A DNA stretch of 33,961 nucleotides, taken from the IMG/VR virus record IMGVR_UViG_3300037067_019759. One strand, given 5' to 3'. The position numbers were made by a program, and so were the translations under genes. Positions 1-33,961 of the stretch are shown here, piece by piece (position 1 is the first letter of the stretch; every line of letters begins with the position of its first letter). The notes beneath the pieces are model-generated. The model had not been told where the DNA came from and made no database searches. It saw only the letters and a program-made list of their open reading frames with translations. Origin of the DNA: a virus. Taxonomy: Duplodnaviria; Heunggongvirae; Uroviricota; Caudoviricetes.

Positions 1-1
1 G

Positions 2-70
2 TTGGCATGGTTGGCGGGGTCGGCGCGGTCGGCGCGGTCGGCGCGGTCGGCATGGTCGGCGCGGTCGGCA
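2..70 (+). repeat. In-frame 9-bp tandem repeat (TCGGCGCGG/TCGGCATGG) encoding SAR/SAW
   Basis: Visible directly; about 7 degenerate units. Confidence 0.9.
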
Positions 71-712
71 TTAGATTATGATTTTGATTGGTATGTTTTT
101 GAATTTGAATACTGCAAAAATCCAGATAAAGAATATCCGCCCAAAAAAGAAGACAGCCAATATTTAGAATATTGTGAACTGTTAATGCAAGCTAAAGAAT
201 ATGGTATGGGATATCGCGTGGAATGGGAGGACACACTGTATTGTGTGCCAACACCTCTTGTTTGTGTTGACGAACAAAATCGTTTTCATTCTGAAATAAA
301 ACCAGCAATTTTTTGGAAAGGTGGAAAAAAATTTTATTTTTTGAAAGGAATAAGTTTCCCCAAAGATTTATGGCAAAAAATAGTTAATCATACTATTACT
401 CCCAAAGAAGCGATGGAATTAAAAAACGCGGAACAAAGAGCAATCGCAATGCGTTATATCGGGTACGAAAAATTATTAAAAGAAACCAACGCCAAACAAA
501 TAGGAAAAGATGAGTATGGAGAAATCATAGAATTGGATATTTTGGACATCAACAATGATAAATTAAGATATTATATCGCGATAGACCCAAGTAAGAACGA
601 AAAAATAGCTTTATTAGTAAGTCCTGATACACAAACGCCAAAGGAAGCAATGACAAAATATTATCATTTAGATATTTTAGGTTTGGAATATAAACCGGAT
701 ATGCGAACTTAG
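2..712 (+). CDS. DUF6745-like phage protein, probably 5'-truncated by the window
   Basis: SAR/SAW repeats, then DEQNRFHSEIKPAIFWKGG..FYFLKGISFP and ITPKEAMELKNAEQRAIAMRYIGYEKLL, matching the recalled DUF6745 pattern (RLH...PAI.W.DG...Y...G..VP). Confidence 0.6.
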   Translation: MAWLAGSARSARSARSAWSARSALDYDFDWYVFEFEYCKNPDKEYPPKKEDSQYLEYCELLMQAKEYGMGYRVEWEDTLYCVPTPLVCVDEQNRFHSEIKPAIFWKGGKKFYFLKGISFPKDLWQKIVNHTITPKEAMELKNAEQRAIAMRYIGYEKLLKETNAKQIGKDEYGEIIELDILDINNDKLRYYIAIDPSKNEKIALLVSPDTQTPKEAMTKYYHLDILGLEYKPDMRT

Positions 713-753
713 ACTTTTGGTGATTGCTATCCGCTCACCTTTAATTTAATTTT

Positions 754-936
754 ATGGAAAAAGAAATAGATAAAACAACAGAAGAACTTTATAAGGCAAC
801 GATAAATTATATTAAAACTAATAAAGGAACAGTAGTTGTTATTGGCGGTATTGCTATTGTTGATGAAGGATTAGGAAAATATAAATATGGTTTGATGATA
901 AGAATAATGGGTAAAAAACCTATTTTTAAAAAATAA
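754..936 (+). CDS. Hypothetical protein, 60 aa
   Basis: ATG ORF tightly packed between its neighbours. Confidence 0.6.
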   Translation: MEKEIDKTTEELYKATINYIKTNKGTVVVIGGIAIVDEGLGKYKYGLMIRIMGKKPIFKK

Positions 937-939
937 TAT

Positions 940-1368
940 ATGGCAATTAAAAATTATACAACCAAAGTTTCCACAAACCGAAGTATTCAAGAGATACAAG
1001 ACGCACTTATTAAACACGGAGCGATAGGTTTTTTGTTGGAATACGAAAAAGACACTGGCCGGATACAGGCGTGCAAATTTTTATTGCAACTGAATGAAAA
1101 TAAAATACCGTTTGCTTTGCCGGTAAATTGGCGTAGATTTCAAGCGGTTTTAAAAGAACAACGAATAAAAAGATGGAGTGACGAGGATTATTGTTATCGG
1201 GTAGCGTGGAGGTGCATTCGGGATTGGGTATTAGCGCAATTAGCTTTATATGAAACGGAAATGGCGCAACTTCCACAGGTATTTTTACCTTATGCAATGG
1301 ATAAAAACGGAGTTAGCACTCTATACGACCGAGTGCTAAATAATAATTTATTAAGTGAAGGGAAATAA
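940..1368 (+). CDS. Conserved phage hypothetical protein (MAIKNYTT..., RVAWRCIRDWV.AQ)
   Basis: 142-aa ORF with a motif pattern recalled from many phage genomes. Confidence 0.75.
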   Translation: MAIKNYTTKVSTNRSIQEIQDALIKHGAIGFLLEYEKDTGRIQACKFLLQLNENKIPFALPVNWRRFQAVLKEQRIKRWSDEDYCYRVAWRCIRDWVLAQLALYETEMAQLPQVFLPYAMDKNGVSTLYDRVLNNNLLSEGK

Positions 1369-1372
1369 TTAT

Positions 1373-1591
1373 ATGGAAATAAAATGGCTAACAGAAATGG
1401 AATTAACAGAAGAAGGCAAAAAACATTTTAAAGGTTTTTATTTAAAAAATAGAAAAGCGTTTTTTGTTGGATATACAAAAGATAGATATCTGGAAGGCCA
1501 ACACCTTTTACCTAGATATATAAAAATACTTTTAGAAAATACAACTGTTTCTAGTGTTTATGCCATGGAATTTTGGAAAGTTAAAGAATAA
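1373..1591 (+). CDS. Hypothetical protein (start moved to ATG 1373)
   Basis: ATG preceded by the TTAT leader used across this genome, 4 nt after the previous stop. Confidence 0.6.
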   Translation: MEIKWLTEMELTEEGKKHFKGFYLKNRKAFFVGYTKDRYLEGQHLLPRYIKILLENTTVSSVYAMEFWKVKE

Positions 1592-1596
1592 TTACA

Positions 1597-1704
1597 ATGC
1601 GCGAAATATTAACCTCCAAACTTATCATCTTAGCATCCTTAGCGGTAGTCGCATTTATCACGATTAGTATTCCTTGTTATTTATTCTTTTTAGCTACTAA
1701 ATAA
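1597..1704 (+). CDS. Small membrane peptide, 35 aa (not in ORF track)
   Basis: MREILTSKLIILASLAVVAFITISIPCYLFFLATK; one hydrophobic helix; fills the gap. Confidence 0.5.
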   Translation: MREILTSKLIILASLAVVAFITISIPCYLFFLATK

Positions 1705-1711
1705 TAAAACT

Positions 1712-1861
1712 ATGAATGACAAAAAAGTAAAATGCAAACACATATGGATGCCTAATTCTTGGGAAATCGGCGAATGGGGCGACCACGAGTTTTGTCTTTT
1801 CGGCACTCAGAAATTAAAATCAGTCCGATGCCAAAAATGTTTAGAAGTAAAACAATTATAA
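1712..1861 (+). CDS. Small Cys/His protein, 49 aa (not in ORF track)
   Basis: MNDKKVKCKHIW...VRCQKCLEVKQL; CxH plus CxxC. Confidence 0.55.
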   Translation: MNDKKVKCKHIWMPNSWEIGEWGDHEFCLFGTQKLKSVRCQKCLEVKQL

Positions 1862-1882
1862 TAAATAATTAAATATAAAAGT

Positions 1883-2932
1883 ATGGGCAACGAAGAAAAA
1901 GAGAAGGAAAATTCGCTGGTGCAAATAATGAAAGAATTAAATGCAAAATACGGCAAAGGAACGGTTTTAAAAATGTCTGAAGAAAATGCAATAGATATAA
2001 AAAGTATTTCTACTGGTTGCTGGAGTTTAGATTGGATAATGGGGCAAGGAATACCTCGTGGCAGGATTATAGAAATTTTTGGAACTGAAGGATCAGGGAA
2101 AAGTACGCTTTCTATGTTTTTAGCTAGCCAAGTTCAACGACAGGGCGGAAAAGCGATGTTGATTGATGTTGAAATGGCCTTTGACCGTGCTTACGCTGAA
2201 AAAATAGGAGTAAATGTAGATGAATTACTAGTTAGCCAACCTTCATGCGCGGAAGAAGCTCTTGACATAATGGATTCGATGATAAGAAGTAATAGTGTTG
2301 ACCTTGTTATTTTAGATAGCGTTGCTTCGTTGGTGGTGAGGCGTGAGCTCGAAGGAGAAATAGGTGATCAGGACGTGGCACTCCAAGCAAGAATTATGAG
2401 TAAAGCATTACGAATTATGACAGGTAGTATTTCCTCCAGCAGAACTTGCGCTATATTTGTTAATCAAATAAGAGATAAAATTGGAGGAATGTATTGGGGG
2501 ATGAAAACGCAGAGTGCGGGTGGTCGGGCGTTACGGTTTTACAGTAGCATTAGGTTAGACGTGCGAGGGGGAAAGAAAATAAAAAAAGGAGAAGAAATAA
2601 TTGGTAACCAAATTATTATTACTGCACAAAAAAATAAAGTAGCTAATCCTTTTCGTAGCGCAACTTTAGATTTAATTTTTGGTGTTGGGATTGATGTTGT
2701 CGGTGATTTATTTAATGTAGCTGTAAAAAATAAAATAATTAGTAAGAGTGGTAATACTTTTAATTTTGGTGATGTTGTATTAAAGGTAGGTCATGATAGT
2801 TCAATCGCATGGCTTAAAGAAAATTCTGAAATTTTAGAAAAAATAAAGCAGGCGTTAAATGCCAAAAAGGAAAAAGTAATTATGTTGGATAGCAAAAAAG
2901 ATGAAGAAGAATTAGAGCCACTTGACAAATAA
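1883..2932 (+). CDS. recA: RecA recombinase
   Basis: ISTG..SLD; GIPRGRIIEIFGTEGSGKSTL (Walker A); LVILDSVASL (Walker B); IFVNQIR; GGRALRFYSSIRLDVR; KNKVA. Confidence 0.95.
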   Translation: MGNEEKEKENSLVQIMKELNAKYGKGTVLKMSEENAIDIKSISTGCWSLDWIMGQGIPRGRIIEIFGTEGSGKSTLSMFLASQVQRQGGKAMLIDVEMAFDRAYAEKIGVNVDELLVSQPSCAEEALDIMDSMIRSNSVDLVILDSVASLVVRRELEGEIGDQDVALQARIMSKALRIMTGSISSSRTCAIFVNQIRDKIGGMYWGMKTQSAGGRALRFYSSIRLDVRGGKKIKKGEEIIGNQIIITAQKNKVANPFRSATLDLIFGVGIDVVGDLFNVAVKNKIISKSGNTFNFGDVVLKVGHDSSIAWLKENSEILEKIKQALNAKKEKVIMLDSKKDEEELEPLDK

Positions 2933-2950
2933 AAATACTTTTGTTATGAT
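2922..2950 (+). promoter_or_regulatory. Sigma70-type promoter for the HNH-AP2 gene
   Basis: TTGACA(2922-27)-17 bp-TATGAT(2945-50), with a TGn extension; overlaps the recA stop. Confidence 0.8.
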
Positions 2951-2967
2951 GGGGTTAATTAATTATT

Positions 2968-3043
2968 AACCTGCAAGACATAAAAACCATTTGTTGTAGT
3001 GGATTACCCTTGCAGGTTGCCACTCGGCATATGGTTTTTGTGT
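2968..3043 (+). promoter_or_regulatory. Structured leader (pseudoknot or alternative-fold switch)
   Basis: 2968-77 pairs with 3009-18 (10 bp perfect); 2978-90 pairs with 3031-43 (13 bp, one G-U); the two pairings are interleaved. Confidence 0.55.
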
Positions 3044-3053
3044 TAGTAAAAGT

Positions 3054-3716
3054 ATGGAAACAGTGAAAAAAGAGGATTTTAAAAAATGCAAAGTAAATAA
3101 TTGCAAAAATAATGCTCATTGGAAAAACCATGGGAGAAGAGGATACTGTCGAAGACATGATGCTCAAATTCAAAAAAATGGAAAAATTTTAACTCGTACC
3201 CGTTTTGACTCTAATGAAATTATAGATTGTGGGAGTTATTATGAGATATGTCTTTATTCGGGATGTGGAGAAAAAAAAGAAATTGAAAGAGCAAAAATAG
3301 ACAAAGAAGATTTGGAAAAAGTTAAAAATTATAAATGGCATTTGATGATAGTAGATACAGGGGGAAAATATGTTATTTCAGGAAAAGATAGATTATTATT
3401 ACATCATTTAATTATGGGAAAACCATCTAAAGGATTTGAAATTGATCATCATTTTGGCGATCCTTTAGATAACAGAAAACAAAATTTAAGATTTGCCACT
3501 AAAAGTCAAAATGGAATGAATAAAAAAAATGTAAAAGGGTATACTTGGGATAAATCAAGAAATAAATGGATGGTGTATATTGGAGTAAATGGCAAAAAGA
3601 TTAATTTAGGTCGTTTTAACGACGAACAACTCGCCACTAAAGTAGCCCAAGAAGCACGCCAAAAATACTTCGGCGAATTTGCCTATCAAGAGCCAGCAAT
3701 AATAACAAATAAATAA
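3054..3716 (+). CDS. Free-standing HNH homing endonuclease with C-terminal AP2 DNA-binding domain
   Basis: EIDHHFGDPLDNRKQNLRFATKSQN (HNH_3); KGYTWDKSRNKWMVYIGVNGKKINLGRF...ARQKYFGEFA (AP2); N-terminal Cys/His cluster. Confidence 0.9.
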   Translation: METVKKEDFKKCKVNNCKNNAHWKNHGRRGYCRRHDAQIQKNGKILTRTRFDSNEIIDCGSYYEICLYSGCGEKKEIERAKIDKEDLEKVKNYKWHLMIVDTGGKYVISGKDRLLLHHLIMGKPSKGFEIDHHFGDPLDNRKQNLRFATKSQNGMNKKNVKGYTWDKSRNKWMVYIGVNGKKINLGRFNDEQLATKVAQEARQKYFGEFAYQEPAIITNK

Positions 3717-3718
3717 AT

Positions 3719-3928
3719 ATGCAATTTTTCAGCAGTAAAAAATCAAACATTCGTTGGAAATCAAAAGAAGATTTTTTTTTATCTCGCCTTGATGGTGTTT
3801 TAATATCAATTAATCGTTGGCGGAAAAATGAAGATTATAGTAAAAGAATAAATTCTCCAACTTATAATAATTTATTCCAGCAAGCGGATAAGATTTGCCA
3901 ACAAATAGTGGCGATTAAAGGATTTTAA
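3719..3928 (+). CDS. Hypothetical protein, 69 aa
   Basis: ATG 2 nt after the HNH stop. Confidence 0.55.
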   Translation: MQFFSSKKSNIRWKSKEDFFLSRLDGVLISINRWRKNEDYSKRINSPTYNNLFQQADKICQQIVAIKGF

Positions 3929-3934
3929 TATCCA

Positions 3935-3963
3935 TTGACAATAAATTGGATTTTTTTTATCAT
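3935..3963 (+). promoter_or_regulatory. Sigma70-type promoter
   Basis: TTGACA(3935-40)-17-TATCAT(3958-63); contains TTGGA 7 bp upstream of the -10. Confidence 0.7.
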
Positions 3964-4161
3964 TAAAGCAAAGGATAATTTAAAAATTCTAACAGGAACA
4001 ATATAATCATAGTGCCTGTTTGAGAAATTTTAAAGTAATAAATCTTTTTGGCTTAAATTTAAAATGATGTTTCCGTTTCTTGCGCGCTTATAAAGAGCGG
4101 ATGTGCGTGAGATTGAATGGCGATGCTGTTTAATCCCATGCGGTTATTTTAGATTGAGGCC

Positions 4162-4195
4162 GAGCAAAGGGAAGGCAATGCTTCCCTTTGTTTTT
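4162..4195 (+). terminator. Intrinsic terminator or attenuator
   Basis: CAAAGGGAAG-gcaatg-CTTCCCTTTG (10-bp perfect stem) followed by TTTTT. Confidence 0.75.
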
Positions 4196-4206
4196 CAAAA
4201 ATATAT

Positions 4207-4443
4207 ATGAGAATGACTGATGTCGCAAAAGAACAATTAAGAAATACTCCGAGAGCAAAATGCGCTATTTGTGGCACAAAAAGAAATTATACCAACCCAA
4301 TGGCAAAATGTTGGGAGTGCCAAAAAAAGTATTGTTTTGATCATATATTTTGCGGGCAAGTAAAGGTGGGAATGAAAGAAACAGAAGAAGTGCGAGATAT
4401 ATGCGATAATTGTCGTGATAAGTGTGGGTATCGTAGTATGTAA
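4207..4443 (+). CDS. Cys-rich zinc-finger-like protein
   Basis: CAIC, CWEC..YC..H..C, CDNC motifs. Confidence 0.7.
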   Translation: MRMTDVAKEQLRNTPRAKCAICGTKRNYTNPMAKCWECQKKYCFDHIFCGQVKVGMKETEEVRDICDNCRDKCGYRSM

Positions 4444-4564
4444 TAGCTAAAATTAATTCGCACCTGCTGTATTTTAAGAGTTTTTTATTAGTTAAAGGTA
4501 TAATCTATGCTCTCGCATAGAAAATATTAAAATAGACGATACAGTGAAACAAGTTTAGATATTA

Positions 4565-4591
4565 AAAAGACGCTCATATTGAGTGTCTTTT
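4565..4591. terminator. Bidirectional terminator between convergent blocks
   Basis: AAAAGACGCTCA-tat-TGAGTGTCTTTT with A/T tails on both sides. Confidence 0.75.
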
Positions 4592-4612
4592 GTGTTTTAA
4601 TGAATTTAGCGG

Positions 4613-4702
4613 TTATCTCCCCGCAAAAAATACAATTAAAAGTAGTATGGCGATAATAATAATAGAGCCAATCTGCGCGGAAGAATTGTTATTTTTAGAC
4701 AT
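4613..4702 (-). CDS. Small membrane peptide, 29 aa
   Basis: MSKNNNSSAQIGSIIIIAILLLIVFFAGR; single TM helix. Confidence 0.45.
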   Translation of the reverse strand: MSKNNNSSAQIGSIIIIAILLLIVFFAGR

Positions 4703-4745
4703 GTAGTTGTTTTTTAGGTTTTTTCATAAGTTTATAGTTAGTAAA

Positions 4746-4970
4746 TTATTTAATAATGCCTATTTTGTATTCTTTGCCATCTATTCCCAATTCTTCATCA
4801 ATCGGATATATTCCAGTTATGTCATCAACAGATAATTTGAGGTCATTTGCCATTTTAAAGTATTTTATAAATTCTTGGTTGCTTCCCGTAATGCCTACAT
4901 AAAGTTCAGCGTCTATTTCATCCAAAGCATTGCGGTAATAAGCGATAAAAAATTGGTTTGGTTTTGGCAT
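4746..4970 (-). CDS. Early-cluster hypothetical protein
   Basis: ATG preceded by TAAACTT; tightly packed. Confidence 0.7.
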   Translation of the reverse strand: MPKPNQFFIAYYRNALDEIDAELYVGITGSNQEFIKYFKMANDLKLSVDDITGIYPIDEELGIDGKEYKIGIIK

Positions 4971-4977
4971 AAGTTTA

Positions 4978-5214
4978 TTATTTAATTAAATTTTTAATAT
5001 ATTCCATTGCGTTGATATAGCCTATAAACCAGCCAATGTCTTCCCATCCGCTCAATTCGCTGTTAAGGACTTCTTTAATATTTTTTTTATTTATTTTTGC
5101 TTCTTTTAATAAAGATGAATGGACATCCCATAAATCATTTAGTTTATCAACTATTTCTTTTTCAAAAAATTTTGGCAATAGTGTAATTTGCGGGCTGGGA
5201 GTTTGTTTGGAGAT
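4978..5214 (-). CDS. Early-cluster hypothetical protein (start ATC 5214 or TTG 5178)
   Basis: Cluster leader TAATAAACTT sits directly before an in-frame ATC, 12 codons upstream of the TTG. Confidence 0.6.
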   Translation of the reverse strand: MSKQTPSPQITLLPKFFEKEIVDKLNDLWDVHSSLLKEAKINKKNIKEVLNSELSGWEDIGWFIGYINAMEYIKNLIK

Positions 5215-5232
5215 AAGTTTATTAGATGTTAA

Positions 5233-5403
5233 TTATTTAACAGCAGAATTAAATCCATTTACTATTTGTCCGAAAAATGACCCTATATTTTGCGGTGAAA
5301 AAATAATAAATAGTGAGTTAATAAAATAAAAAATAAGTACAATAAAAGCGATAACAAGAGTTCCGATAGTTATATAAGGAAATATTTTGTAAAAATAGTT
5401 CAT
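5233..5403 (-). CDS. Small membrane protein, 56 aa (not in ORF track)
   Basis: MNYFYKIFPYITIGTLVIAFIVLIFYFINSLFIIFSPQNIG...; fills the gap exactly. Confidence 0.6.
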   Translation of the reverse strand: MNYFYKIFPYITIGTLVIAFIVLIFYFINSLFIIFSPQNIGSFFGQIVNGFNSAVK

Positions 5404-5412
5404 AATTTTAAA

Positions 5413-5673
5413 TTAACAATAAGCGAATAAGCAATTTTTTTGGATCGCTTCGCCGATATTGGTGTGTTGTTTATTAAATAATTGCTGGGGCTTTAATTCT
5501 TGCGTGGTGTCATCAATATAGTTGATAATGTAAAATTTATCAGTCGGTTGGTGGTATTTAATCAGTTTGGAGCTTTTGGCAATGCCGCCCGCGAGCGAGA
5601 TAAAGCATTCCATCCCGTCTTCGTTGGCGGCGATTTGTTTTAATTCGTCTATGGATTTTATCGTTTTAGGCAT
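5413..5673 (-). CDS. Early-cluster hypothetical protein
   Basis: MPK start, tight packing. Confidence 0.7.
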   Translation of the reverse strand: MPKTIKSIDELKQIAANEDGMECFISLAGGIAKSSKLIKYHQPTDKFYIINYIDDTTQELKPQQLFNKQHTNIGEAIQKNCLFAYC

Positions 5674-5678
5674 AAATT

Positions 5679-5948
5679 TTATTTGTTTAGTAAATTAGTG
5701 ATTTTATCTTCCAAATCGTAATAACTTTCGCCTTGTATTCCATGGCCAACGAGTGGTTCTAAAATTTCTTCAATAATTTCTATTGCTTTTTGACGCAATG
5801 AATGCTGAACATCGTTTATGCTTATAACTTCCTCGCATTTTGCTTCTTGTATCATAATCCCCGCGTAATGCGTGTTAAATTGGCGGTTGGCTTCTTTTTT
5901 GTTGGGAGCGGAGATATTGACGCTTCCCGTAAATTTATAAGTGGGCAT
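5679..5948 (-). CDS. Early-cluster hypothetical protein
   Basis: ATG with A-rich leader, tight packing. Confidence 0.7.
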   Translation of the reverse strand: MPTYKFTGSVNISAPNKKEANRQFNTHYAGIMIQEAKCEEVISINDVQHSLRQKAIEIIEEILEPLVGHGIQGESYYDLEDKITNLLNK

Positions 5949-5969
5949 ATGTTTATTGTTTTAAATAAA

Positions 5970-6272
5970 TTAAAATTCAATAATCGCTCGTTTCACTCGT
6001 CCGTCTTTGTCTAATTCTACATAAACAGGATATTTTCCGTCCCCACAGCCACTTTCTACGCAAATGGCGACATCTATTCCTCGTTTGTTAGTCAATTGAC
6101 CGCCGCCCGCTTTTAATTGGCTGGCTTGGCACGCGCCTGAATAAGAATAGTCAAGTTTGTTAGTGTCGTGGGTGTATTCGTCATTAACGAAATCTTTTAG
6201 GTAGCAAGGATCGGTAAGCAAAATTTGTCCCGAATCCACGCCGCAATAGCCGATAAGTTGTTTTTTGGGCAT
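5970..6272 (-). CDS. DUF4241-like protein
   Basis: GVDSGQILLTDPCY ... SGCGDGKYPVYVELDKDGRVKRAIIEF matches the recalled DUF4241 pattern. Confidence 0.65.
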   Translation of the reverse strand: MPKKQLIGYCGVDSGQILLTDPCYLKDFVNDEYTHDTNKLDYSYSGACQASQLKAGGGQLTNKRGIDVAICVESGCGDGKYPVYVELDKDGRVKRAIIEF

Positions 6273-6293
6273 ATAGATAAAAAAGTAAGTAAA

Positions 6294-6686
6294 TTATTTG
6301 CCGTCTTTATTGGTGCAAGCACAGCGTCCATCGTCATCTTGCGGTTTTCCGCAAATATAGCACAGTTTAACTTCGTTTTCTTGTTCTTCGTCAATGCTAA
6401 AATACTTGCCGTCCGCTTCCGCCATAAACGGACATTCCATAGTTAAAATTCCTTTGATGCTTTTGATAGTGTCCCATAATATCTCGCATTGATATTCTAA
6501 ATTTTGGATTCGTCCGCTATTTTTTGAGAGATAAACATAATTATCACCGATAGTTAAATCCGCATAATCGTAATTCATATCGGCGTTGTCGTTCTTTTTA
6601 AGTTTTCTGATAGCGCGGGCGACAAGTTTAGCGGTTTTGTTATTGTCGCATTCAATTTGGATGTCGGTTTGAGCGTATATTCCCAT
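6294..6686 (-). CDS. Hypothetical protein with C-terminal CxxC..CxC
   Basis: 130-aa ORF ending in CYICGKPQDDDGRCAC. Confidence 0.7.
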   Translation of the reverse strand: MGIYAQTDIQIECDNNKTAKLVARAIRKLKKNDNADMNYDYADLTIGDNYVYLSKNSGRIQNLEYQCEILWDTIKSIKGILTMECPFMAEADGKYFSIDEEQENEVKLCYICGKPQDDDGRCACTNKDGK

Positions 6687-6700
6687 ATATGTTTTGACAG

Positions 6701-6793
6701 TTAATAATTATAATTTTTCAAAAAATAAGCTACCAAAAAAATAGTGCCATAGAAAAAAAAGGCAAGAAAGAGTAAAATTCCGATAATTTTCAT
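6701..6793 (-). CDS. Small membrane peptide, 30 aa
   Basis: MKIIGILLFLAFFFYGTIFLVAYFLKNYNY; start moved to ATG 6793, after the GCTAACTTTAATTTAT leader. Confidence 0.5.
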   Translation of the reverse strand: MKIIGILLFLAFFFYGTIFLVAYFLKNYNY

Positions 6794-6804
6794 ATAAATT
6801 AAAG

Positions 6805-7059
6805 TTAGCAAATAATGTTGGAAAAATAATCTTGATAATATTGCGGTAATTTTTCCCCACAGTTGCGGCAGGCGAAATAGCATTTAGCGGGGTTGTCGCC
6901 ATTAGTTTCACATGTCAGCGTCCATTCCTTGCCGTTAAAAGAATAATTAAAGTAATTGGTACAGCCGTCTTCAATATAGGCAAGGGCGTTATCTTCCAGC
7001 GAGGCATGGCAATGCGGGCAGTTGGGGTAATCTTTTGGTTTGGTTGGCATTTTGGGCAT
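6805..7059 (-). CDS. Zinc-ribbon protein
   Basis: CPHC ... CRNC. Confidence 0.7.
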   Translation of the reverse strand: MPKMPTKPKDYPNCPHCHASLEDNALAYIEDGCTNYFNYSFNGKEWTLTCETNGDNPAKCYFACRNCGEKLPQYYQDYFSNIIC

Positions 7060-7076
7060 AGGTTTAATTTAATTAT

Positions 7077-7253
7077 TTATACTTCATTTTCAAAACATTC
7101 ATCACAAAAAAATTCATTGCCGTCCCCCTCCCATTCATCATCTTTGATAAATTCTTCGTCATTTTCAATAGAATAAGAGATCCATACATTTTGTAAATTA
7201 TGAGTTGCTTTTTTCCCGCATTTATCGCAGGTATAATTGTTTTTTTTGGGCAT
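7077..7253 (-). CDS. Zinc-ribbon protein, 58 aa (not in ORF track)
   Basis: MPKKNNYTCDKCGKK...FFCDECFENEV. Confidence 0.7.
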   Translation of the reverse strand: MPKKNNYTCDKCGKKATHNLQNVWISYSIENDEEFIKDDEWEGDGNEFFCDECFENEV

Positions 7254-7258
7254 AAAGT

Positions 7259-7462
7259 TTATTGTTTATGAATAAAATGCGTGGGGGTTTGATTTTTGTA
7301 AAAGGTAGTGGTAATAATGGCATGACCGTCTTTATCATCACACAAGGCATATACCCAGCGTCTTGGATATTTAATTAGATGAGAGCCGGAACAGTCAATA
7401 TCGTTATCTTTACAAAATGCGGTAGCGTCAATCAAGGCAAGGTTAAAAAGTATTTTTTCCAT
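7259..7462 (-). CDS. Early-cluster hypothetical protein
   Basis: ATG ORF, tight packing. Confidence 0.65.
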   Translation of the reverse strand: MEKILFNLALIDATAFCKDNDIDCSGSHLIKYPRRWVYALCDDKDGHAIITTTFYKNQTPTHFIHKQ

Positions 7463-7490
7463 GAGATAAAGTTAATTAAATAATTTATAA

Positions 7491-7652
7491 TTATGAAAGA
7501 AAAAGAATGGCAGTAGCTAACGACTCCATTGCTTCAAAAGGATTTTTTCCAGTACCTATAATTTTAGGGTTTTCTTCATCATACGCTTGCCATTTATTAT
7601 TGGCGGTTAATTCAGAGCTTGGCGTGCGTTTAACTATTATTTTATTTATCAT
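7491..7652 (-). CDS. 53-aa protein, HicB-N-terminal-like (not in ORF track)
   Basis: WQAYDEENPKIIGTGKNPFEAMESL; ATGA overlap with the upstream stop at 7649. Confidence 0.5.
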   Translation of the reverse strand: MINKIIVKRTPSSELTANNKWQAYDEENPKIIGTGKNPFEAMESLATAILFLS

Positions 7653-7834
7653 ATTTTTTTAATAGTTAATTCAGCGTCTTTGGTAATATCGCCGTCAATG
7701 CGGACAATATATTTCGCACCTTCAAAAATTCCTTCTTTGTGGCCGTCTTCGCATTCAATAAAAGTGTCCATAAGATATTCCGCACCGCCGTCCGTTTTGT
7801 GATAATAAAGTTGTATAGTTTTATAAGGTTTCAT
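7649..7834 (-). CDS. Early-cluster hypothetical protein
   Basis: Preceded by TCAACTAACTTATAAAACT. Confidence 0.7.
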   Translation of the reverse strand: MKPYKTIQLYYHKTDGGAEYLMDTFIECEDGHKEGIFEGAKYIVRIDGDITKDAELTIKKI

Positions 7835-7845
7835 AGTTTTATAAG

Positions 7846-8115
7846 TTAGTTGATAAGTTTTTCTATATTATTATTCCATTTATTTATAATATATTTTTTG
7901 TAGTCTTTAAATATAATGGAAGATTTTGACAAAATATCATTAACTATATCGTCAATATCAAAATGCGATCCCAGCCATTCGTTAAAATCTTTATCATTAT
8001 TATCCCAGTTTCTTGCAAAATCAGGATCGTCATTCCTTAATTGCAGATATTCAGTCCGCATTTTATTTATTTCAGCGTTATACGCCTTGTCAATTTTGGG
8101 ATAAGAGTTTTCCAT
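7846..8115 (-). CDS. Early-cluster hypothetical protein (start moved to ATG 8115)
   Basis: TCAACTAACTTATAAAATT precedes ATG 8115; this start avoids overlap with the next gene. Confidence 0.7.
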   Translation of the reverse strand: MENSYPKIDKAYNAEINKMRTEYLQLRNDDPDFARNWDNNDKDFNEWLGSHFDIDDIVNDILSKSSIIFKDYKKYIINKWNNNIEKLIN

Positions 8116-8144
8116 AATTTTATAAGTTAGTTGACAAAATTGTA

Positions 8145-9107
8145 TTAGTCTATAAAAAAAGTTCCGCAAGCCGTGCATTTATTCCCGCATGGATATTCGT
8201 TTATATACGGAGCGTTGCGATGCCTTGCAAATTTCATATCGCCAAAAGTACATCCGCCAGCTTTAAAAGTCGCTTCGTACTTTGCTTCCCGTTCCGCAAA
8301 TTCTTTGGCTTGTTGGTTTTGTTTTACCGGCACGACATTATCGGGTTTATGGTTGGTAAAGTTAAAATTGGCTTCATCAAACTTTACCAGTCCGCAAACA
8401 TCCCCGCTAAAAGAATAGCCAGCGTTCCCCTCGTCATCATGCAGGTTTTCTCGGATAAATTTAAAAATGAGTTCGGTGTTGTGCATGCTTACGGAGTGGC
8501 CAGATCCATTGCTTCTATTCATAATGCAAATATCGTAATTATCTTTGAAAGTAATATATTTCCCTTTGTCGCCATATAAGTCGGAGGGGTTGGCAGTAAA
8601 GAGGATACATAATTGTCCGCCATAGCTAGCGTTAGCCACAAGTTCCCGTAAGTCTTTTTCGTTAGCGGTATAGTCAAGTTTGAGTTTTTTGGCTATTTTT
8701 TTAGCTTCTTTGGCGACATTCTGTCGTCCGTCAAAATTTTCAAGGTTAAAATTCAAATCATAGTAAAAGAATCGGCGGGAAGTATTATAGAGCAAGTCTT
8801 TTAATGGATTGCTTGTGTCAATATCATGGCAAGTTTTGTCTATTGCCATTTTTAAATCTTCATTAGCGTTTATTTCGTCCAGTTCTTCGGCGGTAAATAC
8901 TTCTTTGGATATATAATCAATAGCGTCAAATTCAGCTTCGTAATTATCAAAATTTTCAAAAAAGTTATCCATATAGCCAGTTGTCGCCAATTCTTCCATG
9001 AGTTCTTTGTTGTCGTTTAAATTGTCGTTATAGTCAATATAGGTGAGTTGTACGCCTTTCGGGTAGTATTGTTTGATTCGTTGGCTTATCGCTTCTTGTG
9101 TTAGCAT
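8145..9107 (-). CDS. 320-aa hypothetical protein with acidic N-terminal half and C-terminal Cys/His metal site
   Basis: Ends in GGCTFGDMKFARH...YPCGNKCTACGTFFID. Confidence 0.8.
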   Translation of the reverse strand: MLTQEAISQRIKQYYPKGVQLTYIDYNDNLNDNKELMEELATTGYMDNFFENFDNYEAEFDAIDYISKEVFTAEELDEINANEDLKMAIDKTCHDIDTSNPLKDLLYNTSRRFFYYDLNFNLENFDGRQNVAKEAKKIAKKLKLDYTANEKDLRELVANASYGGQLCILFTANPSDLYGDKGKYITFKDNYDICIMNRSNGSGHSVSMHNTELIFKFIRENLHDDEGNAGYSFSGDVCGLVKFDEANFNFTNHKPDNVVPVKQNQQAKEFAEREAKYEATFKAGGCTFGDMKFARHRNAPYINEYPCGNKCTACGTFFID

Positions 9108-9130
9108 AAGTTTATATTAGTATAAGTTAG

Positions 9131-9340
9131 TTAAAAGGAGTTATAGTCCCCTTTGTTAAAACTATTGATTGTGTCCAGTTTATCTTCTTCGTCCCATTCT
9201 TCCGCTTCATCACATAGTTCCTCCTCGTCTTTCCAGCCAGTTATCCAGTTCCAAAATTGGGTATCAGTCATCCGTTCGCGGATGATGTCGGTAAATTCAG
9301 CGTCAATGTCAAGGGATGGGTTGTTTTTTTTGTTTGGCAT
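9131..9340 (-). CDS. Small acidic protein
   Basis: WKDEEELCDEAEEWDEEDKLD; MP start. Confidence 0.65.
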   Translation of the reverse strand: MPNKKNNPSLDIDAEFTDIIRERMTDTQFWNWITGWKDEEELCDEAEEWDEEDKLDTINSFNKGDYNSF

Positions 9341-9669
9341 AATGGTAAAAATAATAATTAAAGTCAGGCAGAGCTTATTTGACAGATGAAAGTTTAAAAC
9401 GATCCGTGGATTGTCGTTTGCCTGTTTTATGATAGTTTAATTGCTCGCCCCGATAACAAAAGGCGGTAAGGTTGTAAAAATGTAATGTTATCGGGGGTTA
9501 GTATATTAAAATACCATAGTTGTTTATTTTGGTGTTGGTTTAGTTCAAGTCTCCGATCGTGATATAGGATTTTATTTTCAGCCAAAAAGGTTTAGTATTG
9601 TCGGCGGAAAATAAAAGATCGGGGTATAAGCGGACAAAAGTTTTAATCATAAAAAAAGATTAAAGCGTT

Positions 9670-9894
9670 TTATCTCTTTTGAATAAAATTAAATAAGTCG
9701 TCAAAAATAAAATTTATTATTGCCCGCGGTATTGGTAAATGGTTGGAATTGTCTTGCTTGTTGGTGCTGGCTTGTTCTTTGGCGGATAGTAAGGTGTGTT
9801 TAAATACCGCTTCCAGTTCTCCAAAAAAACGGTTGCTAAAAATAATCGCGAGGATTAGTTTTATTTTTGATAGTTTAAAATCAATGATATTCAT
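9670..9894 (-). CDS. Hypothetical protein
   Basis: Preceded by CTTACTTATAAAATAATAAT, a variant of the cluster leader. Confidence 0.5.
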   Translation of the reverse strand: MNIIDFKLSKIKLILAIIFSNRFFGELEAVFKHTLLSAKEQASTNKQDNSNHLPIPRAIINFIFDDLFNFIQKR

Positions 9895-10314
9895 ATTATT
9901 ATTTTATAAGTAAGCGGGGACGGATAAGCGCAAGCACGATTTAATTGTTATGGCGAGGTTATCCGTCCGCCGTCCGCTTATAAAAGCACAGAGGCAATAA
10001 GGGGCTGTTTTATTCCCCCATATCCCGTCATTACTCTACGCGCGGCCTTGCCTCCCCCAGCGCAGAATAGGGTCGGGCGAAGTTCACAAGATAATGGCGG
10101 GGTATGAGAAAGTAAAAATGGTTGTAAAATTAGGAAATGTTTTTTAAAATGAGCAAGGGTTAAAATTTGAAAGCGAAGCGGTATGTTTGTACCTTGCGAA
10201 TCGGTACAGGGCATCGTAGAGGCAAGGTTTAGCGGGTGTTTAGGGTATTGTTTGGTATAACTGTTAAAATATAGGAAAGCAAACGGGTTAATGTTAGTCA
10301 AGGATTAAAGTTAG

Positions 10315-10653
10315 TTAATAATTATCGGGATCAATTTCTCTCATTATTTTTTGGGCTTCGTATTCGTAGGCGAACCATGCAAGGAAGTTTTGGAGGTTGC
10401 CATTAGTGTTGGCAGTTTTAAGGATGCTTTCGCCTGCGGCATCTTCGTATTCTTGTAGTAGTTCGTCAATTTCGTCTGCATGGTCTTGATAAAATTTTTT
10501 GGTGTCGTTGTAATATATAAGATTACGGCAAGCCCCGCCTATACATCCGTGGCTTGCCACATCTTTAATATAAGTAATGTCGCCGTCTGCGTCTTCCAGT
10601 ATTTGGGAACGGATAGTGCCTTTGTCGGCGGTGATATCTTTTAGTGTTTTCAT
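10315..10653 (-). CDS. Acidic early protein, first gene of the leftward operon (DUF7222-like, possible Ocr-type DNA mimic)
   Basis: HGCIGG..RNLIYYNDTKKFYQDHADEI..NFLAWFAYE; 22 D/E vs 11 K/R in 112 aa (hand count). Confidence 0.7.
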   Translation of the reverse strand: MKTLKDITADKGTIRSQILEDADGDITYIKDVASHGCIGGACRNLIYYNDTKKFYQDHADEIDELLQEYEDAAGESILKTANTNGNLQNFLAWFAYEYEAQKIMREIDPDNY

Positions 10654-10699
10654 AAGTTTGTCTCATGTGTTTGCTTGCCTGTATTTTAAGTTATAGAGG

Positions 10700-10719
10700 T
10701 ATTGAGTTGTTAAGGTGCG
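10700..10719 (-). promoter_or_regulatory. boxA-like antitermination element
   Basis: Minus strand reads CGCACCTTAACAACTCAATA; 9/12 match to rrn boxA TGCTCTTTAACA; lies in the leader of the leftward operon. Confidence 0.4.
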
Positions 10720-11049
10720 GGCAGGGGCGAAGTTTGGCGGTGCAGTGGTAGGGTAATAGGTTTAGAATCGTTACGGGGGATTGTGGGGCTTTGTTTTGCG
10801 GTGTTTTTTAGTGGATATTATTATAATTCTTTGAAATATGTTAGTAATTTAACGACATATAGTTAAATTCCCGTATATTGTTATAATAATGGATTTTAAC
10901 TATATGAGAGCCAAACGACTAAAATGGTATAATATAGTGGACGAATCGTTGGGCATGTGCGTGCTATCCCGTCTGATCCGAGCCGTCCCGTAAGGGGCGG
11001 CGATGCTATATTATACTTATATAATCAGGCCTTTTGTTAGTAGTTGGTC

Positions 11050-11093
11050 AATGTTAGATATTTATAACATTAATGTTAGATATTTATAACATT
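11050..11093. repeat. Two tandem copies of a 22-bp palindromic site
   Basis: AATGTTA-gatattta-TAACATT x2, exact and abutting. Confidence 0.9.
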
Positions 11094-11187
11094 GCGGTTT
11101 TGTTGTACTTGACAAAAAGCATAATTTGTGAAAAGGTGCATTTCGTGCTTGTTATCTCTTTTTCTTTTTTTTATTCTTTACTCTTCA

Positions 11188-11216
11188 ATTATACGCCCGT
11201 TTTATTATCTTGTCAA
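11188..11216 (-). promoter_or_regulatory. Perfect consensus sigma70 promoter driving the leftward cluster
   Basis: Minus strand TTGACA(11216-11)-17 bp-TATAAT(11193-88). Confidence 0.85.
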
Positions 11217-11230
11217 GTAAATATATATTA

Positions 11231-11260
11231 AAAAAGTCCTTATTTTATAGGGCTTTTTTG
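11231..11260 (+). terminator. Terminator-like hairpin
   Basis: AAAAAGTCCT-tattttat-AGGGCTTTTT followed by a T-rich tract. Confidence 0.55.
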
Positions 11261-12025
11261 TTGTTTTTATTAAGTTGTGCATAATTTTTATTGTTATATT
11301 TTTATTTTAAATAAAGTTATGCACATATATTATTTTTTAGCTTATATTAGCATATTATTATATAACTAAGTCATATACGCCCCCACAGAGCGATTTCATT
11401 ATTAGTTGGCTATATTTGTACTCCGCGAATCGGTGCTGGTTAATTTTTAGTTTTTAATAACTGAGTATAATTGACATTATACTCCGTTTAGCTTCGCACT
11501 ATAATTGTTGTGCGAAGCTGTTTTTAATTTTATTTATTTAATATTAGCAAATCTTTTTTTGAATATATATTTTTTGAGCATATTATACTATATATAGTAG
11601 CATGGACAACAATAATTATTGTTATATATTATAATATAAACACATATATATGTTAATAAATTATAGGCAGGGGGGGGTGGTTTGTTTAGAGTGCCTTATT
11701 GCGGGTGAGTGGGTGGTATGTACGGTCCCCCCTCTCTCTTTTTCTCTTTTTTAAAATCTCCATACCTTATACCTTTTTTAGAATTCCTATACTATAACTA
11801 TAAATATTGTCCTCCTATTTATACTCACAATCAATTTCTTGCCCTACTGTATACACGTAGACGCACGTTGCACCCCTTAAAGGTCTAATCTACCGTCTAG
11901 TGTATGTTGTGCTCTTAAATAGCGTTATATCAGTGCTGCGGACCGTAGAATTGATTGTAGCAATCATTTCCTAAACACCACCCTTTATCCTAAAAATAAA
12001 AATTTTTAAATTTTTAAACTTTTTA

Positions 12026-12043
12026 TTGGATTTATGATATAAT
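12026..12043 (+). promoter_or_regulatory. Extended -10 promoter with TTGGA box
   Basis: TTGGATTTATGATATAAT. Confidence 0.7.
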
Positions 12044-12104
12044 GTTTATATCCCGCAATAACAAATAATAATCTTACACCGCTACTTTTGAAAGGATAAA
12101 AACA

Positions 12105-12182
12105 TTGAACAGAAAAGCGCGTAAAATTAGAAGAAAGTCAGGACGAACACGAACATTTAATCGTAGGTATCGAAAAAAATAG
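12105..12182 (+). CDS. 25-aa Arg/Lys-rich peptide (TTG start; not in ORF track)
   Basis: MNRKARKIRRKSGRTRTFNRRYRKK; AAAGGA upstream; first ORF after the 12026 promoter. Confidence 0.4.
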   Translation: MNRKARKIRRKSGRTRTFNRRYRKK

Positions 12183-12217
12183 TTAACATCTGTTAACTAT
12201 AAATATAGGAGGTAAAA

Positions 12218-12436
12218 ATGATCCTTAAACATTGCGGTTCTTGCCAGCAGTACTTTTTTGGAACTAATGATTATGTTTATCCATCTATTAGAGATATTCA
12301 TCTTTTAACTGCCTGCAGGCGATTAATAGAGCAGGAATGTTCTCTTTGCGCGGTGGAACGCATGAAAATTGAGCGGTTAAATATAGCCGCCGGAAATTGC
12401 GGGGCGATTGGTTTGGAGCCTCAATATCTTGAATGA
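12218..12436 (+). CDS. Cys-containing hypothetical protein
   Basis: CGSC and CSLC motifs; AGGAGGT SD at 12207-13, preceded by a 10-bp-arm palindrome at 12179-12200. Confidence 0.65.
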   Translation: MILKHCGSCQQYFFGTNDYVYPSIRDIHLLTACRRLIEQECSLCAVERMKIERLNIAAGNCGAIGLEPQYLE

Positions 12437-12580
12437 TCTTTATAGTTCTTTATTTTTAGTGCTATCGGGAGTGCCCAACCTACCAGACAAGTTTACTATT
12501 AAATTCTCTCGGGAGAATATTTAAACTCAATCATCGTTGCTCCGCTCCCTTGTTTTTTTACTTTATAATTATGAAATAAT

Positions 12581-12835
12581 ATGCTAAAATCAAATGAATT
12601 GTTTAAAAAGATTTCCGCTAAATGTGGCAATCTTGATGTTTTGGCGGTAAGAGGAGTTTATGTCGCTATGGTTAGGACCATGTTAGAGGAATTAAAAAAT
12701 GGTTATGCGGTGGATTTGCCAAACATGGGTACTTTTGAAGTTAGAAGCTATAAAAAAGGAAGAAAAAAGGATAAAATTGTTAAATATATGTTTTTTCTTT
12801 CGGATGAGACACTTAATTTTTATATAAATTCATAA
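12581..12835 (+). CDS. HU/IHF-like DNA-binding protein
   Basis: MLKSNELFKKIS...MLEELKNGYAVDLPNMGTFEVR follows the HU helix-helix-beta-arm pattern (L..G..V.L..FGTF.V). Confidence 0.75.
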   Translation: MLKSNELFKKISAKCGNLDVLAVRGVYVAMVRTMLEELKNGYAVDLPNMGTFEVRSYKKGRKKDKIVKYMFFLSDETLNFYINS

Positions 12836-12862
12836 AATCAACGAATAGTGGTAGTTGAATTT

Positions 12863-12880
12863 TTGGATTTATGGTATAAT
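12863..12880 (+). promoter_or_regulatory. Extended -10 promoter with TTGGA box
   Basis: TTGGATTTATGGTATAAT. Confidence 0.75.
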
Positions 12881-12911
12881 ACAACTGGGAGTTAATAATT
12901 ATTTTTATTTT

Positions 12912-13445
12912 ATGTCTAAAAAAACAAAAAATATAGTTCCTAATACGATGAATAATAATATTAATGGACAAAATGGATTAAAAGAAGAGCTAGAACGCAA
13001 GTTTGAACAAATAAAAAGTCAAAATGCGGGGTTGGAATCAGAAAAAATTAGCATGAAAAATAGAATTGATGGTATAAAGAGTGAAATATTGCAAGAATTT
13101 TATAAATTTTTGCAAGATAGCGGAGTTGACCTTAATAATGTTGAATCTATATCACAATTTACTCAGAAACTTGAGGCGCAAGATCCTGATTTTGTAGTAT
13201 TGTTAGAATTTATGCTTAATGGATTAGCTCCGCAAAATAATGACGCTATGGTTGGCGGTGTTCCAGTCGGTGCTGTTGGTGCTACTACTGGTAATGCCCC
13301 TGCTCCTATGCCCGGTTCCACCTCAACAGCGGTTGCTACCGGTAATATGGCTGGTAATGCGACGTTAGCGTCTAGCGGTGGCAATGCTGATAGTGGTTCT
13401 ATGTTCAGCCGATTGGATGCTTTGAAAAAAAGAGGAATAGTTTAA
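12912..13445 (+). CDS. Coiled-coil protein with Gly/Ala/Pro low-complexity tail (start moved to ATG 12912)
   Basis: The track's upstream start overlaps the promoter. Confidence 0.7.
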   Translation: MSKKTKNIVPNTMNNNINGQNGLKEELERKFEQIKSQNAGLESEKISMKNRIDGIKSEILQEFYKFLQDSGVDLNNVESISQFTQKLEAQDPDFVVLLEFMLNGLAPQNNDAMVGGVPVGAVGATTGNAPAPMPGSTSTAVATGNMAGNATLASSGGNADSGSMFSRLDALKKRGIV

Positions 13446-13618
13446 TTAATTAATATAATTTTATGGGAAAAAAGAAACCTTGTTAATATTCTATCGGTGC
13501 GATGTTTTTTGTTTTTTTTAATTGACGACGGCATAATAGCATTTCTCAATCGGAAATGTATTGTGCCGATATAATATTAAATTTAGTTCTTAAAAATCTG
13601 GGGGTTAATAAAAACTTT

Positions 13619-13882
13619 ATGGAGAACAAGACAACCACAGAGTTATTAGACCTCTTATATAAAATTGAAAATTTACCCGATGATAAGGCAGATTGGGATA
13701 AATACGAAGAAGTGCTAACAGAATTGCGAACACGAAATCCATTTAAGGAAATTATTGGCGAAAGTATGGAAAATGATGAAGCTACTTTGCAAGAGAAGGT
13801 AGAAGAATTACTAGAAGACGTAAAATTACTTAAACGCCATAAGCACGATATTAATTCAGGAGATGTATTAGTTAGAATTTAA
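13619..13882 (+). CDS. Hypothetical protein (start moved to ATG 13619)
   Basis: AAAAACTTT leader before the ATG; acidic helical protein. Confidence 0.65.
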   Translation: MENKTTTELLDLLYKIENLPDDKADWDKYEEVLTELRTRNPFKEIIGESMENDEATLQEKVEELLEDVKLLKRHKHDINSGDVLVRI

Positions 13883-13928
13883 TTATAATCAGTTAATAAA
13901 CTGATTACCCCCAGATTTTTAAAAATTT

Positions 13929-14015
13929 ATATCCTTTGCTTTCTATTGCAAGATAGAAATAGTGGAGACTGTTTTTTTGTGATGACCCTTTACTTCGGTA
14001 GAGGGCAAAGGATAT
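13929..14015 (+). ncRNA. Candidate four-way-junction structured RNA with C(UUCG)G hairpin
   Basis: Closing stem 13929-39/14005-15; arms 13940-59, 13960-71 and 13986-14005 (loop TTCG). Confidence 0.45.
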
Positions 14016-14037
14016 TAAAATATATTAAATTGTATTT

Positions 14038-14163
14038 ATGAACTCCAAGCGCCGCTTAAAATTAAAACACAAGAAAAAAGTAAAATTAAAAATGGAAAGA
14101 AAATTAAAAAATATGAAGAATAAAAATTATGACGGAATTCAAAAATTATCCGCGGGAATATGA
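14038..14163 (+). CDS. 41-aa highly basic peptide (not in ORF track)
   Basis: MNSKRRLKLKHKKKVKLKMERKLK...; overlaps the next gene by 35 nt. Confidence 0.35.
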   Translation: MNSKRRLKLKHKKKVKLKMERKLKNMKNKNYDGIQKLSAGI

Positions 14164-14830
14164 GTATGTATTTACTGATAAAGATAAGATAACTAAAAAA
14201 TGTTCCTTTGACAAAATAAGTTTTTTAGAAGATACGCCCAAGACGATTGAGGAGTATATAAAATTAATGCGCTGGTCTTATGATAAGATGGAAAAAGAAA
14301 TTTTTGACAGCTTGGTGAAAATAATTTGGTTGGAAAAAAGATTTTGTTATGACGGTCGCGCTTGCAACATATATCCTCATACTCAAGCAGCCGGTAATTA
14401 TGTTCCTTATAAAACTTTTATTTTAAATTATATTGGGCGCAATCGTTATGCTTGGTTCCATGGGTTGCATGGTAATTTTAATCGTATTGTTTCTTATATT
14501 GATTCTTTTTTTCCATATTTTTTAAAAGGTAATCCATTTGAAGGTGGATATGAATATCCCTACCAATACATGAATTTTGAATGTTTAATGTTGGTTTACC
14601 AAATGCCGGAACGATTAGATTTGCTTGCTTACGCTGATTCTAAAAAAATGGGATATGCTGAATTTTTTGATTATATTTTAAATTATATTAATTGTTATAA
14701 TGATGAAAAAAAAGAAGAAATATATAATTTAATTTATTTTGGATATTATTTAGCTCCTTATGTTAAATATAAATATAATAAAGATAAATTAACCGGAAGA
14801 TTTTTTTACATTAAGAAAGAAAAAAAATAA
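14129..14830 (+). CDS. Hypothetical protein, Tyr/Phe-rich, 233 aa
   Basis: Long ORF with no recognised motif. Confidence 0.75.
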   Translation: MTEFKNYPREYEYVFTDKDKITKKCSFDKISFLEDTPKTIEEYIKLMRWSYDKMEKEIFDSLVKIIWLEKRFCYDGRACNIYPHTQAAGNYVPYKTFILNYIGRNRYAWFHGLHGNFNRIVSYIDSFFPYFLKGNPFEGGYEYPYQYMNFECLMLVYQMPERLDLLAYADSKKMGYAEFFDYILNYINCYNDEKKEEIYNLIYFGYYLAPYVKYKYNKDKLTGRFFYIKKEKK

Positions 14831-14910
14831 TAGTTGTCGCCCATAGATCCTGTGTAGTTATCACAATAGTGAAACGTTGAACCAGGAATTGATTATTAAA
14901 ATCAAATCAA

Positions 14911-15480
14911 ATGAAGGAATTAAAACCAATTATAATAACCGGCGATGGCTTGGGCCAAGGCGGGTTTTATCAAAAAAATGAATATGCGCAGAACATTTTA
15001 TTAAAAGCATTGTCCAGTGGTATCACTGACGTGCAAGAATTACGGCGCTTAGCGGGGTTAAGAACGGCAGTTGATGTTTATCGCACGCTGGACAAAATGG
15101 CAATTCGCAAGGACTATCATCGGGCATTAAGTGATGCCGGGTTAAGTTTGGATTACGTAGTAGGAAAAATAAAAAATATTATTGATAATGAAGATGGTAA
15201 AGACGATACCAAACTTAAAGCGTTGCAGACGCTGATGACTTCGCTTGGTTTAGATAAGTATCAGAAGGAAGAAGAAGGCGGTAAAAATTGGGAAGAAGCT
15301 ATTATCGGAGCTTTGGAAAAGACTGAACAAAAACAATTAGATGATCCTTCAAATTTAAATAAAGACAATTCGTTGGAAGTTGATGATTATGAAGTAGTGA
15401 TTCCTGAAGTTCCTCAAGAGGCGGTGGATCAAAGAAAAAAAGAAGAAGAATTGGGAAAGGAAATTTATGGAGATATCTAA
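14911..15480 (+). CDS. terS: Probable terminase small subunit
   Basis: Overlaps the terL start; SLDYVVGKIKNII..DDTKLKALQTLMTSLGL resembles the TerS oligomerisation helices. Confidence 0.65.
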   Translation: MKELKPIIITGDGLGQGGFYQKNEYAQNILLKALSSGITDVQELRRLAGLRTAVDVYRTLDKMAIRKDYHRALSDAGLSLDYVVGKIKNIIDNEDGKDDTKLKALQTLMTSLGLDKYQKEEEGGKNWEEAIIGALEKTEQKQLDDPSNLNKDNSLEVDDYEVVIPEVPQEAVDQRKKEEELGKEIYGDI

Positions 15481-18400
15481 AGAAGAAACTTTAAAAAGAT
15501 TGCGTGATCCGAAATTTTATTTAGAAAATTTTTGTCGTATTAAGGGAAAATTGCAAGGTAGTCTTATCCCGTTTGTTTTAAATGAAGCACAGAAAGATTT
15601 GTTTAATACGTTGAAGAAATATTCGCGTATTTTAATTAACAAGGGTCGGCAATTAGGAACTTCAACTGGTGCTGTAGGTTGGATTTATCATAATACAATA
15701 ACAAACCCAGGGACTACCAGCGCCTTGATTGGATATAATACGCAATTAACTGCTGAATTACTTGATAAAGTTAAAACATTATATCAATCTACGCCTGATG
15801 AATTAAAACCAACAATCCATTATAATTCCAGATGGGAAATAAGTTTTCCTAAAATTAATTCTAAAATTTTAGTGATTGCCGCTGGTGATAGCGTAGGGCG
15901 TGGTTTTACTTTAAATAATGTTCTCTGCGTTTCGGGAGAAATTGAAGTTTTTATTGAAAATGGATTTACTAAAAAAGTTAAAGACATAAAAGATGGTGAT
16001 TTTATTTTAAACGGAAGGGGCGGATTGGCAAAAGTAAAAATGGTTATAAAAAAGAAAAATGATAAAAATTTATTAAGAATAAAAATAGTTGGTAATAATG
16101 ATCTTGTAGTAACAGAAGATCACGAAATTTTAGTTAGAGGCAGTAAATTAAATGGATATAAGCATGAATGGAAAAAAGCTTCAGATTTAACTAATAAGGA
16201 TAGAATTGGATATCCTCATTTTCAATGTAGAAACAGAAATAAAACCATTAAAATACCTAATATAATAAATGAAGATTATTTAAGTAGAAGTAATTTAAGT
16301 AAAGTTAATAATGTAATTAATATAGATTATAACTTTGGGTTATTTATTGGTTGGTATTTAGCAGAAGGAAATATAAAAAAAAATGTAAAAAAAGATTTTA
16401 GCGGAGTACAATTTTCAATTCATAAAGATGAGGTCGATGAGGTGTTGGGAGTAATAGAAAAAAGTGTAAAAAAAAATGTTGGCAAGATATCGGTATATTA
16501 TAGCAAAAAAAGTAAGACAGCAGTTATTAATTTATATGATAAAAATTTTTCTAAATTTATTTATGATATATTCGGAGATGGATCATTAAATAAAATAATT
16601 AATGATTGTATTTGGTATTGGAATACTGATTTTGCATATGGTCTTCTTGCTGGATTGTTTAAGGGCAATGGATATTTAAAAAAAACTAATAGATCTCAAC
16701 TAATTAGTATTAATAAACAATTAATATATCAAGTAAAAAAACTTTTAATTTCCTTGAGAATAGGAATGCCTAATATCAATCATCATGATACTAATAGATA
16801 TGGAGTAAAAAATCAACATCGCTATGATTTAATATTAGGCGGTAAATCTAATTATAAGTTTAGAAAAAAATTAAATTTTGAATTACCAATTTACGATAAT
16901 GGCAGAGGAAAATGGTTGTTAGAAAATTTGCCTAATGTAAATCAGGGACATGGTACATCAAGAAAAGGGCGATACTTTTTTTGGTCAAAAATAAATAAAA
17001 TAGAAAAAAGTGATCATGAAGAATATGTATATGACATAGTAATGGATAAATCACCGCATAGTTTTTTAACGGTTTCAGGGGTAGTTCATAATTGCACTGA
17101 GCTTCCACAATGGGAAAATGCGGAAGAAAAACTAATTGCTTTGGAAGCTTCGGTACCGATTAGTGGTAAATTAATAATAGAATCAACTCCAATGTGGGTG
17201 GGAGATCTTTTCCACCGCTTGTGGGTTACCAAAGATAACGGTTATGTTAAAAAAGAATACGGCTGGTGGTGGGGGTATAGTTTTGAAGAGAAGGAAATTA
17301 TAAAAAAGAGAATGAACAACCCAATTAAGTTCGGACGCGAGTATGAACTTAAATTTCTTTCTACCGGTTTGGCGGTGTTTGATACGGATAAAATTCAAGG
17401 ACATTTTAAAAATATTTTAAAAGTAGGCGACAGCGTAAAGAATGAAGATGGCAGTGAAACGTTGGTGGAGAAATATGGCGATTGGGTGATTTATAAGAAA
17501 CCTAATCCTACGCATTTCTACTCGGTTGGTTGTTTACCTGACGGAGAAAAAGTTTTGACAAATAGTGGTTTAAAAAATATAGAAGATATTAATTTTAATG
17601 ATAAACTTATAGATGCTAATGGAAAAATTGTAAAAATAAAAAATATACAAAGAAGATATTATGAAGGAAAAATAATAGAAATAAAACCAAACTACACCTC
17701 TTTTTGTACAAAATTTACACCAGAACATCCCATTCTAGTATTGAAAGATAATAAATTATATAGAGAACAAAAAAAAATTAGTAGTAATTATGGAGAACGA
17801 TATTATAAAACAGATACTTTTTGGAAAATTGCTAAAGATTTAACTGAAAATGATATTTGTAAAATTCCTATTAGATTTAAAAAAGAATTATCAAAAAATA
17901 AAATATTAAAACGTTTTTCTAAGCAAAAAAATGTTAGAATTGATAGAAGATTAAATCCTAATATAATTTTAGAGGAAGATTTTTGGTTTTTTATTGGTTT
18001 ATGGTTAGCTGAAGGATGGACAACTCAAGATATAATTAGAAATGATAGAATAATTAATACCTATGGTGTGACTATTCATTTAAATGCTCTAACAGAAAAA
18101 TTTTTAGTTAATAAAATTTTAAAAGTTATTAAAAAGTATTTTAATAGAAATGTTAATTATAGGGTTAAACAAGAATGTAATGTAATTGATATTAAGTTTA
18201 ATTCAGAAGTGATTCATAAATTTATAAATGATAACTTTGGTCAAAAAGCTAAAAATAAAGATATAAAAGAATGGATTAAATATTTACCAGCTAATTTAAA
18301 GATGGCGTTGTTTAATGGATACAGAACAGGAGATGGATGTGAATCAATGCAAAAAAATGGATTATCTATAAATTGTGTTTCTATATCAGAAAAATTGTTA

Positions 18401-19285
18401 TATGATTTTCAAGAAATTCTTTTATCTATGGATATTATTTCTGCGGTTGGGGTATTAAGAAAAGAGGGGTATCATACAATTAATGACAGGAAATGTTATT
18501 GTCAAAAAACATTTCAATTAAATATTTCAGTTAGAGATTCTGAGAAGATATTAAATAAAAATAATAAATTTTTTAGAAAAAGACATAAAAGATATGGATG
18601 GATAAAGGATGGATTTTTATATGTGAAAATAGGAAGAATAAAGAAAGTTTATTATAATGGATTTGTTAATAATTTTGAAACTGAAACTCATAGCTATCAA
18701 TCTCCATTTTTAATTACACATAATTGCGACGTGGCCGAAGGATTAGAAGGTGGAGATTTTTCCTGCGCTGTAATTTGGGACAGAACTACTGGCGAGGAAG
18801 TAGCATTCTACCATCGTTATATTCCTCCTGATGTATTTGCTAAAGAATTAAACACGGTCGGCAGATTATATAATAACGCATTGATGGTGGTGGAAATTAA
18901 TAACCATGGTTTAACTGTCGTTTCAAATTTAAAACAATTATTATACCCTAATTTTTATTTCCGGCTGGAGAAGTACGAAACAATAGGGATGACTAGCAGT
19001 GACCGGATTGGTTGGAAAACAAATAAGATGACGCGTCCGGTATTGATTGATGAGTTTGACAAAGCATTCCGCGAGGATTTACTTTTAATCCACAGTAAGG
19101 AATTATTAGATGAAATGATTGTGTTTATTTATGATAAGAATGGAGATATGAACGCTACGCCCGGTTACAAAGATGATTCTATCTTCGCGGCGGCGATTGG
19201 TTGGCAAGGATTTAAAGTGACCTCTGCCGTCGCGCTTGAGCAGTTGGACTACAATTCTTATCTCCCGAAGTCATACGCGTACTAA
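15467..19285 (+). CDS. terL: Terminase large subunit with two inteins (about 485 aa after splicing)
   Basis: INKGRQLGTST (Walker A); GRGFTLNNVL/CTE (Walker B region); IIESTP; YSVG/CDVAEG..GGDFS and EINNHG, KDDSIFA (RNase H-like nuclease). Confidence 0.93.
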   Translation: MEISKEETLKRLRDPKFYLENFCRIKGKLQGSLIPFVLNEAQKDLFNTLKKYSRILINKGRQLGTSTGAVGWIYHNTITNPGTTSALIGYNTQLTAELLDKVKTLYQSTPDELKPTIHYNSRWEISFPKINSKILVIAAGDSVGRGFTLNNVLCVSGEIEVFIENGFTKKVKDIKDGDFILNGRGGLAKVKMVIKKKNDKNLLRIKIVGNNDLVVTEDHEILVRGSKLNGYKHEWKKASDLTNKDRIGYPHFQCRNRNKTIKIPNIINEDYLSRSNLSKVNNVINIDYNFGLFIGWYLAEGNIKKNVKKDFSGVQFSIHKDEVDEVLGVIEKSVKKNVGKISVYYSKKSKTAVINLYDKNFSKFIYDIFGDGSLNKIINDCIWYWNTDFAYGLLAGLFKGNGYLKKTNRSQLISINKQLIYQVKKLLISLRIGMPNINHHDTNRYGVKNQHRYDLILGGKSNYKFRKKLNFELPIYDNGRGKWLLENLPNVNQGHGTSRKGRYFFWSKINKIEKSDHEEYVYDIVMDKSPHSFLTVSGVVHNCTELPQWENAEEKLIALEASVPISGKLIIESTPMWVGDLFHRLWVTKDNGYVKKEYGWWWGYSFEEKEIIKKRMNNPIKFGREYELKFLSTGLAVFDTDKIQGHFKNILKVGDSVKNEDGSETLVEKYGDWVIYKKPNPTHFYSVGCLPDGEKVLTNSGLKNIEDINFNDKLIDANGKIVKIKNIQRRYYEGKIIEIKPNYTSFCTKFTPEHPILVLKDNKLYREQKKISSNYGERYYKTDTFWKIAKDLTENDICKIPIRFKKELSKNKILKRFSKQKNVRIDRRLNPNIILEEDFWFFIGLWLAEGWTTQDIIRNDRIINTYGVTIHLNALTEKFLVNKILKVIKKYFNRNVNYRVKQECNVIDIKFNSEVIHKFINDNFGQKAKNKDIKEWIKYLPANLKMALFNGYRTGDGCESMQKNGLSINCVSISEKLLYDFQEILLSMDIISAVGVLRKEGYHTINDRKCYCQKTFQLNISVRDSEKILNKNNKFFRKRHKRYGWIKDGFLYVKIGRIKKVYYNGFVNNFETETHSYQSPFLITHNCDVAEGLEGGDFSCAVIWDRTTGEEVAFYHRYIPPDVFAKELNTVGRLYNNALMVVEINNHGLTVVSNLKQLLYPNFYFRLEKYETIGMTSSDRIGWKTNKMTRPVLIDEFDKAFREDLLLIHSKELLDEMIVFIYDKNGDMNATPGYKDDSIFAAAIGWQGFKVTSAVALEQLDYNSYLPKSYAY
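15926..17092 (+). mobile_element. Intein 1 (389 aa) with LAGLIDADG endonuclease domain
   Basis: Begins CVSGEIEV, has block B TEDHEILV and GWYLAEG / AGLFKGNG, ends VVHN before +1 Cys. Confidence 0.92.
17531..18724 (+). mobile_element. Intein 2 (398 aa) with LAGLIDADG endonuclease domain
   Basis: Begins CLPDGEKV, has TPEHPILV and GLWLAEG / GYRTGDG, ends ITHN before +1 Cys. Confidence 0.92.
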
Positions 19286-19289
19286 AAAT

Positions 19290-19454
19290 ATGATTAAAAA
19301 TAACAAAAAATTATTTATAATTAGAAAATATGTTTATGCTGAAGATGCGCAAGATGCTATTAAGAAAGAAAAAAAACAAGGAGTTAGTGATTGCTGGGTT
19401 GATGAAGAATGGAAAAAGAAACAATTAGATAATAATAATAAAATAGGATTTTAA
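19290..19454 (+). CDS. Small hypothetical protein (start moved to ATG 19290)
   Basis: ATG 4 nt after the terL stop. Confidence 0.55.
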   Translation: MIKNNKKLFIIRKYVYAEDAQDAIKKEKKQGVSDCWVDEEWKKKQLDNNNKIGF

Positions 19455-19458
19455 TTTT

Positions 19459-20067
19459 ATGTCATTTCTAAATGTTGAATTAAAAGGGAATACAGTTAAA
19501 GAAAAGATTGAAAATAGGTTAAAAGAATTAAACCAAAAAATTAATCCGGTAAGTATTGTCATTAACAGTATTAAAAAAAATACAGAAAAAAATATTAATA
19601 AAAAAATTACGGCAGAAAGTTTATCTAGTTCTTTAAATAAAATAAAAAGTAGAAATTTATTACCGGGGGAAACTGAATATGATACGGTTACAAAAGAAAC
19701 AAGAAAATATCCGGATAATAATATTGATTATAAAAAATTTAAAGCAACTTATTATAATCCTACTGATATTAATCAAACTAAAAAAAACAATATTGGTGTA
19801 GGAGCTTTTAATAAACCAGTAGAATTTGGAGACGTAGCAATGGGAGTCCGAAAATATAAACAAGGTACTTTGATTGAAATACCTGAATTAAAAGATGTTA
19901 AAACACCATACGGAGATGGAGTATTTAGAATAAACGACAAAAAAAATATTCGTTACGATACGGGAGAAGATAGTTTTGATATTGCCTTGCCGACAGAGCA
20001 TCCTAAATCTAAAGAATTATCAGAAAGAATAGGAAATAATACTTTTAGTTTTAAAATAATAAATTAA
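19459..20067 (+). CDS. Protein with C-terminal 3D/RlpA-like double-psi barrel
   Basis: FKATYYNP...GDVAMG...GTLIEI...FRINDK...DSFDIAL follows the 3D-domain layout. Confidence 0.6.
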   Translation: MSFLNVELKGNTVKEKIENRLKELNQKINPVSIVINSIKKNTEKNINKKITAESLSSSLNKIKSRNLLPGETEYDTVTKETRKYPDNNIDYKKFKATYYNPTDINQTKKNNIGVGAFNKPVEFGDVAMGVRKYKQGTLIEIPELKDVKTPYGDGVFRINDKKNIRYDTGEDSFDIALPTEHPKSKELSERIGNNTFSFKIIN

Positions 20068-20071
20068 CTAT

Positions 20072-22132
20072 ATGGCAAGCCGAAAAACATATGATGCAAA
20101 ACGATTTGGCGGGGCGGAAGAAGAAGCAATGATGGTGAAATTCAAGATACAACGTGATGATGCGAAACAATATTTTGAAAATATTATTAAACCGCGGTTG
20201 GATAGAGCATACAAATTATATATCGCTTATAACGGCGATCGGGCAAAAGAAATAAAAAGTTGGCAAGCTAATGTGTTTGTCCCCTATATTCAATCAGTAG
20301 TGGAAACGTTAATGCCTCGTATTCTTGACGCACGTCCTGATTTTACAGTGCAAGGGAGAGGCCCCGAGGATCAATTGAAAGCTAATCGCGTGCAGAATAC
20401 GTTGGATTATACTTGGGAGATAGCCAATATGGACCCCACGGCGGAGATAGTTGCGCGTTCGTCTTTAATTTATGGTACCGGTTTTTTAGAAGTCGGTTGG
20501 AAAAAAGATGTACGAACTTATAAATTTTTAAGTACTAAAGATTTAGCTAAGAAAAAATATGTGTGGAAAGAAAAGAAGCAAGTCTTTTATGATGCTCCTT
20601 TTTGCGAATGGGTTGATAATTATAACCTTTGGTATGATTGGCATAACATTCCACGCGAGAGTAAACAATATTGGTTTAAACGTTTGATATTAAGCGGAGC
20701 GGAAATTAAACGTCGATTTCCGTATTATGACGAAGAACGATTGGCTATTGCCTTGGAAAAGAATAGTGGTAATTTAATTGATTATGCGCAAATTAGAAAT
20801 ACGGTTAAGTTAACTCATGATAGTGTAGTTAAGGGAGCTGATTTTGGTCAAGGATATAGCGGGATAGGTAGTGATATTTATAATAATACTAGCGATCCTG
20901 ATTTAAGAATGCATGAAGTATTTTGTTGGACTAGACCGTTTGACGATGCTTATGCGGTAATAATAAATGAAGTTCCGATATTAAAAGGAGCGGTGATGCC
21001 TATTTTATATGATTTTAAGGAAACTACTTTTATTGATATTCCTTGTTTGAAATTACCAAATGAATTTGAGGGCATAGGATTCCCGATGCTTTTAGAAAAT
21101 TCGCAGATAATGTTGAATATGATTAAGAATCAACGATTAGACGCGGTGACACTTAATATCCATAAAATGTGGATAGTAAATCCGTTGGCTAATATTAATA
21201 AAGCCGATTTAGTTACCAGGCCATTTGGTATTATTTATTCTCCAGACCCAAATGGAGTGCGAGAGGTGCAATTTTCAGATGTTAAATCTAGCGCCTATAA
21301 AGAGGAAGATAGCGTTAAGAGTGATATGCGGTACGCTTCCGGTGTTGATGATTTTTCAATGGGAGCGGGAGGTTCTGCCAGTAGCGCTACGGAAGTGCGT
21401 CATTTAAGAGAATCTACTTTGGAGCGCGTGCGTTTGTTTGTTAATCATCTGGGAGATTCTTATTCTAAGGTAATGCGTTGTTGGATTTCAATGTATCGCC
21501 AATTTTTAAGCGAACCAATGAGAATAAGAATAACCGGAGAGAATGGCAAGGTAGAATTTCCTTTAATTGAAAAAGATGATTTGATGGGACAGTTTGATTT
21601 TAAAGCAACTGTAATTCCGTCTATCGCCGGTAAGAATGATGTGGATAAGAAACAGAATATGGATTTGTTTCAATTATTATCACAAATGCCATTTATTGAT
21701 TTGCAGAAGCTTACGTCTAAGGTATTATTGCCTTGGGGTTGGGATTTGGAATCGATAGTAGCAGAGAGTCAGCCAGCGTCGGAAGGTACCACTGGGTTAG
21801 AAGAAATGATGCCACAGGAAGCAACGGCAGAGGATGAACTGCCACAAATTGGTAGTGGAGAAGTGCCACAAAGCGTTATTGACCAAGCGGTAGCAATGAT
21901 TGGCGGTGCTCCGGCAGAAGGAGCGTCCCCATTCACAGAAGCGTCTAACCCGATAAATCTATTGCAAGGTGGAGGTACGCCCCCAACAGCGCCGGGAATA
22001 CCAGCTAGCACAACAAATCCTCGTGGTATGAGTAGGGGCGCAGGGTCAAAAGTGAATACTAATATACCAAATAATGCTAATAATTCAGTGGAATCTAATT
22101 TACTTAACCGCGTGAATAGTATTCAAAGGTGA
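20072..22132 (+). CDS. Portal protein (large, P22-like type)
   Basis: 686 aa between terL and the scaffold/capsid genes; helical core and a low-complexity C-terminal tail. Confidence 0.8.
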   Translation: MASRKTYDAKRFGGAEEEAMMVKFKIQRDDAKQYFENIIKPRLDRAYKLYIAYNGDRAKEIKSWQANVFVPYIQSVVETLMPRILDARPDFTVQGRGPEDQLKANRVQNTLDYTWEIANMDPTAEIVARSSLIYGTGFLEVGWKKDVRTYKFLSTKDLAKKKYVWKEKKQVFYDAPFCEWVDNYNLWYDWHNIPRESKQYWFKRLILSGAEIKRRFPYYDEERLAIALEKNSGNLIDYAQIRNTVKLTHDSVVKGADFGQGYSGIGSDIYNNTSDPDLRMHEVFCWTRPFDDAYAVIINEVPILKGAVMPILYDFKETTFIDIPCLKLPNEFEGIGFPMLLENSQIMLNMIKNQRLDAVTLNIHKMWIVNPLANINKADLVTRPFGIIYSPDPNGVREVQFSDVKSSAYKEEDSVKSDMRYASGVDDFSMGAGGSASSATEVRHLRESTLERVRLFVNHLGDSYSKVMRCWISMYRQFLSEPMRIRITGENGKVEFPLIEKDDLMGQFDFKATVIPSIAGKNDVDKKQNMDLFQLLSQMPFIDLQKLTSKVLLPWGWDLESIVAESQPASEGTTGLEEMMPQEATAEDELPQIGSGEVPQSVIDQAVAMIGGAPAEGASPFTEASNPINLLQGGGTPPTAPGIPASTTNPRGMSRGAGSKVNTNIPNNANNSVESNLLNRVNSIQR

Positions 22133-22157
22133 GTATTTATTAATTAATTTTAATTAT

Positions 22158-22490
22158 ATGTCAATGCAAAAAGCAGTGTCAACGATAAAAGGGGCTAAAG
22201 AAGCTATGGAAAATTTTTATTCTGCTTATGTTTCTGGAAATTTAAATAAACGTAATTTAAGAAAAAAAGTTGTTGATAATTTACGCAACGATCTCCCTAG
22301 CACTATTATGGGAAGTAAAAATTATAAAAAAGCGGCAAAAGAAATTGATAAATTATCAATAGAAGAAAATATAGGAGTTGCTCGTAAATACGTGAAAGAT
22401 CAACTTACTAAATTGGAGGGACAGACAAAAGACACCGGTAGTTATGGTTGGGTTATGGAAAGATTAAAAAAATATAAAAATGTTAAATAA
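22158..22490 (+). CDS. Hypothetical protein
   Basis: ATG ORF in the head operon. Confidence 0.65.
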   Translation: MSMQKAVSTIKGAKEAMENFYSAYVSGNLNKRNLRKKVVDNLRNDLPSTIMGSKNYKKAAKEIDKLSIEENIGVARKYVKDQLTKLEGQTKDTGSYGWVMERLKKYKNVK

Positions 22491-22502
22491 TATCAAAAAT
22501 AT

Positions 22503-22937
22503 ATGAAGAAAAAAGAAAAAATAAAAGCAATTCCTAAAGAAGAAAAACTTATAGAGAAAATAAAAGAAGAAAAAAAAGAGGAAGTTAAAATAGAAGAAAA
22601 ACCAGCGTTTGTTGAGGAATATCCTGCTTTTGTTGAGTTTAGTAAGATGAACGATAGGGAAATGGAACATTATTTGTTTGAATTGTCAAGCACTATCTAT
22701 TGGCAAGCTATTTTAAAGTTTATACGACAAAGAGACGGAGATATTTTAACCACTTTGATTAGTTTGGATCCGTTTGCTCAACCTACTCTTGTGTCCAGGA
22801 ATCAAGGAGAGCGAGTTGGTATTTATGATATTGAGAATTTTATAAATAGTTTAATAGAAAAAATAAGAGAAGAAAACAAATCTAAACAAGAAAAAGAAGC
22901 GGATGACAAGAAAGTCCCCGGGTATGGAAATTGGTAA
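22503..22937 (+). CDS. Hypothetical head-module protein
   Basis: WQAILKFI...NQGERVGIYDIENFI; position after the portal is typical of small podoviral head-module genes. Confidence 0.7.
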   Translation: MKKKEKIKAIPKEEKLIEKIKEEKKEEVKIEEKPAFVEEYPAFVEFSKMNDREMEHYLFELSSTIYWQAILKFIRQRDGDILTTLISLDPFAQPTLVSRNQGERVGIYDIENFINSLIEKIREENKSKQEKEADDKKVPGYGNW

Positions 22938-22949
22938 ATAGATAAAAGT

Positions 22950-22967
22950 TTGGATTTATGGTATAAT
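22950..22967 (+). promoter_or_regulatory. Extended -10 promoter with TTGGA box, upstream of scaffold/capsid genes
   Basis: TTGGATTTATGGTATAAT, identical to 12863-80; TAGATA at the -35 position. Confidence 0.75.
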
Positions 22968-22989
22968 ATAATTAATTAATTTTAAATGT

Positions 22990-23136
22990 ATGCCTTACAC
23001 TAATATGCCAAAAGAATTATGGAAAGATATGGAATCTTGTTGTGCAAAAGTAAAAGCGGAAGGAAAAGTAAAGAATTATTACGCTATATGTTATAGTTCT
23101 ATAATGAAAGGTAATAAAAAACAAGATAAAAAATAA
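22990..23136 (+). CDS. 48-aa protein (not in ORF track)
   Basis: MPYTNMPKELWKDMESCCAKVKAEGKVKNYYAICYSS...; resembles small phage C..V..G...AIC proteins. Confidence 0.6.
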   Translation: MPYTNMPKELWKDMESCCAKVKAEGKVKNYYAICYSSIMKGNKKQDKK

Positions 23137-23157
23137 TTTATGAATTAATATAAAATT

Positions 23158-23358
23158 ATGAAATTGACAAAAGAAAGGCGAACATCAATCGCTAAAGCGG
23201 AAAAACTTGTAGAAATAATAGGAGCGATGAAAAATAAGTTAGATAAAAGAAAGGAAGATAATCCTAAAGTAGATTTGGCATCTATTGCTGAAAAGGTAGG
23301 AAAAGAAATGAGAGAAAAGATGGAAAAAAACACAGTTAGTAAAACAAAAAATGAATAA
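23158..23358 (+). CDS. Small charged hypothetical protein
   Basis: ATG ORF in the head operon. Confidence 0.6.
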   Translation: MKLTKERRTSIAKAEKLVEIIGAMKNKLDKRKEDNPKVDLASIAEKVGKEMREKMEKNTVSKTKNE

Positions 23359-23391
23359 TTTAAATAAAAAATTGTGATTATAAATTAACAT

Positions 23392-24219
23392 ATGAATATG
23401 ACCGAAGAAAAAAAAATAGAGTCCGTTAACGCGGGAAACTCTGACAACTTTATATCTAAGGATGGTCCAACAGCTAATGAGATAGCTGGTGGGAAACCAA
23501 ATGAGTCAACATCTCAAGAAAAAGTTAATTTGGAAGATTATGTTCCAAAAAAACAATACGATGAAGCAACGTCTAAAGTGTCTGAACAAGGTTCTGAATT
23601 AGGAGCATTAAGAGAATTCGTTAAAGAAGTTTCTCCTTTAATTGAAAAAATGAGGGAAAACCCAGCTTTAGTAGAAGCTATTATGAACGACAAAATCGAT
23701 TTAGAACTTGCGCAGGCGGTAATGGACGGAAAAGTGACAATAAAAGAAGCGACAGAAGTCGCAGAAGCTCACAAAGAAGTTAAGAAAGAGTTAGGAGAAA
23801 AAGAATACTCTAAAACATCTGAAAAAGATATTGAGAAATTAATATCTGATAAACTTAAAGACGTAGATTCCAAAATTGACAAGAAGTTTAACGAAGTTAA
23901 TGTTAAATTTGAAGGTAAAAAACTTGAGGAAGACACGGCTGAGTTTATTAAAAATACGCCAGATTATCTTGAATATGCGGAGCAAATAGCCGATTATTTA
24001 AAAGAAAATGGCAAATGGGATGTCTCAGAAGCATATTATATTGTCAAAGGAAAAGCTTTAACTGAAAAAGCTGTTAAAGAGAATGATAAAAACGCTTCGG
24101 AAGCGGCTAAAGATATAGCGGCTAACGCAGGCGGCGGATCTTCTCAGGGCGGTAAAATCAGTGGGAGAGATTTGGTCGATGATTTAATTGCCGGAGGAAG
24201 AAATCCTAATTATCTTTAA
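23392..24219 (+). CDS. Capsid scaffolding protein
   Basis: Immediately before the MCP; acidic and helical; YDEATSKVSEQGSELGALR and a Gly-rich C-terminus. Confidence 0.75.
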   Translation: MNMTEEKKIESVNAGNSDNFISKDGPTANEIAGGKPNESTSQEKVNLEDYVPKKQYDEATSKVSEQGSELGALREFVKEVSPLIEKMRENPALVEAIMNDKIDLELAQAVMDGKVTIKEATEVAEAHKEVKKELGEKEYSKTSEKDIEKLISDKLKDVDSKIDKKFNEVNVKFEGKKLEEDTAEFIKNTPDYLEYAEQIADYLKENGKWDVSEAYYIVKGKALTEKAVKENDKNASEAAKDIAANAGGGSSQGGKISGRDLVDDLIAGGRNPNYL

Positions 24220-24258
24220 ACTTCATGTGGGCTATTAATTAATAAATAAAGAATTAAT

Positions 24259-25524
24259 ATGCCTTATCCATATACGACAGAACCGACTCATGTGCAAGGT
24301 ACAGTAGCGGCAGCTCCGCGTACTACGCATGAATCAGGTTCTTCACACGAGAATATTCAAAAATTGGATGTTGTAGACAAAATATTCATGCTTGAACCTC
24401 GTAAAACACCGTTTATTCAATTATTAACAAATGTTGGACGTTCTTATGACGGTACCTCTTGGCAGGGTTCAGCATTGCAAAAAGCACCAACGGTAAATAC
24501 TGAATTTAAATGTTTTGAGGATCAATATGGTGGTCGGTACGCGAAGGTAAATCTTGCGTACAATGCCGGTGACGATCCGGTAACCATTACCGTTTCCGGT
24601 GCTGGTTCAAGTTCAGCTTATATTTTTACTAAAGGCGATATTATAATGAATTATCGTACTGGTGAACGTATGAAAGTTGCTTCAGTCTCTGGTACCACCA
24701 CTATTACCGCTAATCGTTCAATCGGAACAACTCCGGGGACAGCTGGCGTAATTGGCGATGGTTTGTATATTATCGGTAATGCGAATGAGGAAAATGCGAC
24801 TGCGCGCAACGTTAACACTACATTAAAAACAGCGCAGACGAATTTGACCCAAACGTTTCGAACCAGTATATCAGTTTCTGGATCTCAAATGGCAACTGCT
24901 CAATATGGTGAAGCAGAACTTCCTTTTCAACGTCGGAAGAAAGGTATTGAGCATTTGCTTGATATCGAGCGAGCATTTATGTTTTCTGAAAAAAATGATG
25001 GTACTGGAGCTTCTAGTCTTCCTGAAAGAACTACTGGCGGTTTGTTAGAATTTATTGAAGGTGGCAACTCTTACGTTCAAGATCAAGGCGGCGTGTTGAC
25101 TGCTCCTGATTTTGACGTATTTTTGAGAGAAGGTTTCACCTACGGCGATGGCACTAAACTATTGCTTTGCGGCGGTCCGGTGTTATCAGCTATCAATGAA
25201 ATAGCCCGCGGTCAGATTGTAACTAAAACTGGTGATAAATCTTACGGATTGCAGATAACTGAATGGCAATCTCCGCATGGTGTTGTTAATATTGTACGTC
25301 ATCCGTTCTTAGTTCAAGATTTTGCCGGTTACGCATTTTTACTTGATTTAAATTCATTCAGATATCGTTATTTATCTGCTAATGGAGTAAATCGCGATAC
25401 TAAATTAAATCTTAATATTCAAGCTAACGGCACGGACGGTATTGTAGATGAATATTTGACTGAGTGCGGTTTGGAACGTAATCAAGCAGCTCATCACGCG
25501 TTACTAAAAGGTGTATTATCCTAG
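24259..25524 (+). CDS. Major capsid protein (SU10/DUF5309 type, HK97 fold)
   Basis: EPRKTPF; N.TQTFRTSISVSGS; QRRKKGIEHLLDIERAF; RTTGGLLEFI; DEYLTECGLE. Confidence 0.88.
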   Translation: MPYPYTTEPTHVQGTVAAAPRTTHESGSSHENIQKLDVVDKIFMLEPRKTPFIQLLTNVGRSYDGTSWQGSALQKAPTVNTEFKCFEDQYGGRYAKVNLAYNAGDDPVTITVSGAGSSSAYIFTKGDIIMNYRTGERMKVASVSGTTTITANRSIGTTPGTAGVIGDGLYIIGNANEENATARNVNTTLKTAQTNLTQTFRTSISVSGSQMATAQYGEAELPFQRRKKGIEHLLDIERAFMFSEKNDGTGASSLPERTTGGLLEFIEGGNSYVQDQGGVLTAPDFDVFLREGFTYGDGTKLLLCGGPVLSAINEIARGQIVTKTGDKSYGLQITEWQSPHGVVNIVRHPFLVQDFAGYAFLLDLNSFRYRYLSANGVNRDTKLNLNIQANGTDGIVDEYLTECGLERNQAAHHALLKGVLS

Positions 25525-25544
25525 TAATATAATAATACTGATAT

Positions 25545-25634
25545 GGATTCCAACGGGGGGATGGGAAGCGCAAATAAACATCCCCCCTTTGTAGGGGAAA
25601 CTCTGCAACCCGACAAAATCACGGGTAATTGATT
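25545..25634 (+). ncRNA. Structured leader motif, copy 1
   Basis: GGATTCC; 9-bp stem with GGA..GCAAA loop; GAAA hairpin; CCGACAA-AATCA-CGGGTAAT-TGATT. Confidence 0.55.
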
Positions 25635-25657
25635 CTTAATTAACCTAACTAAAAAAT

Positions 25658-26362
25658 ATGGGATACGATTTTTCAAAAACGAGAGAGTTATTAAGCGGTT
25701 CTAAAGCGGCAATGATCGTTTATAATGAACCAGTGGCTCTTCGTTTAAAATATAAAGGAACAGGCACGGTTACTTCCGTTACTGTAACAACTGGTACTAA
25801 TATAGTATTGGTTACTTCCGATGGGGGGACTGATACTTATGCTTTTGCTACATTTACTACGATGGGAAATTTAGAGGATGCTATCAATTCTGATGGTATT
25901 TTTGAAGCAAAAGTGTTGGATGCATTACGTCAAGATTTAACTTCAGGAAGTCCGCTGGTTGATGGTGCTAAAACTATCACTACTGATGGTTATTATGATT
26001 TATGCGTTGATACTAATGTTACTTTTTCTTTAACTTATCGTTGTGCTTATGACAGAAATGTTAAAAAAGAAGCACCAGTGTACAATCATCGCGTTAAATT
26101 AAATGAGTTTATTTATTATGCCACACTTGGTAATGCTTCTGCGAATGACGTTCAAGTATGGGAATACGACAGAGAACATAATACTGAAACTCAAGTGTAT
26201 CAAGCTACTTCAGTAAGTGCTACTGTCACTACTACTAGATTTGCTAATGGCAAAGGTAATATTTGCAGTGGAAATGGAAATGATTTGATTGTTAGATTAA
26301 TTGACAATACTTCTTTGGCCGATTCTGGAGCTTTCTTGCAAGTAAACTATACTAGAGAATAA
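25658..26362 (+). CDS. Virion protein, paralog A (capsid decoration/auxiliary candidate)
   Basis: Beta-rich, Thr/Val-rich; follows the MCP; clearly similar to 26480-27202. Confidence 0.75.
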   Translation: MGYDFSKTRELLSGSKAAMIVYNEPVALRLKYKGTGTVTSVTVTTGTNIVLVTSDGGTDTYAFATFTTMGNLEDAINSDGIFEAKVLDALRQDLTSGSPLVDGAKTITTDGYYDLCVDTNVTFSLTYRCAYDRNVKKEAPVYNHRVKLNEFIYYATLGNASANDVQVWEYDREHNTETQVYQATSVSATVTTTRFANGKGNICSGNGNDLIVRLIDNTSLADSGAFLQVNYTRE

Positions 26363-26370
26363 ATTAGTAC

Positions 26371-26455
26371 GGATATCCTTCGAAATTGTGGGATGTAAAA
26401 TCACAGTTTTCTATAAGATCAACTTATAGTCCGAAAAAGCCACGGGTAAATGGCT
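26371..26455 (+). ncRNA. Structured leader motif, copy 2
   Basis: GGATATCC; 8-bp stem with GGATGTAAAAT loop; 7-bp hairpin; CCGAAAA-AGCCA-CGGGTAAA-TGGCT. Confidence 0.55.
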
Positions 26456-26479
26456 GGTTTAATTAATTAAGTAAAAATT

Positions 26480-27202
26480 ATGGCTAGTTTAAAATCAATT
26501 TTGGAAAAAGCCGCATTAGCAAAAAATGTTGTCGGCACTGTTGTCGCTGATACTCCAGTAGCTATCAGAATAAAGTATATTGGTTCTGGTTCTGTTACTT
26601 CCGTTACTGTCGATACTGATCAAGATATTACGTTAGTATCGGTAGAGAGCGGGACAACGGTTACGGAAGAATATTTATTAGCTACTTATACCACAATGGG
26701 AGCGTTAGCTGATAGAATAAATAACAGTCAATATTGGGATGCCGAAGTGGTAGACGCGTTAAGAGCAGATTCAACTGCGAGTAGTCCGTTTGTTGATAAT
26801 GCCTCCCTAACTATTACGGCAGATGGGTATTACGATGCGTTAGTAGACACAAATGTTACTCTCACCCTTACTTACCGATGCGCATATGATCGTGGAGTTA
26901 ATGAATCGGAAGTAAAACCAAAAGGAGCTCATCGAGTGCATTTGCAAGATATCGTGTATTACGCGGATGTAACTGGAGGAGCGGCTAATGAGTTTAGGAT
27001 TTATGAGTATAATCCGACTACTTTAGCGGAAACTCAAGTATATCAGGCAACATTAGTTGATGGCGTGGAAACAAGAGTAAATTTTGCCAATGGAGAGGGA
27101 GAAATAACCTCTGATTGGAATAATGATTTAATCGTGAGAATTGTTGAAAACGCGGCGTTAGCTGATACTTGCTACATGTACGTTAGTTATATAGCAGAAT
27201 AA
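26480..27202 (+). CDS. Virion protein, paralog B
   Basis: Shares PVA.R.KY, VTSVTV, DALR.D, DGYYD..VDTNVT..LTYRCAYDR, ETQVYQAT and NDLIVR with paralog A. Confidence 0.75.
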   Translation: MASLKSILEKAALAKNVVGTVVADTPVAIRIKYIGSGSVTSVTVDTDQDITLVSVESGTTVTEEYLLATYTTMGALADRINNSQYWDAEVVDALRADSTASSPFVDNASLTITADGYYDALVDTNVTLTLTYRCAYDRGVNESEVKPKGAHRVHLQDIVYYADVTGGAANEFRIYEYNPTTLAETQVYQATLVDGVETRVNFANGEGEITSDWNNDLIVRIVENAALADTCYMYVSYIAE

Positions 27203-27204
27203 TT

Positions 27205-27232
27205 ATTAGGGGAGCTTAAAAATTCCCCTAAT
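27205..27232 (+). terminator. Terminator-like or stabilising hairpin
   Basis: ATTAGGGGA-10 nt-TCCCCTAAT followed by AT-rich sequence with a weak U tract. Confidence 0.45.
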
Positions 27233-27264
27233 TGAAATTTATTTATTTATGAATATTTAAACAT

Positions 27265-27747
27265 ATGAAGTTTGTAACAAAAAATTCTAATTATCTTCTT
27301 GTTTTACGTTCCGGCCAACCGGCGGTTCCAGCTATTGGTCAACCATCAAAACCCGGTATTTCTGTCAGGTCTGATGGAATGGGTTTAGTCAATGTTGAGA
27401 ATGAAAAAATATGTAAAATGATTATGGAAAGTTCGGCTTGCAAAAGAGGTGATATTCTACCTGTAGATAGTGAGAAGGACGATCCATTTGCAGATAGACG
27501 AGTAGAGATTGAACCACAACACGCTACTGTTGAATTACAGCATGGTGCTATTGTCGGTAATGTTAATGCTCGTTCTAAAGTATCTTTTACTTTAGCGCAA
27601 AAGAAAGAAATAAAAAAAATGATGGAAAAAACAGTACCCGAAATGGCAAAAGAAATGGCTAAGGAAATGCTAAAAGAAATGTTAAAAAAAGAAAATAAAG
27701 ATAAAGTTGAAGAAAAAAAAGAAGATAATGATGAAATAAAAGAATAA
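27265..27747 (+). CDS. Hypothetical late protein
   Basis: 160 aa with a charged helical C-terminus. Confidence 0.7.
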   Translation: MKFVTKNSNYLLVLRSGQPAVPAIGQPSKPGISVRSDGMGLVNVENEKICKMIMESSACKRGDILPVDSEKDDPFADRRVEIEPQHATVELQHGAIVGNVNARSKVSFTLAQKKEIKKMMEKTVPEMAKEMAKEMLKEMLKKENKDKVEEKKEDNDEIKE

Positions 27748-27829
27748 TTAACATAATGAGTTTATTTGTTGGATAAATTTGACCATTAAATAATGGAAAA
27801 TAATTTTTTTTGCAGATAGACAAAAATAT

Positions 27830-29332
27830 ATGCACACAACAGCAATAAGTGATTATACTCACTTATTCTATGACCCCTTTATTTACGGTTATGATGATAA
27901 TTTCTTCAAGACTATTTCTGGAAGTGTAACCGTTGTTAATGGGAAAATTAGAATAAATTGCGGTACGGATAGCACTGGCAGGGCTAATTCTACAACCATG
28001 TTTATGTTTGGAGAATTAAACTACAGTATGACTATTCCTACCGCTCCGACAGCTGGTGATAATAGAGTTTGGGGTTTTTATTCACGCGCAATGCAGAATA
28101 GAAATGCCGCTTATTTTTATATTACCGGAACAAATTTTTACGCTAGGTCGTATGGTGATACTAGCTTAGTGTCTGAATCTACTACCATAGTTTGGGAAGA
28201 TGCGTGGACTAATACTCCAATTGATTTTAAAATTGTTTGGCGTATTGAACGAGTTGACTTTTATATTGATAATCGGTTGATGGCTACTCATACTACTAAA
28301 GTTCCGAAGCAAGTGTTAATGCCGATGTATTTTTCTAATGGAGCGAACGACAATATGTATGTTAATTTTATAGAAATTAGCAATGCAAGAAAAATGTATT
28401 TTGGCAAGACAACATTATGGATTTCTACATCATCAAGTACTTCACCAAGTATGTCGCCTTCTTTATCTCCATCATATTCTCCCTCTATTAGTCCGTCTTA
28501 TTCACAGTCACTCAGTCCTTCGAAATCACCGTCTATAAGTCCCTCTATTAGTCCGTCTTATTCACAGTCACTCAGTCCTTCAAAATCACCGTCGCTCAGT
28601 CCTTCCATTAGTCCTTCGGCAAGTCCTTCCGCTTCTTACAGTCCTTCAAAATCACCGTCTATAAGTCCCTCTATTAGTCCGTCTTATTCACAGTCACTCA
28701 GTCCTTCAAAATCACCGTCGCTCAGTCCGTCTATTTCACCGTCAGCAAGTTCTTCCGCTTCTTATAGTCCTTCGGTATCACCGTCATACAGTCCGTCACT
28801 CAGTCCGTCTTATTCACAGTCTCTCAGTCCTTCTATCAGTCCTTCGGCAAGTCCTTCCGCTTCTTACAGTCCTTCAAAATCACCGTCATACAGTCCGTCA
28901 CTCAGTCCGTCTTATTCGCCGTCGCTTAGTCCGTCTTTCTCTTCGTCGCTTAGTCCTTCCTATTCTCCGTCTCTTAGTCCATCTATTAGTCCTTCACTTA
29001 GTGTATCGACGTCGCCTAGCGTTTCTATTTCTCCGTCATACAGTCCTTCTTTATCTCCATCATTTAGTCCCTCTGCATCGCCAAGTAAGTCGCCTTCTTA
29101 TTCACCGTCACTCAGCCCCTCTATTTCACCGTCATCCAGTCCTTCCGCTTCTTACAGTCCTTCTTATTCATCGTCACTCAGCCCCTCTATTTCACCGTCA
29201 TCCAGTCCTTCCGCTTCTTACAGTCCTTCCTTATCTCCGTCATACAGTCCCTCTTTATCTCCGTCATACAGTCCCTCTTTATCTCCGTCATACAGTCCTT
29301 CAGTTAGTCCTTCGGTGTCACCGAGTTTTTAA
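27830..29332 (+). CDS. ConA/GH16-like beta-sandwich fused to a ~300-aa Ser/Pro repeat tail
   Basis: [22 protein letters not shown] (GH16-like strand pattern; no EIDxE), then (SPSx)n; no signal peptide or TM segment. Confidence 0.8.
28424..29329 (+). repeat. Degenerate 12-bp coding repeat (SPSx; x = L/I/Y/A/K/S/V/F) with higher-order blocks
   Basis: Visible directly; for example AGTCCGTCTTATTCACAGTCACTCAGTCCTTC recurs near 28490, 28550 and 28676. Confidence 0.95.
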
Positions 29333-29342
29333 TGTAATAAAT

Positions 29343-29369
29343 GAGGGGAGAGTTATCCACTTTCCCCTC
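29343..29369 (+). other. GC-rich intergenic hairpin without U tract
   Basis: GAGGGGAGAGT-tatcc-ACTTTCCCCTC (11 bp, one G-U). Confidence 0.6.
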
Positions 29370-29385
29370 TCGCAGGAATAAATAT

Positions 29386-29688
29386 ATGGAAAATGAAAAA
29401 TATGAACAATTATTAGAGAAAGTAATAGTTTCCACTGAAGAACAAAAGAGTATCTCTAAAAGTTTATTAGATGTGGCTCAAGGTTTGCGTGAAAATACAA
29501 AATATTTAAATGACAATTTTATTCTTCATTCTCAACAAACAATTGATATTTCTAAAGATATTAAATTGATAAAGAATGATTTAGTCAGATATTTAAAAGT
29601 GGCGTTGATTATTTTGTTTTTAATATTGGGTGGAGCGTCAGTGGTAAAGATAACTGGCATTGATTTTTTTAAGAATTTATTGATGTAA
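29386..29688 (+). CDS. Coiled-coil protein with C-terminal TM helix (holin/XhlA-like candidate)
   Basis: Start moved to ATG 29386; VALIILFLILGGASVV TM segment; opens the membrane-protein cassette. Confidence 0.6.
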   Translation: MENEKYEQLLEKVIVSTEEQKSISKSLLDVAQGLRENTKYLNDNFILHSQQTIDISKDIKLIKNDLVRYLKVALIILFLILGGASVVKITGIDFFKNLLM

Positions 29689-29692
29689 TTAT

Positions 29693-29983
29693 ATGCTTAT
29701 AGCGACTATCTGTTATACATTATCTTTGATTGTGTTAGGTGCGTTAATTGGTTCTTATTTAATTGCTTATATATTAGATAAATCAATATCAATACTTTCT
29801 TTGTTGTTATTTTTGATATCGATTTTTCTCGTTGTTTTAGTTATTACTTCTAATTATTGGTTAAGTTATTATGGATTAAAAGAAATAACCTGTTTAGTAA
29901 TGGCTGATTTTCGTTCGATTATTTTATTAGTAACTAGTGTATTCTTTCTTTGGACAACTTGGAAAAATAAAACAAAAAAATGA
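29693..29983 (+). CDS. Three-TM membrane protein (holin-like candidate)
   Basis: Three hydrophobic segments and a basic C-terminus (KNKTKK). Confidence 0.65.
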   Translation: MLIATICYTLSLIVLGALIGSYLIAYILDKSISILSLLLFLISIFLVVLVITSNYWLSYYGLKEITCLVMADFRSIILLVTSVFFLWTTWKNKTKK

Positions 29984-30078
29984 TAGAAAAAATATTTAAA
30001 TGTATCATTATTGCCCTTGCGGCGATCGGAGCATTTTTTATAGGGATGGTAATGCATCTTTTATTTACTATGCCTTAA
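29980..30078 (+). CDS. 32-aa membrane peptide (not in ORF track)
   Basis: ATGA overlap; MIEKIFKCIIIALAAIGAFFIGMVMHLLFTMP. Confidence 0.5.
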   Translation: MIEKIFKCIIIALAAIGAFFIGMVMHLLFTMP

Positions 30079-30082
30079 ATTT

Positions 30083-31081
30083 ATGGATGAAGAAAAACAA
30101 TATTATGCTTTAGGCGCTAAAAAGAGTCCTAGAGATAAACGAGACTTTAAATTAGCGTCTATTCAATTGCCCGTAGAATTACCGAAGCAATTTGAGTTGC
30201 CTGAATTGTTTCCCCCAAAGAACCAGTGGCGCAGAGGTTCTTGTGTTTCCCAAGGTTCATCTCACCACAAAGAACGGCAAGAAAAGAAAAGAATATCCGC
30301 TCGTTTTATTATGGCTTTGGCAAAACAATTGGAAGGAAATATTGAGTATGGAGCGTATGGCAGGAGTGCTTTTAAGGTTTTAAAAGAAAGAGGAAGTTGC
30401 GAGGATAGTTTATATCCTGAGCCAGATTCTTCAATGACATGGGAGGAATATATTGATGTAAGTAAAATTCCTCTTGAGAATTTTGCCAATGCTTCTATAT
30501 ATAAAATTGGCAGTTATTGGTCGCCAGAAGTAAGTCCCGAGGGAATAAAACAGGCAATTTATCAAAATCCAGATAATTCGGTAGTTATTATAATGGAATG
30601 GTTTAAGGAATTTAATACCCCCCTTATTAATGGTGTTTTACCTGAACCGATTAATTCAGGTGGCGGACATATGGTTGAGGTTTGTGGTTGGGATGATCAA
30701 AAGGCTAACGGTAGTTTGAAATTAAAACAATCTTGGGGAAAAAATTGGGGGGTGAATGGATATTGCTGGCTACCTTATTCGTATTTTAAAAAGAAAATCA
30801 TTTGGGATGCTTGGATTTCTTTGGATTTACCAGATAAATTTTCAGTTGATGAACGATATGGTTTTGTGAGGACATGGCAGAAGTATATGCAAGAAAAAGC
30901 GATGGCGTTCAATCCTTGGCTTTATGGTAAGATTAAACGTTTGCCTAATAATCGGGAAATATCAGCGTTGGTGTATGGAAAACATGATTATAGTACGATA
31001 TTTGAGGGTAAAAATGGCAAAGTTTGGCTAGAAAAAACTAAACCGCAATTAATTAAAGAGGGATTTGATTATAAAATTTAG
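30083..31081 (+). CDS. Papain-like C1 cysteine peptidase, putative endolysin
   Basis: KNQWRRGSCVS (Gln/Cys), GGHMVEVCGWDD (His), KQSWGKNWGVNGY (normally KNSWG); flanked by membrane proteins. Confidence 0.82.
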   Translation: MDEEKQYYALGAKKSPRDKRDFKLASIQLPVELPKQFELPELFPPKNQWRRGSCVSQGSSHHKERQEKKRISARFIMALAKQLEGNIEYGAYGRSAFKVLKERGSCEDSLYPEPDSSMTWEEYIDVSKIPLENFANASIYKIGSYWSPEVSPEGIKQAIYQNPDNSVVIIMEWFKEFNTPLINGVLPEPINSGGGHMVEVCGWDDQKANGSLKLKQSWGKNWGVNGYCWLPYSYFKKKIIWDAWISLDLPDKFSVDERYGFVRTWQKYMQEKAMAFNPWLYGKIKRLPNNREISALVYGKHDYSTIFEGKNGKVWLEKTKPQLIKEGFDYKI

Positions 31082-31099
31082 TTACTAATCTAAAAATTT

Positions 31100-31279
31100 A
31101 TGCAAAAAATTGATTTTGTGATTTCAATTTTAGTGGCGATTGGTATTGTTGGCATTATTTTGCTTTTATCTTTGGATAAAAGTGTGGTAGTGCTTACTCC
31201 GATAGTGACTACATTAGTTGGTTATATCGTAGGTATTAAAAAAGAAGTAATCGCTGGTATGTTTAAGGCTAAATCTTGA
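31100..31279 (+). CDS. Two-TM holin-like protein, 59 aa (not in ORF track)
   Basis: MQKIDFVISILVAIGIVGIILLLSLDKSVVVLTPIVTTLVGYIVGIKK... Confidence 0.65.
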   Translation: MQKIDFVISILVAIGIVGIILLLSLDKSVVVLTPIVTTLVGYIVGIKKEVIAGMFKAKS

Positions 31280-31304
31280 CAAAATATTGGATGCTTGCTA
31301 TACT
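31276..31304 (+). promoter_or_regulatory. Sigma70-type promoter with TTGGA box
   Basis: TTGACA(31276-81)-17-TATACT(31299-304), with TGn and TTGGA at 31287-91. Confidence 0.8.
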
Positions 31305-31352
31305 GTAAATAATGAGTTTGTTTATAAGTTATTGGGTAGTAAAAATTAAAAA

Positions 31353-31446
31353 AATCGTGTGAAAAAAATAAATATAAAACAAAATGGGATTTCTAAGATG
31401 GCAAGGTTTACACGATTATTCCTGCCGTTTTGGGGGTCCCATTTTG
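31353..31446 (+). promoter_or_regulatory. Structured leader (long hairpin whose loop pairs with an upstream segment)
   Basis: 31380-89/31437-46 (10 bp); 31393-403/31423-33; loop 31407-17 is complementary to 31353-63. Confidence 0.55.
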
Positions 31447-31505
31447 AGTTATATGATATAACGTATCGGCATATACAAAGTATTATTTTTTAACTTTTAA
31501 ATTAT

Positions 31506-31718
31506 ATGAACAAGGTTACTTGGTTAAACGACAAAAAATTAAGATGTAAAAATTGCAAATATTTTACACTTAAATTTAAAGCGTATGATACAAAATTTCA
31601 TTTTCGTGTTGAATGTTTAAATTGTGGGGCAGTATTTCATTATTCCGATCGCGATCTTATATCGAAAATCCGTTCATTTCAGGAGAATAAAGAATCTGGA
31701 TTATCTTCTCACAATTAG
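31506..31718 (+). CDS. Zinc-ribbon protein
   Basis: CKNC ... CLNC. Confidence 0.6.
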   Translation: MNKVTWLNDKKLRCKNCKYFTLKFKAYDTKFHFRVECLNCGAVFHYSDRDLISKIRSFQENKESGLSSHN

Positions 31719-31833
31719 GGCAGGTAATTACTCTAATATTATTTAGAGGAATAGAAATTTCATCACCAATTACTTTTGGCAATGGTTCTATCCTTACTTC
31801 TGTTAATTTTTTGTCGCATCTTGGACACATCAT
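31657..31833 (-). CDS. Zinc-ribbon protein, YgiT/MqsA-N-like (start moved to 31833)
   Basis: MMCPRCDKKL...VITCPNCEK; preceded by TAACTTTAATCTT, resembling the early-cluster leaders. Confidence 0.6.
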   Translation of the reverse strand: MMCPRCDKKLTEVRIEPLPKVIGDEISIPLNNIRVITCPNCEKIIQILYSPEMNGFSI

Positions 31834-32017
31834 AAGATTAAAGTTAAGAATTAAAAAATAATATTTGGGTATAGTAAAGCGAAACTGTATATGCCGTGTT
31901 AGATGATGTGCTGTCTTCAGCATTTCATCTAACTGGAGGATATGCGAAATTACGCATATTAATTGTTATAAAATTTATGAAAAATGAAAATTTTTGGAAA
32001 GATATAATTTATAAAGT

Positions 32018-32203
32018 ATGATAACTGACAAAAATTTAAAAGATTTATTTGGATATATTAGAGCAAATTCAAAAACTGCTAAAGCTTTTATAGAAGATAA
32101 AAATGATAATGAAATTGTTATATCGTTTAATAAAATTAAAGATATATTAATATCGGAACAAATTTGGATTAAAAAAAATTATATTATAAAGAAAAAGGAA
32201 TAA
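32018..32203 (+). CDS. Hypothetical protein
   Basis: ATG ORF, 61 aa. Confidence 0.55.
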   Translation: MITDKNLKDLFGYIRANSKTAKAFIEDKNDNEIVISFNKIKDILISEQIWIKKNYIIKKKE

Positions 32204-32218
32204 TATATCTATTAATAT

Positions 32219-32332
32219 ATGACAAATAAACTACAACAATGGGAAAAGGTGACTAATGAACTTGCTGATGAATTTATAAACAAGTATTTTGATAAAGATG
32301 CTGAATATTGGTGGATCAATGATGGATTATAA
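32219..32332 (+). pseudogene. 37-aa truncated homolog of the 32907-33209 gene
   Basis: WEKVTNELADEFINKYF vs YEKAVVELSEFFVNKYF; a +1-frame GDVL follows, matching GDVM in the intact copy. Confidence 0.6.
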
Positions 32333-32361
32333 ATATTTTGGTGATGTGTTATTATATAAAT

Positions 32362-32910
32362 ATGAAACAAATAATTTGGAAAAAAATAAAAAATTATAAA
32401 GGTTATCAAGTTAGTAATATGGGATTAGTTAGAAGTGTTGATAGAATTATAAATCAAAAAATAAGACCACAATATAATTGGACTTTTAAAAGATTATGCA
32501 GAGGGAAAATAATAAAAGGTGATATTGAAAAAAGAGGATATATCCGCGTAATGCTTACTAATAGAAAAAGAGAATTAGTGCATAGATTAGTAGCACAAAC
32601 TTTTATACCAAATCCTAAAAAAAAGTTCTATATAAATCATTTAGATAATAACCCATCTAATAATAATGTTGATAATCTTGAATGGGTGACTCATAAAGAA
32701 AATATGCAACATTGTAAGGGACAAGGTAGACAAAGTAAAATTAGGGCATTAGGGGAAAATTGTGGTGCATCGAAATTATTAAATGAACAAGTAATAAAAA
32801 TAAGAAAATTACGATTCAAAATGAGTTATAGAAAAATAGGAAAAATGTTTGGAGTTAATCATTCAAGTATTAAAAATATAATGTTAAGAAGAACTTGGAA
32901 ACACATATGA
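32362..32910 (+). CDS. NUMOD4-HNH homing endonuclease with C-terminal HTH
   Basis: WKKIKNYKGYQVSNMGLVRS (NUMOD4); VHRLVAQTFIPNP..INHLDNNPSNNNVDNLEWVT..EN (HNH_3); GENCGASKL...RTWKHI. Confidence 0.92.
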   Translation: MKQIIWKKIKNYKGYQVSNMGLVRSVDRIINQKIRPQYNWTFKRLCRGKIIKGDIEKRGYIRVMLTNRKRELVHRLVAQTFIPNPKKKFYINHLDNNPSNNNVDNLEWVTHKENMQHCKGQGRQSKIRALGENCGASKLLNEQVIKIRKLRFKMSYRKIGKMFGVNHSSIKNIMLRRTWKHI

Positions 32911-33209
32911 AAAAAATTAAAGAAATAGAAAATTACGAAAAAGCAGTTGTAGAATTATCGGAATTTTTTGTTAATAAATATTTTGGAATAAATAACGAAC
33001 ACTATTTTGTGGGTGATTGCGTTGGAGACGTTATGTTTATTAATGATTATTTCTTTTCATTGGACGATATGGTTAATTTTTTAAGATATAAATATAGTGA
33101 GAAAGATGTGTTTGATTATTATGACTATCGGTTGGATATAGATACAAAAGGAAAAGAGACTGCGATTAATATTAAAAATTGGAAGAAATTAAAGAAAATA
33201 AATATATGA
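32907..33209 (+). CDS. Hypothetical protein, 100 aa (start moved to ATG 32907)
   Basis: ATGA overlap with the HNH stop. Confidence 0.7.
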   Translation: MKKIKEIENYEKAVVELSEFFVNKYFGINNEHYFVGDCVGDVMFINDYFFSLDDMVNFLRYKYSEKDVFDYYDYRLDIDTKGKETAINIKNWKKLKKINI

Positions 33210-33961
33210 ATAACATAAAGCTTAGTGTCGTGATTCCTTCGTACGCCGATCCGTATTGCCAACCAACTGTAAATTCTTTATTGGAAAATTCGGAGTTAGG
33301 GGATGGTTTGGAAGTGATAGTCGTATTGGATGGCCGATGGCCTGCTGTTCCTTTAAAGGATGATAAGAGGGTTAGAATTTTGCATTTGGGAAAAAATTTG
33401 GGGATGAGAGGTGCCATAAATTCAGGGGTAGCAATTTCTAGGGGAGAATTTATTATGAGAACGGATGAACATTGTAAATATTCAAAAGGTTATGATAAAA
33501 TTTTAGTGGAATCTTGCCAACCAAATTGGATAATGACTTTGAAGAGATATTTTTTAGATCCTATTAAATGGGAGTATATGGATATTCCGCCGATAGAATG
33601 TGAAAAATTAGTGATTCAAGATTGTGGTAATGGTGTTAGAAAATTTTCTGGACGAAAGTGGGATAGTAGGGCGGAAAGGTTAAAAAATGAACCAATTATT
33701 GAGGGTGAAGCAATGCAGGGGTCGATGTGGTGCATGAGGCGCGATTGGTGGAATAGTGTAATTGGAGAACTTCAGACAGACGGTTTTGGACCGCTTATAC
33801 AAGACTCAGTTGAAATGTGCATGAAAACTTGGAAAGCTGGGGGAAAATTAATGTGGAACAAGACTGCTCATTATGGACATAAACATCGTTCGTTCCCACG
33901 TTTACACAATAATGGGACACAAGAAAATCCCGCTAATTGCGATGCTGGTTATAAATATGCC
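33206..33961 (+). CDS. GT-A fold glycosyltransferase, ppGalNAc-T (GT27)-like or GT2; 3'-truncated and absent from the ORF track
   Basis: 252 open codons from ATG 33206 (ATGA overlap): LSVVIPS, EVIVVLDG, NLGMRGAINSG..ISRGEFIMRTDEHC, QGSMWCMRRDWW, VEMCMKTWKAGGKL, HYGHKHR. Confidence 0.9.
   Translation, partial: MNNIKLSVVIPSYADPYCQPTVNSLLENSELGDGLEVIVVLDGRWPAVPLKDDKRVRILHLGKNLGMRGAINSGVAISRGEFIMRTDEHCKYSKGYDKILVESCQPNWIMTLKRYFLDPIKWEYMDIPPIECEKLVIQDCGNGVRKFSGRKWDSRAERLKNEPIIEGEAMQGSMWCMRRDWWNSVIGELQTDGFGPLIQDSVEMCMKTWKAGGKLMWNKTAHYGHKHRSFPRLHNNGTQENPANCDAGYKYA

Follow-up and report, generated by a model that had tools for sequence, protein, structure and literature searches.

Tandem-pseudoknot leader RNAs precede a family of virion-module genes in phages that appear to infect Patescibacteria and probably act in cis

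The window analysed here, a 33,961-nucleotide stretch of Caudoviricetes DNA (IMG/VR record IMGVR_UViG_3300037067_019759), carries a major capsid protein gene followed by two genes, pA and pB, and the gaps ahead of these two genes (25546–25638 and 26373–26459) each contain a copy of a single structured RNA about 87 nt long:

24259–25524, plus strand: major capsid protein gene, next upstream of leader copy 1 (match to phrog_1328, major head protein, E 1.5e-44)
25546–25638, plus strand: leader RNA copy 1, entire motif, ahead of pA (covariance model R1, 57.3 bits, E 2e-13)
25658–26362, plus strand: pA, first paralog, 234 aa (AlphaFold model with pLDDT 90, all-beta)
26373–26459, plus strand: leader RNA copy 2, entire motif, ahead of pB (covariance model R1, 85.4 bits, E 3e-21)
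26480–27202, plus strand: pB, second pA-family paralog, 240 aa, 48% identical to pA

An earlier note on this DNA had called the downstream genes paralogous, which their alignment bears out (E 1e-69), the leader-plus-gene unit having been duplicated to give the two copies in the window. Its 'SU10-type' label for the capsid protein is weak, with E 2e-4 for the SU10 head protein (PDB 7z45) versus E 5e-22 for the Vibrio phage VP1 capsid (PDB 9in6). Members of the pA family are about 235 aa long and acidic (median pI 4.7, net charge −8); sequence searches with pA in Pfam, PHROG and PDB gave no match, and the homologs of pB are 90 metagenomic proteins, all without names. The pA model is a beta sandwich whose best fold matches, at Z 6–8, are viral jelly-roll, cement or turret proteins and XepA; these matches are generic for a beta sandwich or jelly roll and give no specific identity, and no nucleic-acid-binding domain is recognisable in the AlphaFold model or by fold comparison.

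From 5' to 3', the first half of the RNA consists of the 5' strand of a pseudoknot (PK1a), a 3-nt linker, the 9-bp stem P1, the 3' pseudoknot strand (PK1b), an A-rich loop and the return strand of P1. The second half consists of the variable hairpin P2, the strand PK2a, a 4-nt linker and the 5-bp stem P3, which carries PK2b in its loop. In the window the elements are placed as follows:

25548–25567, plus strand: copy 1 PK1, UUCC 25548–25551 pairing with GGAA 25564–25567, read from the sequence
25555–25563, plus strand: copy 1 5' strand of P1, after the 3-nt PK1 linker, read from the sequence
25555–25563/25579–25587, plus strand: copy 1 P1, 9 bp, with a 15-nt loop made up of the PK1 3' strand and the A-rich tract
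25589–25596/25601–25608, plus strand: copy 1 P2, variable hairpin, 8 bp with a GAAA loop, from sequence and fold
25609–25634, plus strand: copy 1 second pseudoknot PK2, CCCG 25609–25612 pairing with P3-loop CGGG 25622–25625, 4-nt linker
25617–25621/25630–25634, plus strand: copy 1 P3, 5 bp, read from the sequence
25635–25657, plus strand: copy 1 spacer, unstructured and A/U-rich, ribosome landing region with no Shine-Dalgarno sequence
26374–26410, plus strand: copy 2 first pseudoknot, PK1 26374–26378/26391–26395 and P1 26382–26390/26402–26410
26411–26417/26423–26429, plus strand: copy 2 P2 hairpin, 7 bp, from sequence, fold and homolog covariation
26430–26455, plus strand: copy 2 second pseudoknot, UCCG 26430–26433 pairing with P3-loop CGGG 26443–26446, with a linker between
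26438–26442/26451–26455, plus strand: copy 2 P3, from sequence and homolog covariation

The single architecture that the note had seen in both gaps is thus recovered element by element; a 22-nt core common to both copies has exactly two occurrences in the window (0.00 expected), and the nested fold of copy 1 has a z of −3.4 relative to shuffles. The spacing it gave also stands, as P3 ends 23 nt before the ATG at 25658 in copy 1 and 24 nt before the ATG at 26480 in copy 2. Its GGAT(A)TCC element survives in part: the TCC half matters as the 5' strand of PK1, and the palindrome is not conserved as a hairpin.

Covariation among homologs supports every helix. Loci were collected by alignment of the capsid protein, the pA alignment being too diverse for use (a locus search from the single pA protein found no relatives). 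In a 45-sequence MAFFT alignment that was not fitted to the structure, 93.1% of cells pair versus 65.6% in shuffles, and the covariation score of 0.659 (0.171 in shuffles) was reached by none of 500 shuffles and fell to 0.08–0.17 when partners were shifted by 1–3 columns. When 96 sequences were aligned to the model, the paired fraction was 95.6% of cells (64% in shuffles), with both-sided changes in 29 of 30 pairs. Compensatory changes occur in all five helices, both pseudoknots included. They support the two long-range pairings that the note had proposed by eye, the 5' TCC with the loop GGA (PK1, whose columns covary in both the 45 and the 96 homologs) and ACCCG or GTCCG with the loop CGGGT (PK2, with swaps from G-C to C-G and from C-G to U-A). 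Its remark that the first two stems keep pairing while changing sequence extends to the homologs, with both-sided changes at all nine P1 pairs and covariation at all P2 pairs across the family, and the covariation it saw in the last stem holds at five of five P3 pairs. A mutual-information scan free of structural assumptions ranked exactly the pairs of P1, PK1, P2 and P3 at the top, and no alternative or mutually exclusive helix covaried in it. Helix positions show G-U rather than A-C in a ratio of 185:22, which indicates that the structure reads on one strand only. That the leader is a real structured RNA is, on this evidence, practically certain.

The geometry of the fold is nearly fixed. 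The PK1 5' strand, with consensus xUCC, pairs with the first 4–5 bases of the P1 loop, GGAx; in this first module a 3-nt linker (3 nt in 89/96 sequences) crosses P1 and a 6-nt A-rich loop, xUAAAU (6 nt in 71/96), crosses the pseudoknot helix. P2 follows without a spacer, the P1/P2 junction being 0 nt in 94/96, and family members differ in the length of P2 itself, from 10 to 102 nt. The second module joins CCCG to the CGGG carried by the 8-nt loop of P3 (5 bp); the linkers on either side measure 4 nt, and the second loop has this length in 93/96. With no nucleotides at the junctions, one rod of about 23 bp could form by stacking of the four constrained helices, from which P2 would protrude, and so compact and geometrically fixed a fold is a good target for structure determination and a good modular RNA part. 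Conserved bases are chiefly the G-C pairs of the pseudoknots and bases of the A-rich loop, and about eight conserved bases are unpaired, among them U7, AAA, A62, U75 and A77. Tertiary contacts intrinsic to the RNA, without a protein, could explain these unpaired bases.

A covariance model built from homologous regions, as the earlier note had suggested, finds about 105 instances on about 90 contigs of related, uncultured phages, all on the gene (sense) strand, and every match with downstream sequence precedes the start of a pA-family gene, at 10–75 nt and mostly 15–35 nt from the AUG. In five phage records of 74–102 kb, four of them rated complete, the motif is nowhere except before pA, and relatives that lack pA also lack the motif. 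A pattern scan independent of the capsid gene gave 16 true instances, all before pA-family genes, plus 2 chance matches. At least five apparently independent duplications of pA have each kept one leader per gene copy, and the motif is retained across pA proteins just 35–50% identical. In several lineages homing-endonuclease genes (HNH or endonuclease VII) separate the motif from the capsid gene, and none separates it from pA, which indicates that the motif travels with pA. Thus a structured RNA on the sense strand lies upstream of one orthologous family and is inherited together with it, as expected of a cis-regulatory leader and in agreement with the note's idea of a conserved cis-acting RNA. 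The motif-bearing phages appear to infect Patescibacteria (CPR), hosts in which almost nothing is known of gene regulation or translation initiation, and the strict linkage to one gene makes it a testable question how the dose of a capsid-adjacent gene's protein is controlled without Shine-Dalgarno sites.

No catalogued RNA family accounts for the motif. With the 4227 models of Rfam 15, the whole window gave no matches at gathering scores, and the region 25450–26550 at E ≤ 10 gave sub-threshold matches only: five lie in the pA coding region, and one to rdlD, on the minus strand at 25574–25640, overlaps copy 1 at 18.7 bits versus a cutoff of 50. Ten other motif-bearing loci searched at E ≤ 1 matched only group I introns, elsewhere in those loci. 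This agrees with the note, which could assign no known family. Searches of the literature found no description of the motif, a blastn search against 50,697 phage records gave no match, and a tRNA/tmRNA scan found none. We conclude that the leader forms an uncatalogued RNA family, well supported by about 105 instances and by five covarying helices that include two pseudoknots.

The spacers between fold and AUG are A/U-rich and unpaired, and such starts without a Shine-Dalgarno sequence are the rule genome-wide, an SD-like word being present at 5 of 32 genes. Neither the start codon nor the landing region takes part in a conserved helix, which means that initiation is not obviously masked by the fold on its own, and no consistent complementarity was found between the conserved loops and the start codon or spacer. 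Other interactions were considered and set aside. Pairing of the P1-loop GGG with the downstream CCC comprises only three invariant pairs, between segments that each covary with a partner elsewhere. Similarity of the upstream strand to the 3' tail of 16S rRNA, and of GGGA to a Shine-Dalgarno word, was discounted, since the site lies about 80 nt from the AUG with no start codon after it, in a phage whose starts are SD-independent. A CsrA-type site presenting GGA in a loop is unlikely, as this GGA is paired in PK1 with covariation.

The reading that we prefer, with a probability of about 0.5, is that the RNA of each gap is the 5' leader of the next pA-family mRNA, a cis-acting post-transcriptional element and most likely a translational operator. 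The fold, with its two tandem H-type pseudoknots, ends 15–35 nt upstream of the AUG, where the unstructured, A/U-rich, SD-less ribosome landing region begins, and would act in cis on pA synthesis after transcription. In the most likely form, a protein docked on the leader would hinder loading of the adjacent 30S subunit; we infer as candidates an unassembled head-assembly component (free pA or the capsid protein) or a host factor, and pA output would thereby be matched to capsid assembly. Taken separately, an effect in cis on pA expression is likely, and the specific claim of a protein-bound translational operator is more tentative, at somewhat under even odds. Direct autorepression by pA is not favoured a priori, because the protein is acidic and all-beta and has no recognisable nucleic-acid-binding domain.

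Known systems offer partial parallels to such an operator. In the leader of T4/T2 gene 32, which mediates autogenous translational repression, an H-type pseudoknot on the 5' side precedes an unstructured A/U-rich operator; the layout found here is similar, with an H-type pseudoknot 5' in a gene-specific leader and an A/U-rich unstructured tract running to the AUG. In contrast to gene 32, there are two tandem pseudoknots and a variable hairpin here, without any sequence relationship, the A/U-rich tract belongs to start sites throughout the genome rather than being a special operator, and the product is an acidic beta-sandwich virion-module protein rather than one that binds single-stranded DNA, so that the leader layout of a gene 32-type operator is present and its single-stranded nucleic-acid-binding product is not. 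The pseudoknotted autoregulatory leaders of the E. coli alpha operon (rpsM, bound by S4, RF00140) and of rpsO (bound by S15) are protein-binding translational operators just upstream of a start and resemble the multi-pseudoknot leader described here; in those leaders the ribosome-binding site and start codon form part of the pseudoknots, whereas here the start region lies outside the fold, and the leader has no Rfam match. In phage P22 unassembled scaffolding protein regulates its own gene post-transcriptionally, a precedent for tuning the synthesis of a head-assembly protein to the state of capsid assembly, although gene family, phage group and probably host differ and we know of no defined RNA structure behind it. 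The Rfam orphan motifs freshwater-2 (RF02980) and Mu-gpT-DE, likewise conserved structured RNAs, adjoin phage capsid genes, lying directly 3' of the major capsid gene or ahead of the virion gene that follows; both were absent from the Rfam matches of the window, the region and the ten loci, and they differ from the tandem H-type pseudoknot and the apparent Patescibacteria-phage range seen here.

Of the functions that the note had listed (operator, processing site, riboswitch, ribozyme), the computation does not single out one, and besides the operator we weigh several alternatives, chiefly a stabiliser, a riboswitch or a ribozyme. A constitutive, regulator-free mRNA stabiliser or processing boundary is unlikely but still deserves some weight. 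Here the double pseudoknot would be the protected 5' end of the pA message: endonucleolytic cleavage of a long late transcript would be followed by a block to 5'–3' decay of the RNase J type, as in the xrRNAs of flaviviruses and plant viruses, which are compact, pseudoknot-locked, exonuclease-resistant folds. The fold might in addition shield the A/U-rich start region against base-pairing to RNA further upstream. In keeping with this, the conserved part opens with a 5' strand held in a pseudoknot, which like that of an xrRNA is buried in a compact fold that could mechanically block a 5'–3' enzyme; loop lengths are geometrically fixed, RNA-intrinsic stability can explain the G-C pseudoknot pairs and A-rich loop bases, and no alternative fold covaries. 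The content upstream also varies (capsid gene, terminator-like hairpins, endonuclease genes) while the motif always adjoins pA, and each duplicated gene keeps its own leader. However, simple hairpins usually suffice for stabilisation, a need for it at pA alone among about 100 genes is unexplained, and, in a bacterial setting, the covariation-supported structure shows no sign of the closing helix, three-way junction or ring topology of flavivirus xrRNAs.

A bolder proposal, which we consider unlikely but not negligible, is that the leader is a new class of autonomously active RNA (a riboswitch, a self-cleaving ribozyme or the first exonuclease-resistant RNA of a bacterial virus) by which phages of the ultrasmall Patescibacteria would set the dose of a capsid-associated protein. 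Riboswitches and ribozymes, too, are marked by a tightly constrained core with a single stem free to vary. Set against a classical riboswitch, the evidence favours an operator or leader role, given that no alternative fold emerged and that the ribosome landing region is not part of the structure; it leans the same way when set against the known ribozyme classes. As a riboswitch sensing a small molecule or ion, the RNA would change pA expression on binding a ligand in a pocket at the meeting point of the two pseudoknots and P2. A strict core with a single stem of variable length, conserved unpaired bases predicted to cluster at this central junction, and the size of each module, which matches known pseudoknot aptamers (preQ1-I, SAM-II, guanidine-III), are consistent with this idea, and the lack of an Rfam match means that the class would be new. 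We nevertheless judge it improbable: there is no sign of an expression platform, neither a terminator nor a start region within the fold, no mutually exclusive helix covaries, only about eight unpaired bases are conserved, and a virion-module gene would be an unusual target. The known pseudoknot riboswitches (preQ1-I/II, SAM-II/V, fluoride, guanidine-III) differ from the leader, which has no Rfam match and leaves the start 10–75 nt outside its fold, and association with a single gene means that context gives no clue to a ligand.

A putative self-cleaving ribozyme of a new class, which would cut between the cistron of pA and that of the capsid protein or endonuclease before it, is less probable still. 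Phage genomes commonly encode small self-cleaving ribozymes, which are often doubly pseudoknotted, and the compact, constrained core with its variable stem, in a neighbourhood where group I introns and homing endonucleases abound, fits such an RNA. Yet the Rfam models of hammerhead, twister, twister-sister, pistol, hatchet, HDV-like and other ribozymes gave no match even at E ≤ 10, and the helix order a-b-a'-b', hairpin, c-d-c'-d' agrees with the known topology of none of these classes. Conserved junction nucleotides are few, and no dinucleotide is invariant as a candidate cleavage site.

Control at the level of transcription, by a put-like terminator-resistance RNA or by an attenuator that would set the ratio of capsid to downstream transcript, is very unlikely. 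The location after a highly expressed capsid gene, where phages often attenuate, would suit it, as would the G+C-rich P1 of copy 1 followed by UUUGU and the terminator-like hairpins that follow pA/pB and, in relatives without pA, take the place of the motif. However, no U-tracts follow P1 or P3 across homologs, and a terminator consensus scan made weak terminator-like calls only, not recurrent in homologs. One antitermination site per operon would be enough, yet each duplicated gene keeps its own copy, and where endonuclease genes intervene the motif stays with pA and not with the 3' end of the capsid gene.

Conservation at the DNA level (a promoter, protein site or homing target) or a functionless legacy of duplication, for which the duplicated leader-plus-gene unit in the window might speak, is barely credible against compensatory changes in five helices over about 100 sequences, the excess of G-U (185) over A-C (22), matches confined to the sense strand, promoter consensus matches at or below chance, and survival of the motif across proteins 35–50% identical. 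Because endonuclease genes have been inserted at the upstream edge of the motif, the DNA there may also serve as a homing target.

In the window, two similar RNA leaders stand ahead of two paralogous virion-module genes that follow the capsid gene:

24259-25524, capsid gene (phrog_1328)
25546-25638 (+), leader copy 1
25658-26362, pA gene, first paralog after the capsid gene
26373-26459 (+), leader copy 2
26480-27202, pB gene, second paralog after the capsid gene

The proteins pA and pB are 48% identical, and before each gene lies an intergenic gap of some 120 nt. An earlier note had described a common series of sequence elements and hairpins in the two gaps, and this observation holds: on reading the sequence we found every listed element in both, with the last hairpin (P3) ending 23 nt before the ATG of pA and 24 nt before that of pB. 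A 22-nt core common to both copies occurs exactly twice in the 34 kb, against 0.00 expected occurrences, and structure prediction recovers the nested portion of the fold in each, at z -3.4 (copy 1) and -1.2 (copy 2).

Homologous loci were collected through relatives of the capsid protein (50-94% identity) from IMG/VR, JGI/ENA metagenomes and GTDB genomes; the stretch ahead of their pA homolog shows the same architecture, built from other helix sequences. In a MAFFT alignment of 45 instances, made blind to any structure, 93.1% of cells are paired under the proposed structure versus 65.6% in shuffles, and the covariation score is 0.659 versus 0.171, a value reached by 0 of 500 shuffles; a control in which partners were slid by 1-3 columns scored just 0.08-0.17. 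The covariance model built from this alignment returned about 105 matches (E-values as low as 1e-24), every one on the gene strand and all directly after the capsid gene or after the first pA copy. Across the 96-sequence model alignment, 95.6% of cells pair, and pairs altered on both sides occur in all five helices (hairpins P1, P2 and P3, pseudoknots PK1 and PK2), compensatory changes that bear out the proposal of a conserved structured RNA with both pseudoknots. An all-against-all mutual-information scan placed exactly the P1, PK1, P2 and P3 pairs in its top ranks and revealed no competing helix. Within the helices G-U outnumbers A-C by 185 to 22, and therefore the folded molecule is the sense-strand transcript, not duplex DNA or the opposite strand. 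A DNA-level explanation, or pure inheritance by duplication, is disfavoured by the covariation and the strand asymmetry; judged from these comparisons, the likeness of the two copies in the window is that of members of an RNA family. No Rfam family matches, ribozymes, pseudoknot riboswitches, RF00140 and capsid-adjacent orphan motifs included, in agreement with the earlier note, and literature searches found no description of the motif. Structured mRNA leaders and pseudoknot operators are a known kind of element; what is new here is the RNA family, with its build of tandem pseudoknots.

The consensus comprises 87 positions. Module 1 has the topology of a classical H-type pseudoknot, in which the 5' strand xUCC (PK1a) precedes a 3-nt linker and then the 9-bp P1, its final pairs being U-A and G-C; the first P1 loop bases, GGAx, pair with the 5' strand, and the loop ends with the A-rich tract xUAAAU. 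P2 adjoins P1 without a spacer and forms a hairpin 10 to 102 nt long. Module 2 repeats this topology with CCCG (PK2a), a 4-nt linker beginning with a conserved A, and the 5-bp P3, whose 8-nt loop starts with CGGG and ends with UxAU. PK2 is mostly invariant across the 96 sequences; in five lineages G-C is swapped for C-G, at two further positions C-G has changed to U-A, and U-G occurs 25 times. The loops keep a nearly constant length, whereas P2 is free to vary:

Linker after PK1a, 3 nt in 89/96 instances
A-rich loop, 6 nt in 71/96
P1/P2 junction, 0 nt in 94/96
Linker after PK2a, 4 nt in 68/96
Second loop, after PK2b, 4 nt in 93/96

Because the junctions are zero-length, PK1-P1 and PK2-P3 could stack as one rod from which P2 protrudes, and the conserved unpaired bases would meet near the middle of this putative rod. 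Two variants in related phages (L057:3601-3665 and L117:1609-1689) keep P2 and P3/PK2 with a different 5' hairpin replacing the canonical P1/PK1 module, which suggests that the modules are separable. Some P3-to-AUG spacers contain one more small hairpin, a putative P4, that is not conserved across the family (L070:3802-3839, L049:3598-3660, L038:3866-3896, L024:3858-3883, L019:3851-3885).

The leader RNA belongs to pA and not to the capsid gene. In all matches with downstream sequence, a pA-family gene (230-250 aa, with a MASLDS start in most) begins 10-75 nt on, mostly 15-35 nt, after an A/U-rich spacer, and the pre-pA site is the motif's sole location in each of four complete phage genomes (about 100 kb) and a further record of 74 kb. 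The motif is absent from relatives with the next gene, pC, directly after the capsid gene, which have a simple hairpin alone there, and both pA and the motif are missing from capsid relatives further off (39-41% identity), among them ones embedded in Patescibacteria contigs. The model missed one locus with pA (L099), where a divergent copy can be made out on visual inspection. Scanning IMG/VR for the pattern, independently of the capsid gene, returned 18 stretches, 16 of them true instances in the same pre-pA context; the other two, one sequence on two contigs, fail the model and are chance matches. Since same-genome paralogs fall in at least five separate clades of a tree of 77 pA proteins, pA seems to have undergone repeated duplication, and every duplicated copy retains a model-detectable leader. 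The capsid gene and the motif are separated in several lineages by an inserted gene of HNH/endonuclease VII type; the motif still adjoins pA each time.

Selfish elements in and around the head module comprise:

L013:3849-4520, L022:3860-4534 (= L002:5360-6034), L041:3823-4506, L103:3822-4505 and L120:3838-4674, free-standing genes of HNH/endonuclease VII type inserted between capsid gene and motif (phrog_1035, E 1e-21 to 1e-27)
L066:1403-1631 and 2166-2456, and L044:2363-2515, group I intron matches (RF00028) in the head-gene region of related phages
Window 15467-19285, 1272-aa ORF directly before the portal gene, with an intein (Intein_splicing E 5e-18, LAGLIDADG_3 E 7e-14)

The endonuclease stop falls within the first bases of the motif in L022 and L120, and the homing target may be the conserved motif DNA or the 3' end of the capsid gene. 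RF00028 scores 61.6 bits in L066, over the 50-bit cutoff, with the second L066 site (29.6 bits) and L044 (44.3 bits) under it; group I introns probably explain the split capsid-gene matches in some loci. The intein is one more selfish element of the head module.

No sequence relative of pA was found in Pfam, PHROG or PDB, and its 90 metagenomic homologs are all unnamed. Its AlphaFold model is confident (pLDDT 90) and all-beta, and its best fold matches are generic, to PBSX XepA (Z 8.1) and to jelly-roll, turret and cement proteins of viruses (Z 6-7); from predicted fold and position, a capsid-associated role is plausible. The capsid protein, labelled SU10-type in the earlier note, resembles SU10 weakly and instead resembles that of Vibrio phage VP1 (E 5e-22). 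Titles of the GTDB genome matches name Saccharibacteria, Shapirobacteria, Nomurabacteria and Parcubacteria bins, and a CPR bacterium fits as host. As the phage's genes lack Shine-Dalgarno sites (any SD-like word in 5/32) and all those examined have an A/U-rich start region, the post-motif spacer is a start region of the usual kind in this phage. In one relative (L071:2785-2802, L072:3930-3947), codon 6 of the pA homolog is an in-frame TGA past which strong homology continues in frame; TGA is probably read there as an amino acid (code 4 or 25), suggesting a recoded phage or host.

The leader is gene-specific, sense-strand and geometrically constrained, a fold bordering the ribosome landing region on its upstream side, and we favour post-transcriptional control in cis. 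Its most likely form is an operator for a protein that, when bound, would hinder 30S loading, because every gene copy needs an element of its own, which lies where a factor bound to it would be next to the ribosome and has no expression platform or alternative fold, and because there are precedents in pseudoknot operators (T4 gene 32, S4 alpha operon) and in assembly-coupled control of head proteins (P22 scaffold). Against an operator stand the acidity of the pA family (median pI 4.7), the lack of an RNA-binding signature in pA and a start site that the fold does not mask. Among the alternatives, a constitutive 5' stabiliser or insulator ranks first in likelihood, followed by a riboswitch, then a new ribozyme and lastly an element acting at the level of transcription.

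Downstream of pA/pB we found a stable hairpin, terminator-like in the window (27206-27231) and long in three relatives (L001:6150-6231, L007:6133-6229, L008:6138-6236); past it, a conserved box with TTATGAATAA lies about 13 nt ahead of the pC start. The capsid-pA(-pB) block may form an expression unit with boundaries of its own. A further leader that could form a pseudoknot occupies window 2964-3040, where a 10-bp hairpin (about 2970-2979/3011-3020) carries a loop segment, AAAAACCAT, that can pair with ATGGTTTTT directly before the ATG at 3054.

Follow-up and report, generated by a model that had tools for sequence, protein, structure and literature searches.

Can a tailed phage carry its own system for mucin-type O-glycosylation of a structural protein? 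The question is raised by a 33,961-nucleotide stretch of phage DNA (here, the window), which encodes a Ser/Pro-repeat protein and a glycosyltransferase and which an earlier note had taken for a candidate system of this kind. Protein O-glycosylation initiated by polypeptide GalNAc-transferases (ppGalNAc-Ts) is regarded as a eukaryotic Golgi process. To our knowledge, glycosylated phage particles have so far been shown for a few mycobacteriophages only; Freeman et al. reportedly described mycobacteriophage virion glycosylation in 2023. The reading that we consider fairly probable as a whole is that an SU10-like phage of CPR bacteria encodes a GT27-like enzyme that sugars the serines of an SPSx-repeat tail, with a gene cassette extending the product into a mucin-like brush. 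Of what enters into this reading, the sequences were observed directly, as were the relationship in fold and the co-variation across genomes.

The repeat protein and its genomic context

The window is from an uncultivated SU10-like tailed phage, the host of which is probably an ultra-small CPR/Patescibacteria bacterium. The gene for the SU10-type major capsid protein (24259..25524, plus strand; PF17236, E 1.7e-50; PHROG major head protein) has counterparts annotated as capsid proteins in cultured phages, and because this gene is nearby, we place the repeat-protein gene (27830-29332, plus strand) inside the structural module. Two small membrane-type proteins and a papain-like (Peptidase_C1) protein, found in the ORF list and by Pfam, are encoded on the same strand at 29341..31081. 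This probable lysis block is syntenic in L192 and L193; the repeat gene lies between it and the capsid gene, on one phage contig with the enzyme gene. Additionally, a NUMOD4/HNH homing-endonuclease gene (32338..32910, plus strand) is inserted directly upstream of the enzyme gene. The repeat gene had been placed about 4 kb upstream of the enzyme gene in the same orientation; the measured gap is 3.9 kb, and both genes are on the same strand.

The repeat protein has 500 amino acids. Its N-terminal part (residues 1 to 195; 27830..28414, plus strand) starts with about 33 residues that are conserved (F13, Y14, and D15 are invariant) and poorly modeled, followed by a ConA-like/GH16-type beta jelly roll. 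Pfam gave a GH16 match for the N-terminal part (E 4.6e-6), and the AF2 model of this part was all beta (pLDDT 70). With Foldseek, the jelly roll matched GH16 glucanases in the PDB (E 1e-7, TMq about 0.6) and phage ConA-like fiber and minor-tail proteins in BFVD. No Glu was invariant in the alignment of the jelly-roll domain (A2), which makes a binding or structural role more probable for this domain than a hydrolytic one. Gene position and order, together with the fold, suggest that the repeat protein is located in the virion.

The remainder of the protein is the repeat tail (residues 196 to 500 and the stop codon; 28415..29332, plus strand). The SPSx-repeat ORF of about 300 residues described in the earlier note is real: the tail comprises 305 residues with 63 SPSx units, in which x is Y, L, I, A, K, V, or F, and it ends in SPSF. 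It contains 157 Ser (51%) and 63 Pro (21%), with Ser at every second position (96% regularity at lag 2). The coding DNA draws on six Ser codons and its repeats are imperfect (63 to 96% matches); hence, the repeat is kept at the protein level, and it is far beyond chance. The homologues P0121 to P0126 carry the same kind of tail at other lengths (about 90 to 125 amino acids), and several share the SPSF end. Each Ser in SPSx has a Pro at -1/+3 or +1/-3, the positions that animal ppGalNAc-Ts favor, and we propose that the tail is an O-glycosylation acceptor. As had been claimed, both the repeat protein and the enzyme lack signal and transmembrane segments; no hydrophobic segment was found in either (maximum 19-residue Kyte-Doolittle means of 0.75 for the enzyme and 0.65 for the repeat protein).

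Assignment of the enzyme to GT27 or GT2

The ATG start codon of the enzyme gene (33206..33961, plus strand) overlaps the stop codon before it (ATGA), and the gene leaves the window after 252 codons. On a public contig the full-length gene has 272 codons, and relatives have 258 to 284 amino acids. The product is a GT27-like soluble GT-A glycosyltransferase with a catalytic beta-strand starting at residue 6, and it belongs to a family of about 1,700 clusters at 60 to 87% identity. The motifs and residue numbers given previously were correct, with DEHC at 87 to 90, QGSMWCMRRDWW at 171, VEMCMKTWKAGGKL at 202, and YGH225KHR at 223; LIQD is at 197. The predicted metal triad is D87, H89, and H225. 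Their counterparts in the family alignment are D91, H93, and H229, all of them invariant (as is E92), and in GalNAc-T4 they pair with the DCH and GH residues.

PF00535 (Glycos_transf_2) matched the enzyme with 46.7 bits (cut-off, 23.3) over residues 7 to 103, in the N-terminal half only. Since this model covers GT27 catalytic domains too, the match does not separate GT2 from GT27. A family profile built from 47 members (268 positions) matched GalNAc-T4 over positions 5 to 223 (E 4.3e-8), whereas the match to GT2 structures was limited to the first 90 or so positions; in this search the C-terminal half of the enzyme resembled GT27 and not GT2. Among solved structures, ppGalNAc-T4, T12, T9, and T1 were the only full-length sequence matches and also the best ones. 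A single-sequence alignment paired DEHC with DCHC, QGSMW with AGGLF, DSVEMxxKTWKAGGKL with ENLELSFRVWQCGGKL, and GH with GH of GT27. Fold searches used an AF2 model (pLDDT 94) of a full-length relative with 87% identity; its top 50 Foldseek matches in the PDB were all GT27 (E down to 4e-16, TMq 0.73 to 0.75), and its top 30 in Swiss-Prot were all GALNTs. VIA-align gave Z scores of 24.4 (GalNAc-T1, 258 residues) and 23.8 for GT27 versus 18 to 20.5 over at most 228 residues for GT2, a lead of about 4 Z and at least 30 aligned residues. The enzyme did not cluster with the DNA-, LPS-, or capsule-type GT2 enzymes, a grouping that the earlier note had set against its own reading.

The ppGalNAc-T-like assignment made in that note therefore stands insofar as GT27 was the best match by profile, Foldseek, and VIA-align, but three features of the eukaryotic enzymes are missing. 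The W-G-G of the WGGENxE Gal/GalNAc-T motif is absent in the family, and the aligned window segment is LIQDSVE, as had been cautioned; the family consensus at this site is [LT][IY]QDSxE, of which the acidic-x-x-Glu part (D204, S205, and E207) alone is invariant. The ricin-type C-terminal lectin domain is also absent, the model ending in a single helix after the catalytic domain, and there is no type II membrane topology with an N-terminal anchor and stem. Since all three are missing, the enzyme is, as judged by sequence and model, GT27-like and not a proven GT27 member. The reading of LIQD for WGGE means that the donor sugar, and possibly the chemistry, may differ from GT27.

Compared with eukaryotic ppGalNAc-Ts (human GalNAc-T2, 2ffu; GalNAc-T4, 5nqa; mouse GalNAc-T1, 8v9q), the enzyme thus has in common the GT-A domain, the DxH-Cys and distal His as (predicted) metal ligands, conserved blocks in the same order, and a presumed acceptor with Ser in Pro-rich repeats. 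It differs in its size (272 amino acids), in its solubility, in an identity of only 16 to 21%, and in being encoded by phages and CPR bacteria and presumably cytoplasmic. The best explanation of these data is a distant sister of the eukaryotic polypeptide GalNAc-transferases that is a soluble, Mn2+-type GT-A enzyme and would act in the cytoplasm.

Linkage of the enzyme gene to SPSx repeats

Same-strand SPSx ORFs were present in each of the 13 phage loci whose sequence continues for 5 kb or more past the downstream end of the enzyme gene; in the six phage loci without such ORFs, the sequence ended within 4.9 kb downstream of this gene. The SPSx-bearing phages with the enzyme had unrelated structural modules (SU10-type; Mu-F portal with tape measure; Phage_capsid_4). 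Matches to an SPSx-type coding pattern were mapped on five large CPR contigs or chromosomes, and in four of these nearly all of them lay on the strand of the enzyme gene, 8 to 19 kb downstream of it. On a 916-kb Woesebacteria chromosome this was the case for 79 of 84 matches, the remaining 5 being a Thr-Pro repeat located elsewhere. In the reverse direction, a GT27-like gene was present on 3 of 6 SPSx-type contigs in IMG/VR, the three others being fragments (14 to 44% complete), and on 0 of 39 contigs with (SP)n-, TPTx-, or RPRP-type repeats (Fisher p about 0.001). Thus, the co-occurrence that the earlier note had named as a check was found in both directions, and it extended to the phage's own lineage (see below). 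The linkage is strong; since the genomes that share these features come from CPR bacteria and their phages and are thus related, part of it could be inherited synteny.

That the compared genomes are mutually related is also one of the points in favor of a different reading, which we regard as unlikely: the enzyme and its cassette have a non-protein glycan as their product or target (for example, a lipid-linked sugar, a host envelope polymer, or phage DNA), and SPSx proteins are a mere co-hallmark of the gene pool of CPR bacteria and their phages. Pfam detects the generic GT2 N-terminal half only, relatives are named "glycosyltransferase involved in cell wall biosynthesis" in their sources, and cellular (CPR) copies of the enzyme gene belong to long clusters for sugar modification that also encode methyltransferases and an RmlD-type reductase. 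However, the enzyme is soluble and has no membrane segment, and its nearest structural and sequence relatives have peptides as substrates. The linkage spans the unrelated structural modules, is specific to SPSx and not to TPTx or (SP)n, and holds where a single orthologous protein has gained or lost its tail.

This last observation was made in the phage's own lineage. Eleven relatives found by their capsid protein, one of them a complete 97-kb genome, had neither the enzyme nor SPSx repeats. The jelly-roll orthologues were tail-less or had a non-Ser tail where a GT2-family gene was not found, had an (SSST)n tail where two other GT2 genes were present, and had an SPSx tail where the GT27-like gene was present, in a small comparison of 3 tail-bearing versus 4 well-sampled tail-less genomes.

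A further alternative, to which we give slightly less credence than to a non-protein glycan, is that the SPSx tail stays unmodified, as an extended spacer or stalk, and that the enzyme acts on other sites (the capsid protein, a host protein, or globular domains, for instance). Phage and bacterial proteins often have Pro-rich Ser/Thr linkers, most of which carry no modification, and many TPTx linkers occur in phage contigs without such an enzyme. In contrast, SPSx tracts of 100 to 1,400 residues were the sole feature that tracked the enzyme across about 36 flanking segments, whose mutual similarity was not detectable by BLAST, and tail-less orthologues were found exactly where GT2-family genes were absent. 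Attachment to so many dissimilar segments is what would be expected of a portable acceptor tag. The co-variation of the enzyme and SPSx features across phages and CPR genomes makes it very probable, at the level of sequence, that the tail is sugar-coated.

A putative glycosylation cassette and a proposed mechanism

In relatives, the enzyme gene is followed by genes for a second GT2, Methyltransf_24/21 enzymes, a radical-SAM/SPASM enzyme, and an RmlD-type reductase. One to three further glycosyltransferases adjoin it, and 52 of 66 loci also have a member of a 227-amino-acid family that matches nothing in Pfam. Both of these could speak for another cassette enzyme as the initiator on a modified tail, with the GT27-like enzyme only extending the glycan or glycopeptide like the glycopeptide-preferring GalNAc-T isoforms, the alternative that we find least probable. 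In many loci the cassette begins with the GT27-like gene, which encodes the only transferase common to all SPSx-bearing contexts examined, including more distant subfamilies in G006 and G007.

With the GT27-like enzyme as the initiator, it would most likely transfer the first sugar, late in infection, from a nucleotide sugar to Ser hydroxyls of the SPSx repeats, one acceptor being the 305-residue C-terminal tail of the jelly-roll protein. Cassette enzymes like those of the relatives would then extend and methylate the glycan, and the end product would be a mucin-like glycan brush on a structural-module protein, for which shielding, adhesion, and mimicry are candidate roles. Inferred here are the identity of acceptor and sugar, the action in the cytoplasm, the place of the protein in the virion, and the biological role.

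A wider reading, which we put forward tentatively, is that CPR bacteria and several unrelated lineages among their phages share a cytoplasmic mucin-type O-glycosylation that is initiated by a compact prokaryotic family, sister to the animal ppGalNAc-Ts, on a portable (SPSx)n acceptor, that phages clothe structural proteins in the methylated brush, and that this may bear on the origin of eukaryotic GT27. If so, the large, highly conserved, and soluble GT27-like family would be a prokaryotic and viral counterpart of mucin biosynthesis and a candidate outgroup for the origin of GT27. It would also offer a simple 272-residue enzyme for cytoplasmic glyco-engineering of Ser/Pro tags and a handle on the surface biology (adhesion, shielding, and receptor mimicry) of unculturable CPR bacteria and their phages.

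Comparison with known glycosylated repeat proteins and phages

For mycobacteriophages (Che8, Rita, and others), which have actinobacterial hosts, two papers summarize how phage glycosyltransferases decorate, or are proposed to decorate, structural proteins of the same phage as a glycan shield, with modified capsid and tail proteins shown by mass spectrometry (PMC11256854, PMC12582341). The combination of a phage-encoded transferase and a structural-module protein with a candidate acceptor extension is present here as well, and the phage's own structural protein is likewise the proposed target. The system differs in the enzyme family, the window enzyme having no match among 50,697 deposited phage records, and in the long SPSx repeat as the proposed acceptor.

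Plant extensins and other hydroxyproline-rich glycoproteins are similar in their Ser-Pro-rich repeats with interspersed Tyr. Extensins are extended, heavily O-glycosylated rods with a Ser-Hyp4 motif that undergo prolyl hydroxylation and arabinosylation in the secretory pathway. Unlike in extensin systems, no prolyl hydroxylase was seen here.

The serine-rich repeat glycoproteins of Gram-positive bacteria (Fap1, GspB, and SraP) have no regular Pro and depend on initiation by the GT4 enzymes GtfA/GtfB, export by the accessory Sec system (SecA2/SecY2), and an LPXTG anchor. None of these components was among the Pfam matches of the scanned window ORFs or neighboring loci. The likeness to these proteins lies in the hundreds of residues with Ser at alternate positions and in soluble enzymes that glycosylate the protein in the cytoplasm, ahead of its exit from the cell, as would be the case here. 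The NCBIfam serine-rich and MSCRAMM models matched the SPSx tail weakly.

A GT27-like glycosyltransferase at the end of the window

The glycosyltransferase gene begins at position 33206 with an ATG that overlaps the stop codon of the upstream ORF; it is cut by the window end after 252 codons and has 272 codons on the public contig, which ends 260 bp past the gene. Every motif and residue number that the earlier note had quoted for this enzyme was correct. The enzyme belongs to a very large and unusually conserved family (1,692 clusters at E ≤ 1e-3), and the best 120 of these clusters were 61 to 87% identical and 254 to 284 amino acids long. A 47-member family alignment had D91-E92-H93, H229, Q175-G176-S177-x-W179, D204-S205-x-E207, W213, and G217 as invariant positions. 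The Pfam match, to Glycos_transf_2, covered only the N-terminal half of the protein (residues 7 to 103).

We compared the enzyme with GT27, the eukaryotic polypeptide GalNAc-transferases (ppGalNAc-Ts), and with GT2. Near-whole-domain sequence matches in the PDB were obtained only with ppGalNAc-T4, T12, T9, T1, and TgGalNAc-T3 (E of 1.5e-4 for the single protein and 4.3e-8 for the family profile), whereas GT2 structures aligned with only the first ~90 positions. For the fold, an AF2 model of an 87%-identical full-length relative was used (pLDDT of 94). The top 50 PDB and top 30 Swiss-Prot matches of this model in Foldseek were all GT27, and VIA-align gave Z values of 24.4 (258 residues) and 23.8 for GT27, compared with 18 to 20.5 over 186 to 228 residues for GT2 enzymes (TarS/TarP, SpsA, K4CP, and others). 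Thus, profile, Foldseek, and VIA-align all placed the enzyme nearest GT27, and these sequence, profile, and fold matches identify it as a compact relative of the mucin-initiating enzymes. Glycosylation of DNA by this enzyme is unlikely, as the neighbors of the modeled fold argue against it. Compared with GT27, however, the enzyme has no WGG motif, lectin domain, or membrane anchor, and identity is only 16 to 21%; therefore, we call it GT27-like and not a GT27 member. We found nothing relevant in the literature on GT27-like enzymes in phages or CPR bacteria (Patescibacteria, which are ultra-small bacteria).

Distribution of the enzyme family and probable host

The structural modules of the phage contigs in which the family occurred were of at least three unrelated kinds, namely, a Phage_capsid_4 module (phage locus L001), a Mu-F portal and tape measure module (L002/L003), and the SU10-type module of the window and its relative L193. 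The family was also found in patescibacterial chromosomes (Woese-, Davies-, Yanofsky-, Roizman-, Levy-, Niyogi-, Andersen-, and Wolfebacteria, Microgenomates, and Paceibacterota), where the cellular copies adjoined ordinary cellular genes, such as those for G6PD, YchF, and TatC. A few enzyme-bearing bins carried other deposited labels ("Gammaproteobacteria" TPA bins of ~0.9 Mb, Sphingomonas, and Micrarchaeota). The enzyme had no tblastn match in 50,697 deposited phage records, and this absence, together with the presence of the family in CPR chromosomes, points to a CPR bacterium as the probable host of the window phage.

The repeat protein and its SPSx tail

The repeat protein (500 amino acids; positions 27830 to 29332) consists, as described previously, of 195 N-terminal residues followed by a 305-residue Ser/Pro tail. 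The tail contains 157 Ser and 63 Pro residues in 63 SPSx units, where x is mostly Y, L, I, A, K, or V, and Ser occupies alternate positions (96% recurrence at all even lags). The underlying DNA repeats are imperfect (63 to 96% matches, with higher-order periods of 60, 66, 102, and 126 bp), and six Ser codons are used, which indicates that the Ser periodicity is maintained at the protein level. Homologues from other samples had N-terminal domains 48 to 76% identical to that of the window protein, six of the seven had a tail of this type but of different length, and an SPSF end was common to several. The window tail is two to three times as long as those of the closest homologues, and the 102- and 126-bp higher-order repeats in its DNA suggest a recent expansion. 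Tyr was the commonest x in the tail (positions 28415 to 29332; 15 of the 63 units), giving YSPSLSPS strings reminiscent of the RNA polymerase II CTD heptad and of Tyr-containing extensin motifs.

Residues ~34 to 192 were modeled as a ConA-like/GH16-type jelly roll (pLDDT of 70), which resembles many phage fiber and minor-tail modules. An active GH16 hydrolase is unlikely, because no invariant Glu was found in the alignment of the jelly-roll family; we thus interpret the domain as having a binding or structural role rather than glucanase activity. The N-terminal 33 residues, strongly conserved and poorly modeled, could dock the protein to the particle. Given this fold and the location of the gene, which lies after the capsid gene and before the lysis block, we consider the repeat protein a putative virion component. 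The jelly-roll domain had no tblastn match in the 50,697 deposited phage records.

Linkage of the enzyme to SPSx proteins across genomes

The earlier note had suggested testing whether transferases of this type co-occur with SPSx-repeat genes, and linkage was seen in forward, reverse, and lineage comparisons. The forward test set comprised 22 phage-type loci that include the enzyme gene. In each of the 13 loci with at least 5 kb downstream of this gene, between one and three SPSx ORFs were present, all on the enzyme strand, while a few with less than 5 kb had an SPSx ORF just upstream of it; the six loci with no SPSx ORF had at most 4.9 kb of downstream sequence. Among cellular loci, SPSx ORFs lay within 10 kb in 14 of 46. 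When whole records of five large CPR contigs were scanned, nearly all SPSx-type matches in four of them were on the strand of the enzyme gene, 8 to 19 kb downstream of it: a 916-kb Woesebacteria chromosome had 79 of its 84 matches in this zone (the other five were a Thr-Pro repeat), and all of the matches listed for a 268-kb contig fell there. The fifth contig had SPSSSV-type ORFs 3 to 7 kb downstream of the enzyme gene.

For the reverse test, 120 IMG/VR loci were retrieved with a pattern of seven [S/T/C/R]P[S/T/C/R]x units and sorted by repeat type; TPTx, RPRP, and CPCP repeats, which the pattern also matched, served as controls. Searching whole records with the family profile recovered a GT27-like gene in three of six SPSx-type contigs, the remaining three being fragments (14 to 44% complete), and in none of 12 (SP)n contigs or 27 contigs with TPTx, RPRP, and similar repeats. 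In two of these three positive contigs, the gene belonged to more distant GT27-like subfamilies, which widens the association past the immediate enzyme family. SPSx tracts were N-terminal, central, or C-terminal on ~36 flanking segments that had no BLAST-detectable similarity to one another, and, from this attachment pattern, the tract appears to behave as a portable tag.

Covariation within the phage lineage

Eleven IMG/VR relatives with capsid proteins 52 to 60% identical, among them a complete genome of 97 kb and two at ~75% completeness, had neither a GT27-like gene nor a tract of four SPSx units. Jelly-roll orthologues in this lineage had no tail (172 to 181 amino acids; L195 to L198 and one of two paralogues each in L200 to L202), a tail of another, non-Ser kind (L192, L194, and the other paralogue of L200 to L202), or an (SSST)n tail (L203/L204). 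The enzyme was not found within 10 kb on either side in L192. A PF00535 search detected no GT2-family gene in the four best-sampled tail-less genomes; the (SSST)n phage had two such genes, of which one encodes a GT2-methyltransferase fusion that is unrelated to the GT27-like proteins. In L193, the orthologue carried an SPSx tail; the next gene downstream was the GT27-like one, and beyond it came TOD1/MUCI70-like, GT1, DUF2334, and three Methyltransf_24 genes. Thus, on one orthologous protein, the type of tail tracks the type of transferase, with no discordant cases in a small sample.

Together with its (SSST)n tail, L203 (like L204) has a distinct enzyme set, consisting of the GT2-methyltransferase fusion, a further methyltransferase, and a weak GT1-like protein (L203 positions 12155 to 13051 and 17167 to 19963). 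This combination may represent a second, independent pairing of tail and enzymes.

Proposed glycosylation of the tail and accompanying genes

The presence of the enzyme together with an SPSx repeat protein was confirmed, and its interpretation as mucin-type O-glycosylation is favored by the GT27-like fold, profile, SPSx co-occurrence, and lineage covariation. On these computational grounds, O-glycosylation of the SPSx tail by the enzyme is a supported interpretation. The Pro residues at −1/+3 or +1/−3 of each Ser in SPSx occupy positions that animal ppGalNAc-Ts favor. The enzyme is soluble and the acceptors have no signal peptide, which implies modification in the cytoplasm; the enzyme would act on SPSx acceptors in the host before particle assembly.

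Because the window ends within the enzyme gene, the content of the accompanying cassette was read from relatives, and the families found there would elaborate the glycan. A 227-amino-acid family with no Pfam match accompanied the enzyme in 52 of 66 loci and Methyltransf_24 in 39, and other companions were an RmlD-type reductase, a second GT2, and, in phage-type loci only, a radical-SAM/SPASM enzyme. The glycan might act as a shield, mediate adhesion (to the host or to particles), or mimic the host's own SPSx fibers. The system may be likened both to mucin-type O-glycosylation and to phage virion glycosylation. No publication describing a GT27-like/SPSx system was found in the literature; the nearest published precedent, as far as it is represented in PMC11256854 and PMC12582341, is the glycosylation of mycobacteriophage virions (Freeman et al. 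2023).

Two arrangements in other loci were also observed. A short (~260 amino acids) radical-SAM/SPASM gene directly follows the GT27-like gene in L001 (positions 8144 to 8917) and seven other phage-type loci. In the CPR chromosomal locus L005 (positions 6894 to 10789; same in L006), the GT2 and GT27-like cluster is directly preceded by TatC/TatA genes and small conserved ORFs, and the TatC family is present in seven loci, which hints that SPSx proteins glycosylated in the cytoplasm might leave the cell by the Tat route.

Other genes of the window

The window comes from a tailed phage that has not been cultivated. It encodes RecA (1883 to 2932), a large terminase interrupted by a LAGLIDADG-containing intein (15467 to 19285), an SU10/P22-type portal (20072 to 22132), and an SU10-type major capsid protein (24259 to 25524) less than 30% identical to the capsid of any deposited phage. 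Two paralogous proteins of 234 and 240 amino acids with no family match directly follow the capsid gene (25658 to 26362 and 26480 to 27202); they have syntenic counterparts in L192 and L193 and could serve as accessory proteins of the head or tail. A 160-amino-acid protein is listed between them and the repeat protein, after which come two small membrane-type proteins and a papain-like peptidase (29341 to 31081), small ORFs, an HNH/NUMOD4 endonuclease (32338 to 32910), and a 100-amino-acid ORF preceding the glycosyltransferase gene. The peptidase gene (Peptidase_C1; 30083 to 31081), whose order after the membrane-type proteins is conserved in L192 and L193, may encode an unusual endolysin for CPR cell walls. 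The first ORF (2 to 712) has a low-complexity run, ARSARSARSAWSARSA, at the extreme window edge, followed by a DUF6745 domain.

The terminase gene encodes 1,272 amino acids, with the terminase halves at residues 10 to 172 and 1087 to 1245; between them lie the LAGLIDADG intein and a further ~280-residue segment matching an unknown PHROG, possibly a second inserted element. In L002, another phage bearing a GT27-like gene, the portal-MuF fusion gene (positions 3183 to 6698) also contains an intein with a LAGLIDADG domain, and inteins and homing endonucleases seem to be frequent in phages of this kind.
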